Shown here: positions 1-64,000 of the stretch, in pieces
Layout: each line of letters starts with the position of its first letter
How positions within the stretch are numbered: position 1 is the stretch's first letter
From: Bacteroidota bacterium
GTDB lineage: Bacteria > Bacteroidota > Bacteroidia > JAFLBG01
Reading direction: 5' to 3'
NCBI GenBank assembly: GCA_017303975.1
Contig: JAFLBG010000005.1
Span: 39,353 to 103,352, forward strand
Length of the DNA stretch: 64,000 nt
Notes under the pieces: generated by a model
Told to the model about the DNA's origin: nothing
Seen by the model: the letters and a program-made list of their open reading frames with translations, nothing else
Databases searched by the model: none
Position numbers and translations under genes: made by a program

Positions 1-92
1 ATACCAAGTACAATCTCCAATAGAGAGAGGGTAATTAAACTAATTAATGATGCAAGTGTAAAAAGCTCGCTAAAATCTTGTGCTAAATGCAT
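1..92 (-). CDS. possible 5' end of a gene running off the window start; N-terminus MHLAQDFSELFTLASLISLITLSLLEIVLG is hydrophobic, as in a signal peptide or TM segment
   Basis: ATG at 92..90 on the - strand, open for 30 codons to position 1; AACTTTAAACTT motif (109..120 on +) lies 16 nt upstream. Short, so could be chance. Confidence 0.2.
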   Translation of the reverse strand, partial: MHLAQDFSELFTLASLISLITLSLLEIVLG

Positions 93-387
93 ACGGTATA
101 AAAATTAAAAGTTTAAAGTTATAGAGTTTAAAGCTCTATGCTAATTAATTAGACAAATTTTTTGCCGCTGGCTATCAACTACTTACAACATACTTAAACC
201 CTATATTATGGGATGGTTAAGTAACCGAAGCAAATGATACAAGTAAAGGCATCGAAAAAACAGCAACAATCCATTTAAGAGAAATTGCTTTTCAAATTGA
301 CAAAGATGTGAAGAGCTCTCTCTTTTTTTGAAAAACGACCAAAAACTGGCTATCTTATATTGCTAATTAAAACATGCATGTAAAGCA

Positions 388-1869
388 ATGAAGGAATCTA
401 AAGAATTATTCGACCTTATTAAGAAGCTATCAAAAAATGAAAAAATCTATTTTAAAAGATTTTCGATGGGGATTGCGGGCAAGGAGAATAAATACCTTAT
501 GCTTTTTGATGAAATTGAAAAACAAAAAATCTATAACGAAGATGTAGTTAAAGAAAATTTAAATAAAACAGAGTATACCCAAGCCCTGCACGTTGTAAAA
601 AAATACCTATACAACAGAATTTTAGAGGCATTGAAAATATACGACAAATCTCAACATCCTACAATTGAGGTAATAAATACACGCAACGAAGCTGAAATCC
701 TTATTCGAAAAGGATTGGTTTTTCAAGCCACTAAAAAGCTATTAGAAGCAAAAGAGATTGCACTTTCAGGAGATTTAATTAGTGAGTGTATGCAAATAAA
801 CACTCGTTTAATTGATTTGTCTGTTTTCTTTCAAAGCAAGCTGTATGACAAAAAAGAGTTAGCAAAAGAAAACTACCGATTATCAGTTGAGTCTAAACAC
901 ATATCCTACTTTTCGCTGCTATACGAAGATTTGCTTAAAATACATCGTTTAAAAAACAACAAGCTACTATCAGCTGTTGAGAAAGATAAAATCACCATTG
1001 AAAAAATAAATAAGTACACACCTCTTTTCAATATCACTCGTATTGAGCAACTAAAATGCTTAACAGCTTTTTATATAATCTCCGACATACCGGAAAAAGC
1101 CTATGAATGTCAGTTACAGCTAATCGAGTTATTTGAAAAAAATCCTACACTTAAAGAAAATAAAATACAAGAGTATGTTCGTGCCCTGCACAATTTAAGC
1201 AATACAGAGAGGCTAACCAACAGACACAAAGAATTTGATGCCATTACACAAAAACTAGAAGATTTATTTAACTCCGATTCACCTTACTCAGATCATATCA
1301 AATCGATTGTATACCCTTCTTTGATTGTAAATAAACTAAACAGCCACATCAACAACAAACAAAAAAACGAATTATTAAAGACAGTTGAGTTTGCGGAAGA
1401 GACCTATGAAACGTATCAAAATTATGTGGCATACAACAGGCAGTTTTTTATAAAATTCAATTTAATAAAATCGTACATCTACTTAAACAAATTTAACAAT
1501 GCGTTATTATGGTTAAATACCATTGATGATACCAAAAAATCCGATTTCGATATTATTTCAAACTATTCATACAACCTTCTTAAGTTGATTTGCTTGTACG
1601 AAACAGGCAAATTCGATTTACTGGCCCTAGATGTAGATAAGGCGAAAAGAGTATTTAAAAAACTAAATCAATACGATGAGTTTGAAAAAAATATAATATC
1701 CATTTTTAAATATATACTAAAAACATACGATTTAACTTCGGATGAAGTTGTTCCATACACAGAGAAAATTTTAGCCAACCCGAAAATAAATTTATTAAAG
1801 GAAGTGATTGATATAAGGGCTTGGATAATCGCACATCAAAATAAAAAAACTATTTGGGAGTGCTTGTAA
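388..1869 (+). CDS. hypothetical protein, 493 aa, K/E/L/N-rich and predicted helical, no signal peptide, no recognisable catalytic motif
   Basis: long uninterrupted ORF with a coding-like composition; no motif I can assign. Confidence 0.6.
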   Translation: MKESKELFDLIKKLSKNEKIYFKRFSMGIAGKENKYLMLFDEIEKQKIYNEDVVKENLNKTEYTQALHVVKKYLYNRILEALKIYDKSQHPTIEVINTRNEAEILIRKGLVFQATKKLLEAKEIALSGDLISECMQINTRLIDLSVFFQSKLYDKKELAKENYRLSVESKHISYFSLLYEDLLKIHRLKNNKLLSAVEKDKITIEKINKYTPLFNITRIEQLKCLTAFYIISDIPEKAYECQLQLIELFEKNPTLKENKIQEYVRALHNLSNTERLTNRHKEFDAITQKLEDLFNSDSPYSDHIKSIVYPSLIVNKLNSHINNKQKNELLKTVEFAEETYETYQNYVAYNRQFFIKFNLIKSYIYLNKFNNALLWLNTIDDTKKSDFDIISNYSYNLLKLICLYETGKFDLLALDVDKAKRVFKKLNQYDEFEKNIISIFKYILKTYDLTSDEVVPYTEKILANPKINLLKEVIDIRAWIIAHQNKKTIWECL

Positions 1870-1905
1870 TCTAAACACAGCGCAGCTTTATCGCGTATAG
1901 AAAAA

Positions 1906-2790
1906 TCAGTCTTTATTTATAACCAATCTCCTTAAAAGCCCTAACTGTTCGGCTATTAAGCCTAACAAAAAAAGAAATATGGATACAGTAAAGCCGAGCA
2001 AAGCTCCAACACTTAATCCGTTGCCTCTTAAAAAAATTGGAATTTCCCAAGCCAACGACAGCAGTGCAATAAGAACAGAGAGTGTTAAAAAAATACGCAT
2101 TGGATTAAATAACATAACAATATTTAATATTTCCATAATGGTATCAAAAGCAGTTTTAATGCCAATTGTACTTTTACCTGCCATGCGCTGATTGATGGTG
2201 ATAGGTGTTTCAACAACTAAATGTTTTTGACTGATAAATATCAATGTAATTATATCGCTATATGCCATTGAATTGGGACACAAGTGCAAATATTTTTTTG
2301 CCATTGGAACAGAATACAACTTCATTCCGGAATTTAAATCCTTTATGTGAAGTGGCATTAAAAATTTAGCTGTTTTTCGAATAATCCATTTCCCGGTTTC
2401 GCGAAATCTATGATTATATCCACCGGCTCTATTTCCCACAACCATATCCGCATCTGTCGATTTTAAAACAGATACCATTTTTTCAATATCCTCTAAATTG
2501 TGTTGTCCGTCTGCATCAATTGTAATTACATACTTGGAAGCACAAGCTTCAATTCCCGATTTTATAGCACCTCCGTATCCCCTATTTACCTTGTGGTGTA
2601 TTACTCTAAATATTGGATAATCCAACAGAAATGCATCTAACACCAATTTGCTTGCATCCGTAGAACCATCGTTTACAACAACTAGAGAAAAGTTGTGTTT
2701 TTTAGAAAACGCCAAAACAGTGGGCAGCAAATGCTTTAACGATTGTTCTTCATTATAAGATGGGATAACTATGGTAAGTAATGATTCCAA
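1906..2790 (-). CDS. family 2 glycosyltransferase, GtrB/DPM1-like polyprenol-phosphate glycosyltransferase with C-terminal TM helices
   Basis: N-terminal IPSYNEE...VVVNDGSTD GT2 signature, DxD region (IDADGQH), two C-terminal hydrophobic helices; 1-nt gap to the upstream gene on the same strand. Confidence 0.8.
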   Translation of the reverse strand: MESLLTIVIPSYNEEQSLKHLLPTVLAFSKKHNFSLVVVNDGSTDASKLVLDAFLLDYPIFRVIHHKVNRGYGGAIKSGIEACASKYVITIDADGQHNLEDIEKMVSVLKSTDADMVVGNRAGGYNHRFRETGKWIIRKTAKFLMPLHIKDLNSGMKLYSVPMAKKYLHLCPNSMAYSDIITLIFISQKHLVVETPITINQRMAGKSTIGIKTAFDTIMEILNIVMLFNPMRIFLTLSVLIALLSLAWEIPIFLRGNGLSVGALLGFTVSIFLFLLGLIAEQLGLLRRLVINKD

Positions 2791-2791
2791 G

Positions 2792-5722
2792 CTAATTCAA
2801 ATATTGATAAACAACTTTTAATATAGAATTCCGAATACCACTTTTTGCTAATTTATTTTCATCTGCATTAGGATAAACCCTATTAGACAAAAAAACATAT
2901 ACCAATTCACTTGCAGGATCAACCCATGTCATGGTGCCAGTAAATCCGGTGTGTCCATAACTTAAATACGACACACAATCACATACGGGACTATCTTTAG
3001 CCGAGTCGGTTTCCGGCTTATCAAATCCAAGCCCACGTCTATTACTTACACAATATTGGCATTTTGTAAATTCATTTACAACCGAAGAATCTAAATATCT
3101 ATTACCTCCGTAATCTCCTTTTTGTAACAACATTTGCATTAAAATCCCCAAATCATTCGCATTCGAAAACAAACCTGCATGACCTGCAACTCCTCCCAGC
3201 ATAGCAGCTCCAGGGTCATGAACATCACCAACTACCAATTGTTTTCTAAATTTAGTATCGTTCTCCGTTGGTACTATATTGGTTACATCTATTTTTTCTC
3301 TTGGTTTATATCCCAAAGTACTTAAGCCAAGCGGGGAATAAAACATTCTTTCATTGTACTTGTCTATAGATATTTGAGTATCCTTCTCGATAATTCGTTG
3401 CAAAAAATAATATCCCAAATCACTGTATTTATATTTTTTTTCTCCAAGTGGAGATTTTACAATTGCATTGTAAATGCTATCCGAGTAGGACCTTGTTATA
3501 TACAAATTTTCTGCCACCCGAACAGGAAACGAATCTGTTTGAGTAGAGCTGTAAATTGATTTTTTGTATTCTCCCTTACTCATTGTTTTAGGCCAAAACA
3601 AAAGCCAAGCGGGTAATCCGGCTTGATGGGTAAGCATTTCTCGAAGTATTATATCTTGCTTGTTTGTTCCAACTAACTCCGGCAAATAAGTAGATAGCTT
3701 TTCATCTAAGTTTATTCCTTTTTTTTCTACCAGACTCATCATTGCAATAGCAGAGGATGCTATTTTAGTAATAGACGCTAAATCATATACATCCGTATTT
3801 CTAACAGGGGTCTTATTTTCGTAGGTATGATAACCAAAAGATTTGTTGTAAAGCACCTTACCTTCTTTTGCAATAAAAACTTGACATCCCGGATACACAT
3901 GCTCCTTTATACCATTCAATACGATAGAGTCTATCCTGGCCAACTGCAACTCCTTTACACCAAACTCTTCAGGAATCGTATATTTTAATCGCACAGATTT
4001 TGCACTTGTAATACCATCGCCTTGCTTAAAATAATCACTCACAGAAACAGGAAGTTTTCCATTTGCTCTAATGCCTCCAAAAATAATTTGAGCCGATGCA
4101 TCTTGCATGTAATAAGTATCTTCATAAGACATCAACAAAGCATCTACTTTCTCTGCTTCATTAAATTTTCCAAGAATATAGGAGTTTGCAAATATATTCA
4201 ACACAACACGTCCCATCCTCTGCTGACGAAGTACTTTAAGCAAATATTCTGTTTGTGGTGTCAGTCCAAAATCCTTTTTGGGACTATTGCTAACACTCGA
4301 AAAATTTACAATAAACGTATTATACTTTTTTAGCTTGCTTAGTAATGAATCGTAATTTTCTTTTCGTGCATCTTTATCAATTGCAAATAAATCAACTTTT
4401 GCATAGTTCTTTAGTACGTTCTGAAAAACATTTGTTTGCCCGTTGTCTATTGATATTGCTGCAATCCGCAAGGTATCTAAATTTTTAAGTGGAATTAATT
4501 CGCTTTTGTTTTTTAATATCGTAACGGATGCTTCTGCTAATTTTCTATTTACCAGTTCTGCATTTCTATTATTCAAATCGGTTGTCAGATTCTCCAATTT
4601 AATAGGCTTAATTTTATCCAAGCCACACCATTTCTTTACTGCTAATATTTTTTTACAGCGCATATCAATCTCCTCCTGTGTAATTTCACCTCGCTCAACG
4701 GCTTTTTTAATTTCTTCTATCGCCCTTGGAACATTTTCTGCAAATAACAATACATCATTTCCGGCTATAAGCGCTTTCACATCTACCATTCCGGGCTCAT
4801 AAAATTTACTTACACCCTTCATATTCAATGCATCAGTAAAAATCAGTCCTTTAAAATTTAATTTATTCTTAAGCAAATCGGTAACAATATATTTACTAAG
4901 CGTAGATGCCTTGTTAGCTGTAGAATCTAGAGATGGAACAAATAAGTGGGCAACCATTATACTTCCCAACCCTTGCTCTATTAATTTCTTAAACGGGTAT
5001 AACTCTAGGCTGTCTATGCGCTCTGCAGATTGATTAATTACGGGCAATGTTTTATGAGAATCACTATCGGTATCTCCATGCCCAGGAAAATGCTTACCTG
5101 TAGCAAGAATGTGATTGTCCTGCATTCCTTTCATATACGCAATGGACTTATTAGCTACGTTTTCTTTATTCTCTCCAAAGGAACGACTACCAATCACAGG
5201 ATTTAATGGATTGTTATTCACATCTGCATCGGGAGCAAAGTTAATATGAATACCTAATCGCTTGCATTCGTAGGCTATCTCTTGCCCCATTTGATAAATA
5301 AGTGTATCATTTTGAATTGCACCAAGTGCCATTTGTCTAGGGAAACGAGGTGTACTATCTAATCGCATTGACAACCCCCATTCTCCATCAATAGAAATTA
5401 GTAGTGGAACTTTAGCTGCTTTCTGATATTTATTGGTCAATATAGCCTGACGCACCGGGCCTCCTTGAAAAAAAATAAGTCCACCTATTTTTTGATCTTT
5501 TACAAGTTTTAAAATTTCTTCTTCGTGTTTTTTATCCTTATTAGAATAAGCCGCAACCATAAACAACTGCGCTATACGTTCGTCCGGAGTTAATTTGGAA
5601 AAAACAGAATCTACCCACCTATCATTGATAGTGCTTAAAACAGGATGATTCGCATTGTCGTTTGCAGTAAAAGAAACAAACAACAATAATAATGGAACTA
5701 GGTATTTTATGTACTTATGCAT
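2792..5722 (-). CDS. GH3 beta-N-acetylhexosaminidase (NagZ-like) fused to a C-terminal beta-lactamase-fold serine hydrolase domain; signal peptide present
   Basis: N-terminal half carries NagZ/GH3 motifs (RIAQLFMV, GGLIFFQGG, KHFPGHGDTDSDSHKTLP); C-terminal half carries a class-C/PBP-like SxxK motif (DLASITKIASS) plus YxN-like and HxG regions; N-terminal hydrophobic leader. Confidence 0.85.
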   Translation of the reverse strand: MHKYIKYLVPLLLLFVSFTANDNANHPVLSTINDRWVDSVFSKLTPDERIAQLFMVAAYSNKDKKHEEEILKLVKDQKIGGLIFFQGGPVRQAILTNKYQKAAKVPLLISIDGEWGLSMRLDSTPRFPRQMALGAIQNDTLIYQMGQEIAYECKRLGIHINFAPDADVNNNPLNPVIGSRSFGENKENVANKSIAYMKGMQDNHILATGKHFPGHGDTDSDSHKTLPVINQSAERIDSLELYPFKKLIEQGLGSIMVAHLFVPSLDSTANKASTLSKYIVTDLLKNKLNFKGLIFTDALNMKGVSKFYEPGMVDVKALIAGNDVLLFAENVPRAIEEIKKAVERGEITQEEIDMRCKKILAVKKWCGLDKIKPIKLENLTTDLNNRNAELVNRKLAEASVTILKNKSELIPLKNLDTLRIAAISIDNGQTNVFQNVLKNYAKVDLFAIDKDARKENYDSLLSKLKKYNTFIVNFSSVSNSPKKDFGLTPQTEYLLKVLRQQRMGRVVLNIFANSYILGKFNEAEKVDALLMSYEDTYYMQDASAQIIFGGIRANGKLPVSVSDYFKQGDGITSAKSVRLKYTIPEEFGVKELQLARIDSIVLNGIKEHVYPGCQVFIAKEGKVLYNKSFGYHTYENKTPVRNTDVYDLASITKIASSAIAMMSLVEKKGINLDEKLSTYLPELVGTNKQDIILREMLTHQAGLPAWLLFWPKTMSKGEYKKSIYSSTQTDSFPVRVAENLYITRSYSDSIYNAIVKSPLGEKKYKYSDLGYYFLQRIIEKDTQISIDKYNERMFYSPLGLSTLGYKPREKIDVTNIVPTENDTKFRKQLVVGDVHDPGAAMLGGVAGHAGLFSNANDLGILMQMLLQKGDYGGNRYLDSSVVNEFTKCQYCVSNRRGLGFDKPETDSAKDSPVCDCVSYLSYGHTGFTGTMTWVDPASELVYVFLSNRVYPNADENKLAKSGIRNSILKVVYQYLN

Positions 5723-5876
5723 CTCTCTTGCAATTTATAAAACTAGCATACACAATTATTGTGCCTCACTTGATACTTATTAACATTAGAAATTGAAAAA
5801 CAAAGTCAAAACAATTTTCTTTTACTAACTTCATCATACAATAGACATTGAATACCATTAAACCAATATTGCCACA

Positions 5877-6377
5877 ATGAAAATAAGCTTAATTGCTGCA
5901 ATAGCCACCAACAACGCAATCGGCAAAGACAACAATTTGCTATGGCACTTGCCTGCCGACATGAAAATTTTTAAAGAAAAAACAACAGGACATTGTATTG
6001 TAACAGGGCGAAAAAACTATGAATCAATCCCCGAAAAATTTCGACCTCTGCCCAATCGCACAAATATTGTAATAACCAGAAATCCTAATTACAACGCTCC
6101 GGGAGCAATAGTGGCGAGCTCTGTACAAGAAGCCATTGAAATAGCCAAACAAAAAGGAGAATCAGAATTATTCATAATTGGTGGGGCTGAAATTTACAAA
6201 CAAACAATAGATATAGCAGACACTCTTTATATAACTCATGTTGACGGTACATTTGAGGCAGATGCTTTTTTCCCAGAAATAACAAGTAGTTGGAAACAAA
6301 TTGAAAAAAGAGACTATGTGCAGGATGAAAAAAACAAATACAACTTCTCGCTTATAGAATACACTAAAACTATTTAG
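5877..6377 (+). CDS. folA: dihydrofolate reductase
   Basis: ISLIAAIATNNAIGKDNNLLWHLPADMKIF aligns with the E. coli FolA N-terminus; typical 166 aa length. Confidence 0.9.
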   Translation: MKISLIAAIATNNAIGKDNNLLWHLPADMKIFKEKTTGHCIVTGRKNYESIPEKFRPLPNRTNIVITRNPNYNAPGAIVASSVQEAIEIAKQKGESELFIIGGAEIYKQTIDIADTLYITHVDGTFEADAFFPEITSSWKQIEKRDYVQDEKNKYNFSLIEYTKTI

Positions 6378-8364
6378 TAATTATTCTTCCTAATAGGGCA
6401 TTAAAAGCCTTTTTGGCTTCTAATAACTGTTGTTGCTCGGCCAACAAATCCATTAAGTCGTCCGTGTTTTCTGTTGTTTTTATTTTATCTTGAATTGCAT
6501 GAATCATCAATTCAAGCTTTTTAGATTTTAAAGAGTAGATGGCATTTTGTACCGACTTGCGTAAAACACCTTCTTCTTTCTGAACAATAATACCGTGCCG
6601 TTCCCAGTTCAAACTCAACTCGTACGGAGAACTAATTAAACTGATAGCAACAGTAGCTATATCTTTATCCGAGTGATTAGTAAAGAAAGAATTTGTTAGT
6701 TCTTCCATGGACTTAACCGCAAACAAATCAAATATCTTTTGATAGCTATCGTTTTCGAATTTTATACCATCGTGCTGCAGCTCGTGTACAATCCATTCTG
6801 CAACTTGCAATTCTGTTGTTTTCTCAGGATCATCATCTACTTCAAAGGAAACTTTTGAACCACCATATACGAGCAATAACCGTATAATATCTTTCTCTTG
6901 AAATTCGCACTCATTTAGGTTCAGAGATTTGGAGGAAGTTGCAATTTCTTCGAAAGCTATATTCTCGGGCAAACTAGAAACATCCGAAGCCACCTGTTTT
7001 TCAGAAGCGTTTTCTTTTTGTTGTTTAGTTGATGATATTTTTCTTCTTGCCTTATTCAGCTCGTTCATCAACACAAGCTCCTCCAAGTGCATTAATCTGC
7101 TACACTCTTTTACATACAACGACCGAGTAATAGAATCAGGAATGCGCGCAATACTCTCCACAATATCGTGTATCAACCCCGCCTTTTTAATCGGGTCGTT
7201 AGCTGCATCCTTATATAAAATGGATGTTTTAAAAGAAATAAAATCTTTCGAATTTATTTTGATAAAATTTTTCAGCTCATCTTTGCCCGTCTTTTTTGAA
7301 TACGAATCTGGATCTTCTCCATCGGGGAATAGCAGCACTTTTACATTCATGCCTTCTTCCAAAATCATATCAATACCTCTGAAACTAGCTTTGATACCAG
7401 CAAAATCGCCATCGTACAAAATGGTAATATTATTGGTGTAGCGTTTTATCAGTTTAATTTGATCTACCGTAAGTGATGTGCCGGACGAAGCCACCACATT
7501 CTCTATTCCTGCCTGATGCATTGATATTACATCGGTGTAACCCTCTACCAAAAAACAAGAATCTTCTTGCACGATTGATTTTTTTGCAAAAAACAAACCG
7601 TATAAAACTTTGCTCTTGTTGTATATATCCGACTCTGGCGAGTTTATATATTTAGCCGCCTTTTTGTCGGTTTTTAATATCCTGCCTCCAAAACCAAGCA
7701 CTCTGCCCGTTACATTATGAATTGGAAACATCACCCTATCAAAAAAACGATCGAAAGCTCCCCTCTCTCCATCAATTACCAATCCTGTCTTAATCAAATA
7801 CTCTAGCTTATATCCTGCTTGCAGGGCTGCATTTAGTAATGCCTTTCTATCGTCAGGGCTTATTCCGAGCTGAAACTTCTTAATTGTTTCCTCCGTAAAG
7901 CCACGCTCTTTAAAATACCCAAGCCCAACGGACTTTCCAAGGTCAGTGGTAAGTAGTTGTTCGCTAAAATAATTTTGTGCAAATGTGTTTACTACAAATA
8001 AGCTTTCGCGCTCTGTTTGCTCTTCTCGAAGCACATCCAAATCTTTGGTGTACTCTTCTTCAATTTCTATGTTGTATTTTTTTGCAAGGTAGCGTAATGC
8101 CTCTGGATAGGACATTTGCTCATGATCCATCACAAAATTTACTGAATTACCGGCTTTACCACAACCAAAACATTTGTAAATACCCTTAACCGGAGACACC
8201 GTAAAAGAAGGTGTTTTCTCATCGTGAAAAGGGCAATTTCCAATAAAATTTACACCTCGTTTTTTAAGTGTAATAAAATCAGCTATTACCTCCTCCACCC
8301 GAGCGGCATCCAATATCAAATCTATGGTTGGTTTGGTAATCATACGAGTATGCAAAGGTCGCAA
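6370..8364 (-). CDS. dnaG: DNA primase
   Basis: CHC2 zinc finger (CPFHDEKTPSFTV...YKCFGCGKAGN), TOPRIM region (LVEGYTDV, YDGDFAG); overlaps the folA 3' end by 8 nt, convergent. Confidence 0.9.
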   Translation of the reverse strand: MRPLHTRMITKPTIDLILDAARVEEVIADFITLKKRGVNFIGNCPFHDEKTPSFTVSPVKGIYKCFGCGKAGNSVNFVMDHEQMSYPEALRYLAKKYNIEIEEEYTKDLDVLREEQTERESLFVVNTFAQNYFSEQLLTTDLGKSVGLGYFKERGFTEETIKKFQLGISPDDRKALLNAALQAGYKLEYLIKTGLVIDGERGAFDRFFDRVMFPIHNVTGRVLGFGGRILKTDKKAAKYINSPESDIYNKSKVLYGLFFAKKSIVQEDSCFLVEGYTDVISMHQAGIENVVASSGTSLTVDQIKLIKRYTNNITILYDGDFAGIKASFRGIDMILEEGMNVKVLLFPDGEDPDSYSKKTGKDELKNFIKINSKDFISFKTSILYKDAANDPIKKAGLIHDIVESIARIPDSITRSLYVKECSRLMHLEELVLMNELNKARRKISSTKQQKENASEKQVASDVSSLPENIAFEEIATSSKSLNLNECEFQEKDIIRLLLVYGGSKVSFEVDDDPEKTTELQVAEWIVHELQHDGIKFENDSYQKIFDLFAVKSMEELTNSFFTNHSDKDIATVAISLISSPYELSLNWERHGIIVQKEEGVLRKSVQNAIYSLKSKKLELMIHAIQDKIKTTENTDDLMDLLAEQQQLLEAKKAFNALLGRIITK

Positions 8365-8463
8365 TTAGAAATGGTAAATCATATAGAATAACCATACTAT
8401 TTACTTAACGCAAAATCAGACTAAAAAAGTCGAAAAAAAGAATTTATGGGAGCTTAAAAAATA

Positions 8464-9492
8464 TTAAAAGCTAGGTTTAGAACGGTATGCAAACGGGCTT
8501 GGATTTACATATTTCAAACAAATTTCAAAACCACCTCGTCCTGAACTTGCTTCTTTCAGCGAAGATGTATTTACATCATACGAAATTCCAAAGGCATAAT
8601 TTGCAATCTCCAACATACTTGTTACTACAAAAGCATCTTTAAACCGATAAAATCCGCCTAATGAAACGGCAGCACCTTTTACAAAGCCTGTATATTTAGA
8701 GTCTTCTTTAAGCATATAACGTGCCGCACAACCTGGAATAATTTCTTGCGATGGCCCTTGTCTGTTATACAAAAAGCTAGGAATAAGAGACACGTTGGTA
8801 TTCTTAATTCCAATTTCAGACATACCATGCACTGTTATGCGCTGATACAACTTATCATTTGCTGCACTATAAAAGGAAGTCCGAGGTTTATTAACATGGT
8901 AAATAGATGCTCCGATGCTTGCTTTAATTCCATCGTTAGAGCTTATTGTTCGTTGCGAAGTTCCATAATTCCAAACTACACCTGCACCAAAATCCGGGTA
9001 TATAAATGAACTACTTCCAACAGGTTCTCCGGTTGGTAGATTAGGGTCGTATTTACTTCCATCGTACTGATTGCCCCATTGCAACTTAGAAAAATCGATG
9101 CTTTTTTGTCCAAACCCTGCTTGCAAACCTGCGCCTAATGTACTTTTGGCAGAAGTATAAACATGGTAAGCAGCAGAAATATTTGCTTGTGTAGTTCCCA
9201 TATTGGCATCTCCAGCTACATCCCTAAAAACATTAATTCCATAGCCCAAAAAGCCTTTCTCCCAACCCTTTCTAGAGTACTTGCCATCTGCCGATACTGC
9301 ATACGTTTTATAGGGAGAAGCAACACTGCGCCACTGATCTTTATAATTTACAATTACCTGAATGTCCTTACTAGCACCTGCCATAGAAGGATTCATGGTT
9401 AATGGAGATTGCAAATATTGCGAAAAATGGATATCCTGAGCAAAGCTTGCGCAAAAATTTAGTAGAAAATAGAATGTAATTATTCTTCTCAT
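8464..9492 (-). CDS. PorP/SprF-family type IX secretion outer-membrane protein, an orphan copy
   Basis: signal peptide followed by the hallmark AQDIHFSQY...NPA N-terminus and beta-barrel-like alternating pattern; similar to ORF 26376..27395. Confidence 0.8.
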   Translation of the reverse strand: MRRIITFYFLLNFCASFAQDIHFSQYLQSPLTMNPSMAGASKDIQVIVNYKDQWRSVASPYKTYAVSADGKYSRKGWEKGFLGYGINVFRDVAGDANMGTTQANISAAYHVYTSAKSTLGAGLQAGFGQKSIDFSKLQWGNQYDGSKYDPNLPTGEPVGSSSFIYPDFGAGVVWNYGTSQRTISSNDGIKASIGASIYHVNKPRTSFYSAANDKLYQRITVHGMSEIGIKNTNVSLIPSFLYNRQGPSQEIIPGCAARYMLKEDSKYTGFVKGAAVSLGGFYRFKDAFVVTSMLEIANYAFGISYDVNTSSLKEASSGRGGFEICLKYVNPSPFAYRSKPSF

Positions 9493-9605
9493 TTGGCTAT
9501 TTCTTATCGTTTCGAATCTAATATAATAGTTTATAGGTTAATAAACAATACTTGAATATACTCTTTTGGAGTAAGTAAACTTGTTTTATTATCTTATTTT
9601 TAGGT

Positions 9606-10346
9606 ATGCAAATACTTGGAATAATTCCTGCTCGCTATGCTTCTACCCGATTTCCGGGAAAACCTTTAATTGACATTGCCGGAAAAAGCATGATACAAAG
9701 GGTGTACGAGCAATGTTTAAAATCAAATTTGCTAAGTACTGTTTATGTTGCTACAGACGACATTCGTATTGCAGAGCACATAACCCAATTTGGAGGAAAT
9801 GTTGTAATGACATCGGAACAGCACACTTGTGGCACAGAAAGATGTTTTGAAACACTTACTCAACTGGGAGAAAAAGAATATGATGTTGTAATAAATATAC
9901 AAGGAGATGAGCCTTTTATTAATCCGGAACAAATAGATATGTTGTGTAGCTGCTTTGATTCAGAACGTGTCGAAATTGCTACACTCGCAAAAAAATTAAA
10001 CAATTCGTCCGATTTATTTAATCCTACTATTCCTAAAGTAGTACTAAACAATGTACATAATGCGATTTACTTTAGTCGACAGGCAATACCATATCTACGT
10101 GGGATAGAAGAAAACGAATGGATAAATAATCATATTTACTTTAAACACATTGGCATTTATGGCTACCGAAGCGATATTCTTAAAGAAATTGTTAGCCTAC
10201 CTGCGGGAAAACTAGAAAAAGCAGAATCTTTAGAACAATTGAGATGGCTTGAAAACGGGTACAAAATAAAAGTGGCAATTACGAATTTCGAAAGTATTTC
10301 GATAGACACACCTGCAGATTTAGAAAGAGCATTAAAAATGATTTAA
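9606..10346 (+). CDS. kdsB: 3-deoxy-manno-octulosonate cytidylyltransferase (CMP-KDO synthetase)
   Basis: IIPARYASTRFPGKPL N-terminal signature, 246 aa. Confidence 0.9.
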   Translation: MQILGIIPARYASTRFPGKPLIDIAGKSMIQRVYEQCLKSNLLSTVYVATDDIRIAEHITQFGGNVVMTSEQHTCGTERCFETLTQLGEKEYDVVINIQGDEPFINPEQIDMLCSCFDSERVEIATLAKKLNNSSDLFNPTIPKVVLNNVHNAIYFSRQAIPYLRGIEENEWINNHIYFKHIGIYGYRSDILKEIVSLPAGKLEKAESLEQLRWLENGYKIKVAITNFESISIDTPADLERALKMI

Positions 10347-10373
10347 TAATTAAAAACGTATACATCTAACAAC

Positions 10374-10949
10374 GTGAAAATTGGTTTATTCTTTGGGTCG
10401 TTTAATCCTGTGCATATTGGGCATATGGTAATTGTTGGCCACATGGCAGAGTTTACCGATTTAGATGAGGTTTGGTTAGTTGTTTCTCCGCACAACCCCT
10501 TAAAAGAAAAAAGCTCGTTGTTGAATGACAAACATAGGTTGCAACTGGTAAAAGAAGCAATTGGAGATAATCTAAAAATAAAGGCCAGCAATATAGAATT
10601 CTCATTACCTCAGCCTTCATATACTATACATACATTAACATATTTAAAAGAAAAACACCCTTTGCATCAATTTGTGTTGCTTATGGGGAGCGATAATTTA
10701 GATACTTTTCACAAATGGAAAAACTATGAAATTATTCTAGAGAATTACGAGTTATATATATATCCCAGAAAAGAGGCCTCCGCGAGCAATTTGCAAAATC
10801 ATAAAAATGTAAAAATGATTGGCGCTCCACTCATGGAGCTCTCCTCTACTTTTATCAGAAATTCTATTAAAGAAAAAAAAGATGTTCGATATATGCTGCC
10901 GGATGCCGTTTATAAGTACATCAAAGAAATGCACTTTTACGAAAAGTAA
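10374..10949 (+). CDS. nadD: nicotinate-nucleotide adenylyltransferase
   Basis: GGSFNPVHIGH (HxGH nucleotidyltransferase motif), 191 aa; GTG start. Confidence 0.85.
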   Translation: MKIGLFFGSFNPVHIGHMVIVGHMAEFTDLDEVWLVVSPHNPLKEKSSLLNDKHRLQLVKEAIGDNLKIKASNIEFSLPQPSYTIHTLTYLKEKHPLHQFVLLMGSDNLDTFHKWKNYEIILENYELYIYPRKEASASNLQNHKNVKMIGAPLMELSSTFIRNSIKEKKDVRYMLPDAVYKYIKEMHFYEK

Positions 10950-10990
10950 TTCTTAAACGTTAACTTGTATATTCGTATTAAATAATAATT

Positions 10991-12427
10991 ATGTCAACAC
11001 AAACATTTTGGAGTAAAACAAAAATAGTAGCCACTATTGGCCCGGCATCCTCTAACAAAGATGTATTAAGAGATATGTTCCATGCAGGAGTTGATATTTG
11101 TCGTATCAATTTTTCTCATGGCTCTTACGATGTGGTGGGCGAAATTTTTTCAACCATACGCGAACTAAATAAAGAATTAAATTCGCATGTAGGTATTCTT
11201 GTTGATTTACAAGGGCCCAAACTTAGAATAGGCACCGTAGAAAACAATGGTGTTGATTTAATTGCCGGAAATAAACTTTTAATTACAACCAAAGAATGTA
11301 TAGGCACGGCAGAAAAGCTATATATAACCTATCCTGAATTTCCTAAAGATGTAGAGGTAGGAAATACAGTGCTGATTGATGATGGAAAAATTTTATTGAC
11401 CGTTCTAAAAACAAATGGGAAAGACGAAGTAGAAGCAGAAGTTGTAATTGGCGGACTTTTATCTTCTAAAAAAGGAGTAAATCTTCCAAACACAAAAATA
11501 TCGCTACCCTGCTTAACGCCTAAGGATATAGAGGATTTGAACTACGCATTGGAAAATGATGTAGAATGGGTTGGCTTATCATTTGTGCGCAGCGTTACCG
11601 ATGTGGTTGACTTAAAAGAATTAATAAAATCAAAAAAGAAAACTGCACGTGTAATTGCCAAAATAGAAAAGCCCGAAGCCATTCTTGAAATAGAAAACAT
11701 TATAGATATGGCGGATGCCATAATGGTAGCACGCGGAGATTTAGGCGTAGAGCTGCCCATGGAGCAAGTGCCTGTTATTCAAAAAATGCTGGTAAACAAA
11801 TGTATTCAGGCGTCAAAACCGGTAATTATTGCCACACAAATGATGGAGAGTATGATTACAAATTACTCCCCCACAAGAGCTGAAGTAAACGATGTGGCCA
11901 ACGCTGTGATGGATGGTGCAGATGCAGTAATGTTAAGCGGAGAAACCTCTGTTGGTAAGTACCCTGCTCGTGTAATAGAGTATATGCAAAAAATTATTCA
12001 CGAAGTAGAAAGAGAAGAGAATGTGTACTACCGAGAACATTCTCCTGTATTAAAAACACAAACTTTTATTTCTGATTCTATTTGCTACAATGCTTGTATA
12101 ATGGCTAAACAAGCCGGAGTTAAAGCAATTATCTCTATGACAAACTCGGGCTACACAGCGTTTAAATTATCTAGCCACCGACCCAAAGCAAACATCTTTA
12201 TTTTTACCGACAACAAATCACTACTTACTTCGTTGAGTTTGGTATGGGGCGTGCGAGGCTTTTACTACAACAAGTACGAAAGCACCGACAAAACAATTGC
12301 CGATTTAAAAAACTTTTTGAAGGACGAAGGGTATGTAAATGTTGATGATTTAATAATCAACATTGCCAGCATGCCAATGAAAGACAGAGGAAGAACAAAC
12401 ATGCTTAAATTAAGCTACATCAGCTAA
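10991..12427 (+). CDS. pyk: pyruvate kinase
   Basis: KIVATIGPAS...INFSHG, MVARGDLGVE, GETSVGKYP motifs. Confidence 0.9.
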   Translation: MSTQTFWSKTKIVATIGPASSNKDVLRDMFHAGVDICRINFSHGSYDVVGEIFSTIRELNKELNSHVGILVDLQGPKLRIGTVENNGVDLIAGNKLLITTKECIGTAEKLYITYPEFPKDVEVGNTVLIDDGKILLTVLKTNGKDEVEAEVVIGGLLSSKKGVNLPNTKISLPCLTPKDIEDLNYALENDVEWVGLSFVRSVTDVVDLKELIKSKKKTARVIAKIEKPEAILEIENIIDMADAIMVARGDLGVELPMEQVPVIQKMLVNKCIQASKPVIIATQMMESMITNYSPTRAEVNDVANAVMDGADAVMLSGETSVGKYPARVIEYMQKIIHEVEREENVYYREHSPVLKTQTFISDSICYNACIMAKQAGVKAIISMTNSGYTAFKLSSHRPKANIFIFTDNKSLLTSLSLVWGVRGFYYNKYESTDKTIADLKNFLKDEGYVNVDDLIINIASMPMKDRGRTNMLKLSYIS

Positions 12428-13490
12428 GGTAAATACACCCGCCTACACTATTTGATTTTGCGCCTGTTACACTTGCTAATGTGTTTGTGTTTTCGCCTAC
12501 ACGTAACACTCCTAAAAATGCAAATATCAATGCTTCTTTAAACTGAATTGTAGTGTCTGTTGGAATAACAATACTAGCCGAAGTATAGTGCTTCACACGT
12601 TTCACTAAAAAAGAATTGTATGCTCCGCCACCTGTCAGCAATACTTTCGTGCTTTTTGCACTTGCAATACTTGCTCCAATTTGCATAGCAATATGTTCAC
12701 AAAATGTAGCCAGTAAATCTGGAGGTGTTAATTTATACTTCTTTGTAATGGGAATGATTTTTTGCTCTACCCACTCCCTACCAAGGGATTTAGCGTGGTG
12801 TTGCATTTTGTAAAAGCTTAATTCATTTAATTGCTCCAACATTTTAAGATGAACCTTTCCCTTGGCTGCTTCTGCACCTTTGTTATCGTAAGGCTTTCCA
12901 AGCCGGGCAGCAAAATCATTCAATACTATATTTACGGGGCAAATATCATAGGCGATTCTTTGCTTATTGTGCTTATACGATACATTCGCAAAGCCACCTA
13001 AATTCAGACAAAAATCGTACTGCGGAAAAAGTAATTCATCTCCAATGGGAACTAAGGGAGCTCCTTGTCCTCCATTTGCAACATCTAACAAACGAAAATC
13101 GCACACCACAGGCATTTTAGCAACTGCTGCAATATGCGCCCCGGAACCAATTTGCAAGGTAAATCCATTTTGAGGTTGATGAAACACAGTATGTCCATGC
13201 GATGCAACATAATCTGCTTTAAGCTTGTGTTTTGTACAAAATGCATTTAGTTGTTGACCAATAAAAACACCAAAATCGGCATTTAGTTTAGTAAGTTGCA
13301 TGCCGTTTAATTTATGAGCATCTAACAATTTAATCCTCCACTTTGGAGAATACGAAATAGTTTTGGCAGCATTCACTTTATAATTCCAAATTCCATTCTT
13401 CTTACTAAATGTACAATGCGCAATATCCAACCCATCTAGTGAAGTACCCGACATTACTCCAATAATTGTTACCCTCGATGTAAGACTCAT
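12420..13490 (-). CDS. anmK: anhydro-N-acetylmuramic acid kinase
   Basis: GVMSGTSLDGLD N-terminal motif; the 388-aa ORF has a 32-codon non-conserved N-terminal extension, so the start was moved to the internal ATG at 13490; overlaps the pyk 3' end, convergent. Confidence 0.8.
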   Translation of the reverse strand: MSLTSRVTIIGVMSGTSLDGLDIAHCTFSKKNGIWNYKVNAAKTISYSPKWRIKLLDAHKLNGMQLTKLNADFGVFIGQQLNAFCTKHKLKADYVASHGHTVFHQPQNGFTLQIGSGAHIAAVAKMPVVCDFRLLDVANGGQGAPLVPIGDELLFPQYDFCLNLGGFANVSYKHNKQRIAYDICPVNIVLNDFAARLGKPYDNKGAEAAKGKVHLKMLEQLNELSFYKMQHHAKSLGREWVEQKIIPITKKYKLTPPDLLATFCEHIAMQIGASIASAKSTKVLLTGGGAYNSFLVKRVKHYTSASIVIPTDTTIQFKEALIFAFLGVLRVGENTNTLASVTGAKSNSVGGCIYLS

Positions 13491-13621
13491 GTTATTTCTC
13501 GACTTCTTTATATTTGAAATTGTAGTTGCTTGATTAAAAAAAACAATATATATTAAATTTTCAATTTTAAAAATACATCTATACAATTAACTACTTTAGT
13601 TAGATTACTAATTTTTTAGCA

Positions 13622-15352
13622 ATGGCAAAACGTATCATTTTAGCTTTTTTTATCGGAGCAACTACATTGCCCAACTTTTTTACGGCACAAAACCTCTATT
13701 TTATTGGAAAGGTTGGAGGTGGCGGTACAGATCAAGGTAATGGAATAGTTTCCGACAAATTTAATAACAGCTATACCATAGGAACGTTTGAAGGGACTGT
13801 AGATTTTGACCCAAGTGCCAATACATCAATACTAACCTCAAACGGAGGAACAGATATATTTGTGTTAAAGTTAAATTTTAACGGAGGCTTTGTTTGGGCA
13901 AAGACCTTTGGTGGTATTAACAATGATGAAGGAACATCTATAGCACTTGACTCTACAGGTAATATCTATTTTACAGGATCATTCAAAGACAGTGTTGATT
14001 TTGACCCTGGAAGTGGAGTATATAACTTAGCATCTGTAGGATTTGAAGATATTTACGTGTGTAAACTAAATCCACAAGGAAATTTAATTTGGGCAAAGAC
14101 TATCGGTAGTGCTGACACTGATGCTTCAACAGCAATAACCTTAAGTGATTCGGGGTATGTGTACCTCACAGGATATTTTAATGACCCTGCAGATTTCGAC
14201 CCAAATACTGGAACTACAACGCTAACACCATCGGGCATAAATGATGCTTTTGTATGTAAGCTAGATACTTCGGGCAATTTTAATTGGGCAAAAAACATAG
14301 GTGGCACATTTTCTACACGTGCAAAATCTATTCAAGTTGATAATGTAGGTGCAATATATCTTGTCGGACAATTTGATTTTACAACCGATTTCGACCCTAG
14401 TCCTGCAAGCTCTTATTCAATTACCTCTTGGGGACAAACAGATGCTTTTGTTGTTAAATTAGACGCAAGCGGAAATTTAATTTGGGCTAAAAAACTAGGA
14501 GGATTGAGTGGAGAAGCCGCAACTGCATTAGCCCTATCACCCACATTTAATCATGTTTATATAGCCGGCTACTTTTCAGGAAGTGCTGATTTCGACCCCA
14601 GCAGCTCAAACTTTACACTTACTTCTAATGGATCGAGAGATATTTTTATATGCCAGTTAGACTCATCAGGCAATTTTAATTGGGCAAATCAAATCGGAGG
14701 CACATCTGTTTCCTATTTCGATGAACCTTATGGGATTTGTGCAAATTCAACAGGAGCATACTTCACAGGAAAAATTGGGGGTGGAGGAGCTATAGATTTT
14801 GACCCAAGTAACGCAACATATTTACTTACTCCAATTGGCAATTACGATATTTTTGTTTGCAAATTAAATACAAATGGATCTTTTGGTGGAGCATATAATG
14901 TTGGGGGAACTGCGCCCATCACAAAAAAAGGAAACGCAATCACATTAGACTCATGGGGAAACATACTAACCACAGGAGCATTTGCAGGAACTGTTGATTT
15001 CGACCCTGGATCAAGCAGTAATAATCTAGTAGCTTCCGGACCAACGGATTGCTTTATTCATAGCGTTACACAATCTGCTCTTTCAATTAATGATATCGAG
15101 AGACAAAACCAAGCCTTTCTTTTGTTTCCTAATCCAGCTAATGGGTTCATTCAACTAGTTATTCCACAAGAATATAGTGCTGATGAAGTAGTTGTTGTAA
15201 ATGCATTAGGAACAACGCTACTAAGTTATTCTATTAACCAAAACGAAAGCACGATTCAAATCAACATCACCTCTATTTCGGACAACCTATCATTTGTTCA
15301 ACTAAAAAACAAAGGTGTAACGCTTGCAACTCAAAAGTTGGTTATTTACTAA
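13622..15352 (+). CDS. secreted SBBP (beta-propeller) repeat protein with type-A T9SS C-terminal sorting domain
   Basis: signal peptide; at least 8 tandem ~50-aa repeats of the form G..D.G..I..D..GN.Y.TG.F....DFDP; C-terminal FLLFPNPANG...QLKNKGVTLATQKLVIY CTD. Confidence 0.75.
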   Translation: MAKRIILAFFIGATTLPNFFTAQNLYFIGKVGGGGTDQGNGIVSDKFNNSYTIGTFEGTVDFDPSANTSILTSNGGTDIFVLKLNFNGGFVWAKTFGGINNDEGTSIALDSTGNIYFTGSFKDSVDFDPGSGVYNLASVGFEDIYVCKLNPQGNLIWAKTIGSADTDASTAITLSDSGYVYLTGYFNDPADFDPNTGTTTLTPSGINDAFVCKLDTSGNFNWAKNIGGTFSTRAKSIQVDNVGAIYLVGQFDFTTDFDPSPASSYSITSWGQTDAFVVKLDASGNLIWAKKLGGLSGEAATALALSPTFNHVYIAGYFSGSADFDPSSSNFTLTSNGSRDIFICQLDSSGNFNWANQIGGTSVSYFDEPYGICANSTGAYFTGKIGGGGAIDFDPSNATYLLTPIGNYDIFVCKLNTNGSFGGAYNVGGTAPITKKGNAITLDSWGNILTTGAFAGTVDFDPGSSSNNLVASGPTDCFIHSVTQSALSINDIERQNQAFLLFPNPANGFIQLVIPQEYSADEVVVVNALGTTLLSYSINQNESTIQINITSISDNLSFVQLKNKGVTLATQKLVIY

Positions 15353-15449
15353 TACCAACCATTTCACTGAACTTTATTTCTATAAACCTGTTTATATTTT
15401 GCTAAAATTCCTGTACGTTTGTTAATCAATAACTTAAACTAAACTATTT

Positions 15450-16589
15450 ATGTTTTTTCAACTATCAGAAGAGCATTTACTAATACAAAAAGCAGCGCGC
15501 AATTTTGCAAACGATGTATTAAAACCCGGAGTAATTGAGCGCGATGAGCATCAAAAATTTCCGGAGAAAGAAATAAAAGAACTGGGCAAGCTTGGCTTTT
15601 TAGGAATGATGGTTGACCCCAAATACGGTGGTGGTGGAATGGATACCATTTCCTATGTGTTGGCAATGGAAGAAATATCTAAAGTTGACGCCTCTGCATC
15701 GGTAGTGATGTCTGTAAACAACTCTCTTGTTTGTTGGGGATTAGAACAGTTTGGAACAGAGGAACAAAAACAAAAATATTTAACTCGTTTAACTACCGGA
15801 GAAATTATAGGCGCATTCTGTTTATCAGAGCCGGAAGCAGGTTCCGATGCTACCTCACAGCGCACTACTGCTATTGACAAAGGCGACCATTATTTATTAA
15901 ACGGAACAAAAAACTGGATTACAAACGGAAGCAGCGCTTCTGTATATTTAGTAATTGCACAAACCTATCCGGAAAAAGGACACAAAGGAATTAATGCATT
16001 TATTGTTGAGCGCGGAATGCCGGGCTTTCAAATTGGTCCTAAGGAAAACAAACTAGGAATTAGAGGATCCGATACGCATTCATTGATGTTTACCGATGTA
16101 AAAGTTCCAAAAGAAAATAGGATTGGAGAAGATGGTTTTGGATTTAAGTTTGCCATGAAAACCTTAGCCGGTGGGCGAATTGGAATTGCATCACAAGCAT
16201 TAGGTATTGCATCCGGAGCATATGAACTAGCATTGGCTTATTCAAAAGAAAGAAAAGCATTTGGAAAAACAATTTCACAACACCAAGCTATCCAGTTTAA
16301 ACTAGCCGATATGGCCACTGAAATTGAAGCAGCTCGATTACTATGCTTAAAAGCTGCTTGGTTAAAAGATCGTCATTTAGATTACGTATCTGCAGGTGCA
16401 ATGGCAAAAGTTTTTGCATCAAGAGTTGCTATGGAAGTAACTGTAGAAGCGGTTCAAGTGCATGGTGGATATGGGTTTGTAAAAGAATACCATGTAGAAC
16501 GTTTAATGCGTGATGCAAAAATTACACAAATTTATGAAGGAACAACAGAGGTGCAAAAAATTGTAATCTCTAGATCGGTATTGGCATAG
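15450..16589 (+). CDS. acyl-CoA dehydrogenase (short/butyryl-chain type)
   Basis: full-length ACAD motifs (GAFCLSEPEAGSDA, IYEGTTEVQ), 379 aa. Confidence 0.9.
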   Translation: MFFQLSEEHLLIQKAARNFANDVLKPGVIERDEHQKFPEKEIKELGKLGFLGMMVDPKYGGGGMDTISYVLAMEEISKVDASASVVMSVNNSLVCWGLEQFGTEEQKQKYLTRLTTGEIIGAFCLSEPEAGSDATSQRTTAIDKGDHYLLNGTKNWITNGSSASVYLVIAQTYPEKGHKGINAFIVERGMPGFQIGPKENKLGIRGSDTHSLMFTDVKVPKENRIGEDGFGFKFAMKTLAGGRIGIASQALGIASGAYELALAYSKERKAFGKTISQHQAIQFKLADMATEIEAARLLCLKAAWLKDRHLDYVSAGAMAKVFASRVAMEVTVEAVQVHGGYGFVKEYHVERLMRDAKITQIYEGTTEVQKIVISRSVLA

Positions 16590-16602
16590 AATATTTTTTA
16601 TA

Positions 16603-17973
16603 ATGATAAAAAACTTTTTCGGGGTACTATCCCTCGTATTTATAGCTTTTTTAGGGAAAGCACAACAAAGTAACATAATCTTGTCAGGAAAAATTATGCA
16701 TGCTAAAGCCGATTCAGGCTTTATTGCCGACCCAAATAAAAAAACGGTAGCTATATTTAATGTTTCCAAAAAGGGAGAGTTCAACACCACATTTTATGCC
16801 ACAAGTGGGTATTATACTTTCAATTATGGCGAGGAATATACCAATGTTTATTTGAAACCCGGATTTAACCTACAAATTACACTCGACACCAAAGAGTTTG
16901 ATGAGAGTATAAAATACAAAGGTGTAGGGGCTGCCGAAAATAATTATTTAGCCGAAAAACTATTGTTAGATGCTAAGTTGGAAAAAGTAAACAATTACGA
17001 ATACTACGGAAAACTAACAGAGGCCCCCTTCCTACAACTTACCGACTCTGTATACAAATTATATGTTAATTTATTTAACGCGCACAAAGATTTTTGCTCC
17101 GATTTTCGAGAGCTCGAACTAAACAAACTACTCATTAGTAAAACATTTAAACTTGCAGATTATAGAATGATTCATGCCTACGTTACTAAAAATGACTCAT
17201 TTAAAACCTCTTCTAGTTATCCAAATCCATATGCAGATTTTGATGTGAATAACGATAAATTATTGAGTATGCCCGGCTTCATTGAACTTTTAGAAAGATA
17301 CTATAACGAAAAATACAGTAATGGCGCAAAAGACTCTTCCGACTATTTTCTTTCGTACTTAAATTTTCTTGACAAAACGGTTGAAAATAAAATTATAAAA
17401 GAAGAATTAGCCTTTAAATCTGCTAAAATGGGCATTAGCTACACAAAAGAATTAAATCAATATTACAATCTTTATACATCAATAGCTACGAATAAGGAGC
17501 AAAAGGAACGCATTGCAATAAAGTACGAAAAACTAAAAAAAATAACCAGAGGCCTACCGTCTCCAAAATTTGAATTGGTGGACATAAACGGTAAGATGGT
17601 TAGCCTTGACAACCTTAAAGGAAAATACGTATATATTGATGTTTGGGCAACTTGGTGTGGACCCTGCAAAAGAGAAATTCCGCATTTGAAAAAGTTGGAA
17701 GATGATTTCCATTCAAAAAATATTGCTTTTGTAAGTATTTGTGTGTTCGATAAAAAAAATAATTGGGAGAAAATGGTGAAAGAAAAAGAATTAAAAGGAA
17801 TTCAATTATTTACCGACAATAAGGAAGAACCATTCATCAAAAGTTATGTAATAGAAGGCGTTCCGCGCTTTATATTGTTAGATACCGATGGAAATATTAT
17901 TGACTCTAACGCATCAAGACCATCGGAGCCAACAACAAAATCTACACTCGAAAAATTAGTTGGGAAAAACTAA
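16603..17973 (+). CDS. TlpA/ResA-like thiol-disulfide oxidoreductase with a ~320-aa N-terminal domain of unknown function; secreted
   Basis: signal peptide; C-terminal thioredoxin fold with WATWCGPCKREIPHL (CxxC). Confidence 0.8.
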   Translation: MIKNFFGVLSLVFIAFLGKAQQSNIILSGKIMHAKADSGFIADPNKKTVAIFNVSKKGEFNTTFYATSGYYTFNYGEEYTNVYLKPGFNLQITLDTKEFDESIKYKGVGAAENNYLAEKLLLDAKLEKVNNYEYYGKLTEAPFLQLTDSVYKLYVNLFNAHKDFCSDFRELELNKLLISKTFKLADYRMIHAYVTKNDSFKTSSSYPNPYADFDVNNDKLLSMPGFIELLERYYNEKYSNGAKDSSDYFLSYLNFLDKTVENKIIKEELAFKSAKMGISYTKELNQYYNLYTSIATNKEQKERIAIKYEKLKKITRGLPSPKFELVDINGKMVSLDNLKGKYVYIDVWATWCGPCKREIPHLKKLEDDFHSKNIAFVSICVFDKKNNWEKMVKEKELKGIQLFTDNKEEPFIKSYVIEGVPRFILLDTDGNIIDSNASRPSEPTTKSTLEKLVGKN

Positions 17974-18626
17974 GCTTGTTTAGCCTTATTTATTTTGAAC
18001 ACTTTCTTTACAATAGATATAATTGTAGTTGCGAGTATGGCGCCTAATGTGGCCAAAAACATATCTTTTTGTGCATCCCAAATATCACCTTGTGTGCCTA
18101 AATAAGCATCTCCTTGTGCTTTAAAGAACACATCTGCAACAGCCCATTCTATGAGCTCGTACAATCCACTAATGGAAAGGGTAATCTCAATTGGTAATGC
18201 CCAAGATACCCATGTAGGAAATTTAAGCCAGTTCATAAACGCCTCTCGTAATGGATAGGCTAATAAAAAACCAAAACTAAAATGCACTATTCTATCGTAA
18301 TGATTTCTTTCTGACTGAAACACCCCCTGAAGCCAATAACCAAAAGGATTTTCGGCATAGGTATATTTTGAACCATATACATGCAAACTTAAATACACAC
18401 AAAAAAGTAAACAACTTAAATCGCTAAATTGATGTTTTCTATACGTAAAAATTAAAAAGAATAGAAACAGAAAAACAAGCGTGTTTTCTAAAATCCAGTT
18501 ACTAATGTCTGAAGTACCAATAAATGAAGAAACCCAAACCGATAGAAAAGCAATTATAAATAACTGCAACCACCTATTTGAAAGCAGCGGTGTTCTAAAA
18601 TCGGAAATTGCATTTGAAAACTTCAT
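17970..18626 (-). CDS. small polytopic membrane protein, function unknown
   Basis: about 6 hydrophobic segments; 6-nt gap downstream of the desaturase gene on the same strand. Confidence 0.5.
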   Translation of the reverse strand: MKFSNAISDFRTPLLSNRWLQLFIIAFLSVWVSSFIGTSDISNWILENTLVFLFLFFLIFTYRKHQFSDLSCLLFCVYLSLHVYGSKYTYAENPFGYWLQGVFQSERNHYDRIVHFSFGFLLAYPLREAFMNWLKFPTWVSWALPIEITLSISGLYELIEWAVADVFFKAQGDAYLGTQGDIWDAQKDMFLATLGAILATTIISIVKKVFKINKAKQA

Positions 18627-18632
18627 TGAAAA

Positions 18633-19697
18633 CTAGGCTACACCTACTCGCTTTAAATATAGTAAATGTGATTTTACAGCCGATACAACTGTAGGAAACT
18701 CTTTGTATGCAACATTAAACTCTTTACATGTATCCTTAAGAATCTGGTTTATCTTTGGATAATGTACATGACTAATTTTAGGGAATAAATGGTGTTCTAC
18801 TTGAAAATTTAAGCCTCCCAACATCCAAGTAACAATTTTACTTTTTGTGGCAAAGTTAGCAGTGGTATTAATTTGATGAATAGCCCATTCTGTATCCACC
18901 ACTCGCTCTCCAGACTTTACGAAGCTTACATCTTCGATAACGTGTGCCAGTTGAAAAACAACTGCAATTGTTAAACCTGTAACAAAAACCGCAATACCGT
19001 AGCCAACAAGCGTTTGAACAAATCCAACAAAATAAATAGGCAATACTAAAAACGCAGCAATATAAAATAGTTTTGTTACCCAAAAAATAACATGTTCCTT
19101 TAAAGACATTTTTTGAAGCTTGGTATCAATAGCTATTTTACTTGAAAAATATTTTTTGAAATCTTGATAAAAAATCCAAAATAGATAGGTAACTCCGTAC
19201 AAAAGGAGCCCATAAATATGTTGGAATCTGTGAAACCAATATTTCTTCTGTTCTAAATGAATGCGCATAAATGGACGGATATCAATATCATCATCCAACC
19301 CTTCCACATTAGTGAAGGTATGGTGATTTACATTGTGTTTCAACTTCCATAAATAGGTTGCGCCCCCCATCATATTGAGTGAGTATGCCATTGTTTCGTT
19401 TAACCATTTGTACTTTGAGTAGCTGCCATGAGCACCATCGTGCATAATATTAAAACCAATTAATGCCATGCATAATCCTAAAAAAGAACAAATTGCTATG
19501 CTTATTAATATTGATGGAGTAAAAAACACAAGGATAATATAAGATGCAAAAAATGCAGCTAAAAGAATTACTGTCTTAGCATACAACTTGAAATTCCCGG
19601 TTGATTTAATATTATTTTGTTTAAAATAAGAATCGACTCTTTTTCGAAGCTCGGAAAAGAATACCATGTTTTGAGTAGAAAATTTAACTGTTGACAT
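18633..19697 (-). CDS. membrane fatty-acid desaturase, front-end/delta-6-like with a QxxHH third histidine box
   Basis: three His boxes HDGAH, HNVNHH and QVEHH with the TM topology typical of di-iron desaturases. Confidence 0.8.
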   Translation of the reverse strand: MSTVKFSTQNMVFFSELRKRVDSYFKQNNIKSTGNFKLYAKTVILLAAFFASYIILVFFTPSILISIAICSFLGLCMALIGFNIMHDGAHGSYSKYKWLNETMAYSLNMMGGATYLWKLKHNVNHHTFTNVEGLDDDIDIRPFMRIHLEQKKYWFHRFQHIYGLLLYGVTYLFWIFYQDFKKYFSSKIAIDTKLQKMSLKEHVIFWVTKLFYIAAFLVLPIYFVGFVQTLVGYGIAVFVTGLTIAVVFQLAHVIEDVSFVKSGERVVDTEWAIHQINTTANFATKSKIVTWMLGGLNFQVEHHLFPKISHVHYPKINQILKDTCKEFNVAYKEFPTVVSAVKSHLLYLKRVGVA

Positions 19698-19769
19698 TAT
19701 ACATTTACTTTAATACGTGAATTTAAGCAAATAAAGCCCTTTTTACAATTTAAACTAATTATTTAACAC

Positions 19770-20951
19770 TTATTTTATTAACCGTGATTTGCTCGAAAAA
19801 TTTAATTGTTGTCCGGAAACACCTTCAATCAAAACAACACCGGGCTTTTTGCCTTTCTCAAAGCTACCGAACTGTTTTTCGACTCCCAAATATTTTGCCC
19901 CATTGTAGGTTGCTTGCTTAATAAGTATTTCCAGCGAAACTGAGGGAATCGCATTTTGTATTGTTTTAATTTCTTCGAAAATCGATAGTCCATTATTAGA
20001 AGCTAGACTATCTGTCCCAATTGTAATTTGAGCATTCCCCTCCAAAAACAAAGTAAAATCAGGCAATTTATTCTCTATGTACAAATTTGCTTTGGGACAA
20101 AAGCACCAAAACAACTGTTCCATTTCCCAATTGTGCAGCGCCCAAGCAATATCTTCTTTTGATGTGAACGTATTGTGTACCAGCAATAGATTGCTGCCTT
20201 TTTTAAACAGCGGAAGTATCGATTGCAAAGAACTTTTCCCGGTAGCTTTCCAAAAGTCAGTCTCAATGCCAAATGCATGTAATCTGTCTAAAACAGCACC
20301 TTGCTTCTCTTTAAAAAATAAATTTTCATTCTCCGATTCTTGATTGTGTATAGTAAGCAATTTGTTATCTATTTGATTTATCTTCTCCATCAGCTTTCTA
20401 GACAGCGAATATGGGGCATGTGGTGTTATAGAAACGTGTTCGGAAATGTTCTTTTTGTAAAAATCATACAACTGCATGCCATGGGAAAATGCTGCTTCTG
20501 CTCTATTTGGATGAAAGCCATACAATTCAATAAAAGTATGATAATGTATCTTATCGTTTCTTTTGCAAGCAAATGAATGATTTGTATTCGAAATGTCTCC
20601 AACGGCAACAATTCCATTTGCGTGCATTTCAGCAGAAGCATTTTCAATGGCCAACATAATTTGTTCCGTGGTGAAATTATTTCGCACCTCAGTTAATTGC
20701 TGAATAAAGGTATCTAGTCCTGTCTGTGGCTTAATTAAGCCTTTTAAATAGGATAGTTCTAAATGGCAATGTGTATTCACAAAGCCGGGGCAGATAGCTC
20801 CCTTGTATTTTGAAATTTTAGTTTTATCACCAAAAAATTTATCTTCCTGCAACACTTCTATCACGGTTCCATCGTTCTCAACAACCACAATACCATTAGG
20901 GATAACCCCATTGGAAACTGTGTAAAGTAAATCGGCTTGAAAAAATTGCAT
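19770..20951 (-). CDS. amidohydrolase-superfamily metal-dependent hydrolase (deaminase/chlorohydrolase-like)
   Basis: GFVNTHCHLELS metal-binding HxH motif near the N-terminus, 393 aa. Confidence 0.7.
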   Translation of the reverse strand: MQFFQADLLYTVSNGVIPNGIVVVENDGTVIEVLQEDKFFGDKTKISKYKGAICPGFVNTHCHLELSYLKGLIKPQTGLDTFIQQLTEVRNNFTTEQIMLAIENASAEMHANGIVAVGDISNTNHSFACKRNDKIHYHTFIELYGFHPNRAEAAFSHGMQLYDFYKKNISEHVSITPHAPYSLSRKLMEKINQIDNKLLTIHNQESENENLFFKEKQGAVLDRLHAFGIETDFWKATGKSSLQSILPLFKKGSNLLLVHNTFTSKEDIAWALHNWEMEQLFWCFCPKANLYIENKLPDFTLFLEGNAQITIGTDSLASNNGLSIFEEIKTIQNAIPSVSLEILIKQATYNGAKYLGVEKQFGSFEKGKKPGVVLIEGVSGQQLNFSSKSRLIK

Positions 20952-21008
20952 ATCTAAAAGTACAAAGTAAATAACATCTTTAGTATTTAAGTCAACTAAA
21001 TTACTGCT

Positions 21009-22133
21009 ATGAATAAACCTATTATTCGTAACTTTACGGTTCTTATGGCAGATAGTACATCAACTAAAAAAAATATTCGTTCGCTTACTTTAGAGGAGTT
21101 GAAAGATTTTTTTATTGCACATAACGATAAAGCCTTTCGAGCCAAGCAAGTATATGAATGGTTATGGAAAAAGGCAGCCACCTCTTTTGCAGACATGACG
21201 AACCTTTCGAAAGACACACGCTCTTTACTGGAAAATAATTTTTCGTTTCCAATTGTAAAAATTCACGAGTTTCAGGTTAGTTCAGACCGCACTATAAAAA
21301 ATGCATTTAAACTTTATGACAATAATATTGTAGAAGGCGTTTTAATTCCCACAAAGGAGCGAATGACAGCTTGTATATCCTCTCAAGTTGGATGTAGTTT
21401 AACGTGTAAGTTTTGTGCCACAGGTCGTTTAGAAAGGTTACGAAATTTAGACGCTGAAGAAATTTTCGATCAGGTAGTTTTAATAAGAAATCAATCGTTA
21501 GAAAAATACAACATACCACTTTCCAATATTGTATACATGGGCATGGGCGAGCCTTTGCTTAACTATAAAAATGTTTGGGAGTCAATAGAAAGGATTACTT
21601 CTCCAGACGGGCTTGGCATGTCGCCACAGCGTATTACTGTATCTACTGCGGGTATTGCCAAGATGATAAAAAAACTGGGCGATGATGGAGCTAAATTCAA
21701 TTTGGCACTATCTCTGCATGCCGCTAATGATGAGAAGCGTAACAAAATTATGCCGATTAATGAATCGAATACATTAGATGCGTTAGCAGAGTCGTTAAAC
21801 TATTTTTACGAAAAAACAGGAACACGTGTAACCTTTGAATACATTATATTTAAAGACTTTAACGACACCGTAAAAGATGCGCAAGAATTGGTTGATTTTG
21901 CGAGACGAGTTCCTGCAAAAATTAATATTATTGAGTACAACCCAATTGATGGGGGCGAATTTTTTCAAACAACAAACGAACGATTGGTGGCGTTTGTAGC
22001 GCACTTAGAAAGAAATGGACTTATTGTAAATGTAAGAAGAAGCCGAGGAAAAGATATTGATGCAGCATGTGGACAATTGGCCAACAAAAACAAAGAAGGC
22101 TTTGAAAGTAGAAAACTAAAAGAAAAAAGCTAG
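21009..22133 (+). CDS. rlmN: 23S rRNA/tRNA (adenine-C2)-methyltransferase, radical SAM
   Basis: CxxxCxxC (CSLTCKFCATG), GMGEPLLN, and the second Cys-rich region typical of RlmN/Cfr. Confidence 0.9.
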   Translation: MNKPIIRNFTVLMADSTSTKKNIRSLTLEELKDFFIAHNDKAFRAKQVYEWLWKKAATSFADMTNLSKDTRSLLENNFSFPIVKIHEFQVSSDRTIKNAFKLYDNNIVEGVLIPTKERMTACISSQVGCSLTCKFCATGRLERLRNLDAEEIFDQVVLIRNQSLEKYNIPLSNIVYMGMGEPLLNYKNVWESIERITSPDGLGMSPQRITVSTAGIAKMIKKLGDDGAKFNLALSLHAANDEKRNKIMPINESNTLDALAESLNYFYEKTGTRVTFEYIIFKDFNDTVKDAQELVDFARRVPAKINIIEYNPIDGGEFFQTTNERLVAFVAHLERNGLIVNVRRSRGKDIDAACGQLANKNKEGFESRKLKEKS

Positions 22134-23107
22134 TGCTAAATATAGATACCATAAAAGAACCTATTGCAGCAGAAATGGACTTGTTTGAAAGCAAGTTTAA
22201 AGAGGCGATGAAAAGCCAGGTTCCGCTATTAGACAAGATAACATACTATATCATAAAACGAAAAGGGAAACAAATACGCCCCATGTTTGTTTTTCTGTCG
22301 GCTAAAATGCTAGGTCCTATTTCAGAATCAAGCTACAGAGCTGCTTCACTCATAGAATTACTGCACACCGCAACATTAGTGCACGATGATGTAGTGGACG
22401 ACTCATACGAACGCAGAGGTTTTTTTTCTATCAACGCATTGTGGAAAAACAAAATTGCTGTATTAGTTGGCGACTACCTTTTATCTCGAGGACTACTTCT
22501 TTCTGTGGATAATGGTGAGTTTAAACTATTGCAAATTGTATCTACTGCAGTTAGAGAAATGAGCGAAGGTGAATTACTACAAATTGAAAAAGCCCGAAAA
22601 CTAGACATTGCCGAAGATGTATATTTTGATATTATTCGTCAAAAAACAGCTTCCCTAATTGCCTCTTGCTGTGCAGCCGGAGCATGCTCTGTAGGTGCGA
22701 CAGACGACACGATTGAAACCATGAAAAAATTTGGAGAATGCGTAGGCATTGCTTTTCAAATAAAAGACGACTTGTTTGATTATGGCGATGGAAAGGATAT
22801 CGGAAAGCCTGTTGGAATTGATGTGCAAGAAAAAAAACTTACACTACCTATTATTTACGCCCTAAAACAAGCAAGTTTCATAGAGAAACGAAAAATGATT
22901 TCTATTATAAAAAACTACAATACAGACGAAAATAAAATAACTGAACTATTTAATTTTGTAATAGAAAAAGGTGGCATAACGTATGCTGAACAGAAAATGT
23001 ATGAATACAAAGAAAAAGCATTAAATCATTTGCAACACTTTGAAAACAATACGTACAAACAATCGCTTATTAATTTGGTGAATTTTACGATCGAAAGAAA
23101 AAAATAA
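22133..23107 (+). CDS. polyprenyl diphosphate synthase (octaprenyl/solanesyl type, IspB-like)
   Basis: two DDxxD motifs (LVHDDVVDD, FQIKDDLFDY), 324 aa. Confidence 0.85.
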   Translation: MLNIDTIKEPIAAEMDLFESKFKEAMKSQVPLLDKITYYIIKRKGKQIRPMFVFLSAKMLGPISESSYRAASLIELLHTATLVHDDVVDDSYERRGFFSINALWKNKIAVLVGDYLLSRGLLLSVDNGEFKLLQIVSTAVREMSEGELLQIEKARKLDIAEDVYFDIIRQKTASLIASCCAAGACSVGATDDTIETMKKFGECVGIAFQIKDDLFDYGDGKDIGKPVGIDVQEKKLTLPIIYALKQASFIEKRKMISIIKNYNTDENKITELFNFVIEKGGITYAEQKMYEYKEKALNHLQHFENNTYKQSLINLVNFTIERKK

Positions 23108-23112
23108 TTCTT

Positions 23113-23544
23113 ATGAAGTTTTTTAATTATTTATCTCTCCTACTTATATGGTGCATTTCTGCATGTACTACCGAATCGGCTAAACAAACAAACAACAACA
23201 ATACCGATACCGCAAGTATAGCAACCACATCTGTTGCTGCTAGTAAAGAAAAAGCTCCAGTATATAACGGAGTACACGAAGAAAAATATTCGAATGGGGT
23301 ATTAAAAATGAAGGGCGAATACGCTGGTGGGTTGCGACAAGGACAATGGTTTGCGTGGTACGAAGACGGAAAACTATGGAGTGAATGTTTTTACACCAAC
23401 GGACTTCGAGATGGAGCAAACATTGTTTATTACCCAAACGAAATTAAACGATACGAAGGCTTTTTTAAAGACGACAAACCAACCGGTGTTTGGAAATTTT
23501 ATGATGAAACGGGCAAACTGACTGAAGAAAAAAAATACGAATAG
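23113..23544 (+). CDS. lipoprotein with MORN-variant (YwqK-like) repeats
   Basis: lipobox (LLLIWCISAC); repeated Y..G..EG.....G.W.. units. Confidence 0.55.
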   Translation: MKFFNYLSLLLIWCISACTTESAKQTNNNNTDTASIATTSVAASKEKAPVYNGVHEEKYSNGVLKMKGEYAGGLRQGQWFAWYEDGKLWSECFYTNGLRDGANIVYYPNEIKRYEGFFKDDKPTGVWKFYDETGKLTEEKKYE

Positions 23545-23550
23545 AAAAAT

Positions 23551-24951
23551 TTACTCTATCAGCAATTTTTTAGCGCCCAATACACCTCCATTACTATCCA
23601 ATCCAACCAAGGTATAAAGCCCTTTATTAGCAATAGTTACAGACAATATAACGTTTGGTTTCACTAAATAACTTCCAATAGCTTCTCCTAATATATTTAA
23701 AACTACAATATTCAGTTCTGTTGAATAGTTTGTTTTTATTGAAACAACTCCACTACTTGGATTTGGGAAAACAGTTATATCCTTTTGAAAATAATCGGTT
23801 ACAGATAAATTAGCACCAACATTAATCGCAAAGTAAGAAGTATCTGCACAGGCACTATTGGAAGCAACTAGTGTTATAGTATATGAGCCAGGAGTAGTGT
23901 ATGTGTGATTTGTGCTTGCTCCTAATTGGTTTGATGTTGCATCTCCAAAATTCCATAAGAAATTTATACCAACAGTATTAGCTGTTGCAGAGTAATTCAA
24001 ATTTTGGGCTGCGTGTATAGAAGAAGGTATAGAGGCATTGGCATTCAAGATAAATAAGGATTTCAAATTTTTACTTGTTGAGCCATGTCTTGGGTTAATC
24101 GTACTCAATCCTGAACACCAAACACCGTCATTGTCAATAATAGTGGCACCGGCAACGGATGCCCCCAGAGATTTTGTTCTAAACTCAACTCGCTGAATGC
24201 CATTTGGCAACTTGTTGGGAATAATTGTAGCCCAGTAATAATCAATCGTATCAACATCTCTGTAATACTGTATGTAAGAGGAAATATTTTTCTGCACAAT
24301 CCCATCCTTCTCAATTACTGCAATTGATATCGGCCGTCCCGAGCCAGCTGTATTGTCATATAACAAAGCAAAATCTTTTGTATTTAACAGTGTTCCAGTT
24401 ACGCTATCTATCAAAGAAGAACACTGCAATGTATCACTTGCTACATTTCCAAAATTTACTACTCGTACTAAATAGCTAGATGCCTTAATTCGTGTAGCAA
24501 CAGAATTGCCACCCATGCCATCATTTATATTTATTTGTGGGTACACAAATTTTCCGGGTGTAAAGCGATCATTCCCGGTTGGCTCTAAACCAAACCACCC
24601 TTTGTATACACCAGCAGAATCTGTTTTCAATGAATCGTAATTGCCCAAAGTTGCAACAGAAAGCGAAGTAGAACGCAAAAAAGAATTACCTAGTGCATTA
24701 ATTAAAATTGGATTACCGGCCCCATTACTAGAAGGAGAACTATTCAAAGTATCAATCGTTGTGTAATACCTGTATGTTGTATCCGGAATTAATCCGCTGA
24801 TTTCTGCCCAAAAATAAAATGGAACTCGCTCATTATTGGTAGTGCTTTTTCCTTGAATAAACTGCGGAACAATAGCACTACTAATTGTTTGAGAGGTTGC
24901 AACTGCTGCGATAACAATAAAAGCAACTAGTAATATTTTCTTCATATTCAT
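23551..24951 (-). CDS. secreted protein with PKD-like domain and type-A T9SS C-terminal sorting domain
   Basis: signal peptide; NFGDATSN...HTYTTPGSYTITLVASN PKD signature; C-terminal VFPNPSSGVVSI...GAKKLLIE CTD. Confidence 0.75.
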   Translation of the reverse strand: MNMKKILLVAFIVIAAVATSQTISSAIVPQFIQGKSTTNNERVPFYFWAEISGLIPDTTYRYYTTIDTLNSSPSSNGAGNPILINALGNSFLRSTSLSVATLGNYDSLKTDSAGVYKGWFGLEPTGNDRFTPGKFVYPQININDGMGGNSVATRIKASSYLVRVVNFGNVASDTLQCSSLIDSVTGTLLNTKDFALLYDNTAGSGRPISIAVIEKDGIVQKNISSYIQYYRDVDTIDYYWATIIPNKLPNGIQRVEFRTKSLGASVAGATIIDNDGVWCSGLSTINPRHGSTSKNLKSLFILNANASIPSSIHAAQNLNYSATANTVGINFLWNFGDATSNQLGASTNHTYTTPGSYTITLVASNSACADTSYFAINVGANLSVTDYFQKDITVFPNPSSGVVSIKTNYSTELNIVVLNILGEAIGSYLVKPNVILSVTIANKGLYTLVGLDSNGGVLGAKKLLIE

Positions 24952-25003
24952 GTTTTTTACCGTGTTGTATCTTATCTTTTGTAGGTAATTTAATTTGATA
25001 AAG

Positions 25004-26317
25004 TTATAAAACTTCCTTTAACTCTTCTAGCCGTATTCCCCGCGAACCTTTTAATAGAATTGTGCTATCTAAAATAGGATTCTCTTTAATCCAGTCGGCC
25101 AATGCTTTGGTGGTAGCAAATTTTTTATAAGTACTCGGAGCCGCTGTTTTTCCAAACTCATTGCCAACTAAAAAAACGGTTTGTAGTTTTTTTGATTGCA
25201 TAAATCTAACCATTTCTTCGTGTTCACTTTCACTAAAAGAACCCATTTCAAGCATATCGCCTACAATTACAATTTTGGATGGAGACTCAATCTCTACAAA
25301 GCTTTCAATTGCAGCAGACATACTTGATGGATTGGCATTATACGCATCCATGAATAACACATTTTTTGGTGTCTTAATTACTTGAGACCTATTGTTGCTG
25401 GGGACATATTCTTCTATGGCACTTTTTATCAACTCGTTGCTAACTTCAAAATAATGTCCAACAGCTACTGCTGCTAATATATTCGGCAAATTATATTTAC
25501 CAATCAAATTTGTTCTAATGCCAACTTGTGACGGGAGTGAATGCGCATATCTAAGAAACACATCAACGTGCAAAAATGGTTGATTCCCTGTAACATTGCC
25601 CCGTACAGAGGAATCTTGGGAAACTCCGTACGTAATTCGCTTCAACTGCTTACTTAGTGTATTTAGTACACTATCATCTTCATTCACAAAAGCAAATCCA
25701 TTTTTCGTTTTTAAATAATCGTACAATTCATTATTCGAAGCTATTACACCTTCTATGCTACCAAATCCTTCCAAATGATCTTTTCCGTTATTGGTAACAA
25801 TACCAAAATTGGGCTGAGCAATGGTGCATAGAAATGCGTTTTCTCCGGCATGATTAGCACCCAATTCTATTACAGCCAGCTGATGGTCGGCTTTAATTTC
25901 TAGGATACACAATGCAACCCCAATATGATTGTTCAAGTTTCCGGGAGTAGAATAGGTATTGTATTGTTTTTTTAAAACTGCACTCATTAACTCCTTTGTT
26001 GTCGTTTTGCCATTACTTCCGGCAATAGCAATAACAGGGATTTGCAACACACTTCTGTGGTAGCGAGCCAAATCTTGTAATGTCGTTAAAACATCGTTTA
26101 CTAAAATATATTTTTCATTTAAAACAACATCGGGCTCATCCACAATAGCAAATGCGGAACCTTGCTCTATTGCTTGTTTTGCAAACGTATTTGCATTAAA
26201 ATTTGGACCTTTTAGTGCAAAAAACAATCCTCCTTGTTTTATTTTTCTTGTATCAGTACAAATGATAGGGTGTTTTAAAAAAACACGTTCGTATAGTTCT
26301 TGTATGGTCATACTCAA
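25004..26317 (-). CDS. murF: UDP-N-acetylmuramoyl-tripeptide--D-alanyl-D-alanine ligase
   Basis: Mur ligase P-loop IAIAGSNGKTTTKE; 437 aa. Confidence 0.85.
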   Translation of the reverse strand: MSMTIQELYERVFLKHPIICTDTRKIKQGGLFFALKGPNFNANTFAKQAIEQGSAFAIVDEPDVVLNEKYILVNDVLTTLQDLARYHRSVLQIPVIAIAGSNGKTTTKELMSAVLKKQYNTYSTPGNLNNHIGVALCILEIKADHQLAVIELGANHAGENAFLCTIAQPNFGIVTNNGKDHLEGFGSIEGVIASNNELYDYLKTKNGFAFVNEDDSVLNTLSKQLKRITYGVSQDSSVRGNVTGNQPFLHVDVFLRYAHSLPSQVGIRTNLIGKYNLPNILAAVAVGHYFEVSNELIKSAIEEYVPSNNRSQVIKTPKNVLFMDAYNANPSSMSAAIESFVEIESPSKIVIVGDMLEMGSFSESEHEEMVRFMQSKKLQTVFLVGNEFGKTAAPSTYKKFATTKALADWIKENPILDSTILLKGSRGIRLEELKEVL

Positions 26318-26375
26318 ATTTACAATAAGTGTAGTAAAGTTTTAGAAATAAAAACAATAAAAGGGAAAACAAAAC

Positions 26376-27395
26376 CTAGTTAGAAAATGCACCTTTGTAA
26401 AGCAATGACACTTCTAAGCCTCCACGAAAGACCGTAGCAGCACGTAATTTAGAAACATTGACATCATAACTAAACCCTAGTAACAAAGACTTTTGCAACT
26501 CAAATGCAGCATTCACAATTATCGCATCTCTTAATCTGTAATGTATTCCCAACATAACTGCAGAAGAAGTTGTTCGGTCGGTATAAACCAAATCGGAGGC
26601 ATTGTCTTTTCCAATTATATACTTAACCATACTTCCTGCAATAATCTCGGAAAAAGGGCCTTGCCTTACAAGCAAGAGATTGGGCAATGCAAACAAATTC
26701 TTACCGGAGCCCATACGAATTTGAAAATTTAAATTTGCAATTATTTTAGCTGGTAATTTATTTCCTTCTTTGGTTCCGTAAAAACTAATATCCGGCTTAT
26801 TTAGATGGTATACAGCAAGACCTGCATTTGATTTAAAATCGGCAAACTTATTTATGTACGACCAAGCCGCACCAGCTCCAATATCCAAATAGTTCTTCTT
26901 TTGATTGCCAAACAATTCGCCCGATGACAGGGATGGATCGTAATAATTCCCGTTGTATTGGCTATCCCATTTTAAATTATCGTTATACGAAATACTTTTT
27001 TGCCCAAAAGCTCCTTCCGCACCAAAATAAAATGACGTATTGCTACTAACTCGCATTGTATAAGATGTTCCAAGTGCTACGCGATTCGTTTTTAATGCTG
27101 CACTTCCTGATTTGTCATTAAAAAAACTAATGCCAACTCCCACACGCTTTGCAGGCAAAGCTAATTCTGCCGATGCAAACATGGTTTTATAACTATCATC
27201 AACTACCTGCCATTGATTTTTATAATTGGTCGTAAACCTATAATCTCCTTTAAACACGCCAATATTAGCAGGGTTTAGCATGGTAGGATTAAAATAGAAT
27301 TGAGAAAAGTGTATGTCTTGCGCCTTTGTAAATGGATTGAGTAGTAAGCATATGATAATTAGTAATAGATGTCGCTTAAAAAAAAGCATACGCAT
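26376..27395 (-). CDS. PorP/SprF-family T9SS outer-membrane protein, cognate partner of the upstream type-B cargo
   Basis: AQDIHFSQFYFNPTMLNPANIG N-terminus after a signal peptide; the start was moved to the internal ATG at 27395 because the upstream 23 codons are non-hydrophobic; immediately downstream of the CHU_C-type cargo gene. Confidence 0.8.
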   Translation of the reverse strand: MRMLFFKRHLLLIIICLLLNPFTKAQDIHFSQFYFNPTMLNPANIGVFKGDYRFTTNYKNQWQVVDDSYKTMFASAELALPAKRVGVGISFFNDKSGSAALKTNRVALGTSYTMRVSSNTSFYFGAEGAFGQKSISYNDNLKWDSQYNGNYYDPSLSSGELFGNQKKNYLDIGAGAAWSYINKFADFKSNAGLAVYHLNKPDISFYGTKEGNKLPAKIIANLNFQIRMGSGKNLFALPNLLLVRQGPFSEIIAGSMVKYIIGKDNASDLVYTDRTTSSAVMLGIHYRLRDAIIVNAAFELQKSLLLGFSYDVNVSKLRAATVFRGGLEVSLLYKGAFSN

Positions 27396-27500
27396 ATCAC
27401 CCCTCACAAAAAGGATCAATAGGATACTATTCTTTTTACTATTTATAGAATTCCTAATACGCATTTATTTTACCATCTACTAACTACTTATTACCAATTA

Positions 27501-30500
27501 CTATCTTACCAATGTTAGATTGCCTTTCTCTGAAATTTCAGTTTCATCGAACAACTCCGCCTCTACAAGCCAAATATAAACTCCCGCGGGAACGTCTTTG
27601 CCTCTAAATGTACCGTCCCATCCTATACCGGAATCTTTTGTTTCAAATACTTTTTCGCCCCAACGATCGTACACAACAAACTTTAACTCTCTAATTCCCT
27701 TGCCTCGCACATAAAACACATCATTCAATCCATCTCCGTTCGGAGAAAATATATCAGGAATAAAAATAGAGGTAGGCTCCAATATGCAAATATCAACAGA
27801 AGATTCATCAGTACAGCCACCTTCATTGTATATTAATAGTGTAGCAGAGTAATTGCCTGGATCTTGAAGTGTAATTTGAGGATTAACCCCTTTAACAAAT
27901 GGAATTGTATCTCCATTACTAAAAATCCAAAAACCTGTTTGTGCATTCAAACTCAAATCAAGCATTGTTAAACTCCTTTGCTCGTATGGAATACAGGCGT
28001 ATTTAGGATTCACAGAAAAAAGTGATTTAATTTTAGTGTAGCTCGGAATCTTAATCACGGTATCAATAAAACATCCTGAATTTTTATCTGTTATTTTAAC
28101 TGTATATATATTTCCTGCTAATCCTGTAATAGAAGCGGTAGTTTTTGCAGGATTTGTTGACCATGAGTAAGCATAATTACTTCCGGCTCCAACGACAGTA
28201 ACTGCAGCTGTTCCAGACAATCCATAACACAAGGTATCTGTGGTAGTTGCAGTTTGAGAAAATGTAGGATAAACAAGAATTGTTATAGAATCTGTTTTTT
28301 CGTCCGAACAATTATCGTTGGTATTTACTATATACGTGGTAGTGATGCTCGGAAATACTTGATGTGTATTAATTGCAGGCAGTCCGTTATTCCATGCATA
28401 TGTAATATTTGCAAACGGAACTCCGGTGGTAGCAGCTAAGGAAATAATTGCATTATCTCCAATGCACAACGAATCGTTTGTAGCAGTTAATGTTGTTGTG
28501 ATTGCGGGGTACACGGTAACTTGTATGGTATCAGAAGTCGAGCAACTTGCACCTCCGGAACCTACATAATAATAGACAATCTGATGCGCTCCATTCCCAG
28601 CAATGGAAGGGTTAAAGGTATTTCCTACAATACCTGGACCGCTAAGCACACCGCCTGTTGGGTTTACAGATAAATTAAATGCACTATCATTAAAACAATA
28701 AGTAGTGTTTAATCCATTTATTTGTGCTGCTGTAAATTGATACACAGTAACATCTACAGATGCTCCGCATCCGTTAACACGCGTAGTGTAATAAACTGTA
28801 GAAGTAACCGACCCAGTAATTGCCGGATTAAACAAGCCGGAGTCGGCATTCACAATTCCATATCCATACCATTTAATTCCATTTCCTATAACTTGTAGGT
28901 CGATGGGAAATGTTGGCATGATGGAACATACAGAAGTATCTGCAAAAGACAATGTGCCGGGATAAACAACAATGCGCAAGGTATCTGTACAATTATTTGC
29001 AGTATAGAGTAATGTGTGTAATCCTGGTCCGGCTAAGGAGGGTTTAAAATAAAACTTTCTGTCATACACTGGCGGATAGCTTATTAACGCAGGCCCTGTC
29101 CATAGCCCTCCACCGGGAGTTCTGTAGGCATTAAGAAAAACAGAATCCATATCAGTGGAACAATAAAAAAGCGTATCAACTGACACCTCAGTACTACGTG
29201 TGTAAATCCGAAGCGTATCAATACATCCATTTGGAGCGGTATATTGAAACCACTCTTCTGAATTATTGGGTGGAACAGAGGGATCATAAAACCCCCAATT
29301 GGTTTGCAAGCCGGAAGGGCCAACAAAAGTTTGAAAAACTGTTGCCCATGTGCCTCCGGGAGGGTCAGGAATTCTCAACGTATCGGCCAACGTACCTTGA
29401 CACACTACAAAATTTCCTCCAACATCAGACGGTTTTAAATACAGTTTTATCGTATCTGTACATCCATTAATTGAGTAAACAAAATTTTGATTTCCGGGAT
29501 TCATGAATTGCGGCTGAATTATACCATTTATCAAATCGGAGAAAGCCCAATTGTTGTTAAGCCACGTACCACCCGGTGGGCTGAAATTTAATTGATAATG
29601 TCTTATTGATTCACAAATAGTATCTCTGCTGCTATTTATGTTTAGCGAACCAACTGTTACAACTTTACTTTCGGTACATCCATTTGGGGATGTGTAAACA
29701 ACCGTATATGAGCCAATCGTAGAGGGGTTAAACAATCCGCCACCTGTTACAAATGGCGTGCCTGACCATGCGCCACCCGGAGGAGTACCTCCGGAAAGCA
29801 TAAATGAGGGAGCTCCCGGACATGAAGCTTGAGCAAGCCCAGCATCAACTGCATTAACCGTAATTCGCAAACTATCTTTACACTGTCCACCAATAGTATA
29901 ATAAATAGTATGTAAGCCACCTCCGGCAGAATCGGGATTAAATGTGCCGGGCTTGGTAATTAGCATTCCAGCGCCACTCCAACTGCCGCCCGGTGGTGTT
30001 GCTAAAACCGTAAATGCTTTAACCGATTGACAAATAGTAGTGTCTTGTCCAGGGAAGGTAATGGTAGGCGAAAGAATAGAAACTAAAATTGTTTTTGTTT
30101 GAATTGGTCCACCAACAGCAGGCTGCACAGAAACAGTATATATAGTTGATGCGGTAGGACAAATAGATTGTACAGCGCCATTCGGCAAACCATGACTCCA
30201 ATAATAATTGTATGCTAAACAACCCGTTGGCGCTACTGATGCGGTTACCTGTGTACAGGTATTTGCGCAAACAGAAAAGCTAGGAAGAGCTGTCGCTGTA
30301 ATTACGAACGGGCAGTCGTTTACAAGTGAGGTATCTCTCAAAATAAATGTCCACAAACTATCGCAGTTATCAAGCATACTGTAATTTACTCTTACCACAT
30401 ACTCACAGTTAATTGTAAGTGGCGCACTTAGTGTAACTCGTACACTTTGAGTACTATCATTTACACAAATTAAACCGGCTACAGCTGTGGTAAGAGGGTT

Positions 30501-31061
30501 TAATGTGTTATTAATACTAAACACTGAAAAGTCATTTATTGTTAACGAATCGCAATGAATATTTCTACTGAATAACAAATCGACTGTGTTGGTGCTACAA
30601 GCAGGTTGCGGAGATACAGAGAATGTAGGAGGCACAGGTGGAGCAACAACGGACGTCCACTGTGCTGCAAAACCAAACTTGTTTAATGCAAAATCGGACA
30701 CAAAGACCAACACCATACATCCCGAGGTTGCGGTTACTGCACCTGGAGAAACCTGTCCTGTATATCCGCCTATCAATGAAGTTCCATCATATACGTACAA
30801 TGAATCTGACCCGGCCTCTAAATCAAAAAACGAAAAATTAAGAGTTACACTAGAATTGGAGCAAATACGAAAAATACTATGTTCATTTGCACTATAAATC
30901 CCAGAGGGGCCACCAGAATCATAAACCTTACCCTTACATTCAGTTATGGTAGTATCTCCATTCAGAATCATATTGAATGATGGCACTTGTGCTTTTAACA
31001 CAATTGCAGAAAATGCAAGTAGCGCAACTAAAAATATTTTTCTTACAACAGTAGCTTGCAT
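27501..31061 (-). CDS. large secreted adhesin-like protein with gliding-motility-associated C-terminal domain (type-B T9SS CTD)
   Basis: signal peptide; Cys-rich Ig-like repeats; C-terminus PDIFSPNGDGLNDVFYVRG...YDRWGEKVFE...GWDG...AGVYIW matches the CHU_C / type-B CTD consensus. Confidence 0.8.
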   Translation of the reverse strand: MQATVVRKIFLVALLAFSAIVLKAQVPSFNMILNGDTTITECKGKVYDSGGPSGIYSANEHSIFRICSNSSVTLNFSFFDLEAGSDSLYVYDGTSLIGGYTGQVSPGAVTATSGCMVLVFVSDFALNKFGFAAQWTSVVAPPVPPTFSVSPQPACSTNTVDLLFSRNIHCDSLTINDFSVFSINNTLNPLTTAVAGLICVNDSTQSVRVTLSAPLTINCEYVVRVNYSMLDNCDSLWTFILRDTSLVNDCPFVITATALPSFSVCANTCTQVTASVAPTGCLAYNYYWSHGLPNGAVQSICPTASTIYTVSVQPAVGGPIQTKTILVSILSPTITFPGQDTTICQSVKAFTVLATPPGGSWSGAGMLITKPGTFNPDSAGGGLHTIYYTIGGQCKDSLRITVNAVDAGLAQASCPGAPSFMLSGGTPPGGAWSGTPFVTGGGLFNPSTIGSYTVVYTSPNGCTESKVVTVGSLNINSSRDTICESIRHYQLNFSPPGGTWLNNNWAFSDLINGIIQPQFMNPGNQNFVYSINGCTDTIKLYLKPSDVGGNFVVCQGTLADTLRIPDPPGGTWATVFQTFVGPSGLQTNWGFYDPSVPPNNSEEWFQYTAPNGCIDTLRIYTRSTEVSVDTLFYCSTDMDSVFLNAYRTPGGGLWTGPALISYPPVYDRKFYFKPSLAGPGLHTLLYTANNCTDTLRIVVYPGTLSFADTSVCSIMPTFPIDLQVIGNGIKWYGYGIVNADSGLFNPAITGSVTSTVYYTTRVNGCGASVDVTVYQFTAAQINGLNTTYCFNDSAFNLSVNPTGGVLSGPGIVGNTFNPSIAGNGAHQIVYYYVGSGGASCSTSDTIQVTVYPAITTTLTATNDSLCIGDNAIISLAATTGVPFANITYAWNNGLPAINTHQVFPSITTTYIVNTNDNCSDEKTDSITILVYPTFSQTATTTDTLCYGLSGTAAVTVVGAGSNYAYSWSTNPAKTTASITGLAGNIYTVKITDKNSGCFIDTVIKIPSYTKIKSLFSVNPKYACIPYEQRSLTMLDLSLNAQTGFWIFSNGDTIPFVKGVNPQITLQDPGNYSATLLIYNEGGCTDESSVDICILEPTSIFIPDIFSPNGDGLNDVFYVRGKGIRELKFVVYDRWGEKVFETKDSGIGWDGTFRGKDVPAGVYIWLVEAELFDETEISEKGNLTLVR

Positions 31062-31075
31062 TAAACATGGATTAT

Positions 31076-31519
31076 TTATAGGCTATCATGAATAGCGATA
31101 GAGGAAGTAACAATTTCATTACTCCAATTCCCGGCTCTATCTTTTATTTTAATGGATAGGGTAGCATTCTCTTGCGTTGCATTGCCTAAGCGAAACATAT
31201 TTTTCAACTTGATTCGAATTTTGCCTTGTGTTTGCAACTCTTCATTATTAGGTGTTATTGGTTTTAGGTGATATCCATCTGCATTTAGTAAGCGACTGTC
31301 TTTTACATGAACCGATTTTTCATCGGCCGACTCATCTCCTAAATCGCCATTGTTATCTTTATAGGATAGTGTAACAATTACACTATCCCTAAACTCCATA
31401 ACACTTGTAGGCTCTACGCTTTCCAATTCAATAGTAGGTTCCAAAGCCAACTCCTTATCTTTCTTTTTGCAAGAAATAATACACAAAAACAATACTGCTA
31501 TAAAAAAAATCTTTTGCAT
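31076..31519 (-). CDS. lipoprotein, unknown function (147 aa)
   Basis: signal peptide with lipobox (IISCKKK); 14-nt gap to the downstream adhesin gene. Confidence 0.5.
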   Translation of the reverse strand: MQKIFFIAVLFLCIISCKKKDKELALEPTIELESVEPTSVMEFRDSVIVTLSYKDNNGDLGDESADEKSVHVKDSRLLNADGYHLKPITPNNEELQTQGKIRIKLKNMFRLGNATQENATLSIKIKDRAGNWSNEIVTSSIAIHDSL

Positions 31520-31521
31520 AT

Positions 31522-32526
31522 CTATTGAATTTTTAATGTAAAGTACTCGAATACATTTTTAGCGACACCTATATTAGGTGTTTCAGTAACGACAGGTTGG
31601 TCGTTATCATCCAAATACAATCTAACATACAACACCGTTCCCGAGGAATAAGTAGCTGTATTGATTGTAATCTTCCTGGTGTAGCTAACGCTAGTATTTA
31701 CATCCAATAGCTTAGGTCCCGATATAGGGCTTGTAACAACAGTAAGATTCTGTGCGGCTGTAGTATCTAATTTAAAAACAGAATTAGCAAATTTAATGGT
31801 ATTGTTTGAAATGGCCGCAGCACTAGTGCTATCGTCTTCAACCGCAAACCACAAATCAACCGAGCCTTGCGGAACCAAAATGGAACCCCTCTTATTTGGG
31901 TTATCAAATCTAGGATATGCGCTACTTGTATTACCTACAGGGAATGCCATAAAGCCTACCGTTTGTGGTTGTTTGTTGCCAAGAGTTGGGGAATTATTAA
32001 ACATGTCTTTTGCGCCTGCGTTTATCCAATCTTTTATGTTTTGTATGTAGGTGTCTGCATTGTTTGTCCAGTCAGTACTATTAGGATTGTTAGACAGTAA
32101 AAATGGCATCCTTCCTTGCGTACCTAGCAGAGCTTGTGTTAAACGAACATACAACATAGAAGAATCTGAGTTACCCGGCAACACACGGTATCTGTAAACT
32201 TGTGGGAGTGGTTGCATAATAGTGCTATCAAAACCATGATTGAATGTTGGCGCGTACAACAACGTGTTATAAGAGCTATAAATGCTTCGGAAATCGGGCA
32301 TAAAGGTTCCATCATGGCATTGAACATTTCCGCAAGTTGGTCGAAATATTTTTTCGTACAGATAGGCAAAATTATTTCCGGCCGGATTATTTAAACCTGG
32401 AGATGGCCCCGGATCTTGCAATGCGGGATCGTCATACGGGTTGTCAAACTCCGGATCTTTTTTGCACGAATTAAATGCAATAGCCAAACACAAGACTAAA
32501 ACAATAAGAACTAAATATTTATTCAT
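31522..32526 (-). CDS. lipoprotein, unknown function (334 aa)
   Basis: lipobox (AFNSCKK); contains CGNVQCH (CxxxxCH, not a canonical heme site); 2-nt gap to the neighbouring genes. Confidence 0.5.
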   Translation of the reverse strand: MNKYLVLIVLVLCLAIAFNSCKKDPEFDNPYDDPALQDPGPSPGLNNPAGNNFAYLYEKIFRPTCGNVQCHDGTFMPDFRSIYSSYNTLLYAPTFNHGFDSTIMQPLPQVYRYRVLPGNSDSSMLYVRLTQALLGTQGRMPFLLSNNPNSTDWTNNADTYIQNIKDWINAGAKDMFNNSPTLGNKQPQTVGFMAFPVGNTSSAYPRFDNPNKRGSILVPQGSVDLWFAVEDDSTSAAAISNNTIKFANSVFKLDTTAAQNLTVVTSPISGPKLLDVNTSVSYTRKITINTATYSSGTVLYVRLYLDDNDQPVVTETPNIGVAKNVFEYFTLKIQ

Positions 32527-32527
32527 G

Positions 32528-34060
32528 CTATGTTAGTTTTTGAGTGCTTAATAATGATACCGGTGTATTGTATAAAAAACTATTTTGCTGATGCTCTTGT
32601 TGCAAATCTGTTAAAAAGCCCATTGCATGCGCAATGGTAGGCACAATATCGGCAGTTTGATTATTATTGGAAGTGCTATAATCAACCATGTGTCCTAAAG
32701 AAGGACCTTGTGTCCAAGCGGTACTATTTTGTGGACCTAAAATCATAGCAAACACATCTTGTGTGTTTAAATCAGAATGGTCGTAGCCCAGCAAATTATT
32801 AATATCCTTAATTGCGTTTGGTTGCAAATTTCTTCCGCATTCAGGTACAATTATCATGATGGTATTGTCTTGAAAGCCTGGTGTACTTTGTATATATTTC
32901 CACAAATGCGCTACACTATGGTCTGCCACATGCAAATTTTGCAAATACGAAGGGTAATTTTGGTGCGCACCATCCACCGCATGCATATTTACTACCGTAA
33001 GTTTCGGTTTAAATTTATCCATCACTTCAATAGCGTATCCAACTGCGGTTGTATCAACAGATTGATAACTACCTCCAATTATATTTCCTTGCGGATCTCT
33101 AACAGTTGCAGAACCATTGTGTATAAGAGGGAATCTAATATTATTATATGAAGCACCAAACATATTTTGCATAAACTGTTTTATATCGTGCTTCTCTTGC
33201 TCCGTGTTTCCAATATCTGTATACGTAACTCCAACTTGCTCGAAAGTATTGTCTAAAAAGTTTTTAAGCCCATACAAATTGGCATATTCATCCGGATGAT
33301 AAATCTTAGCATCTTTTAAATATTTTTCTCCTAAAGGAGTTGTCAACGATTTTTTATTTCCAAAAATAACATCAGGCACTAAAAAATTAGCACCGTACTT
33401 TGCACCCCAATTAGGATGCTGGCTGTAAGACAAGAGTGGAATAGAGTTGCCTATTCCGTATCCAACAAACCAGGTGTCGGTAGCCTTTAAACCTCTGTAC
33501 TTACGAGCATATTCAAATATGGTAGGATACAGCGGCCGCTGCTTCAATCCTTGAGAAAGTAAGGTATTTCCTTGCAACAAAACATTTAGGCCAGTGTAAT
33601 GTCCGGGAGAAGAGCTTTTGATTTTTTTATAAAATATGCCTTGTGTTTGCAAGGTATTTCCTTGCTGAAAAATGGGGTCAATATGCGAATCTCCGGAACC
33701 GGATGGACCATAAAATATTTTACCGGCCGCATTATAGTCACTATTGTTTGTAGAAACAGTTTTATTGTAAACAGGAGATTGCCCTTCCAACAAGTTATAC
33801 ATCACATTTCCTTTGATATCTAATTTTGGCAAATCCCCGGAAGGTCCTGTATAACTAGAATACTGGCTTCCCTTTAAATACAACTGCTGAATAGAATCTT
33901 GGTGTCTTATGCCACCCGCCATCATTACTAAAACAACATGATCTACTAGAGCTGTTCCACCTGTGCTTGCAAACAACCTACCCGATGGAAGTATGTAAGG
34001 AGCAACAAAGGCACCGGCTGCAGCCAATCCTGTTTTTTTTATAAATTCTTTTCTGTTCAT
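32528..34060 (-). CDS. DUF1501-like secreted protein (alkaline-phosphatase/sulfatase superfamily) with a Tat-like leader
   Basis: MNRKEFIKKTGLAAAGAFVAP Tat-like leader (RK rather than RR); VLVMMAGGIRHQDS and PECGRN...GYDHSD regions resemble the DUF1501 conserved blocks as I remember them. Confidence 0.5.
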   Translation of the reverse strand: MNRKEFIKKTGLAAAGAFVAPYILPSGRLFASTGGTALVDHVVLVMMAGGIRHQDSIQQLYLKGSQYSSYTGPSGDLPKLDIKGNVMYNLLEGQSPVYNKTVSTNNSDYNAAGKIFYGPSGSGDSHIDPIFQQGNTLQTQGIFYKKIKSSSPGHYTGLNVLLQGNTLLSQGLKQRPLYPTIFEYARKYRGLKATDTWFVGYGIGNSIPLLSYSQHPNWGAKYGANFLVPDVIFGNKKSLTTPLGEKYLKDAKIYHPDEYANLYGLKNFLDNTFEQVGVTYTDIGNTEQEKHDIKQFMQNMFGASYNNIRFPLIHNGSATVRDPQGNIIGGSYQSVDTTAVGYAIEVMDKFKPKLTVVNMHAVDGAHQNYPSYLQNLHVADHSVAHLWKYIQSTPGFQDNTIMIIVPECGRNLQPNAIKDINNLLGYDHSDLNTQDVFAMILGPQNSTAWTQGPSLGHMVDYSTSNNNQTADIVPTIAHAMGFLTDLQQEHQQNSFLYNTPVSLLSTQKLT

Positions 34061-34071
34061 GTTTGCTCTTT

Positions 34072-34596
34072 TTAGTAGTACAAATACTCGTTAGATAAAA
34101 CGAATGAGAAATAAACTATCTCAGGCGAAATTTTTGTAGAGTCTAAGTTGCCTCCGGAATCTTTCCCCCATGTTTCGATATAGTTTTTTACATATGTTTT
34201 TTCTGCTTCGGTAGGATATCGTATATAAAAACGCTTGTAGGTGTCGTTCACAAATTTATCTACATCGGCCATCATCTCTACATGGGTTGGCTTTAATACT
34301 TTTTTGCTTACATCGTTCAACATGTTATTAATTACCAATTCTCGCACCAACGATTTATCCCCCACAGCTTCTATTGTCTGACTAATTTCAAAAATTTGAT
34401 TGGCACTAAGCGCCTTTTGAAAAAGGTTGGCATGCAGTATAGCCACAAACTGCTCGTTGGTTTTTAGTTTTGTTTTACCAGATGTGCTAGGGTTTAATGT
34501 AATGGGATTTACATCATACGTAGGCTCTAATTCTTTTTTGCAACCTACCACAAAAAGAAACAGACAAAGGGTTGATGTAATTAATATTTTTTTCAT
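34072..34596 (-). CDS. lipoprotein, unknown function (174 aa)
   Basis: lipobox (FVVGCKK); 11-nt gap to the downstream gene. Confidence 0.5.
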   Translation of the reverse strand: MKKILITSTLCLFLFVVGCKKELEPTYDVNPITLNPSTSGKTKLKTNEQFVAILHANLFQKALSANQIFEISQTIEAVGDKSLVRELVINNMLNDVSKKVLKPTHVEMMADVDKFVNDTYKRFYIRYPTEAEKTYVKNYIETWGKDSGGNLDSTKISPEIVYFSFVLSNEYLYY

Positions 34597-34641
34597 TTTA
34601 AAGTTTGTTAATTGAAACTATACACTTTCAATTTAAATACG

Positions 34642-34711
34642 CCACAAAGTCTTCGACTGGCTCAGGCTGACTTTCGCTCGGTCATATTGAGCCTGTCGAA
34701 ATAGTGCGTTG
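34642..34711 (-). repeat. copy A of a ~70-nt palindromic repeat element with 13-bp imperfect terminal inverted repeats TTCGACAGGCTCA...TGAGCCTGTCGAA; intragenic-operon location
   Basis: the reverse complement aligns at about 85% identity with 49967..50037, including the flanking CA(A/G)CGCACT and CGAAGACTT blocks. Confidence 0.7.
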
Positions 34712-34767
34712 AGTTATTAAAAAAATCATTTATTTATCTATTTATTTTTTTTATACAATCATTCATT

Positions 34768-35691
34768 TTAAAATCCTGCATATTCATTCGTAATCAACAC
34801 TTTTCGTTGCAATTTTTGTAAATCATGGTCGGCATATAATTCTTGTATATAGGTGTATATCTCGCTGGAAGATGGGCTTCTGGATAAAAAGCTCTTGTAT
34901 GTCCACCAAATTAATCCTTCGTAAAATTCGTGCGAGGTTGTTGCTATTTTTATAAAATCTCCCTTGTTCTGCCCAGACATTCCAAAAAGTGTTGCAGGCT
35001 TGTTGTATTCCACCATATCATAGGCTTTGTTGTATTCATTAATATCTGGAAAGCGGTAATACAAATCATTAAATACAGCATTAATAAAATTGAAAGAATT
35101 CATGTTGATCTGATCGTACACTTTATTGTACACCATTGCATAAAAAACATCATTTATATCAATCGAATCGTTTCGGTATTTGGATTGAGAATCGTGTATA
35201 GCCCATAGTTTTCGAACTTCAATCCTATTTATTTCTGCACCAAGAGAATCTCCATTAGTCGAATCTACAACAACATTATATTGATAATGCCCATAAATCC
35301 AATTCCCTATTATGTCTTGATCGCTTATAGACTCTAACGTTCTAGCTTTTGCCATTTCATAAAGCTTGTTATAGTAAGCATATTTGTAAGAGGAATCTCC
35401 GGGCAAATACGTTTCATCTGTTTGCAACCTAAGTACAATTGCCTCTCGAGCTGCCATGCTTACATCAGAGGCACGTAAAATTTCAACATCTCTTTGCAGT
35501 TCGGTTTGCAGTGCCTCCCTTCCTATTAAATCTATGTATAGTTTATTCACATAGTTTTCGAGTTTTATGGTGGAAAGCCCTTTGTATAGAGGTGCGTTAT
35601 TGTCTAAAATAAGTTCGGCATCTTTTTTACAAGAATGGATTAGGGTTAAAAAAGATAAAAGAAGAATTGAATAGTTAATTCTATTTCTCAT
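34768..35691 (-). CDS. lipoprotein, unknown function (307 aa)
   Basis: lipobox (LIHSCKK); first gene of the co-directional block. Confidence 0.5.
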   Translation of the reverse strand: MRNRINYSILLLSFLTLIHSCKKDAELILDNNAPLYKGLSTIKLENYVNKLYIDLIGREALQTELQRDVEILRASDVSMAAREAIVLRLQTDETYLPGDSSYKYAYYNKLYEMAKARTLESISDQDIIGNWIYGHYQYNVVVDSTNGDSLGAEINRIEVRKLWAIHDSQSKYRNDSIDINDVFYAMVYNKVYDQINMNSFNFINAVFNDLYYRFPDINEYNKAYDMVEYNKPATLFGMSGQNKGDFIKIATTSHEFYEGLIWWTYKSFLSRSPSSSEIYTYIQELYADHDLQKLQRKVLITNEYAGF

Positions 35692-35795
35692 TGTAAATAA
35701 GCAGGTTTTGACTAAATATAGTCTAAAAAATACTAAGAATCAATTTAAAAAAATGTTATTCTTAGCATTTGAAAGCTAAAAAGGGGGGAACAAAA

Positions 35796-36440
35796 CTACC
35801 TTACAACTAGTTTTTTATTGTAAAGCTTGTTATTACTACTTGCGGTAATTGTGTATAAACCGGGAGCTAAATTTTGGTTAGTTTCTATGTTTGTTATTAT
35901 TTGTTCCTCTTCTAAAATAAATGCTTTGGAGTAATGCTCTTTGCCCAACACATCGTGCACTACTATTAACACCTCTTCTCCGGACTGTCCGGTAAATGCT
36001 ACATTGATATTACCATTGGTTGCCGGATTAGGGTAAACCATCAGTAGAGAACTTTCCAACTTTAAACGTTGAAACTCTACCGCTACCAATTCGCTATAAT
36101 CATATGCTCCATCAAAATCGGTTTGTTTTAGGCGGTAGTAAGATGTGCCTTGAAAAGGCTTTGTATCAATTGTTGCATAATTTAGTATTTGAGAGCTATT
36201 GCCAGCTCCATCAACAGTTGCAACAAACTCATAATTAACTCCGTCTTGTGTTTTTTCAATTGTAAAGTAATCGTTATTCGTTTCGCTGGCAGTTGTCCAT
36301 TTTAATTGGGCGTATTCGTTATTTATATTTTCGGCTGTAAAACTTAATAGTTCTATCGGTAGGCCCACCATGCAGGTAGTAGCCAATTCAGAGGTATTGT
36401 TGTCTGATACTGTGCGCTGTGGCGGTAACACTTTCTCCAT
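35796..36440 (-). CDS. C-terminal segment (FN3-like domain plus type-A T9SS CTD) of a giant parallel beta-helix cargo; probably part of one gene spanning 35796..42065
   Basis: ends ...LMVYPNPATNGNINVAF...NKLYNKKLVVR (type-A CTD); the ORF opens only 3 codons upstream of its ATG and overlaps the 3' end of ORF 36388..39273 in another frame. Confidence 0.6.
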   Translation of the reverse strand: MEKVLPPQRTVSDNNTSELATTCMVGLPIELLSFTAENINNEYAQLKWTTASETNNDYFTIEKTQDGVNYEFVATVDGAGNSSQILNYATIDTKPFQGTSYYRLKQTDFDGAYDYSELVAVEFQRLKLESSLLMVYPNPATNGNINVAFTGQSGEEVLIVVHDVLGKEHYSKAFILEEEQIITNIETNQNLAPGLYTITASSNNKLYNKKLVVR

Positions 36441-39423
36441 TATTAATAGTTACACCACTTAAGCTCCACGCCCCACTACCATTAGCTAATACTGACCCAA
36501 GGTATGTCATTGCATCTTGGCAATTGCCTGTATTGTTTTTAAATACTTCTACCGTATCGTTGGCTGTGGCTGTACCACTGACACTTGTTCCATTAAAGGC
36601 TGTTACGGATGGTTTTGCTTTGCTTGCATTGGCACTAGATGCTAGGGTTACACCACTGGCATTAGAGTAAATTAAATTTCTCGAAATTAAATTTCCTGTA
36701 CATGATGCCCCGGTTAAATAAACTCCAGCAGTACCATTGTGTGCAATTACATTACCATACGGATTTTGCCCGGTTGCCCCACTATTACCACCAATAGCAT
36801 TACCAATATTCCCATTGCTGATATATATTCCATAAGCCTGAACGGTTCCTGTAGGGGCACTTCCAGTTGAAGTACATCCAATATAATTTCCTTGTATTTT
36901 GGCACCAGTGGTGGTGGTTGAAAATAAGCGTATGCCATTTTGGGTATTTCCAGAAATTATATTTTTCTCGGCTGCACTCACCCCTCCAATCTGTAGGCCT
37001 AAAGTATTTGAAACTACCCTAATCCCAATATTTTGGTAGTAGTTAGAGGTGCCGGAAGTACCATCTGCAGCCAAACCTATTATATTACCCTTAATAACTA
37101 CATTATTATTATTGTTGTTAAAAAATATGATTCCGGACGATAATGCTCCATAGTTTGCAGAAATTACATTTCCATCACCAGCAGAGGTGCCTCCAATTTG
37201 GGTGCCATTTGCGCCACTTAACAGATGAATTCCTGCATCTTGCGAAGAAGAAGCAATGCCGGAAGCCCCGTCAGTTCCCACTCCAATGTAATTTCCTTTT
37301 ATAATGGTACCGGTCATATTGGTATTTATATAGATGCCTGCTGTTTCATTCCCGCCAATAATATTTCTTTTACCCGAACCATTGCCTCCAATAGTTTGGT
37401 TATTGCTATTAACATAAATTCCGTTTAGTTGGGTATTCGAAGAAACATAACTCATACCATTTGCTTGTGTACCTATATGATTTCCAAAAACATTATCTAC
37501 TCCACTCGATTCTAAAATAATACCACTATTTATATTTCCGCTTATAACATTTCCTTCGCCAGCTGTTGTACCACCAATGGTATTTCCGTTAGAAGTGCCT
37601 GATAAATATACCCCTATGTCGTTCGAAGCTTTTGTGCTTCCATCACTACCTAAACCTATATAGTTCCCCTTAATATTGTTTCCACTAGAACTTCCGGATA
37701 TGCTTATTCCCCAGGCGTTATATCCAAATGTTAAAACATATTCGTGCCCTGAAATTATATTTCTACCGGAAGAAGTTCCGTTTCCAATGAGATTTCCATA
37801 CGAATTACTTATGTCTATCCCAACACCCTGACCACTACTATTTGCAGTCGAAACTTCTGAAACACCATCCGGATTTAACCCAATAATATTACCTAGTATT
37901 GTGTGGGATGTAACAGAGCTTAGTAAAATTCCTGTTCCATTTGAGTCATTTAATTGATCACCATTGTCAGAAATAGTATTTCCTTCGCCACTGGTGGTTC
38001 CCCCTATTGTGTTGGAATGTGCAGAACTATGGCACGATATTCCAGTGCGTTGTCCAATGGTATAAGATATGCCCGATGCGTCTTCATCTGAACCTATTCC
38101 AATTTTATTGCCTTTTATGCTATTGCCTGAAGTGCTTGCTCCTGTTAGCAAAATACCCGCTGTATTATTTAATGAAATAATATTACGAGCTCCGGTTGTG
38201 CCACTCCCTATTTGATTATTGGTGCTCCCATTAGCCAAGTATATACCATAGTCCTGATCGCTATTTACCTCCCCAAGTCCACCTCTATTTAAACCAATTA
38301 CATTACCTAAAATAGTATGAGAAGATACTCCGTTTAAATAAATACCTGAATTTGTATTTCCTGTAACTGTATTTTCCTCGGCTGAAGCCGTACCTCCAAT
38401 GGTGTTGCTATTGGATGAAGCTCCTCCCGAAATATAAATGCCATAATCTTGTGATGATGTAGCTATAGCAGATGTTCCATTACTTGCTAATCCTATATAA
38501 TTTCCTTTAATACTAGCGCCTGTTGTATAGTTAGAAATATAAATTCCCGCCTCTGTATTTGCAGATATAATATTGCGAGCTCCGGATACATTTCCCCCTA
38601 TTACGTTGTTTGACATATATTCTCCATCTCCAAAATCGTAGAAATAGATACCATATTTTTGGGTAGAAGATGTAACAACAGTAGAGCCATCTGCTTGCGG
38701 GCCTATGGTATTTCCAATTATGGTATTACTACTTACCGATTCGGGATTATAATCTAACGCACTTCCTAAATAAATGCCATACCCTCCTGCAGCACCATCG
38801 TTATTGCCTGATATAATATTTCCTTCTCCGGCTGCAGTTCCGCCAATGGTATTATACATACAGGCATCATATAAATACGCGCCATAATTTTGGGTGCTGC
38901 TTGTCACAAAAGAAGTGCCATTGCTTTGCAATCCTATGTAGTTTCCTTTTACTACGTTTCCGGTTGCTCCCGGATAAGTAATAGTGACACCCGAATATTC
39001 ATTCCCGGAAATAATATTTCGTTGAGCGTTTGCACCACCAACAGTATTATTAGTACCAGATATATCCACACCCGTTTGTTGAGCATGGGAGGTTACATAA
39101 GTACTACCATCTTTTTGTAGCCCTATTACATTTCCAATAACAGAATTGTTTGTTCCCCCAACTCCAATACCGGAAGTGTTCCCCGAAATTACATTTGCCT
39201 CTCCTGCAGCGGTGCCTCCTATTGTGTTGTACGAGCCAGCTAGACCAACCCCTCCTTGAGCAGATGATGTCATAAAGCTAGTGCCATTGCTTTGCAGTCC
39301 AATAAAATTTCCTTTGACAATATTTCCGGTAGTACCGGAGCCACTGAAATTTACCCCTGCACTTTTATTTCCTGAAATAACATTTCCACCTGCGGTTTGG
39401 GTATTACCAATAACATTGTTTAA
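36388..39423 (-). CDS. middle segment of the giant parallel beta-helix repeat protein (PbH1-type N.IGGT..GEGN.ISGN repeats)
   Basis: the reading frame stays open upstream of the annotated ATG (39273) through 39423 and keeps the same repeat motif (..NNVIGNTQTAGGNVISGN..GNFIGLQSNGTSF-MTSS..); the annotated 147-nt intergenic gap is therefore coding. Confidence 0.6.
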   Translation of the reverse strand, partial: LNNVIGNTQTAGGNVISGNKSAGVNFSGSGTTGNIVKGNFIGLQSNGTSFMTSSAQGGVGLAGSYNTIGGTAAGEANVISGNTSGIGVGGTNNSVIGNVIGLQKDGSTYVTSHAQQTGVDISGTNNTVGGANAQRNIISGNEYSGVTITYPGATGNVVKGNYIGLQSNGTSFVTSSTQNYGAYLYDACMYNTIGGTAAGEGNIISGNNDGAAGGYGIYLGSALDYNPESVSSNTIIGNTIGPQADGSTVVTSSTQKYGIYFYDFGDGEYMSNNVIGGNVSGARNIISANTEAGIYISNYTTGASIKGNYIGLASNGTSAIATSSQDYGIYISGGASSNSNTIGGTASAEENTVTGNTNSGIYLNGVSSHTILGNVIGLNRGGLGEVNSDQDYGIYLANGSTNNQIGSGTTGARNIISLNNTAGILLTGASTSGNSIKGNKIGIGSDEDASGISYTIGQRTGISCHSSAHSNTIGGTTSGEGNTISDNGDQLNDSNGTGILLSSVTSHTILGNIIGLNPDGVSEVSTANSSGQGVGIDISNSYGNLIGNGTSSGRNIISGHEYVLTFGYNAWGISISGSSSGNNIKGNYIGLGSDGSTKASNDIGVYLSGTSNGNTIGGTTAGEGNVISGNINSGIILESSGVDNVFGNHIGTQANGMSYVSSNTQLNGIYVNSNNQTIGGNGSGKRNIIGGNETAGIYINTNMTGTIIKGNYIGVGTDGASGIASSSQDAGIHLLSGANGTQIGGTSAGDGNVISANYGALSSGIIFFNNNNNNVVIKGNIIGLAADGTSGTSNYYQNIGIRVVSNTLGLQIGGVSAAEKNIISGNTQNGIRLFSTTTTGAKIQGNYIGCTSTGSAPTGTVQAYGIYISNGNIGNAIGGNSGATGQNPYGNVIAHNGTAGVYLTGASCTGNLISRNLIYSNASGVTLASSANASKAKPSVTAFNGTSVSGTATANDTVEVFKNNTGNCQDAMTYLGSVLANGSGAWSLSGVTINNGESVTATAHSIRQQYL

Positions 39424-42065
39424 GGAGCTGTGGCTATATAAACTCCAAAGGCTTGAATAGAAGCTACGGCCGAAGTTACAATAGTAGAGCCATCTTTTTG
39501 CGGACCAATAAAATTGCCTACTACCGTATTGCTACTTGCTGCATTTAAATAAACTCCCCAGCCTGTGGGTGTACCGGCACCGTCTCCGTTTCCACTTATT
39601 ACATTTCCTTCTCCTGCTGCCGTGCCGCCTATGGTGTTAGCGGATGCAGAGGTGGTTAAATATATTCCGTAGTCTTGTGAAGAAGATGTAACTACTGTAG
39701 TACCATTGCTTTGCAAACCAATGTAGTTGCCTTTTATGTTGTTACCGCTACAGCCAGCCCCTGTCAGGTATGCGCCATAAGTGGCATTTCCTGATAGAAT
39801 GTTTCTGCCCGAACTAATTGTATTTCCAATTGTGTTATTGGTAGAGTTGTTGGCTAAATAAACTCCATAATGTTGTCCATTAGAACTTATTAGAGTTGAG
39901 CCATCTTTTTGCAAACCAATAATATTTCCTGTTACCGTATTGGAACTAACACCATTAATGTAAACCCCATAACCAATGGAGGTGGAATTATTTTGATTAC
40001 CGGATATTACATTGGCGTCTGCGGTGTTATTTCCTCCAATAGTATTAAATGCTGCACTATTGGTTATATACACCCCATACTCTTGATAACCGCTTTTGGT
40101 GGCTCCATCGGAGCCCACACCAATGTAATTACCTCGTACAATATTGCCCGATGTGCCAGAGCCATCTAGATATAAGCCATATTGACTTGCCATAGAAATG
40201 ATGTTGCCCTCTCCGGCAGCAGAACCTCCAATGTAGTTTCCAAAACTTGCATTGTAGAGCGCAAGATTGTACTGAGAAATAGAATTCGCGCTATTGGTTA
40301 TACCATCTGCTTGTAAGCCTAAAACATTTCCTATTATGGTGTTAGAGGTTGCTGCACTCAAATGTATGCCTGTTCCGGCTGTATATCCAACATTCCGATT
40401 GGAAGAAATAACATTTTTATCTGAAGTAGAAGTTCCTCCTATTCGATTCGATTTTGCTCCGGATGCCAAATAAATACCAAACGCTTGTGTGCCGTTACTC
40501 ACCCTACCAGTGCCTGCAGAATTTACTCCTATATAATTGCCAATAATTGTATTAGAACTGGCTCCGGCCCCGGTAAGATAGATGCCGTAACCATTTGAGA
40601 CATTATCGCAATTACCCGAAATAATGTTTCTGGCTATTGTTGAGGAATTACCGCCAATTGTATTTCCATAACAGCCATTGCAATATACTCCATGGCTTTG
40701 TGTGGTAGAGGTTACAGCTGTAGAACCCCCAACTTGCGGACCAATAGTATTTCCTAACAACGTATTGGAGGTAACTCCATTTAAATACACACCATATCCG
40801 GTTGATGTACCATCAGAATTGCCACTAATAACATTTCCTTCTCCTGTAGCAGTGCCACCAATAGTATTTCGTTGTGCAGAGCCTGTTAAATAAACTCCAT
40901 TATCTTGTGTATTGCTAGTTATAAAAGTGGCGCCATCGCTTGCAATACCTATGTAGTTTCCTTTTATTTGATTAGCAGAAGAAGATGAGCCTGTTAAATA
41001 AACTCCGGAGTTGGTATTAGCTGAAATAATATTTCTGAAACTACCAGATGTACCACCTATTATTAAAGAGTAAGAGTTGGATAAATAAATGCCATAGGTT
41101 TGTGGGTTTGAAGCTCCCGTTATTACAGAGCTTCCGGTAGACGTAGTACCAATTCGATTGCCGTATATGTATTGAGGGGTAGTTATACTAGAACAGAAAA
41201 TCCCACTACTACTATTCCCAGAAATTAAGTTGCCATCGTTGATGCCCGTTCCCCCAATGGTATTACTTGTTCCAACACCAGTAAGTAAAATGCCGGTGGC
41301 GTATTTAGAGGCTCGGGTTGTTCCATCTTTTTGCAGCCCAATAATGTTTCCTTTTATTATATTTCCTGTAGAGGAGGCTCCGGACATGATAATTTGCCCG
41401 AACGACCCAAAACCAGAGATATTACAACCACTTATTAAATTAACACCCGATGCAGTTCCATCGCCTATAAGATTATTGGCAGAGTTTACAATGTAAATTC
41501 CAATATCGGTATTATAGGTAGTGGTAGAGCCATCGGTGTCTATACCTATGTAACAAGCGGTTATAGTATGCGAAGAACTGGAGTTTAAATGTATTCCGTA
41601 GTCGCCAAAACTACCTGCCGTTCCAAAATTTCTTAGTACTAACCCCTTTATCAAACTACCGTCTGACCCTGCATTTAACACTAAGCCATCAAAAGCTCCT
41701 GTGCCTCCTCCATCAATACAAACCATATTTTGGTAAGATAGCGGATTAGCCACAGTTGTGGCAAAGGGAACAACGGTATTAGTTACAAAACCTGTATTGG
41801 AAGTACCGTCAATAAAAACTTGAGCAGCCATAGCGGGCAAAGCGGCTGTTAATGTTATTACAGCAGCGCCTACACTAAAATTAATAGTTCCACCTCCTCC
41901 TCCATTTTCATTGTCGTTTATTGCCTCTCTTAGCGAACAGTGTATTCCATCGCAAGTTCCATCATCCACATCGTTTGTAGAATTTACTGTATAGGTTTGA
42001 CCTATAAGCAAATTACTTATAACAAAAAATAAAAATACCAAATATTCTATTCTCTTGACAATCAT
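39420..42065 (-). CDS. N-terminal segment (signal peptide plus parallel beta-helix repeats) of the giant T9SS cargo
   Basis: signal peptide; more than 30 tandem ~23-aa beta-helix repeats; stop at 39420..39422 falls mid-repeat (..QAFGVYIATAP*). Confidence 0.6.
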   Translation of the reverse strand: MIVKRIEYLVFLFFVISNLLIGQTYTVNSTNDVDDGTCDGIHCSLREAINDNENGGGGGTINFSVGAAVITLTAALPAMAAQVFIDGTSNTGFVTNTVVPFATTVANPLSYQNMVCIDGGGTGAFDGLVLNAGSDGSLIKGLVLRNFGTAGSFGDYGIHLNSSSSHTITACYIGIDTDGSTTTYNTDIGIYIVNSANNLIGDGTASGVNLISGCNISGFGSFGQIIMSGASSTGNIIKGNIIGLQKDGTTRASKYATGILLTGVGTSNTIGGTGINDGNLISGNSSSGIFCSSITTPQYIYGNRIGTTSTGSSVITGASNPQTYGIYLSNSYSLIIGGTSGSFRNIISANTNSGVYLTGSSSSANQIKGNYIGIASDGATFITSNTQDNGVYLTGSAQRNTIGGTATGEGNVISGNSDGTSTGYGVYLNGVTSNTLLGNTIGPQVGGSTAVTSTTQSHGVYCNGCYGNTIGGNSSTIARNIISGNCDNVSNGYGIYLTGAGASSNTIIGNYIGVNSAGTGRVSNGTQAFGIYLASGAKSNRIGGTSTSDKNVISSNRNVGYTAGTGIHLSAATSNTIIGNVLGLQADGITNSANSISQYNLALYNASFGNYIGGSAAGEGNIISMASQYGLYLDGSGTSGNIVRGNYIGVGSDGATKSGYQEYGVYITNSAAFNTIGGNNTADANVISGNQNNSTSIGYGVYINGVSSNTVTGNIIGLQKDGSTLISSNGQHYGVYLANNSTNNTIGNTISSGRNILSGNATYGAYLTGAGCSGNNIKGNYIGLQSNGTTVVTSSSQDYGIYLTTSASANTIGGTAAGEGNVISGNGDGAGTPTGWGVYLNAASSNTVVGNFIGPQKDGSTIVTSAVASIQAFGVYIATAP

Positions 42066-42262
42066 CCGTTAATAGCAATTATTGAAAGACTTACTACGTA
42101 CAATATACTAAAATAATAGTCGCAATTTTATGGTTTCTACTTTTTTTGACTACTGCTAATTCCGATATATTGTACGAAAAAACCCACAAATGGTTCCAAA
42201 TTAACGACTAATAAACTCAAGACAATACACTCAAATGGAAAAATCCAAAAGAAAAATAGCCA

Positions 42263-43888
42263 TTATTTACGGAGCAAAGCCTCTATGGCCTTACCAATAG
42301 CCTTGTCGGAAGATTGTTGCGATTTATAATAACCTTCGGCCCCCCAAATATTTCGGGCAACAAGCGATTTTATGTTTTGTTTTAACAATGCCTTTGATAC
42401 TAAAAATTCCCCTTCGTTCTTTTTTATCTTCATACTCTCCCCTTGCTTCACAAGCCTTTCGAGCATATCATCACCTACCTCAAAGTCTGAAACAAACTGT
42501 TCTATTGAATGGAATTTGGTCTTTAATTGCAATCGGTTTTTATCTGCCCACTCAAATGCAAATTGATTAACCACTCCTTTATAGTAGAGTTCTGTTAAAT
42601 ACGTTGTTCTCCCAACAGTATCCATTGGTACAAACAAATCAGGCATAATTCCACCACCACCATATACAATCTTGCCTGCAGGTGTTTTAAATTTTAATGA
42701 ATCGATAAATTTAATACTATCAGCACTTTGCAACTCACCATTCTCGAAGCGCTCGTATTCTTCTTTCAAATACGCTTCAATGCCCTTCTTATACGACTTT
42801 TGTATGCATCTGCCGGTGGGGGTATAATATCTGGCTGTAGTAAGCCGAATAGCCGAGCTGTCTGGAAAATCAGTTTGCTCTTGCACCAACCCTTTACCAA
42901 AAGAACGCCTCCCAACCACCAACCCTCTGTCGTTGTCTTGAATAGCTCCTGCAACAATCTCGCTGGCCGAAGCAGATCCCTCGTCAATCAAAACAACCAA
43001 TTCGTTTTTTTCAAACTCCCCGGAAGAAGTGGCTTTGTATTCTCTTCTACCATGCGCCCTACCTTCGGTATAAACAATCATTTTATTGTCGGATAAAAAT
43101 TCATCCGACAAATCTATCGCAGCGTTGAGCAATCCACCTGGATTTCCACGAATATCCAAAACCATTTTTTTCATCCCTTGTTTTCGTAATTTTTCGAACG
43201 CTTCTAGATATTCATCAAATGTGGTTGCGGCAAAACGACTAATCTTAATATAGCCAATTTCTTTTGTAATCATGTAGGCCACATCCACACTGTAAATTGG
43301 GATTTTGTTGCGAACAATTGAAAAGTCAAGTAATTTTTTAATCCCCCTGCGCTCTACAGAAATGTTTACTGTTGTACCTTTCGGGCCGCGCAATTTTTTA
43401 AACACATCGTTATTAGTGATTTTTACTCCAGCCACACTTTTACCTTCTACTTTTACAATTTTGTCTCCGGGCTGAATACCGAGTGCCTCCGAAGGTCCAC
43501 CCACAATGGGCGATATAACACGAATTGTGTCGTTTACAATATTAAATTCAATTCCAATCCCATCGAAGTTGCCTTGTAATGGTTCGTTTGCCGCTTTAGA
43601 CTCTTCGGCAGTAATATAGGCAGAGTGAGGGTCGAGTTGCTGCATCACTTCTTGCAGAGTATTATCCACCAATTGTTTTCGATTGATAGTATCTACATAC
43701 TGTGTTTGTATGTAATCAAGAATCTGATTTATTTTATCATTACTGCTTTGTTTGGTGGCTATGCGCTGCAATAAGGAGGTATCTGAGGAATAGGTAGCAG
43801 ATATTTTAATGCCAATAAATACACCAATGATTAAAATTATTGCAAATAGTAACGGAAGTAGAATCTGGAATTTTCGGTTATGCTGCAT
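42263..43888 (-). CDS. ctpA: carboxy-terminal processing protease (S41 family, PDZ-containing)
   Basis: N-terminal TM anchor, PDZ (GIQPGDKIVKVEG) and the S41 catalytic region (LIDEGSASASE). Confidence 0.85.
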   Translation of the reverse strand: MQHNRKFQILLPLLFAIILIIGVFIGIKISATYSSDTSLLQRIATKQSSNDKINQILDYIQTQYVDTINRKQLVDNTLQEVMQQLDPHSAYITAEESKAANEPLQGNFDGIGIEFNIVNDTIRVISPIVGGPSEALGIQPGDKIVKVEGKSVAGVKITNNDVFKKLRGPKGTTVNISVERRGIKKLLDFSIVRNKIPIYSVDVAYMITKEIGYIKISRFAATTFDEYLEAFEKLRKQGMKKMVLDIRGNPGGLLNAAIDLSDEFLSDNKMIVYTEGRAHGRREYKATSSGEFEKNELVVLIDEGSASASEIVAGAIQDNDRGLVVGRRSFGKGLVQEQTDFPDSSAIRLTTARYYTPTGRCIQKSYKKGIEAYLKEEYERFENGELQSADSIKFIDSLKFKTPAGKIVYGGGGIMPDLFVPMDTVGRTTYLTELYYKGVVNQFAFEWADKNRLQLKTKFHSIEQFVSDFEVGDDMLERLVKQGESMKIKKNEGEFLVSKALLKQNIKSLVARNIWGAEGYYKSQQSSDKAIGKAIEALLRK

Positions 43889-44373
43889 TAACGGAGTGTG
43901 TTACGTTCCAAGAAGTCTCGGTTGGTATATTCTACTACCTCCACGCCAAATTTGCGCAAAAATGCAACACCTTCGTCAATCGGAAACCCTTTGAAAGCGG
44001 CATACGAATCTAAATAAAACACCTTTTTAATTCCCGTTGTATAAATTACACGGGCGCAGGCAATACAAGGAGAAAGAGTAACATACAAAGTTGTTCCCTC
44101 AACAGAAACGCTATTTTTTTGAGCATATAAAATTGCGTTTTGTTCTGCATGCAAAGCCAATGAACAACTTCCTTTTAAATCTCTAGCACAACCTTGTCCC
44201 GGCCATTCTTCATCGCAATTGTGGGTTCCGGCTGGGGGGCCGTTATAGCCCAATGAAATAATACGTGTGTCTTTTGAAAGAACGGCTCCCACGTGTGCTT
44301 TTACGCAATGCGACCGCTTAGACAGATTTACTGCCAATTCCATGTATATGTCGTCAAAGCTAGGGCGTGCCAT
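43888..44373 (-). CDS. dCMP deaminase (ComEB-type zinc deaminase)
   Basis: HAEQNAI and PCIACAR zinc-binding motifs; 161 aa. Confidence 0.85.
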   Translation of the reverse strand: MARPSFDDIYMELAVNLSKRSHCVKAHVGAVLSKDTRIISLGYNGPPAGTHNCDEEWPGQGCARDLKGSCSLALHAEQNAILYAQKNSVSVEGTTLYVTLSPCIACARVIYTTGIKKVFYLDSYAAFKGFPIDEGVAFLRKFGVEVVEYTNRDFLERNTLR

Positions 44374-44458
44374 AAGAAGTTTAAAGTTTAATAGTTAAAA
44401 AGTTTAAAGTTTGAAAGACGCAAATCCATACAAACTTTAAACTTTTTAACTGAAAACG

Positions 44459-44542
44459 TACCCGAAATCGGGGTCGAACCGATATATCCGTGAAGATACT
44501 GGTGTTTGAGACCAGCGCGTCTACCAATTCCGCCATCCGGGC
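44459..44542 (-). tRNA. tRNA-Leu, anticodon CAA, type II with long variable arm
   Basis: hand-folded cloverleaf: acceptor GCCCGGA/UUCGGGU (two G-U pairs), D arm GCG-GAAUUGGUAGA-CGC, anticodon stem CUGGU/ACCAG with loop CUCAAAC, 15-nt variable arm, T arm AUCGG-UUCGACC-CCGAU, discriminator A; CCA not encoded. Confidence 0.8.
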
Positions 44543-44703
44543 ATTTGTTGTTCTTAGTTAAAAGAACAAGGGCTACGAAAGTATTGATTTGTTTGGAAGC
44601 TTGCAAATTTTTACTAGATATTTAATCTCGAATAAATAAAAAAGTTAAACGATCCTTAATTGTTGTAAAATACAAGCACTATGATTTACATTTGCTATAC
44701 TTT

Positions 44704-45288
44704 ATGCAGGTAAACATTGCCATATTTGCTTCGGGTGCTGGTACAAATGCCGAAAACCTCATTACTCATTTTAATAAATCCAGCTCAAACACCACCATAC
44801 AGCTAATTGTATGTAATAAAGAAGATGCAGGAGTATTGAATATAGCAAAAAAACACACCATTGAAACGCTTCTTGTATTAGATAAAATCTATTTTACGTC
44901 CGACCAGTTTGTGGCAGACCTAAAATCCAAGCATATAGATTTTATTGTCCTTTCTGGATTTTTGTGGTTAATTCCGACATCTCTCCTAAAAAATTACTCT
45001 AAAAAAATCATCAATATTCATCCTTCCTTATTACCTAAATATGGGGGTAAAGGAATGTACGGCAACAAAGTGCACGAAGCGGTTTTAAAAAACAAAGAGA
45101 GAGAAAGTGGAATAACTATACATTACGTAGACGAGAAGTTTGATTCGGGAGAAGTTCTATTTCAACATAGCATAAATATAGAATCAATTGTAGATGCTGC
45201 TGCATTAGCGGAAGCAATTCATCAATTGGAATATAAATACTTTCCAATGGTTACAGAGCAAACAATAAAAAAAACATACAACTTATGA
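44704..45288 (+). CDS. purN: phosphoribosylglycinamide formyltransferase
   Basis: IAIFASGAGTNAENLI N-terminus and NIHPSLLPKYGGKG motif; an alternative ATG 12 nt upstream (44692) is equally possible. Confidence 0.85.
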   Translation: MQVNIAIFASGAGTNAENLITHFNKSSSNTTIQLIVCNKEDAGVLNIAKKHTIETLLVLDKIYFTSDQFVADLKSKHIDFIVLSGFLWLIPTSLLKNYSKKIINIHPSLLPKYGGKGMYGNKVHEAVLKNKERESGITIHYVDEKFDSGEVLFQHSINIESIVDAAALAEAIHQLEYKYFPMVTEQTIKKTYNL

Positions 45289-46040
45289 AGACCGTAAATT
45301 TTATTATCGTTTTCCTATCAAGTATAATTTTAGCTGCACAAAACGTACCATTAGACACCAATCAAGTGGACTCCCAAAAAAGAAAACAAGGTATTTGGAA
45401 AGAATACGAAGCGGGCGAAAATTGGATTGGAAAATACGAAAACAATAAAAGAGAAGGCACCTGGCTAACCTACTACAACACCGGAATGATAAGCCAACTA
45501 GCAACATACAAAAATGGACAGAAGAATGGAGTTTCAATTACTACTGACCGAAACGGATTTATTGTAGTGGAAGCTCATTACTCCAACGACACATTAGATG
45601 GAGCATATAAACTATTTGCCAGTGGAGGAAAATTAAAATCGGAAACAAACTATAAAAAAGGTGTTGTACATGGCACAAAATTAGTTGCTTACGAAGATGG
45701 AAAAATACAAGAAAAAGGCACTTTTAAAAACGGAATACGACACGGGAAAACACAGTGGTACTTTCAAGAAGGGATGTTAAGCATGGAATACACTTACAAA
45801 GAAGGCAACCTAGAGGGTCCAACCAAAACATATTTTAAATCAAATGGCAACATTCAAAGTGAAGGTTCGTATAAGAACAATGAACTAGAAGGTATGTTTT
45901 ACGAGTACTATGAGAGTGGCAGATTACAAACTAGCGGTAAATATATAAAAGGCAAAAAAGAAGGGGCGTGGAATGAGTTTGATGAGCAGGGAAATATTAT
46001 TAGGTCAAGCACCTATAAAAATGACGAAAAAATAAAGTAA
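45285..46040 (+). CDS. secreted MORN-variant (YwqK-like) repeat protein
   Basis: signal peptide; at least 7 repeats of the Y.NG...G.W..Y.E.G type; overlaps the purN stop by 4 nt. Confidence 0.55.
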   Translation: MKTVNFIIVFLSSIILAAQNVPLDTNQVDSQKRKQGIWKEYEAGENWIGKYENNKREGTWLTYYNTGMISQLATYKNGQKNGVSITTDRNGFIVVEAHYSNDTLDGAYKLFASGGKLKSETNYKKGVVHGTKLVAYEDGKIQEKGTFKNGIRHGKTQWYFQEGMLSMEYTYKEGNLEGPTKTYFKSNGNIQSEGSYKNNELEGMFYEYYESGRLQTSGKYIKGKKEGAWNEFDEQGNIIRSSTYKNDEKIK

Positions 46041-46049
46041 CTTATTGCA

Positions 46050-47723
46050 ATGAGATTCAAAACGATTGCCACTACACTTGTTTTTCTTATTTCTATTTTA
46101 AATTTACACTCCCAAGGTAAACAAGGAAACATGTGGCATTTTGGATTTAATGCCGGAGTAAACTTCAACACCATACCGCCTACCCCAATTACCAGTAGTA
46201 TAAGCACTAGCGAAGGTTCGGCATCTGTTGCAAATAGTGTCGGTCAAACATTGTTTTATACCGATGGATTGCAAATTTGGGATAAAAACAATTCGCTAAT
46301 GCCCAATGCAGACGGAAGCTCTTGGAACAAACAATTGTCCGGAGATGGCAGCTCCGCTCAATCTGCTTTAATAACCAACAATCCTTGCGACACCAATAAA
46401 TACTACGTTTTTACAACCGATGGAATTACCTGCAACTTTCTTGGCCCACAAGGACAATGGGATGGGCTATATTACACAGTTGTAAACACCTCGTTAAATG
46501 CAGGCAGTGGAGATATTGACCTTTCGTATTTAAGCACACAACCCGGGTATGTAGCTGGCGACAACAAGATAGCGTTGATTGACAGTGTGCAAGAACGTAT
46601 TACCGCTGCTACACACGCCAATGGAACCGACTACTGGGTTGTTGTGCTCCGCGAAAATGGAGAATTTTATTCTTATTTAGTTGATTGCAATGGTATAAAT
46701 ACAACTCCGGTAATTACAAAAACCTTTGCAAGTCCTTTCACTGCAACACAAGGATTTATTTCAATATCAAAAGATGGAACATGCTTGGTTGTAACCGGCA
46801 TCAATAGTGGCGAAGCCAATATGTACGATTTTGATAACACAACAGGGGTGGTATCGAACAAACGTTTGCTATACAGTGGCAGCGACTGGACTTGGGGTGT
46901 CTGCTTTTCTCCAAATGATTCTATAATTTATATTGCAAGTTGGTTTTCATCTACTATAAGGCGCTATGATAGATTTGCGTCAAATGTAGCTGCATCTGAA
47001 ATACAAGACAATACAGGAATGTTTGGCATTACAGTTATACAGCAAGGGCCGGACGGAAAACTATATATTCCTGACGGTTCCAACTTATCTGTTTACAACA
47101 CACCCAACAATTTTTCCAATCCTGGTTTAGCAAGCGCAGTAATTTCTGCACTTTCAGGAACTTACTATAACTACGGACTTCCGAATGTTTTTTTAAAATA
47201 TTACTCTACTTCGGAAAACAATTTGGTGCAAAGTGATACAAATATATGCCCCGGAGGCTCTGTTCAATTAAGTAGAGCCACCCCATCCAACTGCTATACT
47301 TATAATTGGCAACCTACCACAGGGCTAAGTAATCCTAATATACTAAACCCAATTGCAACCCTAGAGGAAACAACCACTTACAAATTAATTGCAACGTCAT
47401 CTTGCGCTACTATAGAAAAAGAAATAACTATTGAAGTTTGCTTTACAGAAATAAAAATACCCAATGTATTTACTCCAAATGGAGATGGCATTGACGACAA
47501 CTGGACAATAACATCCGCTCCGGGTAACACCGTAAATTGTATTATTTATAACAGATGGGGCGAGATTATTTTTGAAGCAAACGAAGAAAATATAAACTGG
47601 ACTGGCACATCCAAAAATGGCAAAACCGCGAGTGATGGCACGTATTACTACGTGCTAACACACTCCAAACCCAATAATAACGAAGTAGTAGAGTATAAAG
47701 GATTTGTTACTTTATTGAGGTAA
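46050..47723 (+). CDS. secreted protein with gliding-motility-associated C-terminal domain (type-B T9SS CTD)
   Basis: signal peptide; C-terminus PNVFTPNGDGIDDNW...YNRWGEIIFE...NWTG...DGTYYY matches the CHU_C consensus. Confidence 0.75.
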   Translation: MRFKTIATTLVFLISILNLHSQGKQGNMWHFGFNAGVNFNTIPPTPITSSISTSEGSASVANSVGQTLFYTDGLQIWDKNNSLMPNADGSSWNKQLSGDGSSAQSALITNNPCDTNKYYVFTTDGITCNFLGPQGQWDGLYYTVVNTSLNAGSGDIDLSYLSTQPGYVAGDNKIALIDSVQERITAATHANGTDYWVVVLRENGEFYSYLVDCNGINTTPVITKTFASPFTATQGFISISKDGTCLVVTGINSGEANMYDFDNTTGVVSNKRLLYSGSDWTWGVCFSPNDSIIYIASWFSSTIRRYDRFASNVAASEIQDNTGMFGITVIQQGPDGKLYIPDGSNLSVYNTPNNFSNPGLASAVISALSGTYYNYGLPNVFLKYYSTSENNLVQSDTNICPGGSVQLSRATPSNCYTYNWQPTTGLSNPNILNPIATLEETTTYKLIATSSCATIEKEITIEVCFTEIKIPNVFTPNGDGIDDNWTITSAPGNTVNCIIYNRWGEIIFEANEENINWTGTSKNGKTASDGTYYYVLTHSKPNNNEVVEYKGFVTLLR

Positions 47724-47748
47724 CAAACAAATATTCCTCGAAAAATTT

Positions 47749-48708
47749 CTAATCTAAGCTAAGCGTAGTTTGCCCAATAAGTGCAGCATCTGAGTACAAT
47801 TCAACTACATACTTACCCGGAATAAATCCATCTTTTGAATCATAAAAAACACTTCCGCTTACTTCATCATTGTTATAGTTGAATGATTTTTTTGCGGCAT
47901 AGTATCCTGATAAATTTTTGATTGCAAACTTGTGCTCATCGTCCATTGCGGCCGTAAGCTCTTTTGCATCCGGACTTATAATGCGAAGAAAAATTTCGTG
48001 CTCTCCTTTTTTCGCAATATTATTGCGTCCAATTGTATAGTTTACTTTTATACGCTCTGCACGTTTTGCTTTACTTGTTTCGTCTTCCTTTTTTCCTCCG
48101 GATTTTAAATTAATTCCAATTGCTTTTATAGAGCTACAATTTAATATTGCACCAAGTGCTACAACTCCCTGCAAATCTTCCTTCTCCTTAGACAATTGCG
48201 AACTTCTATTTTTTTCAGAACTTAAATCAGCTTCTACTTTTTGTTTCTCGGCAGTTATTAATTGATTGGCAGTATTCAATGAATCAATGGTGTGTACATA
48301 ATGTTTCATAATACTTCGTAGTGTAGAAGCTTCTTTCTTTAGTTTAGAAATAATATACGCATCATCCTTGTGTTTTGCAGCTTCCTTTTCCAACTCCTCA
48401 ATCGCAGCAATTTTATCTGACAATTCTTTTTTTAGATTTTCGTCTTGTGTTTGCAAATTCAAATACTCCTCTTTCAGCCCCGCCAACTCCCTTTGAAATC
48501 CAGTACTTTTATCTATGTAAACAATTTTCTCTTGTATTTCTCGTTTTACTTTTTGTGTTTCATTCCAATACAAATAACCCAATAGCACAGTAAGAAGTGC
48601 AAGTACTAGAATAATAAATATAAATAGTCTATTCTTTGATTTTTTTTCTTCTTCCTTATGTTTAATATCTGTATTTTCCATGTTGATATTTTTATTTTGA
48701 TTGTACAA
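47749..48708 (-). CDS. membrane-anchored coiled-coil protein, unknown function
   Basis: one N-terminal TM helix (LFIFIILVLALLTVLLGYLYW) followed by ~130 aa of heptad-like K/E-rich sequence and a C-terminal globular part. Confidence 0.5.
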   Translation of the reverse strand: MYNQNKNINMENTDIKHKEEEKKSKNRLFIFIILVLALLTVLLGYLYWNETQKVKREIQEKIVYIDKSTGFQRELAGLKEEYLNLQTQDENLKKELSDKIAAIEELEKEAAKHKDDAYIISKLKKEASTLRSIMKHYVHTIDSLNTANQLITAEKQKVEADLSSEKNRSSQLSKEKEDLQGVVALGAILNCSSIKAIGINLKSGGKKEDETSKAKRAERIKVNYTIGRNNIAKKGEHEIFLRIISPDAKELTAAMDDEHKFAIKNLSGYYAAKKSFNYNNDEVSGSVFYDSKDGFIPGKYVVELYSDAALIGQTTLSLD

Positions 48709-48741
48709 TATACAAAATTAAATAGTTATTTTTTCGCACCC

Positions 48742-49428
48742 ATGCTGTCTGATTTATTTTCTTTACTATTCCCCAATAACTGTGCTTCTTGCGGCAATTC
48801 ACTTCTTAAAAACGAACATATACTCTGCTTATTGTGCAATAGCAACCTTCCATTTACCGGATTTGCAAAAGAAGCCAACAACAGTATAGAAAAAATATTT
48901 TGGGGGCGGACAGATGTGTTATACGCCATGAGCCTTTTATACTTTGACAAGGCAAGCAAAGTTCAAACCTTGATGCACAAATTAAAATATGATGGAGAGA
49001 AAGAAATAGGTTTCTATTTTGGAAAAAAAATTGCCGAAGAGATAGAAGCAGGAAAAAGATTTGAAAAAATAGATTTGGTATTGCCGGTTCCGCTTCACCC
49101 TAAAAAACTTAAAGCACGGGGCTATAACCAAAGTAAATTTATTAGCGATGGAGTTGCACATCAATACAACATAAACAGTCCCGAAAACTTATTAATCAGA
49201 ACAAATTTTACCGAAAGTCAAACAAAAAAATCGAGATGGCAGCGATGGGATAATGTTCAAGATAAATTTAGCATCACTAATGCTTCAATTCTTGAAAACA
49301 AACACGTACTTTTAGTAGATGATGTTATAACAACTGGAGCTACAATCGAAGCGTGTGTAAAAGAACTCTCCAAAGTTAACACATGCAAAATTAGCGTGGC
49401 ATCTGTTGCATTTGCAAGCTCAATATAA
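48742..49428 (+). CDS. comF: ComF/GntX-family phosphoribosyltransferase-domain protein
   Basis: N-terminal Cys4 zinc finger (CASCG...CLLC), C-terminal PRTase motif VLLVDDVITTGAT; start moved to the internal ATG (48742) just before the zinc finger. Confidence 0.7.
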   Translation: MLSDLFSLLFPNNCASCGNSLLKNEHILCLLCNSNLPFTGFAKEANNSIEKIFWGRTDVLYAMSLLYFDKASKVQTLMHKLKYDGEKEIGFYFGKKIAEEIEAGKRFEKIDLVLPVPLHPKKLKARGYNQSKFISDGVAHQYNINSPENLLIRTNFTESQTKKSRWQRWDNVQDKFSITNASILENKHVLLVDDVITTGATIEACVKELSKVNTCKISVASVAFASSI

Positions 49429-49430
49429 TT

Positions 49431-49907
49431 ATGGCAGAAACGTTATTTATTAAATCGACCGATAAAAAAGAAAAATACTCCGAGTTATTTACTCAGCTGG
49501 AAGCGCTATTACAAAACGAAAGCGACATTATTGCAAACACAGCCACAATTGCGGCTGCCATAAAACAAACCTTCGATTTTTTATGGGTGGGATTCTATTT
49601 TGTAAAGAACAACGAATTAGTACTGGGTCCGTTTCAAGGACAAATTGCTTGCACCCGCATTGCTTATGGCAGAGGCGTTTGCGGAAGTGCGTGGAAAGAG
49701 CAAAAAACAATTATTGTTCCTGATGTGGATAAATTTCCGGGGCACATAGCCTGCAGTAGTCTGTCTCGCTCAGAAATTGTTGTGCCAATTAAAAATAATA
49801 ACAGCAATACTATTACAATGGTATTAGACATAGACAGCGAAACACTAAATTCGTTTAACGAAGACGATAAATTGGGATTAGAAAAAATTATAATGCTGCT
49901 AGCTTAA
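49431..49907 (+). CDS. GAF-domain protein (free methionine-R-sulfoxide reductase-like family)
   Basis: 158 aa, WVGFY...G.GVCG motif typical of the YebR/fRMsr-type GAF; 2-nt gap after comF. Confidence 0.7.
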   Translation: MAETLFIKSTDKKEKYSELFTQLEALLQNESDIIANTATIAAAIKQTFDFLWVGFYFVKNNELVLGPFQGQIACTRIAYGRGVCGSAWKEQKTIIVPDVDKFPGHIACSSLSRSEIVVPIKNNNSNTITMVLDIDSETLNSFNEDDKLGLEKIIMLLA

Positions 49908-49966
49908 CTACTATGGATTGAAAATCCGTAGGTTTAAATACATAAATGAAAATTATTTTAAAACTT

Positions 49967-50037
49967 CAGCGCACTTATTTCGACAAGCTCAACATGACCG
50001 CGCTAGTCAGTCTGAGCCTGTCGAAGACTTGGGGTGG
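49967..50037 (+). repeat. copy B of the ~70-nt palindromic repeat element, in inverted orientation relative to copy A
   Basis: CAGCGCACTTATTTCGACAAGCTCAACATGACCGCGCTAGTCAGTCTGAGCCTGTCGAAGACTTGG; internal 11 to 13-bp inverted arms; lies about 65 nt upstream of the lipoprotein gene at 50101. Confidence 0.7.
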
Positions 50038-50100
50038 AATCATTTTAGAAACTGGGAGCTATGAACTAAAGAGCATGGCTAAAACTAACGAACAGGAACA

Positions 50101-51729
50101 ATGAAACATGTGTATAAAATAGCATTTTTCACTATCAGCTTACTACTGCTGTATTCCTGTGCGCAAATGGTAAATCCATCGGGCGGACAAACAGACACTA
50201 CTCCTCCCCTACCTGTAAAATGTGTGCCGGCAAATAAGTCAACAAACATAAAGCCTTCAAACATTTATTTAGAATTCAACGAATATATTGACTTGAAAGA
50301 TGTAAACGGGCAGCTTATTGTATCTCCAACATTAAAATACCAGCCTGACATAAAACATAAAAAGAAACAAATTTTCGTAACGCTAACGGACACGTTAAAA
50401 GAAAACACTACCTATACTTTTAATTTTGGCAGCTCTATTCGCGACATAACCGAAAACAATATCACTGAAGGCTACAGCTATGTTTTTTCTACCGGTGCTT
50501 ATCTTGACTCTTTTACTGTGAGTGGTATTGTAAAAGATGCTCGAACAAACGAACTAAAAAAAAATATAAGCATTTGCTTGTACGAAAACACTTCTGATTC
50601 GGCAGTTGTAAAACAAAAGCCTAATTATTTTACAAAAACAAAACCGGATGGCAGCTATCTACTTAATAATATTAAAGAGGGCACCTACAAACTAGCTGCT
50701 ATTAACGATGTCAACAACAATCAACTATATGATATAGACGAAGAGATAGCCTTCTACGACACTTTGCTATCTATTGCAAAAAAAGAAAATAAGGTTAATC
50801 TATCTATGTTTAAAGGTGTTCCCGATAAGCTTAAAATAAAAAAAGCAACAGCAACATCACCACAACACATTTCTATAGTATTTAACAAATATGCAGATTC
50901 ATTAACTGTTGAAGCCGCATCAGTTGGCATACTTGATACAACTTACTTAATATGGAATAGCAATCACGACTCGTTATCTATTTTTTTAGCAGACACCTCG
51001 CTAAAAGATTCATTGAAATTATTTTTCAAAAGTGTTAATTTCAAAGATACGGCAACTATACGCTTGCCAAAGAAAAGAAGTGTAAAAGACGACTCAAGAA
51101 ACACTATTTACACAACCATACAGTTTACAGATATCACAAAGCAGGATGTACTAAAAAAAATAAACATTTCTTGCACTTATCCAATAACAACCATAGATAC
51201 AAGCAAAATCATCCTAGAGGCGGGCACAAAAAACAAAATTCCAATATCACTTTCTTTCAACAAAACCTACAATCAAAAAGCATTTCAACTCAATAGTAAA
51301 GATTGGAAAGTAGATTCTATCTATACAATTACACTATTGCCCGGGGCGATTAAATCTACTAGTATCTCCAATACAGATACAATAAAAAGCACATTTGCTG
51401 TTGTGGGCAAAGACTACTACGGAATCATTTTACTTTCATTCCCAAGACCGCTAATAGCTGCAGAGAGCAGCTATATACTAGAAATAGCAACTGTTACAGG
51501 AAAAGTGATTTATAAGTCTGTTTTTACACCCACAACAAAATATACAATTGAAAATGTGCTACCCGGCAAATACACCATGCGCTTATTAAAAGACGAAAAC
51601 AAAAACAAACGTTGGGATAGCGGAAATTATTTTAAACATAAACAGCCCGAAAAAATAATCATCTTCCCAAAAGAAATTGTTGTTCGCTCTAATTGGGATT
51701 TAGAACTCGAATGGGATTTAAAAGAATAG
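50101..51729 (+). CDS. lipoprotein with probable Ig-like beta-sandwich domains, unknown function
   Basis: lipobox (LLLYSCAQ); 542 aa, beta-rich. Confidence 0.5.
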   Translation: MKHVYKIAFFTISLLLLYSCAQMVNPSGGQTDTTPPLPVKCVPANKSTNIKPSNIYLEFNEYIDLKDVNGQLIVSPTLKYQPDIKHKKKQIFVTLTDTLKENTTYTFNFGSSIRDITENNITEGYSYVFSTGAYLDSFTVSGIVKDARTNELKKNISICLYENTSDSAVVKQKPNYFTKTKPDGSYLLNNIKEGTYKLAAINDVNNNQLYDIDEEIAFYDTLLSIAKKENKVNLSMFKGVPDKLKIKKATATSPQHISIVFNKYADSLTVEAASVGILDTTYLIWNSNHDSLSIFLADTSLKDSLKLFFKSVNFKDTATIRLPKKRSVKDDSRNTIYTTIQFTDITKQDVLKKINISCTYPITTIDTSKIILEAGTKNKIPISLSFNKTYNQKAFQLNSKDWKVDSIYTITLLPGAIKSTSISNTDTIKSTFAVVGKDYYGIILLSFPRPLIAAESSYILEIATVTGKVIYKSVFTPTTKYTIENVLPGKYTMRLLKDENKNKRWDSGNYFKHKQPEKIIIFPKEIVVRSNWDLELEWDLKE

Positions 51730-51730
51730 G

Positions 51731-52480
51731 TTACTCAAATTTTCTTAATTCTAATGTATTCCCATCAAAAACTGCATACGTAAAATATTTTACCCACTCA
51801 CCTAAATTAACATACCTAGAATGCTCATTTAGCTTGATGTCTAAAGGCAAGTGCCTGTGACCAAAAATAAAATAATCAAAATTTTCTTTCTTCAATTCCT
51901 CTCGTGCAAACTGAACTAACCATTCCTTGTCTTCTCCTAAAAAAATTTCATCTTTTTCAATATTCGCTACACGGCTTTTTTTAGACCAAAACTTAGCCAT
52001 CCCAATTCCTAAGTTAGGGTGCAATCGGGCAAACAACCACTGGCAAAAAGGATTTGCAAAAACCCTTTTAATAAACTTATATCCATGATCTCCGGGACCC
52101 AATCCATCGCCATGCGCTAAAAAGAACTTTTTATTATTGTACACCTTTACAATTGATTTGCGAATTATTTGCACACCTAATTCCTTGGGCAAATAATCAA
52201 ACATCCACATATCATGATTTCCGGTAAAAACATATACTGGAATTCCGGCATCAGTTAACTCTGCTATTTTCCCTTGCAACCGCGCAAATCCTTTCGGAAT
52301 AGCACTTCTATACTCAAACCAAAAATCAAACAAATCTCCCATCAAATAAACTTCTTTGGCGTTTTGTTTTATTTCATCCAACCACTTCACAATTTTTTTT
52401 TCGCGTACCAAACTGGTTTCATAATCAGGAACTCCCAAATGAAAATCGGATGCAAAATATATATTGTTGCGCAATGTCAC
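51731..52480 (-). CDS. lpxH: UDP-2,3-diacylglucosamine diphosphatase (calcineurin-like metallophosphoesterase)
   Basis: DFHLG...GDLFDFW...GNHD...GHRH metallophosphatase motifs in the LpxH arrangement, 249 aa. Confidence 0.75.
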   Translation of the reverse strand: MTLRNNIYFASDFHLGVPDYETSLVREKKIVKWLDEIKQNAKEVYLMGDLFDFWFEYRSAIPKGFARLQGKIAELTDAGIPVYVFTGNHDMWMFDYLPKELGVQIIRKSIVKVYNNKKFFLAHGDGLGPGDHGYKFIKRVFANPFCQWLFARLHPNLGIGMAKFWSKKSRVANIEKDEIFLGEDKEWLVQFAREELKKENFDYFIFGHRHLPLDIKLNEHSRYVNLGEWVKYFTYAVFDGNTLELRKFE

Positions 52481-55458
52481 TATATTTTAATTTCTCTTAT
52501 CAACTTAAATGGATTAACGCTTTTTAAATTCAAGCTAAATCGTATTGTCTCGGGATATGTCCACCCGTTTACTGTAATCGTATTTTTAATATCAGACGAC
52601 ATGGCTAGAGGCAAGTAAATATCAAACACATTTTTATAAATGGAAAACACCAAGCCCGCATTATACAAAAACTGTTGCTTTAAAACTGCATCGCTGGCAA
52701 CATACGCAAAATCTGCGTACAGCCGAATAATTGGGAAAGGCAACGATGTTTTTAGATTTAATGCGGTAAGCCATTTTCGAGTTTGCCCTAAAGGTGTATA
52801 TACTTTAAAAGCACCATCTGCTTCTGTAAATTGCTGCGACAACAAGCCGGAAGCCTCTGTTCGTCCTAAGAAAATATCATCATACAGATAATCTTGATAA
52901 CCTCTCCATCCACTTGTTCTAAAACGATATGGCCCAGCATTTGTAGCATTGATAAATGCTCCCGCAAACAATCGCACATCAAAGCTTTTATTTTTTTTCT
53001 TAAATGTAAGCGAATAATTAGCTGTAAGGGAAATCTTGCTCATATCATCTCCCGCTTGATAATTCAACACAGCTTGATATGGATTAATTGGACGAAGATT
53101 TTTTAACTCATATGATACCTCATGGAAATTTCTATATACTGTATCTCTTCCATAAACAGGAGGTGTAAATTCGTACTTACCATAATAGGTTTCATTTATT
53201 TGGTATATAAATCTATAATTAAGATAATGTTTAAGCGTATTACGCTCTCGTTTATTCTTAAATTCTGCACGCACAAAAGGAGCTAATTTTGTATAACTCA
53301 TATCAATAGGTGTCTGGGAGTACGAATACCTTTTCCCCTCCACACCAATTTGCACATTCGTAAATGAGCGCATAGACATAATGTTGTAATGTACATTGAA
53401 AGAGCCAGCCAAATCCTTGTTACCAAAAGCGTACATAGGCATTAGAAAATACTCGAACTTGCGTTGCAATATAGTTTGATTATACAACGCAACTCCCAAC
53501 ATAGATTTATTGTAATTATTCCAACCATAAGTTGGCACAAAAAACAGTTGCGATTTGGCAGGATTATCAAGCCCTCCAAGAAACTGAATTTTTATCGGCT
53601 CTACCTTCTTCCCTATTTTTTTGTTTGCATATTTATTGTTGTTTCTATTTAGCTCCGGCACTTTTCCGGCATAGTCCAACACAAAATAATCAACATCTAA
53701 ACTCGGGAATCCCAAATTCTGAATGCCCGAAAACCCATCGTACCAGACTTCTGCAACTAACTTATTGTTTTTTATTCCACATAAATTTATCGGAGCATTT
53801 ATCTTTCCTTTGTTTTTAACCAATACATTATATCCCGACTCCTTTGAATTATACACTTTCATTATTTTGTAGTCAATTTTATTGGTAGTAGCCAATAGTT
53901 TATCAAAAAACCAACTCAAGTCTTTTCCCGATTCTTGCTCAAATATTTTTCTTATATCAGCCGGTTGCGGATGTTTAAATTTCCATTGCGTAAAATAGAT
54001 TTGCATTATCCTATCAAATTCCGACTGACCCAAGTAAGCCGCCAAATAACCAAATGTGTAGGCAGTTTTTTTATACACAATAGCACCGTAATTTAGCTCA
54101 GTATATTCTTCTGATGTTAACTCAATGGGTTGATCGTTATTAAGAGATGCAGGATATGCATAACTTAAATACTCTTCGTTTAAACTAATGTTATTAATTT
54201 TAGCAAGAGCAGGAATATTAAAGCCGGGTAAATTCAATCCACTTCCGTGGTATAGTTTCGTGTATCGGCCTTCATAATAAGAGTTGATGCCTTCGTCCAT
54301 CCACGGATGCAAACGCTCGTTAGAACCTAATATCCCGTAAAACCAATTGTGTCCAACTTCGTGCGCTATAACAAGCTCTAAAAGTTCCTTGCTATTTGTA
54401 GGGCTAATAACTGTAATGGTAGGGTACTCCATTCCACCACCCGCAGTTAGCGCTCCATCAACTGCATTGCATACATTGTAAGGATAATTACCAACCCATT
54501 TACTGTAATTGAATACGGCATTGTTTATGTATTGTATGCTATTGCTTTTCCACGCTCCTGCATTCTTACTTGTAAAATAAGCCCAAGTAGTAACGGTTTT
54601 AGTGCTATCGGGCAACGCTACCTCTCCTTTTAAAACATTGTATCTCTTGTCTGCGAACCACGCAAAATCATGAATGTTTTCTTGTTGAAAATGAAGTGTT
54701 TTTAATTCTTTGTTGGAAGCAGGGAAAACCATTTCTGCATCTGTAAATGTATTGCGAGCAGAGGTTTCGTTCGCCTTCTTATTCAACCATTCAAGTTCTT
54801 GATTGTCCATTAGATTGCCAGTGGCTGCAATTACATAATTCTTTGGAGCAGTAATATACACATCAAAGGTTCCAAACTCTGAATAAAATTCGCCCAAATC
54901 TAAGTATGGCATAGGATGCCAACCATCCTTGTCGTACACTGCCGGCTTAGGATACCACTGAGATATTTGGTATTGTTGACTTACATGACCCAAGCGTGAA
55001 AAATTACCATCTGGAATTTTAACTCGAAAAGGAGTTGTTATGGTAATAGTTTCTCCGGGCTTAATAGGTGAATTTAGCAGCAATTTGGCAACGTCAATAT
55101 TTTCTTTATCTACTTCATATTTTACAGCTATATCATTTACCTTAAAGCTCAAACTATCTATAAAACCGCGCTTATCGGCCGATGCAAAATAAAATTCTTT
55201 GTTACCATTCTCAAACAATTGCTTGCCCAGTGCGGTAGTATTATCTTTATAGCCATTGGGCCATAAATGCATATATATAAAAGCTAACTCGTCCGGAGAA
55301 TTATTTGTATAGGATATTGCTTCAAAAGCATGTAGTTCGTGCTTATTATCGTTAAGCTGAACTTTGATATCGTAATTTACAGATTGTTGAAAATAGGATT
55401 GAGAAGATCCTACAAATGGAATAGAAAAAAAAACTAGGCAATAAATTAAAAACCTCAT
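52480..55458 (-). CDS. M1-family zinc metallopeptidase, large and secreted
   Basis: HEVGHNWF...WMDEGINSYYE (HExxH plus E) motif; the start was moved from 55515 to the ATG at 55458 (MRFLIYCLVFFSIPFVGSS signal peptide) because 55459..55515 is occupied by a terminator hairpin. Confidence 0.75.
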   Translation of the reverse strand: MRFLIYCLVFFSIPFVGSSQSYFQQSVNYDIKVQLNDNKHELHAFEAISYTNNSPDELAFIYMHLWPNGYKDNTTALGKQLFENGNKEFYFASADKRGFIDSLSFKVNDIAVKYEVDKENIDVAKLLLNSPIKPGETITITTPFRVKIPDGNFSRLGHVSQQYQISQWYPKPAVYDKDGWHPMPYLDLGEFYSEFGTFDVYITAPKNYVIAATGNLMDNQELEWLNKKANETSARNTFTDAEMVFPASNKELKTLHFQQENIHDFAWFADKRYNVLKGEVALPDSTKTVTTWAYFTSKNAGAWKSNSIQYINNAVFNYSKWVGNYPYNVCNAVDGALTAGGGMEYPTITVISPTNSKELLELVIAHEVGHNWFYGILGSNERLHPWMDEGINSYYEGRYTKLYHGSGLNLPGFNIPALAKINNISLNEEYLSYAYPASLNNDQPIELTSEEYTELNYGAIVYKKTAYTFGYLAAYLGQSEFDRIMQIYFTQWKFKHPQPADIRKIFEQESGKDLSWFFDKLLATTNKIDYKIMKVYNSKESGYNVLVKNKGKINAPINLCGIKNNKLVAEVWYDGFSGIQNLGFPSLDVDYFVLDYAGKVPELNRNNNKYANKKIGKKVEPIKIQFLGGLDNPAKSQLFFVPTYGWNNYNKSMLGVALYNQTILQRKFEYFLMPMYAFGNKDLAGSFNVHYNIMSMRSFTNVQIGVEGKRYSYSQTPIDMSYTKLAPFVRAEFKNKRERNTLKHYLNYRFIYQINETYYGKYEFTPPVYGRDTVYRNFHEVSYELKNLRPINPYQAVLNYQAGDDMSKISLTANYSLTFKKKNKSFDVRLFAGAFINATNAGPYRFRTSGWRGYQDYLYDDIFLGRTEASGLLSQQFTEADGAFKVYTPLGQTRKWLTALNLKTSLPFPIIRLYADFAYVASDAVLKQQFLYNAGLVFSIYKNVFDIYLPLAMSSDIKNTITVNGWTYPETIRFSLNLKSVNPFKLIREIKI

Positions 55459-55490
55459 CGATAGCTTAAAATAATACGCCTTAATATAAT

Positions 55491-55528
55491 AAAAAAGTCC
55501 CGTTATGTGATACATAACGGGACTTTTT
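55491..55528. terminator. bidirectional rho-independent terminator
   Basis: AAAAAGTCCCGTTATGT-GAT-ACATAACGGGACTTTTT; perfect 13-bp stem flanked by an A-run and a T-run, directly after the stop of ORF 55544..56920. Confidence 0.7.
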
Positions 55529-55543
55529 AACTGAATTATAAAA

Positions 55544-56920
55544 TTACTTAACTACGTTAAATCTTTTTGTAGAAAGTGTTTTTCCGTCTTTTACTAGAGA
55601 GTAGAAATAAATACCATTCTCTAAGTTTTTAGTACTAACAGTTACATAGTTCAAACCTTTGTTTACGTTTGAGCTAGCAGCAGTTGTTACTTTTTGACCA
55701 ACTGTGTTATACACTTCTAATGCAAAGCTTCCGCCATCAATAGAATTAACAGGAATAACAACTTCTCCGCCTGCAACTGCCGGGTTAGGATAAGCTAAAC
55801 CTAAGATAGCTGATTCAGATTTTTCAATTTCGTTAGTAGATACGATATCGCAACCACTTAAACAACGTAATTTATAAGAAATTAAATGGTGCTCGAATGC
55901 ATACTCTGCTCCTGTTTGTCCAGATGAGTTAGAGCCCATATACGCAAACGAAGGCAACATAGAACCATACCACCCTGTGTTGTTAGCTGGTGTATCGTAT
56001 CTTACGTCTGTTGTCATTATGTAAGAAGCATTGAAATCTCTTTTTACGTAGATAGGGAATGTTCCATTTCCTCCACCATCACCATTCTCTTCTAAAGAAA
56101 CAAAGTTCACTCTGTTTTTAGATTGTAATGTATCTGACAAGCTGTATGAATAACCAGGAATAAATTTAATAGCAGAAACAACTAATCTTCCAGCACTAAT
56201 ATTTGATAGTCCTGTAGTTGCAACTGTTGCTAGGTGCCATCCACCAGCTGTAGTATCAGCAGCAAATGCAGAATCTAAAACTACCTTATACTGAGCCTTA
56301 CCTGCTACACCCATAGAGTAAGTAGTATGGTTATAAGCTACGTCTTTAAAAAACACCGTGTCTGCTAAAGAAGAAAGACCTGTGAAATAATAAGTTGGCA
56401 ATTGAGGTGTTGCACCGCTAGTTGTATTGTTAACAGCTACTTCTATCAATAAAGTATCAACAGAACTTATATTTCTTGTGTATACAAACTGAAACTCTAA
56501 TGAATCTAACGCATAAGAACTAGTTTTAGATACAATCATTTCCCCAGCATTATTGTACGCAGGATCGCTAAAAAACTGAGAAGTTGGATCTAATACATCT
56601 GCAATATTATGTACCCATGGAGAGCCGAATGTATTACCACTAAACTCTGCAGTAATATTAGAATCCGGGAACAAAAAATTTCCTGCCAGTGAACCAGCTC
56701 CTCCAGAAACGATATCCATTACAGCACCATAGTTATACCATCTGTCGTTTGCACCTTGAGATGAAGCATGCTTTACCGGCTGGTAAGGCTTACTAACATC
56801 CATTTTACGAGCTCCATTTGTTACAAAAGGAACTTGTTGCTTGTTTGCAGCAGATTGCGCAAATGAGAAAGAACCCATTGCCAACACTGCCACACTTAAA
56901 AAAGTAGTGATTTTTTTCAT
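55544..56920 (-). CDS. secreted protein with type-A T9SS C-terminal sorting domain
   Basis: signal peptide; C-terminus LAYPNPAVAGGEVVI...GIYFYSLVKDGKTLSTKRFNVVK. Confidence 0.7.
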   Translation of the reverse strand: MKKITTFLSVAVLAMGSFSFAQSAANKQQVPFVTNGARKMDVSKPYQPVKHASSQGANDRWYNYGAVMDIVSGGAGSLAGNFLFPDSNITAEFSGNTFGSPWVHNIADVLDPTSQFFSDPAYNNAGEMIVSKTSSYALDSLEFQFVYTRNISSVDTLLIEVAVNNTTSGATPQLPTYYFTGLSSLADTVFFKDVAYNHTTYSMGVAGKAQYKVVLDSAFAADTTAGGWHLATVATTGLSNISAGRLVVSAIKFIPGYSYSLSDTLQSKNRVNFVSLEENGDGGGNGTFPIYVKRDFNASYIMTTDVRYDTPANNTGWYGSMLPSFAYMGSNSSGQTGAEYAFEHHLISYKLRCLSGCDIVSTNEIEKSESAILGLAYPNPAVAGGEVVIPVNSIDGGSFALEVYNTVGQKVTTAASSNVNKGLNYVTVSTKNLENGIYFYSLVKDGKTLSTKRFNVVK

Positions 56921-56993
56921 GTTTATTAATTTAATTTTAAGTAATTATTATTTAATTGGGGGGAGCAAATATAGGAAATACAATTGAAAAATA

Positions 56994-57030
56994 AAATAGG
57001 GGGAGTTATAAATATACCCCCCTATTTTTA
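56994..57030. terminator. rho-independent terminator after gcvP
   Basis: AAATAGGGGG-AGTTATAAATATA-CCCCCCTATTT followed by a T-run, 6 nt after the gcvP stop. Confidence 0.7.
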
Positions 57031-57035
57031 AAAAG

Positions 57036-59903
57036 TCAAGCCATTTCTTCTAAATAACTTTCCATTGGCAAACACGTACAGATTAAATTCCTGTCTCCGT
57101 GAGCGTTATCTATCCTAGAAACACTTGGCCAAAATTTATTGTCCTTAACCCAATTTAGTGGATAAACTGCCTTTTCTCTGGAATAAGAGTACTTCCAATC
57201 TGAGTTAATTACTCGTTTTGCAGTATGCGGAGCATTTTTTATGATGTTATTTGTTGCATCAAATTTACCTTGGGCTATTTCATCTATCTCCTTTTTTATT
57301 TCTATCATGGCTTCGCAAAATTTATCCAACTCCTGCAGTGATTCGCTTTCTGTAGGTTCCACCATTAACGTATCGTGCACAGGAAATGCAACGGTAGGGG
57401 CATGAAACCCATAATCCATCAATCGTTTAGCAATATCTGCAACTTCTACACCGGTTGTCTTTTTAAATTCTTTGCAATCTAAAATCATTTCGTGGGCTAC
57501 ACGATTATTTTTTCCTACATATAATATTGGGTAATAGTCTTTCAGGATTTCTTTCATGTAATTGGCATTCAAAATAGCCATTTTAGTGGCTTCAGTAACA
57601 CCATCAGCCCCCAACATTTTTATATAGCCGTAGGAAATGAGTAAAATCAAAGCACTCCCGAACGGTGCAGCCGAAACAGCCGGAATTCCTTGTACTCCAC
57701 TTACTTTAACCAATGGATGAGACGGTAAAAACGGCACTAAATGTTTAGCAACACCAATAGGACCCATTCCCGGACCACCGCCACCATGAGGAATAGCAAA
57801 GGTTTTGTGTAAATTTAAGTGGCACACATCGGCACCTATATTTCCGGGGCTTGTTAATCCTACTTGTGCATTCATATTGGCGCCATCCATATATACTTGG
57901 CCGCCATTGTCATGAATTATTTTGGTAATATCTGTGATTGCCTCCTCGTAAACACCGTGTGTAGATGGGTATGTAACCATCAAGCAAGATAGATTTTCCT
58001 TATGCTTTTCGGCTTTTTCTTTCAAATCAGCCACATCAATATTTCCATTTTCATCGCATTTAACCACCACAATAGACATTCCTGCCATAGCCGCACTTGC
58101 AGGATTAGTGCCATGCGCAGAAGATGGAATTAATGCAATGTTTCTGTGTGCGTGTCCTCTTGATTTGTGGTATTCTCTAATTACCATCAATCCTGCATAC
58201 TCGCCTTGTGCACCAGAATTTGGCTGAAAACTCATTGATGCAAAGCCTGTAATCTCAGACAAATCTTTATTTAACTCGTCAATGATTTGCCAATAACCTT
58301 CCGCTTGCTCTTTAGGAACAAAAGGATGAATGTTGGCAAACTCAGGCCATGTAAGAGGAATAAGCTCTGCTGCCGCATTTAACTTCATCGTGCAAGAGCC
58401 TAGAGAGATCATGGAATGTGTTAGAGAAAGATCTTTATTCTCTAGCCTTTTAATGTAGCGCATCAACTCGCTTTCTGAATAGTATGTATTAAAAATTGGA
58501 TGTGTTAAATAGCTTGATTGACGAGCCAATGCCGATGAAGCAATAACACCTTTGTTTTGAAACGCAATAGTAGCCACGCTACCTGATTTATATTCGGCAA
58601 AAACCGAAACTATATCTTTCACATCACTCTCGTTAACGGTTTGGTCGATAGAAATGGTAAGGCTTGCAGCATCTATATATCTAAAATTTATTTCTTTATG
58701 CTCTGCTATTGCCTTTATTTTTGAGGTGTCAATATTTACAATTTTGATGGTATCGAAATACAAGTCGCTTTCTACGTTAAATCCTAACTTTTGCAACTCT
58801 GCTGAAATTGTAGCAGCATAATTATGTGTTTGTTGAGCTATATATTTAATTCCATCAGGACCGTGATAAACAGCATACATACTGGCCATAATAGCCAACA
58901 ATGCTTGCGCGGTACAAATATTAGACGTTGCTTTTTCTCTACGAATATGTTGCTCACGTGTTTGCAATGCCATACGCAGCGCGTGGTTGCCTTCTGCATC
59001 TACAGATACTCCAATTATTCTGCCCGGGAACAACCGTTTATAATCTTCTTTAGCTGCAAAAAAAGCCGCGTGTGGCCCACCATAACCAAGCGGCACACCA
59101 AATCGTTGGGAATTTCCTAAAACAATATCAGCACCCCATTCTCCAGGAGGTTTTAGTAAAGCAAGAGCAAGCAAGTCGGAACCTACAGCAATCGCAATAT
59201 TTTCGGCCTTGGCGGCATCAACAAAGGCAGTATAATCATATACTTTACCTTCGGCAGTTGGATATTGAATATACACTCCAAAAAACGAGCTGTTTAATTT
59301 AGTGTTCTTCCAATTTCCTATTACCAGCTCAATACCAAGCGGAGTAGCGCGAGATTTAAGTACATCCATGCTTTGTGGCAATACTTCATCAGAAACAAAA
59401 AATTTGTTTGCACCACCCTTTACGGCTTCTCTAGAACGATTGCTAAATAGCATAGCCATAGCCTCTGCAGCAGCAGTAGCTTCATCTAGCAAAGATGCAT
59501 TTGCTACAGGCATAGCAGTTAAATCGCACACCATTGTTTGAAAATTGAGTAGCGCCTCTAATCTACCCTGCGCAATTTCTGCTTGGTATGGCGTGTATGC
59601 CGTGTACCAACCAGGATTTTCTAAGATATTGCGCTGTATTACAGCAGGCACAATAGTTCCATAATAACCCAATCCGATATACGAACGAAATGTTTTATTT
59701 TTTTTTGCGGTAATTCTTAACTGTTTATGGTATTCAAATTCGGATAAAGCAGGAGAAATATTTAGCTTGTTTTTTAAGCGAATATTTGTGGGTATTGTTT
59801 GGGCTATCAACTCATCAACAGAGCCGACCCCAATTTTTTTGATCATTGTTTCTATCTGACTTTTTCCCGGGCCGTTGTGGCGATTGACAAACAAATCCTT
59901 CAT
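57036..59903 (-). CDS. gcvP: glycine dehydrogenase (decarboxylating), single-chain P-protein
   Basis: 955 aa; N-terminus FVNRHNGP and the PLP-lysine region conserved. Confidence 0.9.
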   Translation of the reverse strand: MKDLFVNRHNGPGKSQIETMIKKIGVGSVDELIAQTIPTNIRLKNKLNISPALSEFEYHKQLRITAKKNKTFRSYIGLGYYGTIVPAVIQRNILENPGWYTAYTPYQAEIAQGRLEALLNFQTMVCDLTAMPVANASLLDEATAAAEAMAMLFSNRSREAVKGGANKFFVSDEVLPQSMDVLKSRATPLGIELVIGNWKNTKLNSSFFGVYIQYPTAEGKVYDYTAFVDAAKAENIAIAVGSDLLALALLKPPGEWGADIVLGNSQRFGVPLGYGGPHAAFFAAKEDYKRLFPGRIIGVSVDAEGNHALRMALQTREQHIRREKATSNICTAQALLAIMASMYAVYHGPDGIKYIAQQTHNYAATISAELQKLGFNVESDLYFDTIKIVNIDTSKIKAIAEHKEINFRYIDAASLTISIDQTVNESDVKDIVSVFAEYKSGSVATIAFQNKGVIASSALARQSSYLTHPIFNTYYSESELMRYIKRLENKDLSLTHSMISLGSCTMKLNAAAELIPLTWPEFANIHPFVPKEQAEGYWQIIDELNKDLSEITGFASMSFQPNSGAQGEYAGLMVIREYHKSRGHAHRNIALIPSSAHGTNPASAAMAGMSIVVVKCDENGNIDVADLKEKAEKHKENLSCLMVTYPSTHGVYEEAITDITKIIHDNGGQVYMDGANMNAQVGLTSPGNIGADVCHLNLHKTFAIPHGGGGPGMGPIGVAKHLVPFLPSHPLVKVSGVQGIPAVSAAPFGSALILLISYGYIKMLGADGVTEATKMAILNANYMKEILKDYYPILYVGKNNRVAHEMILDCKEFKKTTGVEVADIAKRLMDYGFHAPTVAFPVHDTLMVEPTESESLQELDKFCEAMIEIKKEIDEIAQGKFDATNNIIKNAPHTAKRVINSDWKYSYSREKAVYPLNWVKDNKFWPSVSRIDNAHGDRNLICTCLPMESYLEEMA

Positions 59904-60075
59904 ATCTTATTTTAATTAGCAGAATCTCTCTTTTCAAGAGAATCCATGTTGTTTTTTGATTTTAGTTAGCGTCTATTTTATGCATGTTGGTGAACTAAAT
60001 GCGATTTTAGAATTAAAATCTAACAATCCCACTTTATTACTATAAAGATAAGGAGTTTTATTATTTTTATAACAC

Positions 60076-60720
60076 ATGATTTTAAACATATCTAACTACC
60101 GCATAGTTGTTTTGTTCGTTTTACTAGTTACTCAACTAATTGGCTCTGCTCAAGACTTTAATCCATTTCCTGATACACTCTACTTTATGAATGCAAATAC
60201 GATGGGATGTAAAGTAATTGACTCTACACTATACGGAGCCAAAGTACAAGTGCCCGCAAAAAAGGGCAAAACAAAAGAGATGGTAATAGAGGGCATTCGT
60301 TTATTTTCCATAAAATTTGCAGATGGACATGAAAAAATAATTTATAAACAAGATAGTGCTGTCGAGAATTATTTTACAATAGAAGAAACCCGCTTGTTTA
60401 TTAAAGGAGAGCAGGATGCACAACGGGGATTTAAAAGCACTTGGACCAATGTTGGCGCTGGAGCCATAGGGATAGCCGGTGGCACGTTTAACCCGATATT
60501 AGCATTTTTACCTCCATTTGCCTACGCGGGTGCTATGCTAATACCTAAAATAAAAATCAAACAACACACAGTATCCAACAAGCAATACCTAAAATACGAC
60601 ACCTATCTTTTAGGATACGAACGAGTGGCTAGAAAACGGAAAGCTATGAATGCCTTTGTATATGGGATTTCCGGGGCAGTAACCGGCATACTGATTAAAG
60701 CTATAATACTAGACAAGTAG
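60076..60720 (+). CDS. secreted/membrane hypothetical protein (214 aa)
   Basis: signal peptide plus C-terminal Gly-rich hydrophobic segments. Confidence 0.45.
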   Translation: MILNISNYRIVVLFVLLVTQLIGSAQDFNPFPDTLYFMNANTMGCKVIDSTLYGAKVQVPAKKGKTKEMVIEGIRLFSIKFADGHEKIIYKQDSAVENYFTIEETRLFIKGEQDAQRGFKSTWTNVGAGAIGIAGGTFNPILAFLPPFAYAGAMLIPKIKIKQHTVSNKQYLKYDTYLLGYERVARKRKAMNAFVYGISGAVTGILIKAIILDK

Positions 60721-60811
60721 TTTCTTTCTTTTTTATGAACCTATTGTGTTCATAATCTTTTGGCAGTTTATATTGCATAATTGGTTTCGAATTGTAAATT
60801 CGCATCCCCTT

Positions 60812-61096
60812 ATGACAAAAGAGATAAAAAAGAACATTAAAGACGTAGAAAATAAATTGAAAGATATTATGCTAGCTGACCGCGATTGGCTGGTATATAC
60901 AGAAAATACGGATAAGCATTTTTACGCATTTAAAGAAAACACCATTTTCCCATTTACCACCAACCTAATTGCCTTCTATTTGATAGAAATTGATGCGCAA
61001 ACCACTAGAATTATATCCAGACCATTAGAAACTAAGGCGTATAGAACATACCAAAAGGTGTTAGAGAAGATTACCACTGCCATTTTTCCCAACTAA
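60812..61096 (+). CDS. small hypothetical protein (~95 aa from the internal ATG)
   Basis: ORF 60746..61096; its first 22 codons look like non-coding upstream sequence, so the start is placed at MTKEIKK. Confidence 0.35.
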   Translation: MTKEIKKNIKDVENKLKDIMLADRDWLVYTENTDKHFYAFKENTIFPFTTNLIAFYLIEIDAQTTRIISRPLETKAYRTYQKVLEKITTAIFPN

Positions 61097-61270
61097 GCAA
61101 TATTCTTCTTTCTAAACACTAGCAAAGAATCCGTAGTTTCGTTAAAACTCTTTGTTACTACACACAACAGAAATTTTAACTATTTGATTATAAGCACATT
61201 GAACTTAAATTTGATAGTTTCTGTTACCATTTTTTTTTATATATTTGGGGCTCACTAAACTTAATTAATT

Positions 61271-61807
61271 GTGGCTAAAAAAGTAACTACATCCAACATA
61301 CAACCGCAAGCTTTACAGCTTAACGAGATACAAGATTTGATTAAATTTGTAGCAAAATCGGGCGTAAGCGAGGTTGAGTTGCAAATAAAAGATTTTAAAA
61401 TAACAATTAAAACGCCTGCAGGCTCCAGCAATGCTCCTATTTTGGTTCAAGCAGCGCCTCAGGTAAATACAGCTCCCATAGTGCAAACGGTTGCAGCCCC
61501 TGTTGCCGAAACAAAAGCATCTGAACAAAAAAAGGAAACACCAGCCTCAACTACAGACGAGTCGAAGTATATTACTATTAAGTCGCCAATGATTGGTACA
61601 TTCTACCGCTCAGCAGGACCGGATAAACCTCCATTTGTTAATGTAGGCGATGAAATAAAGCCTGGTAAAGTAATTTGTATTATTGAAGCCATGAAGCTAT
61701 TCAATGAAATTGAAGCTGATATAAAAGGTAAGATTGTAAAGGTATTAGCAAACGATGCTACACCGGTAGAGTACGACCAACCATTATTCTTGGTAGATCC
61801 ATCCTAA
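61271..61807 (+). CDS. accB: acetyl-CoA carboxylase biotin carboxyl carrier protein
   Basis: Ala/Pro-rich linker and C-terminal biotinyl domain with EAMKL; GTG start. Confidence 0.85.
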   Translation: MAKKVTTSNIQPQALQLNEIQDLIKFVAKSGVSEVELQIKDFKITIKTPAGSSNAPILVQAAPQVNTAPIVQTVAAPVAETKASEQKKETPASTTDESKYITIKSPMIGTFYRSAGPDKPPFVNVGDEIKPGKVICIIEAMKLFNEIEADIKGKIVKVLANDATPVEYDQPLFLVDPS

Positions 61808-61888
61808 TTCAGTTAAAAGTGTAAAGTTCAACGTTTTTGTGTTTAAACTTTAGGCTTTAAACTACCCAACTTTAAACTTTAAAAAAGT

Positions 61889-63229
61889 ATGTTTAAAAAA
61901 ATATTAGTTGCCAATCGCGGAGAGATTGCGTTGAGGATTATTAGAACCTGCCGTGAAATGGGCATCCAAACGGTAGCTGTTTATTCCACAGCTGACAAAG
62001 ATTCTTTGCATGTAAAGTTTGCCGATGAAGCGGTTTGTATTGGACCTCCACCGAGCAAAGATTCGTATTTAAACATTCCTAATATTATATCGGCTGCAGA
62101 AATTACCAATGCCGATGCTATACATCCCGGCTATGGGTTTCTATCGGAGAACTCTAAGTTTTCTAAGATTTGTCAAGAACATAAAATAAAATTTATTGGA
62201 GCTACACCAGAGCAAATTGATGCAATGGGAGACAAATCGTCTGCAAAAGACACCATGAAAAAAGCAGGTGTTCCTTGCATACCTGGATCAGAGGGACTTT
62301 TGGAGGATGTAGCAGACGCTAAAAAGACCGCAAAAAAAATTGGATACCCTGTAATCATAAAAGCTACGGCAGGTGGGGGAGGCAGAGGGATGCGTATAAT
62401 TTGGGGTGAAGATGAATTAGAAAAAAACTTTGAATCGGCTACACAAGAAGCTGCTGCTGCATTTGGCAACGGAGCTTTGTACATGGAAAAATACATTGAA
62501 GAGCCTCGACATATAGAAATCCAAATAGCTGGCGATCAATATGGAAAGGTTTGTCATTTATCGGAAAGAGATTGCTCTATACAAAGACGTCATCAAAAAT
62601 TAGCTGAGGAAACTCCCTCGCCTTTTATGACGCAAGAGTTGCGAGAAAAAATGGGAGAAGCTGCCATAAAAGCCGCATCCGCAGTAAATTACGAAGGTGT
62701 AGGCACTATAGAGTTTTTGGTGGATAAACACCGTAATTTCTATTTTATGGAAATGAATACTCGTATTCAAGTGGAACATCCAATTACAGAAGAGGTAATT
62801 GATTACGACTTGATTCGTGAACAAATACTAATTGCATCGGGCGTTCCTATCTCGGGAAAAAATTATTATCCGCAATTGCATGCTATTGAATGTCGCATAA
62901 ATGCAGAAGATCCATTTAATGGATTCAGGCCATCACCGGGGAAAATTACTGTATTACACACCCCTGGCGGACATGGAGTACGCGTAGATTCGCATATTTA
63001 CGCTGGCTATGTTATTCCGCCAAATTACGATTCGATGGTTGCTAAGCTGATTACGATGGCTCAAACACGCGAAGAAGCTATTTCTAAAATGCATCGTGCA
63101 TTAAGTGAATATGTAATTGAAGGTGTTAAAACTACCATTCCGTTTCACTTGCGCTTGATGAAAGACAAAAACTTTATTGAAGGGAAATACACTACTAAGT
63201 TTTTAGAAGATTTTGATTTAACGGCCTAG
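61889..63229 (+). CDS. accC: acetyl-CoA carboxylase biotin carboxylase subunit
   Basis: ATP-grasp motifs ([18 protein letters not shown]), 446 aa. Confidence 0.9.
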
Positions 63230-63271
63230 TAAGTCCCGATACTAGCACCTTATTGACTATTGAAAAAACAG

Positions 63272-63310
63272 AAAAATCCGTCACGAAATTATATTCGTGA
63301 CGGATTTTTT
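63272..63310. terminator. bidirectional rho-independent terminator between accC and a convergent T9SS cargo gene
   Basis: AAAAATCCGTCACGAA-ATTATA-TTCGTGACGGATTTTTTTG; perfect 16-bp stem. Confidence 0.75.
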
Positions 63311-63330
63311 TGTTTTTATTTTGGGTTTTC

Positions 63331-64000
63331 TTACTTGTTTAAGATTACCTTTTGGGTTATACGCTCTGATTTACTTTCAGCAACTAGTGTATATACACCA
63401 TCATTTAAATTAGAAAGATTAATTTCTCTACCCATCTGAGCCTTTTCAAATAAAACCTGCTGTCCAAAGGCATTATAAATTTCTAGTTTATCGAAATCTA
63501 TTTCCGTTTCTAAATAAAAAACTCCACTTGTAGGATTAGGGTATATTAAAACAACTCTATTTTCATCAACTGCATCAACACCCAAACAAGCAGATACCAG
63601 TATGGTTCCCATAGCAGTATTGCTACATCCGCTACTATTGGTAAATGAATAGGTAACAGTATGGGTTCCAATGCCAGCAGTACTTGGATTAAACTGACTG
63701 CCTGTAATTCCGGCACCAGAATAAATTCCACCCAAAGGAAGCCCTCCAGAAAGAGCTATGCTGCTGTTGTTTAAACATACTGTATCAATTGCTAACAAAT
63801 TAATACTAACGGTTGGTGTTGCAGCAACAGTAACCAAAATTGAATAAGGGGCTCCGCATCCGTTAGTATTACACTCCGTTAGCGTAAGTGTATTTGTTCC
63901 AACGTTGGTCCAATTAACTGTTATGGTAGATGTAGTTTGTCCAGACACAATTACTCCTCCTGTAATAACCCAATTATAGGTGTTGCCGGATGTTACAGAT
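63331..64000 (-). CDS. C-terminal part of a secreted protein with type-A T9SS CTD; the gene continues beyond the window end
   Basis: reading frame open to position 64000 with no stop; C-terminus LIYPNPTSGVFYLE...ITQKVILNK. Confidence 0.7.
   Translation of the reverse strand, partial: SVTSGNTYNWVITGGVIVSGQTTSTITVNWTNVGTNTLTLTECNTNGCGAPYSILVTVAATPTVSINLLAIDTVCLNNSSIALSGGLPLGGIYSGAGITGSQFNPSTAGIGTHTVTYSFTNSSGCSNTAMGTILVSACLGVDAVDENRVVLIYPNPTSGVFYLETEIDFDKLEIYNAFGQQVLFEKAQMGREINLSNLNDGVYTLVAESKSERITQKVILNK

Follow-up and report, generated by a model that had tools for sequence, protein, structure and literature searches.

Six of the seven co-directional genes described here (g1 to g6; Table 1) are passed on together, their junctions being tight or overlapping; in this unit, genes for four predicted lipoproteins and a phosphatase-fold protein precede the gene for a T9SS type-B cargo. 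The block, located in a 64,000-nucleotide stretch of DNA from a Bacteroidota bacterium (the window), thereby couples a cytochrome-like lipoprotein and a putative phosphatase-fold enzyme with a secreted fibre at the cell surface. In a sample of 81 unique related loci, in which fractions count testable loci only, g1 and g2 lie upstream of g3 in 65 of 67 loci, g4 and g5 lie downstream of g3 in all 68, and an ortholog of the cargo gene g6 comes next after g1 to g5 in 50 of 53. The window proteins share 31-59% identity with the proteins of these relatives, and the flanking genes vary between genomes. Since the same order is kept in nearly all of the 81 loci despite this divergence, the arrangement is far beyond chance, and the upstream genes and the cargo gene therefore form one conserved unit rather than chance neighbours. 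Of 52 loci, only about 32 have a PorP/SprF gene directly after g6, and about 20 (~38%) lack it there; thus, the conserved core consists of the six genes g1 to g6. Among the exceptions, locus L056 contains g3 alone, and L009 has no orthologous cargo downstream but a different type-B cargo immediately upstream of the cluster. The first-pass annotation had weighed an accessory module of the adhesin against an unrelated, co-transcribed system; the neighbourhood survey favours the module, with the lipoprotein and g3 genes kept together with the adhesin gene, but the PorP/SprF gene does not belong to its invariant core.

Table 1. Coordinates of genes, domains and the repeat element of the block in the window.
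Feature	Position	Strand	Description
g1	34768..35691	-	307-aa predicted lipoprotein, DUF4214-like helical repeats
g2	34072..34596	-	174-aa predicted lipoprotein, DUF4214-like paralog of the g1 N-terminus
g3	32528..34060	-	510 aa, enzyme-like, Tat leader, alkaline-phosphatase-superfamily fold, unnamed family
g3 Tat-type leader	33962..34060	-	residues 1-33, from ortholog alignment; followed by invariant PYILPSGRLFA
g4	31522..32526	-	334-aa predicted lipoprotein, predicted N-terminal PSCyt1-type cytochrome-c-like domain and C-terminal beta-sandwich
g4 PSCyt1-like domain	31981..32385	-	residues 48-182, from hhalign; includes C65-x4-C70-H71 and Met140-Pro141
g4 C65-x4-C70-H71 motif	32314..32334	-	within the PSCyt1-like domain
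g5	31076..31519	-	147-aa predicted lipoprotein, conserved NGDLG..DPD loop, fold probably beta-sandwich
g6	27501..31061	-	1186-aa T9SS type-B cargo: signal peptide, CUB, tandem Cys repeats, type-B CTD
g6 CUB domain	30660..30950	-	residues 38-134, N-terminal end; Pfam PF00431
g6 type-B C-terminal sorting domain	27504..27764	-	residues 1100-1186; CHU_C, TIGR04131
g7	26376..27464	-	PorP/SprF-family outer-membrane protein, 362 aa from first ATG
Palindromic intergenic repeat element	34636..34715		inside the 171-nt g1-g2 gap

The coordinates confirm seven minus-strand ORFs with the gaps first reported, and an independent gene caller produced the same genes of 307, 174, 510, 334 and 147 aa on an independent assembly. 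From g1 to g6, the gaps computed from the ORF coordinates are 171, 11, 1, 2 and 14 nt, and the median gaps across the related loci are 6, 12, 2, -4 and 4 nt, g4 and g5 typically overlapping by 4 nt. Between g6 and g7 lie 36 nt, which become 105 nt with a g7 start at Met24 (27395). The true start of g7 is probably at 27395 or at 27389; a start at Met24 is more plausible because the protein then begins with a normal signal peptide, after which AQDIHFSQF follows. The g1-g2 gap, so much longer in the window than the median of 6 nt in other genomes, holds a palindromic element (hairpin of -27.2 kcal/mol, z = -3.2), which is therefore regarded as a local insertion. A second, intergenic copy with ~80% identity is found at 49962-50040, and the element has no match in Rfam. 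None of the intergenic gaps of the block, including that between g1 and g2, contains a terminator-like site. The ten terminator-like matches found are not in excess of the mean of 7.5 in shuffled sequences, and all eight on the minus strand fall within coding sequence.

The assignment of the last two genes as a type-B cargo and its PorP/SprF protein holds, as both pass the curated cut-offs: g6 scores 62.2 bits with CHU_C (cut-off 27) and 53.4 bits with TIGR04131 (cut-off 35), and g7 scores 140.5 bits with PF11751 (cut-off 22.3) and 176.2 bits with TIGR03519 (cut-off 90.55). The CUB domain of g6 is recognized with 33.1 bits (cut-off 21.4, E 7.7e-8). The body of g6 is made up of some twelve Cys-containing repeats in tandem, each ~75 aa long, and its internal repeats are evident as strong off-diagonal self-alignments. 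Conservation spans the full length of the protein, including 30 of the 34 cysteines, which are kept in 51 orthologs, and this is unlike a fast-evolving adhesin. The type-B CTD is also present in g6 orthologs of loci that lack PorP/SprF. A C-terminal Cys-x-Cys tail is absent from the window g7 and from all 29 orthologs listed, only two of which have any cysteine in their last 45 residues.

The protein g3 has a Tat leader, an alkaline-phosphatase-superfamily fold and a conserved cluster of Asp, His, Glu and Cys residues, as had been suspected for leader and fold. The leader motif reads N-R-K-E-F in the window versus K/D-R-R-x-F in orthologs; Pfam TAT_signal matches seven of 29 homologs, and two homologs are named 'twin-arginine translocation signal domain-containing protein' by NCBI. 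More than 1255 clusters of g3 homologs are annotated as 'hypothetical', and relatives are encoded in at least 585 Bacteroidota species-representative genomes. The residues conserved in the alignment are D363, H366, H377, D380, E407-C408 and D427-H428. A Foldseek search of the AlphaFold model (pTM 0.79) against the PDB gave 187 matches at E<=1e-3; the 50 listed comprise sulfatases, alkaline phosphatases, phosphonate monoester hydrolases and a single YejM periplasmic domain. In an annotated alkaline-phosphatase-family protein, the residues aligned with Glu407-Cys408 belong to its 'DHG' metal motif, and g3 orthologs have DC or EH at these positions, which fits the expectation for a metal ligand. 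However, the identity with DUF1501 that the first-pass annotation had suggested did not withstand its own proposed search: PF07394 does not match the window g3 and matches only two of 29 homologs (E 0.004). When profiles were compared with six genuine DUF1501 proteins, two short segments gave 64.6% and 38.8%, a weak collinear likeness at both ends ('ECGR' versus 'EFGR' and 'GGVRQQE' versus 'GGPSQLE'), and the invariant Ser of the DUF1501 motif 'GGPSQxE' is replaced by an invariant Arg in g3. On present scores, the g3 family thus seems to lie outside the DUF1501 clade. Since g3 has Arg in place of this Ser and no recognisable nucleophile, it could also act as a pseudo-enzyme or in binding only.

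Predicted lipoproteins are encoded on either side of g3, the invariant Cys that closes the N-terminal hydrophobic stretch being found in every ortholog alignment of g1, g2, g4 and g5. That they lack recognisable domains was too strong a statement. Profile alignments indicate that g4 carries a planctomycete-type, cytochrome-c-like PSCyt1 domain with a CX4CH motif and a conserved Met-Pro, which is a new result. Against a set of eight genuine PSCyt1 domains, taken from annotated plasmid records, g4 gave a local hhalign probability of 95.5% (E 1.5e-8, 89 columns), whereas unrelated control alignments remained below 1.5%; the haem motifs align across a 2-residue insertion (CX4CH versus CXXCH), and haem binding at this site is putative. 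The residues C21, C65, C70, H71, M140, P141, W167, I168 and G171 are invariant in orthologs, none of the 39 of which is matched by the Pfam PSCyt1 model. The structural model (pLDDT 86.7) consists of four helices (residues 53-169) and a beta-sandwich (188-333), and a weak PDB match to the dihaem cytochrome FoxE covers the Met-Pro/WIxxGA region. To describe g3 as lacking the usual DUF1501 partner is hence misleading, as a PSCyt1-domain partner adjoins it. The proteins g1 and g2, with invariant Cys21 (38 orthologs aligned) and Cys19, respectively, are predicted to be paralogous DUF4214-like helical lipoproteins: the N-terminus of g1 is homologous to g2 (hhalign 90%, E 1.4e-6), and sub-threshold DUF4214 matches occur in 27 of 38 g1 and 29 of 38 g2 orthologs. 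Further sub-threshold matches among the g1 orthologs are to PBS_linker (24), PSCyt2/DUF1549 (13), PSD1 (5) and DUF1800 (2, E about 0.1). For g5, Pfam yields scattered weak matches only, to beta-sandwich families, and its fold is probably of this type. The lipoprotein N-termini (C-K-K-D/E) are no clean fit to the K-(D/E)2 surface-export signal.

Type-B cargos are exported by Sec, cross the outer membrane via the T9SS and are retained at the surface by a cognate PorP/SprF shuttle. We tentatively propose that the block forms a single conserved module of the cell envelope, in which a periplasmic enzyme-cytochrome complex works with a surface fibril. After Sec export, g6 would pass the outer membrane through the T9SS, and g7 would take it up and keep it at the surface, a task that a shared shuttle encoded elsewhere would perform in loci without g7. 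The protein g3 would fold and acquire its metal or cofactor in the cytoplasm before Tat export, and would act in the periplasm with the presumed haem-binding lipoprotein g4 and with g1, g2 and g5, all four lipoproteins being anchored at the inner face of the outer membrane. Genes g1 to g5 may correspond, in split and divergent form, to the PSCyt1-PSCyt2-PSD1 plus DUF1501 gene pairs found in Planctomycetes and Verrucomicrobia; the cytochrome protein of these pairs often has its own carbohydrate- or protein-binding domain, and here the CUB head at the fibril tip could supply binding. Our best guess is that the fibril captures an external ligand, which the enzyme-cytochrome unit would process in a redox step or through hydrolysis or transfer of an ester. 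However, with g1 to g5 in the periplasm and g6 outside, a captured ligand would need a route across the outer membrane, and the cluster encodes no TonB-dependent transporter or porin; this counts against the proposal, as does the lack of g7, the obvious link across the membrane, from more than a third of the loci.

Alternatively, g1 to g5 might be a dedicated maturation or anchoring system for g6, which we regard as unlikely. Tat-exported g3 would then add a phospho- or sulfo-ester to periplasmic g6, or remove one, ahead of T9SS export, or the lipoproteins would tether g6/g7 to the envelope in the way that PorE holds other static type-B cargos. SprC and SprD, which are encoded upstream of sprB-sprF, support the function of SprB, and g1 to g5 have no invariant partner other than the cargo, to which they are joined by the short g5-g6 junction. 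However, the profile searches run revealed no likeness of g1 to g5 to PorE, SprC or SprD, a cytochrome-type domain has no obvious anchoring role, and a member of the g3 family is also found in a cyanobacterium, an organism without a T9SS. Known envelope-modifying transferases with an alkaline-phosphatase fold are membrane-embedded rather than soluble and Tat-exported. An anchoring role would be in line with Flavobacterium johnsoniae operons that join type-B cargos, shuttles and a PorE-like anchoring protein (PMC12618676), and g7 is without the Cys-x-Cys tail by which SprF is coupled to the gliding track (PMC12635249), as would suit a cargo that is anchored statically and depends on some other tether.

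It is rather improbable that the block only places two unrelated systems side by side in one transcript, an ordinary T9SS adhesin pair and a periplasmic system of PSCyt and phosphatase-fold proteins. Locus L056 and the missing downstream cargo of L009 speak for this view, as do PSCyt/DUF1501 modules elsewhere, which work without T9SS cargos; yet the order of g1 to g6 is kept despite divergent proteins and unconserved flanks, g6 is linked to g1 to g5 more consistently than to its own PorP/SprF, and even L009 has a type-B cargo next to the cluster. It is very improbable that g3 is a DUF1501 protein that lost its DUF1800 partner and was recruited to a T9SS adhesin: leader, fold, weak collinear similarity and the weak PF07394 matches of two homologs speak for this, but PF07394 does not match the window protein, non-DUF1501 superfamily members are far closer (hhalign E 2e-23 and 7e-14 versus 6e-5), and with the PSCyt-class partner g4 present nothing has been lost.

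The envelope module proposed here can be compared with several known systems. Type-B cargos with a downstream PorP/SprF shuttle have been described (PMC12618676, PMC9143113), as have orphan cargos using a shared shuttle (PMC12618676). Like SprB/SprF and Fjoh_3952/Fjoh_3951 of F. johnsoniae and PG1035/PorP of Porphyromonas gingivalis, g6 has a type-B CTD and is directly followed by g7; however, g7 lacks the C-terminal Cys-x-Cys by which SprF couples to the gliding track (PMC12635249) and is therefore not a track-coupled gliding carrier. In contrast to the published pairs, the linked shuttle is often missing from orthologous clusters, and conserved cytochrome, phosphatase-fold and DUF4214-like genes lie upstream; these five genes are indeed outside the published paradigm, as first noted. 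Pairs of DUF1800 and DUF1501 genes, e.g., beside bacterial chitin synthase genes (PMC5122149), likewise have a helical partner immediately upstream of a Tat-exported phosphatase-fold protein, but DUF1800 is barely detectable in g1 orthologs and Pfam DUF1501 is not found in g3. True homologs of g3 are WP_012167436.1 of Acaryochloris marina pREB3 ('sulfatase-like hydrolase/transferase'; hhalign 99.5%, E 2.3e-23, 347 columns including the Tat leader) and WP_338395232.1 of Fulvitalea axinellae ('alkaline phosphatase family protein'; 98.1%, E 7e-14, C-terminal half), the latter with the canonical Asp-His where g3 has Glu-Cys; the neighbouring genes of both are unrelated to g1, g2, g4, g5 and g6. 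A PSCyt-type gene adjoining a Tat-exported DUF1501 gene is a conserved module in Planctomycetes, Verrucomicrobia and Lentisphaerae (Kamneva et al. 2012, PMC3542564), and such pairs are also found on Bacteroidota plasmids; a module of this kind syntenic with a T9SS cargo was not found in the literature searched. The PVC module PSCyt1/PSCyt2(DUF1549)/PSD1(DUF1553) differs from the block in its CXXCH haem motif, in the invariant Ser of DUF1501 and in a long multidomain partner, in place of which four small lipoproteins are found here, and none of its Pfam models reached threshold. Both, however, share a PSCyt1-type gene next to a Tat-exported alkaline-phosphatase-superfamily gene, the weak collinearity of g3 with DUF1501, a short DUF4214/DUF1549-type helical motif, present in g1, and an associated ligand-binding beta-sandwich domain. 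Taken together, the block most closely resembles the PSCyt/DUF1501 modules known from Planctomycetes and Verrucomicrobia, with a T9SS surface fibril as an added part.

The seven minus-strand ORFs of the cluster were recovered in the ORF listing exactly where the first-pass annotation had placed them, and g1-g5 were called identically in an independent assembly with an independent gene caller. The source of the window is a Bacteroidota metagenome-assembled genome, in which g4 and g3 carry the locus tags J0M08_03215 and J0M08_03220, and all of g1-g5 are at present annotated as 'hypothetical'. The gaps from g1 to g7 measure, in order, 171, 11, 1, 2, 14 and 36 nt; the last becomes 105 nt when the start of g7 is set at Met24, which yields a normal signal peptide.

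Features of the g1-g7 cluster, its surroundings in the window and the related loci discussed in the text
Feature	Position	Strand	Length	Remark
Cluster g1-g7	26376-35691	minus		seven ORFs
g1		minus	307 aa	lipoprotein
g2		minus	174 aa	lipoprotein
g3	32528-34060	minus	510 aa	Tat-leader protein
g3, residues 1-33	33962-34060	minus		contains PYILPSGRLFA
g4		minus	334 aa	lipoprotein
g5		minus	147 aa	lipoprotein
g6		minus	1186 aa	T9SS type-B cargo
g7		minus	362 aa, from first ATG	PorP/SprF family
Palindromic element	34636-34715			inside the 171-nt g1-g2 gap; hairpin -27.2 kcal/mol, z = -3.2
Second copy of the element	49962-50040			also intergenic; ~80% identical to the first copy
Mur-ligase-family gene, probably murF	25004-26317	minus		58 nt after g7
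PKD-domain protein	23551-24951			next after probable murF
Repeat-rich ORF	36388-39273	minus	961 aa	53-nt overlap with the 214-aa ORF
ORF with type-A T9SS sorting domain	35796-36440	minus	214 aa	
L051, split g6 ortholog	12716-16193			overlapping ORFs 12716-13645 and 13566-16193
L009, no g6 ortholog after g5	2608-7815 and 8515-12812			
L056, lone g3 homolog	6772-8130			48% identity
L085, Acaryochloris marina plasmid pREB3	5902-7080			g3 homolog
L088, Haliscomenobacter plasmid pHALHY03	1442-9255			canonical PSCyt/DUF1501 cluster

A scan with one genome per species revealed at least 585 genomes with a relative of g3. The best 80 of these loci were fetched together with four obtained via contig look-ups, giving 84 loci, 81 of them unique; all 84 come from uncultured genomes and are therefore not readily open to experiment at present. 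Among the unique loci, g1-g2 lie upstream of g3 in 65 of the 67 that were testable, g4-g5 follow g3 in 68 of 68, and an ortholog of g6 comes next in 50 of 53; the median junctions from g1 through g6 are 6, 12, 2, -4 and 4 nt. The neighbourhood survey proposed in the first-pass annotation thus finds the lipoprotein, g3 and cargo genes staying together. A PorP/SprF gene follows g6 directly in only about 32 of 52 orthologous loci, and in the remaining 20 or so its place is taken by unrelated genes, with no additional conserved gene downstream of g6. Since the linkage of g6 is so much tighter than that of PorP/SprF, g1-g6 form the invariant unit, to which g7 was added in particular lineages. The genes flanking the cluster are not conserved between genomes, and no further conserved gene was found upstream of g1, where the best cluster reaches 20 of 56 loci and is clade-specific. 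Most apparent exceptions to this synteny are artefacts of detection or assembly: in L037, g1 is detectable by tblastn, and in L051 the g6 ortholog is split, either because a frameshift has made it a pseudogene or through an error of assembly. Two loci, L009 and L056, are genuine exceptions. In L009, a reverse-strand 998-aa gene stands after g5, and a different type-B CTD protein of 1736 aa is encoded just upstream of g1, with a small reverse-strand gene between them. The g3 homolog of L056 occurs without g1, g2, g4 and g5 and is flanked by two type-A T9SS cargo genes and a reverse-strand gene; its contig is short (9 kb) and might be misassembled.

The long g1-g2 gap of the window contains a palindromic element with the core TTCGACAGGCTCA...TGAGCCTGTCGAA, apparently a genomic repeat of the REP or MITE type. 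Since the g1-g2 gap of orthologous clusters is only 6 nt in the median, the element is a local insertion. No terminator-like site turned up when this gap was scanned with a consensus, and an Rfam scan of window positions 26000-36500 returned no family match. On the other side of the cluster, the linkage of g7 to the probable murF and the PKD-domain gene is not kept in other genomes; the PKD-domain protein has a type-A sorting-domain match of 24.7 bits, just below the Pfam cut-off of 27. The 961-aa and 214-aa ORFs look like a single type-A cargo split by a frameshift, and the split is also present in the independent assembly, so that it is either real or stems from shared reads.

For g3, a DUF1501-like protein with a Tat-like leader and an alkaline-phosphatase/sulfatase fold had been proposed; leader and fold were borne out, the family assignment was not. 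The window protein has no match at E <= 0.1 in Pfam or NCBIfam, the DUF1501 model PF07394 included, and PF07394 matches 2 of 29 homologs (best E 0.0044). The homologs fall into more than 1255 clusters, all unnamed or named merely for the Tat signal. The leader reads K/D-R-R-x-F in orthologs and R-K in the window, and Pfam TAT_signal matches 7 of 29 homologs. A structure model built on 29 homologs (pTM 0.79) gave 187 Foldseek matches in the PDB at E <= 1e-3; the 50 matches listed, whose TM-scores are low (0.21-0.46), comprise sulfatases, alkaline phosphatases, phosphonate monoester hydrolases and one YejM periplasmic domain. These matches place the predicted fold in the alkaline-phosphatase superfamily, and the low scores make it distant from every solved member. 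Searches of PDB sequences with g3, as single sequence or as profile, gave no match.

The nearest annotated relatives of g3 came from tblastn against plasmid records. They are a Tat-signal 'sulfatase-like hydrolase/transferase' of A. marina (hhalign 99.5%, E 2.3e-23) and, for the C-terminal half only, a Fulvitalea 'alkaline phosphatase family protein' (hhalign 98.1%, E 7e-14). Against six annotated DUF1501 proteins, hhalign gave 64.6% (E 6e-5) and 38.8% (E 3e-4) over two collinear end segments, far below the match to these non-DUF1501 relatives. The motifs correspond, DUF1501 'GGPSQxE' to 'GGVRQQE' and 'EFGR' to 'ECGR' in g3; however, the Ser that is invariant in four aligned DUF1501 sequences (GG-P-S-Q-x-E/D) is an invariant Arg52 in the g3 family. 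In the alignment of g3 homologs, D363-x2-H366 and D427-H428 are conserved, whereas the Asp-His of the canonical 'DHG' is replaced by Glu407-Cys408 and, in a few orthologs, by DC or EH. This substitution pattern suggests a metal site that is kept but altered. The Asp after strand 1 is absent from the alignment, and no candidate nucleophile could be assigned. On these scores, g3 is best placed in a family of its own within the superfamily, one that shares the Tat leader and some motifs with DUF1501, rather than in DUF1501 itself. No DUF1501 protein or g3 paralog is encoded elsewhere in the window or in the 84 loci.

A clear g3 homolog is present in the cyanobacterium A. marina, which is not known to have a T9SS; the enzyme family is therefore older and broader than the Bacteroidota cluster. 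The A. marina plasmid protein has a Tat leader and carries the motifs GGGVRRRE, PDCGRD and YQHH. The adjoining gene encodes a hypothetical protein of 386 aa, which was rejected as a counterpart of g1 or g4, being unrelated to both. The stretch PYILPSGRLFA, which follows the Tat hydrophobic core of g3 and precedes the mature protein, is nearly invariant in 29 homologs, far above the usual conservation of a signal-peptide c-region, and might be a chaperone-binding or retained-anchor segment. In addition, the window protein is longer than its orthologs at the other loci (441-464 aa) and database homologs (up to 487 aa). It carries insertions specific to its lineage near residues 100-115 and 315-333 and at the C-terminus, and the model has low confidence in all of them.

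All four lipoproteins have an invariant Cys closing a hydrophobic leader in ortholog alignments. A signal for surface export has been described as K-(D/E)2 or Q-A-(D/E)2 just past Cys+1, K-D alone being very weak (PMC5080379). It is not clearly present in g1 (CKKDAE), g2 (CKKELE), g4 (CKKDPE) or g5 (CKKKDKE), each of which has only one acidic residue directly after Lys, and the four lipoproteins are assumed to face the periplasm. The first-pass annotation had found no recognisable domains in them, a statement that no longer holds for g4. In profile-profile comparison, residues 48-182 of g4 match eight annotated PSCyt1 domains (hhalign 95.5%, E 1.5e-8, 89 columns), while seven controls with unrelated alignments each stayed below 1.5%. 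The haem Cys/His line up across a two-residue insertion, Met140-Pro141 of g4 lines up with the PSCyt1 MP, and the 'vPG..S.L..R', 'MP' and 'WIxxGA' blocks are in register. In the structure model of g4 (pLDDT 86.7), four helices form the N-terminal domain and a beta-sandwich the C-terminal one; fold searches picked up the beta-sandwich only. Invariant in the N-terminal domain are C65-x4-C70-H71, M140-P141 and W167-I168-x2-G171, the CX4CH in 41 sequences. Judged by these alignments, g4 is a lipoprotein with a planctomycete-type cytochrome-c-like domain, in which CX4CH, in contrast to the CXXCH of PSCyt1 (PF07635), is the predicted haem-attachment motif. The PF07635 model itself matched none of 39 g4 orthologs at E <= 1. 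PDB searches with g4, as single sequence and as profile, returned only an insignificant match to FoxE, kinship with cytochrome c551 was dropped after an hhalign comparison with a single c551 sequence was not significant, and tblastn of g4 and g1 against plasmids gave spurious matches only, a Pseudoalteromonas match lying outside any gene.

The N-termini of g1 and g2 are homologous (hhalign 90%). Sub-threshold matches to DUF4214 (PF13946; gathering threshold 23.2 bits) were found for both in the window (21.1 bits for g1, 13 bits for g2) and, at E <= 1, for 27 of 38 g1 and 29 of 38 g2 orthologs; all printed bit scores were below 23.2, with per-member scores covering 12 proteins. g1 also has sub-threshold matches to PBS-linker, PSCyt2/DUF1549, PSD1 and DUF1800, and all Pfam matches of g1 and g2 fall on one shared helical motif of about 50 residues. 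Kinship of the whole g1 protein with PSCyt2/PSD1 is not claimed, hhalign values of 9-17% being too weak. By Pfam, self- and cross-alignment, g5 has no detectable relatives outside the cluster; a relationship to the C-terminal domain of g4 or to the g6 repeats was discarded, as nothing matched beyond the signal/lipobox region.

The identification of the last two genes as a type-B cargo and its PorP/SprF protein was confirmed by curated models on both sides. Residues 1100-1186 of g6 exceed the cut-offs of TIGR04131 (53.4 bits, cut-off 35) and PF13585 CHU_C (62.2 bits, cut-off 27), and g7 exceeds those of TIGR03519 (176.2 bits, cut-off 90.55) and PF11751 (140.5 bits, cut-off 22.3). g7 lies directly downstream of g6 in the window, 36-105 nt away, and a type-B cargo followed by its shuttle is a published gene arrangement (PMC12618676). 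Cargos in loci without PorP/SprF keep the type-B CTD, which was above cut-off in 9 of 10 tested, and correspond to what has been termed 'orphan' type-B substrates (PMC12618676). g6 further contains an N-terminal CUB domain (PF00431, 33.1 bits, cut-off 21.4) and, between CUB and CTD, a strongly self-repetitive region of about 12 repeats of about 75 residues; 30 of its 34 cysteines are kept among 51 orthologs. The repeats, the CUB head and the kept cysteines give g6 the look of a CUB-headed, disulfide-rich fibril of defined build, and not of an adhesin that varies rapidly. In SprF, a C-terminal Cys-x-Cys provides the disulfide link to the gliding track (PMC12635249). In contrast to this track-coupled carrier, g7, which ends in ...LLYKGAFSN and has its sole Cys at residue 39, and 29 of 29 orthologs lack the periplasmic Cys-x-Cys tail, and only 2 of the 29 have any Cys within the last 45 residues. 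The missing coupling tail argues for g6 being a static surface protein and not a propelled gliding adhesin.

In PSCyt/DUF1501 modules, the cytochrome protein often has carbohydrate- or protein-binding domains of its own, whereas in the g1-g7 cluster only one binding domain is obvious, the g6 CUB head. For this reason, we favour a model in which the T9SS fibril and the periplasmic set of enzyme, cytochrome and lipoproteins would act in one pathway, a ligand being captured outside the cell by the fibril and processed inside by the periplasmic set. Apart from the linkage of the genes, the identity of their domains and the known T9SS route, every step of this model is what we infer. The main rival explanation is that g1-g5 serve the maturation or anchoring of the cargo; a role centred on the cargo would fit the 50 of 53 loci in which g6 comes next. 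It is tempting, if rather improbable, to go further and regard the cluster as an unrecognised trans-envelope machine, in which the PorP/SprF barrel or the lipoproteins would wire a CUB-tipped, T9SS-secreted fibril to a haem lipoprotein in the periplasm and to a metalloenzyme that is exported by Tat and has an unusual site containing Cys. Such a machine might serve extracellular redox chemistry, or take up and process a substrate captured at the surface. If true, this reading would provide the first functional handle on the entire PSCyt/DUF1501 module class.

PSCyt/DUF1501-type modules are among the most abundant function-unknown gene pairs in Planctomycetes and Verrucomicrobia and, to our knowledge, have been unexplained since 2004-2012. 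The cluster offers a stripped-down, single-copy relative of them that, in several hundred or more species of aquatic Bacteroidota, is firmly linked to a single defined surface protein. This linkage provides a concrete partner and a testable phenotype, namely the surface display of one fibril, its binding or its modification. To T9SS research, g1-g5 add a class of conserved accessory genes, tied to a type-B cargo more tightly than the cargo's own shuttle, and clades with and without a linked shuttle form a natural split for study. The assignments of a PSCyt1-like CX4CH domain, a Glu-Cys alkaline-phosphatase fold and DUF4214-like lipoproteins could be transferred to thousands of database entries. 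The literature searched contains no description of the g1-g7 cluster and no link of T9SS cargos with PSCyt-, DUF1501- or DUF4214-type proteins. The two halves of the cluster are each of known kinds; their obligate linkage, a CX4CH variant of PSCyt1 on a small lipoprotein and a Glu-Cys site in a phosphatase fold did not appear in the papers searched. PSCyt/DUF1501 pairs are also found on Bacteroidota plasmids, for instance in Haliscomenobacter and Chondrinema. On the Haliscomenobacter plasmid, a c-type cytochrome protein, a DUF1501 protein and a PSCyt/DUF1553 protein form a canonical cluster, which adjoins a SUMF1/EgtB/PvdO-family gene and a sigma/FecR/TonB-receptor set, surroundings that may be a hint of substrate import in classical modules of this kind. 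Among described systems, the one nearest to g3-g4, and perhaps to g1-g2 as well, is the pairing of a PSCyt1/PSCyt2/PSD1 protein with a Tat-exported DUF1501 protein that forms a module in PVC bacteria (PMC3542564).

Follow-up and report, generated by a model that had tools for sequence, protein, structure and literature searches.

On the minus strand of the 64-kb window (the whole stretch of 64,000 nucleotides analysed here), three adjacent open reading frames encode 881 (ORF A), 961 (ORF B) and 214 (ORF C) amino acids, exactly where the original prediction had placed them. These are pieces of one T9SS type A cargo gene: adding one A at the first junction and two nucleotides at the second restores one continuous ORF of 2,090 codons, free of internal stops, in agreement with the roughly 2,090 aa predicted. 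The features, in order of translation, are the following.

35796..42065, minus strand: whole disrupted gene
39420..42065, minus strand: ORF A, N-terminal fragment
41997..42065, minus strand: predicted Sec signal peptide MIVKRIEYLVFLFFVISNLLIGQ (hydropathy heuristic)
41916..41993, minus strand: CSLREA N-terminal domain (TIGR04214, 32.8 bits against a cutoff of 25)
36652..41363, minus strand: right-handed beta-helix repeat region, whose register is unbroken through junction 1
39431, minus strand: junction 1, 1-nt deletion (missing A)
36388..39531, minus strand: frame B, open over 1,047 codons
36388..39273, minus strand: ATG-defined ORF B, middle fragment, with neither signal peptide nor CTD
36415..36579, minus strand: Ig-like domain ending at junction 2 (Pfam Big_6, weak, 20.5 bits, below the cutoff of 27.6)
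36414..36417, minus strand: junction 2, 2-nt deletion in GCGC, deletion point 36415/36416
35796..36440, minus strand: ORF C (MBN8702050.1), C-terminal fragment, without signal peptide
36075..36356, minus strand: FN3-like beta-sandwich, ORF C residues 29–122 (structure model, pLDDT about 90)
35802..36038, minus strand: T9SS type A CTD (TIGR04183, 38.9 bits against 23; PF18962, 34.3 bits against 27)

ORFs A and C lie in a common frame and ORF B is offset by one; the agreement between A and C is functionally meaningless because the original frame is interrupted by 85 stops in this region. Frame B has no stop from 39531 on, and the 147-nt “gap” annotated between the first two ORFs is, as had been proposed, coding sequence that continues the repeat. 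Counts of promoter-like and terminator-like sequences between the ORFs are at the level of shuffled sequence, and are thus uninformative on separate transcription units. Exact protein look-up returned no record for ORF A, ORF B, a 541-aa peptidase or a 557-aa ORF; the gap in the accession series at MBN8702051–053 would fit B, A and the peptidase.

Domains, relatives and selection

The restored protein runs from the signal peptide through the CSLREA domain, some 1,560 aa of beta-helix repeats and the Ig-like and FN3-like domains to the T9SS type A CTD. The distribution of the end modules over the fragments follows the original prediction: a hydrophobic N-terminus is found in ORF A alone (maximum 12-aa Kyte–Doolittle hydropathy of 2.74 in A, 0.81 in B and 1.75 in C, a heuristic and not the output of a dedicated predictor), and the type A CTD is matched only on ORF C, above the curated cutoffs of both models. 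Signal peptide and CTD are therefore on separate polypeptides as sequenced, and on one polypeptide after restoration of the frame. The TIGR04214 match, at residues 25–50 of ORF A and in A alone, places the gene product among CSLREA proteins.

The beta-helix assignment rests on sequence, and combines a Pfam NosD match (PF05048) on ORF A at 40644..40910, with 50.8 bits against a cutoff of 23.6, with a periodic coil motif: N[IVLT][IVL][STGA][GSADLM][NH] is found 27 times, compared with 0.46 in shuffles, and the dominant period of about 66 aa would correspond to three coils of about 22 aa each, pointing to a right-handed parallel beta-helix of the NosD/PbH1 type. ORF B has no Pfam match at E ≤ 0.01; the repeat is nevertheless common to A and B, as predicted, with 43% identity over 718 aa (E 5e-111). 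At the DNA level the repeats are degenerate (60–85% identity, period about 200 nt) and evenly spaced over 39178..39743. In ORF C, residues 1–24 are disordered in the structure model, which has an overall pLDDT of 82.7. A Pfam search of ORF C gave no FN3 match; the top PDB matches of its two-domain model in Foldseek are tandem FN3 pairs (E 1.8e-7), and model and matches together support the predicted FN3-like fold.

Seven homologues, one of them a paralogue of 2,146 aa from the same contig, are all single ORFs with the same order of modules: across 1,655–2,793 aa, an N-terminal CSLREA or CSLREA-like motif is followed by beta-helix and CTD, with continuity over junction 2. The proposal of one gene rather than three is thus borne out; none of the homologues is arranged as three genes with a signal peptide and CTD each. 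PF18962 is present in the paralogue (P0002; 48% identity, 99% coverage) and in two further homologues, P0005 (2,294 aa) and P0006 (2,019 aa). NCBI names the closest full-length relatives CSLREA domain-containing right-handed beta-helix proteins, and the broken gene has in common with this family (TIGR04214; NosD/PbH1-type, PF05048/PF13229) the motif HCSLREAIN, coils of the N.I.GN type and giant size; unlike theirs, its deposited reading frame is broken twice. With T9SS type A cargo of Bacteroidota it shares, after frame restoration, the modular order of signal peptide, passenger, Ig/FN3-like spacer and CTD, whereas as deposited the CTD sits on a separate 214-aa ORF without signal peptide, uncoupling passenger and sorting signal. 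The window also holds a PorP/SprF homologue at 26376..27464 and several CTD proteins. The broken gene is flanked by an S41 peptidase gene and by five unknown ORFs.

The paralogue, MBN8702076.1, lies with MBN8702050.1 on one 139,855-bp contig, has the same architecture, is uninterrupted and has gene neighbours unlike those of the broken gene. Identity over its C-terminal 294 aa, which read ...GESVTATARTVSDLNTSE... across junction 2, is 84% (77% in DNA), compared with only 35% at the N-terminus and 44% in the repeats. Measured against this paralogue, dN/dS is 0.061 before junction 2 and 0.065 after; the gene has been under purifying selection up to the present, and any inactivation is therefore very recent.

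Searches for further copies gave little. The C-terminal 299 aa had no relative in the genome contig collection, from which the source MAG is evidently missing, and the metagenome contig collection contained one distant match (L003, 29% identity) and no further copy of the locus. Among the matches listed for protein queries spanning the junctions, which were apparently length-banded around the query, no near-identical protein crossed either junction, which speaks only weakly against an intact allele.

The two junctions in two assemblies

The sequence comes from a low-abundance Illumina/metaSPAdes MAG of a bioreactor metagenome (PRJNA704939), sequenced in the three runs SRR13786854–56 on Illumina HiSeq 2500 (2 × 150) and assembled by metaSPAdes as a co-assembly and as single assemblies; Bacteroidota MAGs with matching GC have a relative abundance of 0.02–0.27%. 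We compared it with a second assembly made by a different assembler, the Logan contigs L001, L004 and L005 of run SRR13786856. The two may share a read set, and are independent as assemblers, not as samples. Within the gene, the second assembly spans 4.1 kb (35796..39876) and leaves out 39877..42065. Over the 20,451 bp compared, the sole difference is the missing A at 39431.

Junction 1 is this position, where the window reads GCCA-CAGC (GCCACAGC) and L001 reads GCCAACAGC. The extra A keeps L001 in frame across the junction, with 1,162 codons free of interruption, and the restored peptide, ...FGVYIANSSLNNVIGN..., agrees with the internal repeat consensus (e.g., YGVYLANNSTNNTIGN). The TAA that ends ORF A (39422..39420) is there because of this frameshift. 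The original prediction had located the break at CCTTAAAC (39420..39423), but the missing A adjoins 39431, 9 nt upstream of the proposed TTAAAC. Repair of CCTTAAAC to CCTTTAAAC does restore the frame, but yields ...IATAPLNN... and not the observed ...IANSSLNN.... Because it is absent from a separate assembly of one source read set, junction 1 is probably an assembly error or a minor variant.

At junction 2, the last homologous codon of frame B, GCG (Ala, 36417..36415), and the first homologous codon of frame C, CGC (Arg, 36416..36414), overlap by 2 nt; in blastn against the paralogue gene, which has GCA CGC, a 2-nt gap falls exactly here. In the alignment of homologues, frame B matches through ...SVTATA and frame C from RTVSDNNTSE onward, the change of frame coming 8 codons ahead of the frame B stop, and an arginine stands at the join in seven of seven homologues (ATAR in six, ATGR in one). 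The break thus falls within the predicted interval (about 36405..36425); its nature was misjudged, for it is not a 1-nt insertion but a 2-nt deletion at 36415/36416. An insertion model either loses the conserved arginine or gives AQR in place of ATAR. The two events are accordingly −1 and −2, with a sum of −3, instead of the two compensating 1-nt frameshifts envisaged. L001 has the identical 214-aa ORF C and the identical overlap of B and C, and because it is present in both assemblies we infer that junction 2 is most likely a real deletion in the DNA. An unassembled intact allele could exist alongside it.

Origin and meaning of the breaks

The alternatives first offered, pseudogene or sequencing/assembly error, each seem to fit one junction: the disruption at junction 2 is reproduced by the second assembler from SRR13786856, and that at junction 1 is not. 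We consider it probable that a T9SS cargo gene became a very recent pseudogene through a real deletion at junction 2, and that junction 1 is a consensus error or minor allele. The gene is a diverged paralogue of the intact one (2,146 aa) that the MAG contig also carries. In the bioreactor population, the 2-nt deletion would uncouple the passenger from the FN3-like domain and CTD, leaving a passenger of about 1,890 aa (about 1,900 aa with its out-of-frame tail) for which Sec export is predicted to be still possible and hand-over to the T9SS is not. From what holds for T9SS cargo in general, a passenger without its CTD would be expected to lose secretion. The 214-aa remainder lacks a signal peptide. 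The gene would therefore be a very recent pseudogene, perhaps tolerated because the paralogue is intact. Junction 1, seen only in the deposited metaSPAdes MAG, would then be either a low-coverage consensus error or a minor allele younger than the first inactivation. That function was lost, and in which order the two events came, is what we infer.

Of the other explanations, the one that survives best, though we think it unlikely, takes both deletions as real and segregating, with one haplotype carrying junction 2 only and another carrying both, in a stepwise decay of a redundant surface-protein gene. The sole difference in 20,451 bp does fall in a gene already inactivated, where further indels would be neutral; the MAGs derive from co-assembly or single assemblies of three time points, between which the dominant allele may differ; and the organism is also contained in SRR13786855. 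Yet about 20% of the compared sequence belongs to this gene, and one discrepancy inside it is therefore not significant, and no other polymorphism is seen between the assemblies.

It is more doubtful that both frameshifts are artefacts of low coverage or of the reads, the Logan junction 2 included, and that the 2,090-codon gene is intact. The irreproducibility of junction 1 between assemblies, the low coverage implied by the relative abundance of the candidate MAGs, and the combination of open frames throughout with a dN/dS of 0.06, as expected of an intact gene, would all agree with this. Two different assemblers, however, give the same 2-nt deletion, and the remaining 20.4 kb, free of any other discrepancy, argue that the assembly is not error-rich. 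In Illumina reads, 2-nt deletions outside repeats are rare, and Logan drops k-mers seen only once. A repeat-driven graph artefact is ruled out by the lack of near-identical k-mers elsewhere, where only the degenerate repeats described above were found, and of a tandem array (TRF over 35700..42200 finds no tandem repeat).

Functional breaks are highly improbable, whether as slipped-strand on/off phase variation or as programmed frameshifting by the ribosome at junction 2 (−2 or +1) that yields the full-length protein. Surface and adhesin-like genes are typical phase-variable loci and the frames are still open past the breaks, but neither the paralogue nor any of the seven homologues shifts frame, leaving no conserved shift site, the other assembly has no shift at junction 1, and there is neither a slippery heptamer nor a stimulatory stop where homology changes frame (36414..36417 contains no site of the X XXY YYZ or CUU UGA type). 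The tract at a contingency locus typically has seven or more units. With simple-sequence contingency loci the gene shares a frameshifting indel in a surface-protein gene; such loci have repeat tracts, whereas the contexts here, AA at junction 1 and GCGC at junction 2, fall far short of known contingency tracts in length and are neither homopolymer runs nor multi-copy tracts. The suggestions of indels in short homopolymers and of a phase-variation substrate are therefore not supported.

The favoured combination of very recent gene inactivation with a probable assembly error or minor variant is ordinary, and neither a new mechanism nor a new family follows from it. For annotation, the three GenBank-style ORFs, of which MBN8702050.1 at least is deposited as a protein of its own, should be treated as fragments of a single disrupted CSLREA/beta-helix T9SS cargo gene. 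A one-base frameshift seen in an Illumina MAG may be missing from another assembly of the community it came from, and split genes in low-coverage MAGs therefore need read support before a biological reading. If coexisting haplotypes are indeed present, the data would have captured how a pair of paralogous giant T9SS beta-helix surface proteins loses one member step by step, at photobioreactor time points weeks apart and possibly under phage or grazer pressure.

Three reading frames of one beta-helix cargo gene

The beta-helix T9SS cargo locus consists of three ORFs on the minus strand:

39420..42065, - strand: ORF A, 881 aa
36388..39273, - strand: ORF B, 961 aa
35796..36440, - strand: ORF C, 214 aa (GenBank MBN8702050.1)

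A six-frame check places A and C in one common frame and B one position out of it. Since frame B is already open by 39531, the 147 nt that seem to separate A from B are coding in that frame. The N-terminus of ORF A is hydrophobic (MIVKRIEYLVFLFFVISNLLIGQ); the ORF also matches the CSLREA N-terminal domain profile TIGR04214 (32.8 bits, cutoff 25) and, with 50.8 bits, the NosD-type beta-helix family PF05048. ORF B, with no Pfam match of its own, is 43% identical to A across 718 aa (E 5e-111). ORF C ends in a T9SS type A sorting domain (TIGR04183, 38.9 bits; PF18962, 34.3 bits); its AlphaFold model (pLDDT 82.7) has two beta-sandwiches following disordered residues 1-24, and its top PDB matches are tandem FN3 pairs, an FN3 domain not being found in C by Pfam. 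In the joined protein there are 27 copies of the coil motif (0.46 in shuffles), mainly spaced by about 66 aa, or three coils, and in protein as well as DNA their register is unbroken from A into B. Frame check, profiles and coil register thus bear out the original description of three ORFs with a shared repeat, a coding gap, a signal peptide and a CTD.

In the protein collection, the closest homologues listed are each encoded by a single ORF, of 1,655 to 2,793 aa, and share this domain order (N-terminal CSLREA or CSLREA-like module, beta-helix, CTD); none of them is split. They include:

P0002 (MBN8702076.1): intact paralogue, 2,146 aa, 48% identity at 99% coverage; locus L002 2168-8608, beyond the right end of the window
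P0005: single-ORF homologue, 2,294 aa
P0006: single-ORF homologue, 2,019 aa

Homology searches listed targets within a band of lengths around that of the query; that the 881-aa and 961-aa ORF products and P0002 are missing from some lists therefore carries no information on their presence in the database. With relatives unsplit and modules in the same order, the proposal of one disrupted gene rather than three holds. Adding one A at junction 1 (the A/B frame break) and two bases at junction 2 (the B/C frame break) gives a 2,090-codon ORF with no internal stops. A and C lie in one frame because -1 and -2 sum to -3; the match carries no functional significance: across B, the original frame is riddled with stops. 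The locus belongs to the CSLREA/right-handed beta-helix/T9SS type A cargo class and is broken by small deletions in a metagenome-assembled genome.

Position and nature of the two frame breaks

Logan contig L001 (9,868 bp, SRR13786856) corresponds to window 39876..30010 with no mismatches and one gap, which lies at junction 1: L001 has ATAGCCAACAGCTCC, the window ATAGCCA-CAGCTCC. The extra A puts frames A and B into one frame, and a gene caller finds 1,162 uninterrupted codons on L001, open at the contig end. The peptide across the junction, ...AFGVYIANSSLNNVIGNTQTAGGNVISGN..., fits sister repeats such as YGVYLANNSTNNTIGN and YGIYLANGSTNNQIGS. We therefore place the break not in a TTAAAC run, as first proposed, but at a missing A adjoining 39431, nine bases upstream of the TAA, as the comparison with L001 indicates. 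Two further Logan contigs (L004, 1,885 bp; L005, 8,698 bp) match the window at 100% identity, which leaves this A as the only discrepancy in the 20,451 bp compared. The A-containing allele certainly exists, because random error would not remake a perfect in-frame repeat; the A-less MAG allele may be a minor or derived variant, or else an error in the consensus where coverage is thin. L001 ends at 39876, beside a sister repeat of the junction 1 sequence (GGAGTTTATTTAGCCAACAAC; 39846..39876), and the independent assembly of the gene stops there, so that 39877..42645, the gene's 5' third, is given by the deposited assembly.

At junction 2, frame B aligns with seven homologues up to ...GESVTATA and then departs (HSIRQQYL, stop), while frame C aligns with the same seven from RTVSDNNTSE on; arginine stands at the join in 7/7 (ATAR in six, ATGR in one). 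The last homologous codon of frame B, GCG (36417..36415), overlaps the first of frame C, CGC (36416..36414), by two bases, and blastn against the paralogue gene (GCA CGC ACC) opens a 2-nt gap exactly at this overlap. The event is thus a 2-nt deletion, GCNCGC to GCGC, in place of the 1-nt insertion originally suggested. An insertion model is rejected, as the conserved arginine would be lost. L001 carries the identical junction 2 sequence and overlapping ORFs; two different assemblers thus agree.

Alternative readings: haplotypes, artefacts or programmed shifts

SRR13786856, which yields the matching Logan contigs, is from project PRJNA704939 on a photosynthetic EBPR bioreactor (PMC8103865), where three Illumina HiSeq 2500 2x150 libraries were assembled both singly and jointly with metaSPAdes 3.9, followed by MetaBAT2 and dRep. 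Window GC is 36.5%, and Bacteroidota MAGs of similar GC are tabulated there at 0.02-0.27% relative abundance, so coverage in the assembly of this genome was low.

Both indels may be real, as haplotypes. Both may be artefacts, given the low coverage and the demonstrable instability of junction 1; however, the 2-nt deletion, which lies in no repeat, is given by two assemblers alike, there is no further discrepancy in 20 kb, and neither the paralogue nor the rest of the gene has similar k-mers able to cause a graph artefact. Phase variation, originally suggested for indels in homopolymers, and programmed frameshifting are not supported: the indel contexts are AA and GCGC, no tandem repeat was found, a slippery site is absent where homology switches frame, and in no relative is a shift conserved. 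Between the ORFs, motifs resembling promoters or terminators are about as frequent as expected by chance.

Selection, possible consequences and neighbourhood

The paralogue MBN8702076.1 is in the same 'Bacteroidetes bacterium' MAG and on the same 139,855-bp contig as MBN8702050.1; the consecutive accession numbers of other proteins along the window place it a few genes past the right end, in the same genome. Identity to the restored gene is 35% over the N-terminal 235 aa, 44% over the repeats and 84% over the C-terminal 294 aa, a mosaic which hints that the Ig/FN3/CTD module is strongly constrained or has been exchanged. With dS saturated, dN/dS of the C-terminal module is 0.061 on the upstream side of junction 2 and 0.065 on the downstream side, which indicates that the severed part was under strong purifying selection for essentially its whole history; inactivation, if any, would be very recent.

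In T9SS, the CTD is needed for transport and surface attachment. A real 2-nt deletion would leave a passenger of ~1,890 aa (~1,900 aa with the out-of-frame tail), or 881 aa in the MAG allele, with a signal peptide but without a CTD, and a 214-aa remainder with FN3-like domain and CTD but without a signal peptide. Since the CTD would be uncoupled from its passenger, function would probably be lost, a loss that the nearby intact paralogue may render tolerable.

Genes for secreted proteins are plentiful in the window. At 26376..31061 (-), a PorP/SprF family gene (MBN8702043.1) directly adjoins one for a CUB-domain protein of 1,186 aa that bears a type B (CHU_C) T9SS sorting domain, the usual pairing of PorP-like partner and type B cargo. 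Other features are:

31076..35691, - strand: five consecutive ORFs (147, 334, 510, 174 and 307 aa), directly downstream of the broken gene
46050..47723, + strand: 557-aa T9SS cargo with CHU_C domain
55544..56920, - strand: 458-aa T9SS cargo with type A CTD

The five ORFs, which may form one operon, match no Pfam family above threshold; the 307-aa ORF has a sub-threshold DUF4214 match.

The observation is real, its details needed correcting and the biology is ordinary. Two true haplotypes would be mildly interesting; the practical gain is a corrected annotation, along with caution over single-base frameshifts in low-coverage MAGs.

Follow-up and report, generated by a model that had tools for sequence, protein, structure and literature searches.

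A palindromic element between two operon genes of a Bacteroidota bacterium is probably a copy of a dispersed REP-like repeat associated with small GIY-YIG genes

Introduction

Two described classes of hairpin repeats come closest to the element analyzed here. The first belongs to Ssn, a group of single-domain GIY-YIG nucleases that cut only single-stranded DNA (ssDNA) beside hairpin repeats named NTS or SRM; these repeats flank ssnA on both sides and also occur as hundreds of dispersed copies across phyla (Chenal et al. 2025, Nat Commun 16:2388; PMC11893778). SRM units have a long stem and a loop of 0-5 nt whose sequence is dispensable for cutting, and SsnA cuts 5' of its tag (PMC11893778). 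The second class, an earlier catalogue of this kind of repeat, is that of the CGTC-tagged REPs. These short stem-loops, known from phyla that include Proteobacteria, Bacteroidetes and Spirochaetes, are usually arranged as head-to-head dimers, lie largely outside genes and had no associated transposase; their CGTC tag is unpaired, their stems are of 8-9 bp and their loops of 4-5 nt (Di Nocera et al. 2013, BMC Genomics 14:522; PMC3733652).

In this study, we analyzed a stretch of 64,000 nt from a Bacteroidota bacterium (contig JAFLBG010000005.1; the whole stretch is called the window below), in which a preliminary description had reported a palindromic element in two inverted copies. Our results suggest that the copy at positions 49967-50037 (copy B) is probably a dispersed, non-coding REP-like repeat that came to lie between co-transcribed genes by insertion, that its two units are putative ssDNA hairpins of a GIY-YIG nuclease, and that it has no dedicated regulatory role.

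Results

Two inverted copies of the element in the window

The core of copy B on the plus strand (49967-50037) is the reverse complement of 34642-34713, where the same element lies in the opposite orientation (copy A, minus strand), over an alignment of about 70 nt with two small indels. This match, already noticed in the preliminary description, is the longest inverted pair of the window (34647-34677 with 50000-50030, 31 nt, 87%), and the element boundaries proposed there are about right. The likeness may run further, chiefly leftward to about 49935, through a part that is AT-rich and less certain; as a whole, the spacer holding copy B resembles that holding copy A from about 49935 to about 50088. 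When a 14-mer was searched through the whole window with up to three mismatches, 7 matches were found versus 2.6 expected, and the four arms of the two copies are the sole matches with no more than two mismatches. A half-unit covariance model (R1), the training set of which included these four arms, scores them at 28.6-37.2 bits (E-values 2e-5 to 7e-8), and its next-best match in the window reaches 10.5 bits. The window therefore contains exactly two elements.

Both copies lie between co-directional genes, have the same orientation relative to these genes, and are located 55-75 nt upstream of a gene start. Copy B sits in an intercistronic spacer of 193 nt on the plus strand (49908-50100), a gap length that we confirmed, between a GAF-domain gene (49431-49907, plus strand; Pfam GAF_2/GAF, orthologues 52-60% identical) and a gene for a lipoprotein with a Big_5 Ig-like domain (50101-51729, plus strand), whose start codon is confirmed by a lipobox, SCAQ, that aligns with the orthologues. 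Copy A sits in a spacer of 171 nt on the minus strand (34597-34767), flanked by a 307-aa gene (34768-35691), whose product is J0M08_03230, and a 174-aa gene (34072-34596). The GAF and lipoprotein genes are treated here as context only. A short hairpin (ATGGATT-GAA-AATCCGT, within 49908-49934) follows right after the GAF stop codon, upstream of the copy-A-like stretch, and may be a remnant of the original gene end or a piece of inserted DNA.

Short variable stems present conserved 13-nt loops

Two 13-mers, TTCGACARGCTCA (L) and its complement TGAGCYTGTCGAA (L'), define the repeat family to which both copies belong. The alignment to copy A and to the subfamily, together with the matches of the covariance model, resolve copy B into a head-to-head dimer of two hairpin units. 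The left unit (49972-49998, plus strand; R1 28.6 bits) has the stem TAT/ACA with one A-C mismatch (49976-49978 and 49992-49994), the 13-nt loop TTCGACAAGCTCA (49979-49991) and then the head TGAC (49995-49998); the TAT/ATA form of this stem is intact in subfamily relatives. The right unit (50006-50032, minus strand; R1 37.2 bits) has the head GTCA (50006-50009), an intact stem AGTC/GACT (50009-50012 and 50026-50029) and the loop TGAGCCTGTCGAA (50013-50025), which reads TTCGACAGGCTCA on the minus strand. Between the two heads lies the central spacer CGCGCTA (49999-50005), placed by the sequence and by the family layout, which is both the loop of a small central hairpin and the symmetry centre of copy B. 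In copy A, read on the plus strand, the loop TTCGACTGGCTCA (34652-34664) is closed by the stem GTC/GGC with one T-G wobble, and the loop TGAGCCTGTCGAA (34688-34700) by an intact TAT/ATA. Each window copy thus bears one intact stem and one stem with a single mismatch. The 23-mer GTCAGTCTGAGCCTGTCGAAGAC of the right unit of copy B is identical to a unit upstream of a GIY-YIG gene at another locus (L130).

The preliminary description had proposed a different structure, a hairpin formed by internal arms around a loop of about 25 nt. These arms exist, CGACAAGCTCA at 49981-49991 and TGAGCCTGTCG at 50013-50023; they pair with one A-C mismatch and are separated by 21 nt. An isolated strand does fold most favourably into the long hairpin that pairs L with L' (RNA, -27 to -28 kcal/mol; ssDNA, about -15 kcal/mol; z-scores -2.5 to -3.6). 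As a conserved structure, the long hairpin fails in the family: the registers that it needs are fully complementary in 10 of 179 elements each, which is the chance level, whereas the three nucleotides on either side of the 13-mer are fully complementary in 153 of the 179 elements in the left arm and in 156 in the right arm. The stems that close the 13-mers in these elements comprise more than 12 different sequences, and position 8 of the 13-mer (A or G) varies independently between the two arms. In a set of 150 units, each of the three pairs next to the loop is formed in 138-147 and comprises 3-5 pair types, and the covariation score is 0.577 versus 0.177 for shuffled units (0/500 shuffles) and 0.04-0.11 for slid controls. 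The complementarity of the stems and their covariation thus identify the unit of conservation: a 13-nt loop of conserved sequence on a short stem that varies. Two such stem-loop units, with stems of 3-7 bp, are placed head to head around TGAC-spacer-GTCA to form the element, and the long hairpin is not the conserved feature of the family.

Alone and as ssDNA, the unit hairpins of the window copies are barely stable (0 to -1.7 kcal/mol). Selection on the unit hairpins probably acts together with a protein, or on single units, and the covariation of the stems could also mirror the way in which units are generated instead of a structure that is being read. As an indicator of the strand that folds, the counts of G-T versus A-C mismatches are confounded by the fixed TGAC head. 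An outer closing stem, which would give a tRNA-like four-way junction, was considered as a general feature and rejected, being only slightly above the control overall and weak in the window; it is present in some subfamilies, for example those of Nitrospirota.

Distribution of the repeat family

The search for further copies that had been proposed for this element yielded many. The generic two-arm pattern matches 32 loci in viral contigs (GC content 36-70%), and a narrower subfamily pattern, which additionally demanded the inner TGAC...GTCA, matches at least 120 loci in reference genomes (one genome per species). By the titles of their records, the matches listed span about ten bacterial phyla, often with several loci per genome, and cultured isolates are among them. 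Bacteroidota of many families are represented, including the cultured Gillisia, Pinibacter, Mucilaginibacter, Rudanella, Elizabethkingia and Leeuwenhoekiella, and the other lineages among the matches listed are Nitrospirota, Spirochaetota, Patescibacteria, Ignavibacteria, Eremiobacterota, Alphaproteobacteria, Marinimicrobia, Calditrichota, Nitrospinota and Desulfobacterota-type metagenome-assembled genomes (MAGs). The nearest kin of the window copies among the matches listed are from uncultured Bacteroidota, with the consensus ..CGCACATAT-L-ATATGACC..GGTCAGTC-L'-GACCTTGGG. Other subfamilies carry GAACGG, GAGG or GACC in place of the GTCA/TGAC heads.

The elements are mainly intergenic, with 131 lying between genes versus 25 overlapping a crude ORF. 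They show no preference beyond background for tandem, convergent or divergent neighbours (for divergent ones, 14 of 131 versus a background of 14%). Near-identical copies occur at different loci of one genome, and tandem arrays are found as well. Among the densest loci, one has more than 25 units within 5 kb (L183), one viral contig has 14 pattern matches in 21 kb (L019/L020), and one has six tandem elements beside a GIY-YIG gene (L112); unit-dense or tandem-array loci also include L130, L123 and L009. Several Bacteroidota MAGs carry near-identical longer palindromes (about 150-170 nt) that have the dimer at their centre and outer inverted repeats of their own, such as ACGGGATAAATTTCCGCA... 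and CAATGTCATTAAGTTAAGAAGC... (L036, L064, L103, L109 and L116; L035, L040, L063, L095 and L110; L051, L084 and L100), which suggests mobile units of a nested or composite kind. In the window copies, the outer arms are weak.

With Rfam, the whole window at the gathering score gives only a tRNA, a permissive scan of 49850-50150 gives only noise, and none of the elements is matched in eight loci that contain canonical copies. A literature search with the DNA 13-mers and their translated peptides did not find a description of the loop motif. The translated peptides, such as FDKLRANG, LSLSKH and PELVEG, are common in spurious ORFs. A gene caller annotated a 52-aa ORF across copy B (L033 2734-2892, corresponding to about 49946-50104 of the window), and the family is likely the source of many spurious small "hypothetical proteins" in databases. 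A likeness of the loop to motifs of tmRNA, 23S rRNA or tRNA was considered and rejected as too short and unconvincing.

The two operon junctions in relatives

In three relatives, the orthologous GAF and lipoprotein genes overlap by 4-11 nt, versus the 193 nt between them here, and in three relatives the orthologous pair of 307-aa and 174-aa genes is 4-11 nt apart, versus 171 nt here. No repeat units were found in the orthologous loci of these relatives. By this comparison, copies A and B are lineage-specific insertions into tight operon junctions. The relatives with empty sites are remote, with protein identities of about 35-60%, so more than one step may have gone into building the spacers. 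No closer relative for an empty-site comparison is present in the databases, the best homologue of the lipoprotein being 39% identical, and no target-site duplication, parent IS or precise ends of the insertions were found.

We also looked for expression signals around the element. No terminator-like site, that is, a GC-rich hairpin with a T-run, is present in 49700-50300 or overlaps copy A, and no promoter-like signal accompanies copy B on the gene strand.

Association with a small GIY-YIG gene

To survey the neighbours of the repeat, we clustered 1140 ORFs from 152 element-bearing loci and annotated only the largest clusters. No recurrent transposase cluster was found among them. One small family adjoins elements in every locus in which it occurs, and it encodes proteins of 101-105 aa that consist of a GIY-YIG domain only (PF01541, E = 1e-17). 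Among the 120 element-selected loci listed, five contain this gene, and all five genes have units on both sides. Read along the sense strand, a unit [GTCA-stem-L'-stem] precedes the start codon by 25-75 nt, and after the ORF comes a unit [stem-L-stem-TGAC], which supplies about 7 final codons of the gene together with its TGA stop. The arrayed elements of L130 are separated by a spacer that matches the two ends of the segment with the gene, as though these arrays had arisen through loss of the gene. The gene is also carried by the cultured Mucilaginibacter phyllosphaerae PP-F2FG21 (L112) and Gillisia limnaea DSM 15749 (L128).

The association was examined independently in 80 metagenome loci, which were picked by similarity to the catalytic domain alone after the element-encoded tail had been removed. 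The 13-mers are present on both sides of the gene in 35 of the 80 loci and at least one is close by in 39, versus a density elsewhere in these loci of 0.16 per kb. When the loop pattern was broadened and three perfect closing pairs were demanded, the nearest hairpin upstream was L' in 39 loci, the nearest downstream was L in 40, and 29 of 74 loci had both. The distance from the start of the L loop to the end of the stop codon is exactly 19 nt in 12 loci. Many loci that lack a canonical 13-mer have variant loops in the same layout, such as TTCGAGTGCCTCA and TTCGACTCCGCTCA. The nearest protein neighbours share the same loop class in 35 of 53 cases versus 20.5 expected, which is no proof of recognition, because the gene and its flanks are inherited together.

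The GIY-YIG protein is 33% identical (E = 2e-12) to the product of a gene with the canonical NTS-gene-NTS layout, and its best matches among solved structures are the UPF0213 GIY-YIG proteins 1ZG2 (E = 7e-17) and 1YWL (E = 1e-15); an NCBIfam search with the protein gave no match. By sequence similarity, the partner protein is a homologue of Ssn-type nucleases, related through an NTS-flanked gene, with UPF0213 the nearest among structures; it may belong to the Ssn family (cd10448) or to the neighbouring UPF0213 group. The window itself contains no GIY-YIG gene. In the literature, nothing relevant was found on GIY-YIG proteins together with REPs or UPF0213/YhbQ, and a wider search gave the Ssn paper.

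As other partners, PKD/SprB proteins, response regulators, ABC transporters, an integrase and phage tail genes were considered and rejected, since they belong to common families or come from related contigs. A tyrosine recombinase (Phage_int_SAM_4 and Phage_integrase) occurs in five element loci (L047 and four others), mostly of Nitrospirota, and adjoins an element in two of them; this recurrence is possibly a coincidence.

Other observations

The region 35796-42065 on the minus strand contains two long ORFs, 36388-39273 (961 aa) and 39420-42065 (881 aa), that are made up of periodic repeats of about 200 nt; the 214-aa ORF after them has a T9SS sorting domain (Por_Secre_tail). In a metagenome copy of this region (L359), a 1162-aa gene and a tail ORF are called. 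The region may encode one giant secreted repeat protein that is broken by frameshifts or by the assembly of repeats. A second set of periodic repeats, of about 195 nt, lies inside coding sequence at 13765-15006 (families D8, D11, D12 and D17). A hairpin at 55482-55538, at the 5' end of an M1 peptidase gene (52480-55515, minus strand), has 27-nt arms (85% complementary) and a 3-nt loop, is preceded by an A-run and followed by a T-run, and resembles a bidirectional terminator. In a viral contig (L004 9821-9906), an RT-17 RNA (Rfam RF03020), a motif associated with reverse transcriptases, is located 3.6 kb away from an element.

Discussion

A proposed origin of the element

Two copies in the window and a family elsewhere confirm that the element is a repeated palindrome, as had been supposed. 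By homology with SsnA, the units would most likely be ssDNA recognition hairpins of the GIY-YIG nuclease, and the repeats would be spread or maintained through its activity; the enzyme could be encoded elsewhere in the host genome, or it may have been lost. If the analogy with SsnA holds, the nuclease would cut 5' of the GTCA head, which in a dimer is the central spacer (49999-50005 in copy B), on either strand. Fold-back repair, the joining of cassette ends or another event centred there might then produce the dimers, although this step is speculative. We infer that the nuclease would bind and cleave ssDNA and that the repeat would be mobile. Any effect of copy B on the GAF-lipoprotein transcript would be a by-product of the hairpins, and the transcripts of the two operons may both feel such a side effect.

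We put forward, as a tentative possibility that we would not favour at present, the broader idea that the large-loop hairpins (TTCGA...CTCA) and their GIY-YIG partners of about 100 aa form an undescribed branch of Ssn-like systems in about ten phyla, in which the nuclease reads the sequence of the loop instead of the stem, and in which free-standing head-to-head dimers, the two of the window among them, are footprints of events that the nuclease triggers at the cut site beside the GTCA heads. Should this be true, it would add a new REPtron-like mobile system and ssDNA nucleases with new specificities.

Alternative explanations

A role of the element at the RNA level, like that of some REPs, as a partial terminator, a barrier to RNases or a stabilizer of mRNA, is an unlikely explanation, and such a role may in any case be secondary to a selfish origin. 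Lying inside two operons, the element is almost certainly transcribed, copy B probably within the GAF-lipoprotein message, and its fold is stable. Nevertheless, it has no T-tract and no terminator-like site, it is not enriched downstream versus upstream of genes, and its frequency between divergent genes (14/131 against 14% in the background) shows no depletion beyond noise. Moreover, the element is symmetric, so that its two strands look alike, and an RNA-level role would leave the conserved loops and the link to a nuclease unexplained.

It is also improbable, to a clearly greater degree, that the element is a classical non-autonomous transposon, either a MITE mobilized by a DDE transposase or a REP mobilized by a RAYT (HUH-Y1). 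Such an origin would fit the dispersal of the palindrome between genes, the near-identical copies that one genome can carry at several loci, the longer inverted repeats of about 150-170 nt around it in some genomes, and the BIME-like tandem arrays. It is at odds with the neighbours, since no transposase family recurs among the largest clusters of ORFs from the 152 loci and the GIY-YIG gene is the sole neighbour that adjoins an element wherever it is found. In addition, there is no GTAG tag, no target-site duplication was seen, and the conserved part is the loop, not a terminal inverted repeat.

The preliminary description favoured a cis-regulatory element, acting in the 5'UTR or close to a promoter and shared by the lipoprotein gene (50101-51729) and the 174-aa gene (34072-34596). 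We give very little credence to such control, be it by a 5'UTR structure, a riboswitch-like RNA or an operator. The position of both copies 55-75 nt upstream of a gene start in the same relative orientation, and a strand that forms a stable hairpin (z of -2.5 to -3.6), would fit it, but the same orientation of two copies is expected by chance in half of the cases. A 5'UTR or promoter-proximal function is not supported, given the insertion of both copies, which are missing from the orthologous loci, at junctions that have no spacer in relatives, the lack of a promoter-like site near copy B on the gene strand and of terminator-like signals there, and a long hairpin that the family does not conserve. 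Shared control of the two genes is not supported either: across about ten phyla the genes next to the element are unrelated, their tandem, convergent and divergent arrangements occur at background proportions, only the GIY-YIG gene is recurrent, and no Rfam family matches. Finally, a chance or low-complexity likeness of the two stretches is practically negligible: AT-rich surroundings do inflate the similarity of the outer flanks, but the model E-values of 2e-5 to 7e-8 (with the four arms in the training set), the hundreds of related copies elsewhere, and the four arms as the only 14-mer matches in the window with two mismatches or fewer all speak against it.

Implications

For the locus itself, a tempting regulatory reading is removed, and what is left is two operons each split by a spacer of about 170-190 nt with what is probably a selfish repeat. 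More generally, a widespread palindrome that gene callers have turned into spurious small ORFs is now tied to a specific enzyme family, and the Ssn/SRM concept of 2025 is extended to a class of repeats that the published motif misses. The conserved loop and the free stem suggest another logic of recognition, which could widen the toolbox of site-specific ssDNA nucleases. As Ssn did for the CGTC-tagged REPs, the GIY-YIG family offers a candidate partner enzyme for another class of repeats without a known transposase.

Comparison with known systems

Like REP/BIME repeats and their RAYTs (REPtrons), the family comprises an enzyme gene between inverted hairpin repeats, enzyme-less copies, dimers and arrays, and in both systems the repeats are presumed to be recognized as ssDNA hairpins. 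It differs from REPtrons in having a GIY-YIG nuclease instead of an HUH-Y1 transposase and in lacking a GTAG tag. REPs are usually species-specific, whereas the loop sequence here is common to several phyla. The UPF0213/YhbQ-like proteins (1ZG2, 1YWL) are of the same size as the associated protein and are also single-domain; their function is uncharacterized, and we know of no report of an association with repeats.

The window element resembles the CGTC-tagged REPs in being a head-to-head dimer with GTCA heads, and the family, too, lies largely outside genes, although the head-to-head layout of its listed members was required by the search patterns. In contrast to the CGTC REPs, the stems here are of 3-7 bp, the 13-nt loops are conserved, and the GTCA head is often paired with TGAC. 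The CGTC tag itself has no counterpart in the window, where the heads lack the preceding C.

The likeness to Ssn/SRM is in the overall plan: a small single-domain GIY-YIG gene lies inside inverted hairpin repeats whose (C)GTCA heads point outward on both sides, and the repeats are dispersed, mainly intergenic, and present in many copies and many phyla. An NTS-flanked gene in a viral contig (L288), with CGTCATTCCCGCG...gene...CGCGGGAATGACG, has the same layout as L114 and L130. Nevertheless, the published SRM consensus, HGTCWYN(0-2)YYVSBRHN(0-5)WNVSBRGN(0-2)RNCYNB, has no match on either strand of the window, and it matches 1 of the 80 GIY-YIG loci versus 39 with a 13-mer. The window units carry GTCA/TGAC heads (50006-50009 and 49995-49998), which the subfamily search pattern itself demanded, and read AGTCAG and GGTCAT, each of which fails one position of HGTCWY. 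SRM units have a long stem and a short loop, whereas the stem here is short and variable and the 13-nt loop is conserved. Because the identity of the loop is dispensable for SsnA, recognition here would have to work differently.

It is worth noting that the two types of repeats are found together. In one Nitrospirae genome (MAG JACRHD01; L071, L104, L129, L132 and L137), dimers with TTCGAC loops are flanked by NTS/SRM-like hairpins of the CGTCATTCCCGC type, and in L225 a GIY-YIG gene between TTCGAC-type units is followed, 215 nt downstream, by a canonical NTS-type motif. The coexisting NTS/SRM-like and TTCGAC-type repeats may form composite elements. Ssn/SRM and the CGTC REPs are the closest known systems, and the family of conserved large loops and its link to a GIY-YIG enzyme appear to be undescribed.

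Follow-up and report, generated by a model that had tools for sequence, protein, structure and literature searches.

Tandem heptamers located before start codons have been described in a few bacteria, and they have never been explained. Among them are the TAACTGA repeats of Beggiatoaceae, Cyanobacteria and five Bacteroidetes, which are mostly forward and intergenic, precede unrelated genes, essential ones included, and most commonly leave a gap of 1 nt to the start codon (MacGregor 2015, PMC4679880). In Flexibacter litoralis, 12 of the 14 TAACTGA sets lie 1-43 nt upstream of a start. Translational regulation via S1, Csp or CsrA-like proteins was proposed for these repeats (PMC4679880). The same paper, in its summary of Mrazek (2007), gives the heptanucleotide as the commonest long simple-sequence repeat in prokaryotes. 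In Nostoc PCC 7120, contiguous heptamers (TTTTGAA/TTCAAAA) are found upstream of, or overlapping, many start codons; their deletion alters reporter expression, and effects on transcription-factor access have also been reported (bioRxiv 10.1101/2022.06.06.494920). In Haemophilus influenzae, the (ATCTTTC)n array of the hmw1A 5'-UTR forms a long hairpin, which is cut by RNase III and controls expression post-transcriptionally (PMC12721329).

With regard to the host lineage, initiation in Bacteroidia depends on an initiation region without structure, on adenines upstream of the start and on surroundings that avoid AUG (PMC6847099). Start codons are thus chosen and tuned in Bacteroidota without Shine-Dalgarno pairing. 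Two further systems are relevant here: translational coupling, in which an intercistronic hairpin hides the downstream initiation region, and the 'epsilon' translational enhancer of phage T7 gene 10, which reads UUAACUUUA. The cyanobacterial STRR sequences are comparable tandem heptamers as well.

Here, we analyse a repeated element in a 64-kb stretch of a contig from an uncultured Bacteroidota (hereafter the window). A first-pass annotation of the window had noticed a recurrent 12-mer, AAGTTTAAAGTT, a few nucleotides upstream of start codons, and had proposed that it is a binding site for a global regulator or a translation-initiation enhancer.

Heptanucleotide arrays in the window

The 12-mer has five exact matches in the 64-kb window against 0.05 expected, and eight matches against 1.84 expected when one mismatch is allowed; none of 100 shuffles reached five and eight matches, respectively. 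All five exact copies (Table 1) are intergenic, though only ~5% of the window is intergenic. One additional copy with one mismatch, at 61817-61828(+), is located inside the accB-accC spacer, and the other two, at 14609 and 36058, sit within ORFs and are chance-like. The recurrence is therefore non-random, as had been claimed, and the positions given in the first-pass annotation all check out, including that of the palindrome GTTTAAACTTT at 61841-61851 in the accB-accC spacer.

Nevertheless, the element is not the discrete 12-mer binding site that had been supposed. The 12-mer belongs to a tandem repeat, which TRF detects with period 7 at three sites, and corresponds to two units of a heptanucleotide array of variable length, written (CTTTAAA)n for the sense strand or (CUUUAAA)n for the mRNA. 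Three of the sites carry ~3.6-6 units each, and the fourth retains a remnant of 1.4 units. As the lone heptamer CTTTAAA is not over-represented in the window (35 matches, 36.4 expected), the signal resides in the tandem arrangement. Exact matches to proteins of the window occur only on short Logan contigs from the same sample (SRR13786856), two of which were aligned with the window and proved identical; the arrays are short and imperfect.

At all four sites, the G-poor strand of the array is the sense strand of the downstream gene, and the array, or the copy nearest to the gene, is separated from the ATG by 0, 3, 5-9 or 16 nt. The proposed tie to start codons is thus confirmed, with a strong positional and strand bias. 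The distances of 16 and 9 nt reported earlier are exact, and the one at the deaminase gene, which is 3 nt, had been given correctly to within one base. Read on the sense strand, the array presents TAA in all three frames over three units. The unit is G-less and not self-complementary, and (CTTTAAA)n is devoid of AUG, GUG and UUG. The array is most of the leader just 5' of the start codon in at least three unrelated genes, and probably in four. The register of the array relative to the AUG is not fixed across the sites of the window, and A is absent at -3 and -6 at the deaminase site. We also noticed that the leader of ORF 15450-16589 (15425-15449), which reads AACTTAAACTAAACTATTT-ATG, is a degenerate (TAAAC)n tract resembling the heptad unit.

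Table 1. Positions of the features discussed, numbered from the first nucleotide of the window
Feature	Position	Strand	Description
Exact AAGTTTAAAGTT copies	109-120(+), 44377-44388(+), 44400-44411(+), 44433-44444(-), 61868-61879(-)		Pattern search
Array A	108..133	(-)	TRF period 7, 3.6 copies; sense GAGCTTT AAACTCTA TAACTTT AAACTTT
Partial array D	34597..34606	(-)	AAACTTTAAA, ~1.4 units, abuts ATG at 34596
S41 peptidase gene	42263-43888		Next after deaminase gene; Pfam PF03572, 6e-52
dCMP/cytidine deaminase gene	43888..44373	(-)	Downstream of array B; Pfam PF00383, 1.7e-23
Array B	44377..44417	(-)	TRF, 5.4 units; sense CTTTC AAACTTT AAACTTT TTAACTAT TAAACTT TAAACTT
Inverted arm B	44431..44451	(-)	AGUUAAAAAGUUUAAAGUUUG; begins 7 nt past tRNA-Leu 3' end
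tRNA-Leu(CAA)	44458..44542	(-)	Upstream neighbour of site B; ARAGORN; Rfam tRNA
14-mer TTCAGTTAAAAAGT	44441-44454(-), 55522-55535(-)		Exactly two copies in window
Promoter consensus TTTG-N19-TAnnTTTG	61183..61213	(+)	Full match, upstream of accB
accB (biotin carboxyl carrier protein)	61271..61807	(+)	Pfam PF00364
Inverted arm C	61811..61828	(+)	AGUUAAAAGUGUAAAGUU; begins 4 nt past accB stop codon
Array C	61842..61883	(+)	TRF, 5.9 units; TTTAAAC TTTAGGC TTTAAAC TACCCAAC TTTAAAC TTTAAAA
accC (biotin carboxylase)	61889..63229	(+)	Pfam domains; 76-88% identity to Bacteroidota AccC

The forward and reverse copies of the 12-mer, which had been treated as equal sites, differ in nature. The reverse, G-poor copies form the array adjoining the start, whereas the "forward" copies are, according to fold prediction, inverted partial arrays just 3' of the upstream gene, acting as cis-complementary hairpin arms for which the distal portion of the array would be the partner. 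At site B, the inverted arm pairs perfectly over 21 bp with positions 44393-44413 of the array, which constitute the 3' arm of the predicted hairpin (MFE -26.9 kcal/mol, z = -6.9, with none of 200 shuffles as stable). The stem is A+U-rich, with a 17-nt loop and a core flanked by A5 and U5, and the proximal copy of the array (44377-44389), 3 nt before the deaminase ATG (44373), is unpaired in the predicted fold. At site C, the inverted arm pairs with 61846-61863, the degenerate middle units of the array, in a weak hairpin (-15.2 kcal/mol, z = -1.4). Array C ends 5 nt before the accC ATG (61889), and its last exact 12-mer (61868-61879), 9 nt before the AUG, is predicted to be unpaired.

In the fold predictions, a convincing complementary arm is absent at sites A and D. 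Array A ends 16 nt before the ATG (92-90, minus strand) of a membrane-protein gene that is truncated by the window edge; the same ATG is used by a gene call on a Logan contig from the same sample (L082 2..205). Array D precedes ORF 34072-34596(-), which encodes 174 aa with no Pfam match, and a degenerate complementary stretch, AAAGTGTATAGTTT, is located nearby at 34615-34628. The copy nearest the AUG is predicted to be unpaired at all four sites of the window. All four initiation regions are predicted to be more accessible than the median, though not exceptionally so (ranks 8, 16, 17 and 18 of 49), and the arrays are therefore not needed for an open initiation region.

Transcription signals and neighbouring repeats

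The absence of the Bacteroidota -33/-7 promoter from the motif, as asserted by the first-pass annotation, was confirmed: TAnnTTTG has no match in 93-140, 34597-34640, 44374-44457 or 61808-61888. As there is no -7 box in any array of the window, a promoter reading of the arrays was rejected. The full consensus TTTG-N19-TAnnTTTG has four matches in the window, which is the number expected by chance, and the match upstream of accB is the only one that is both intergenic and upstream of a gene. This match is probably the promoter of the accB(C) operon, a weakly supported assignment. Since it precedes accB and the accB-accC spacer holds no consensus promoter, the spacer appears to lie within one mRNA.

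With regard to termination, a scan for consensus terminators gave nothing at sites B or C. The 14-mer TTCAGTTAAAAAGT, which forms the 5' flank of the site B hairpin, is identical to the flank of a canonical terminator at 55.5 kb, and the accB-accC spacer begins with a copy that lacks one base, at 61808-61821(+). Each of these copies lies 0-8 nt past the end of the upstream gene, namely tRNA-Leu, ORF 55544-56920 and accB. The 55.5-kb copy runs straight into the canonical terminator, AAAAAGTCCCGTTAT...ATAACGGGACTTTTTT, at ~55494-55531. The antisense strand of the 14-mer contains TAACTGA. The listed ATG (55515) of ORF 52480-55515(-), of 1011 aa, falls inside the terminator stem of the upstream gene, so that translation of this ORF probably starts further downstream. 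In two other loci, a hairpin with arms (TCAAAGT)x5 and (AACTTTG)x2.4 and a G+C-rich inner stem is present between convergent genes (L086 7013-7095, equivalent to L087 11418-11494); its unit is near that of the window and its position is terminator-like.

A search with Rfam 15 returned the tRNA as the only match in the window. For the accB-accC spacer, there was no match at E <= 1 and one chance-level match (E = 1.1, 17.8 bits versus a gathering threshold of 80), and no match was obtained within the accB-accC spacers of seven relatives. A REP/MITE-type element was rejected, as the sites have nothing in common beyond the heptads and a 14-mer, and their loops, uauggauuugcgucuuu and caacguuuuugug, are unrelated. 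A Rho-loading (rut) site was set aside, the arrays being G-poor but A/U-rich and not C-rich.

Two other features of the window were recorded. A second dispersed repeat of ~60 nt, TATTTCGACARGCTCAAYATGACC..GCG..AGTCAGYCTGAGCCWGTCGAAGACTT, which has internal dyad symmetry and no relation to the heptads, is present in two intergenic copies of opposite orientation, at ~34645-34705(-) and ~49992-50052(+). The 146-nt gap at 39274-39419, between two large ORFs, 36388-39273 and 39420-42065, of which the second contains NosD-like repeats, is coding-like, and the two ORFs may be one gene broken by a frameshift or an assembly error.

Occurrence in other Bacteroidota

We compared the window with 80 related Bacteroidota loci, for a total of 1.48 Mb; the ORF calls are crude and the statistics ignore the kinship of the genomes. 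Among 185,579 species genomes, the closest AccC shows 88% identity (MAG.246, L002), and the rest show at most 84%. Relatives identified through a search of metagenomes with the S41 peptidase show at most 54% identity, and the deaminase neighbourhood is not conserved in them.

The 12-mer itself is absent or at chance level in the 80 related loci, and a conserved operator was rejected for this reason. The same spacer architecture is nevertheless observed in related accB-accC loci, where it is built from other, lineage-specific units with matching arms. A conserved global regulator recognising AAGTTTAAAGTT, as the first-pass annotation had envisaged, is thus unlikely, since relatives bear other units at the same place. 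Several Flavobacterium loci exhibit (GTTAGAA)n right after the accB stop and (TCTAATT/ATCTAATT)n right before the accC ATG. Further accB-accC spacers exhibit (AAATTAT)n and (AATTTAA)n, a Sphingobacteriales MAG exhibits (GATGTGCA)n and (CATCTGCA)n, and another MAG exhibits (AAAATTTG)n and (ATTTTCAA)n.

Arrays of period 7 or 8 are found in 29 of the 67 accB-accC spacers of at least 50 nt, compared with 29 of 749 other intergenic regions (odds ratio 19). The accB stop and the left array are separated by 0-6 nt, and the right array and the accC ATG by 2-12 nt. In the predicted folds of the spacers, the first base pair is located at a median of 3 nt past the stop and the last at a median of 13 nt before the ATG. 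The fold of the sense strand is more stable than that of the antisense strand (Wilcoxon p = 0.003), as expected of an RNA-level structure using G.U pairs; overall, G.U pairs are not significantly in excess on the sense strand. When the first and last 35 nt of each spacer were compared with ends taken from the spacers of other genomes, cognate ends paired better than non-cognate ends (-11.6 versus -7.0 kcal/mol, p = 1e-14), which indicates that end-to-end pairing is kept while the sequence is replaced. Column-wise covariation within Flavobacterium groups was uninformative, the arms being conserved within groups and the repeats aligning ambiguously.

Considering all loci, 81 of the 95 arrays of period 7 or 8 are intergenic, though only ~17% of the sequence is intergenic by the crude ORF calls, and it is arrays of these two periods in which intergenic DNA is enriched. 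Among the 36 intergenic arrays outside accB-accC, 14 have a start codon no more than 25 nt downstream of their end, compared with 3.6 expected under random placement within intergenic DNA, and none of 2000 placements reached 14. The arrays adjoining starts contain 5.3% G on the sense strand, compared with 13% in all upstream regions, and G is less frequent than C in 35 arrays and more frequent in two. The housekeeping genes metG, frr, rsgA, rbfA and pdxA, whose N-termini are clear, are among those behind arrays. The array makes up the 5' UTR in two Flavobacterium loci, where it begins directly after a TAnnTTTG -7 box.

Several individual loci deserve mention. A nine-unit array (ATGTCTA/ATATCTA) on a 478-kb metagenome contig (L091 13052-13115) stops 17 nt short of the ATG of a gene encoding 454 aa, and has a TCTAA core in common with the arrays of the closest relative and of the Flavobacterium accB-accC spacers. 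In Capnocytophaga gingivalis (L054 635-684), ~7 units CTGACAA/CTGATAA, a rotation of the TAACTGA of MacGregor, end 14 nt before the metG start codon. In the Sphingobacteriales MAG (L046 9146-9373), three arrays totalling ~18 units lie upstream of accB, and their 8-mer family, GATGTGCA / ATTTGCAC / TGCACATC, also forms the accB-accC hairpin of the same locus. The Flavo-1 sRNA (RF01705) is found 0.4-3 kb past the end of accC in two Flavobacterium loci (L008 11702-11778 and L047 14338-14400).

Possible functions

Based on these observations, the reading that we prefer, and hold only tentatively, is that the array may be a G-free, start-codon-free leader for Shine-Dalgarno-independent initiation, gated in some cases by a complementary arm. 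Bacteroidia ribosomes, which do not use Shine-Dalgarno pairing, would depend on an unstructured, A/U-rich and AUG-free initiation region. A tandem array of a G-less, non-self-complementary unit could not fold on itself and might offer the 30S subunit a clean landing or standby strip, perhaps via bS1. Such arrays would readily be born by 7-nt replication slippage. An inverted copy located just past the upstream gene (4 nt after the accB stop, 7 nt after tRNA-Leu) would form a spacer-spanning hairpin with the distal array and thereby gate access to the leader. A ribosome terminating on accB could melt this hairpin, and the resulting translational coupling might set the AccB:AccC ratio; alternatively, the hairpin might be cleaved by a double-strand-specific RNase. 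A role in translation initiation in a lineage without Shine-Dalgarno sequences, which had been one of the two initial proposals, is the direction best supported, whereas the object concerned and its pattern of conservation differ from what had been proposed. A purely sequence-nonspecific role is disfavoured, because one unit is re-used at all sites of the window and another at all sites of the closest relative, accessibility is unexceptional and the register is not fixed.

The re-use of one unit is what would be expected if the arrays were sites for a sequence-specific trans factor, possibly a protein that binds RNA (bS1, Csp-like or RRM-type) or else an antisense sRNA with (AAAGUUU)n. The CTTTAAA unit is common to all arrays of the 64-kb window (3/3 site pairs). 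In the closest relative, a different but related unit, (GTCTAAR)n, is present before accC and at two more intergenic sites, all three within 18 kb. Among within-genome pairs of sites, 11 of 50 share a 9-mer, compared with 2.3% of between-genome pairs (odds ratio 12, p = 4e-8), and the TCTAA core recurs in the arrays of several lineages. The same kind of recognition was proposed by MacGregor for the TAACTGA repeats (PMC4679880), and sRNAs of Bacteroides pair near start codons (PMC11697453). In contrast, some genomes have a different unit at every array site, as in L013, the genes concerned have no common function, the array length and the distance to the AUG are variable, and the forward copies are already accounted for by cis-complementary arms. 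We consider recognition by a trans factor somewhat unlikely, as well as its corollary, according to which the genes behind arrays would be co-regulated post-transcriptionally as one regulon, with unit and factor co-evolving lineage by lineage. A more far-reaching version, which we regard as quite unlikely, would make the heptad array a programmable substitute for the Shine-Dalgarno sequence, read by a co-evolving RNA-binding protein or sRNA, with cis anti-arrays as switches and accB-accC as the phylum-wide archetype. Equally doubtful is its extension, in which possibly a few hundred genes would carry (CUUUAAA)n, or (GUCUAAR)n in the sister lineage, in their initiation regions.

It is improbable that the hairpins are the functional element, as RNase III sites or AU-rich intrinsic terminators between tRNA-Leu and the deaminase gene and between accB and accC, with the heptad arms being incidental. 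The perfect duplex of site B is long enough for RNase III and bears A5 and U5 flanks, the 14-mer that opens this hairpin also directly precedes the canonical terminator at 55494-55531, and the hairpin between convergent genes in L086/L087 combines heptad arms with a G+C-rich core. There is also a precedent in the (ATCTTTC)n 5'-UTR hairpin of H. influenzae, which controls expression and is cut by RNase III (PMC12721329). However, complementary arms are lacking at sites A and D, at all three arrays of the closest relative and at many arrays elsewhere. Moreover, the terminator scan was negative at both hairpin sites, the right arms run into A-rich sequence and the ATG and not into a U-tract, and the hairpin of site C is weak.

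The arrays could also be functionless, neutral products of 7-nt slippage that survive where they are harmless, between genes and oriented so that no G-rich or start-codon sequence arises upstream of them. The rank of heptanucleotides among long prokaryotic repeats, as summarised from Mrazek (2007) in PMC4679880, agrees with this, as do the dominance of periods 7 and 8 among the intergenic arrays of our data set, the differences in unit between lineages and initiation regions that are no more open than those of other genes. We nevertheless assign a low probability to neutral slippage, given that accB-accC arrays are found in several Bacteroidota classes at ~19x background with co-varying arms, that the strand and position biases are strong, and that unlinked sites in a genome re-use one unit. 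Finally, although direct heptameric repeats are bound by some regulators, for instance those of the SARP family, and one sequence is common to the promoter-proximal regions, it is highly improbable that a transcription factor or nucleoid protein uses the arrays as DNA operators, as they adjoin start codons and not promoters, lie inside the accBC operon with the consensus promoter upstream of accB, have a composition bias that tracks the coding strand, and conserve their architecture and not their sequence.

Implications

The arrays are common in Bacteroidota, strand-specific, depleted in G, and concentrated at accB-accC, where their arms are lineage-specific and mutually complementary. The accB-accC junction is a phylum-wide test bed, and it is present in the sampled cultivable species of Flavobacterium and Chryseobacterium. 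For F. johnsoniae, genetic and ribosome-profiling tools have been published, with which coupling, RNase processing and sequence-specific recognition can be separated. Even if the arrays were tolerated slippage only, they would still mark true start codons and 5' UTRs for annotation.

Relation to described repeats

We assign the elements of the window, securely, to the class of heptad arrays that adjoin start codons in forward orientation; they are of the kind of the TAACTGA repeats, with a new unit and with cis-complementary arms. Like the repeats described by MacGregor, they consist of tandem 7-nt units in 2-6 copies, at times split by related 7-mers, and are intergenic, forward and a few nucleotides upstream of the starts of unrelated genes, including housekeeping genes. 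In both cases, the forward strand has stops in all frames, and there is no Shine-Dalgarno sequence. One unit dominates a genome in the described class, where singletons are unremarkable; in the 64-kb window, all arrays share the unit and singletons occur at about the expected number. The unit of the window is CTTTAAA and not TAACTGA, which makes it the same kind of element in a different sequence family; the metG array of L054 (CTGACAA/CTGATAA) was the sole case of TAACTGA-like units. Unlike the Beggiatoaceae genome, in which inverted repeats are nearly absent, the window has hairpin-forming inverted copies at 2-3 of its four sites. The heptamers of Nostoc are likewise tandem and near start codons, whereas the phylum and the units differ.

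The motif of the window contains AACUUUAA, which we take to be epsilon-like, and the site B leader, beside the start codon, reads UUAAACUUUA, presumably a similar case. A shared explanation through rRNA pairing is unlikely, because relatives use unrelated units.

As in hmw1A, a heptamer array in the 5' leader is predicted here to pair with a complementary arm into a long hairpin. The hmw array comprises at least 11 units, is phase-variable, precedes an adhesin gene and has a G-rich arm cut by RNase III. In contrast, the arrays of the window comprise 2-6 imperfect units before housekeeping genes. We found no description of the accB-accC spacer hairpin in the literature. In comparison with typical translational coupling, the spacers, of 80-100 nt, are long, and the copy nearest the AUG in the window is already unpaired in the predicted fold. 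Nevertheless, as in coupling hairpins, the accB-accC arms adjoin the stop (0-6 nt) and the ATG (2-12 nt), and a terminating ribosome could open the stem.
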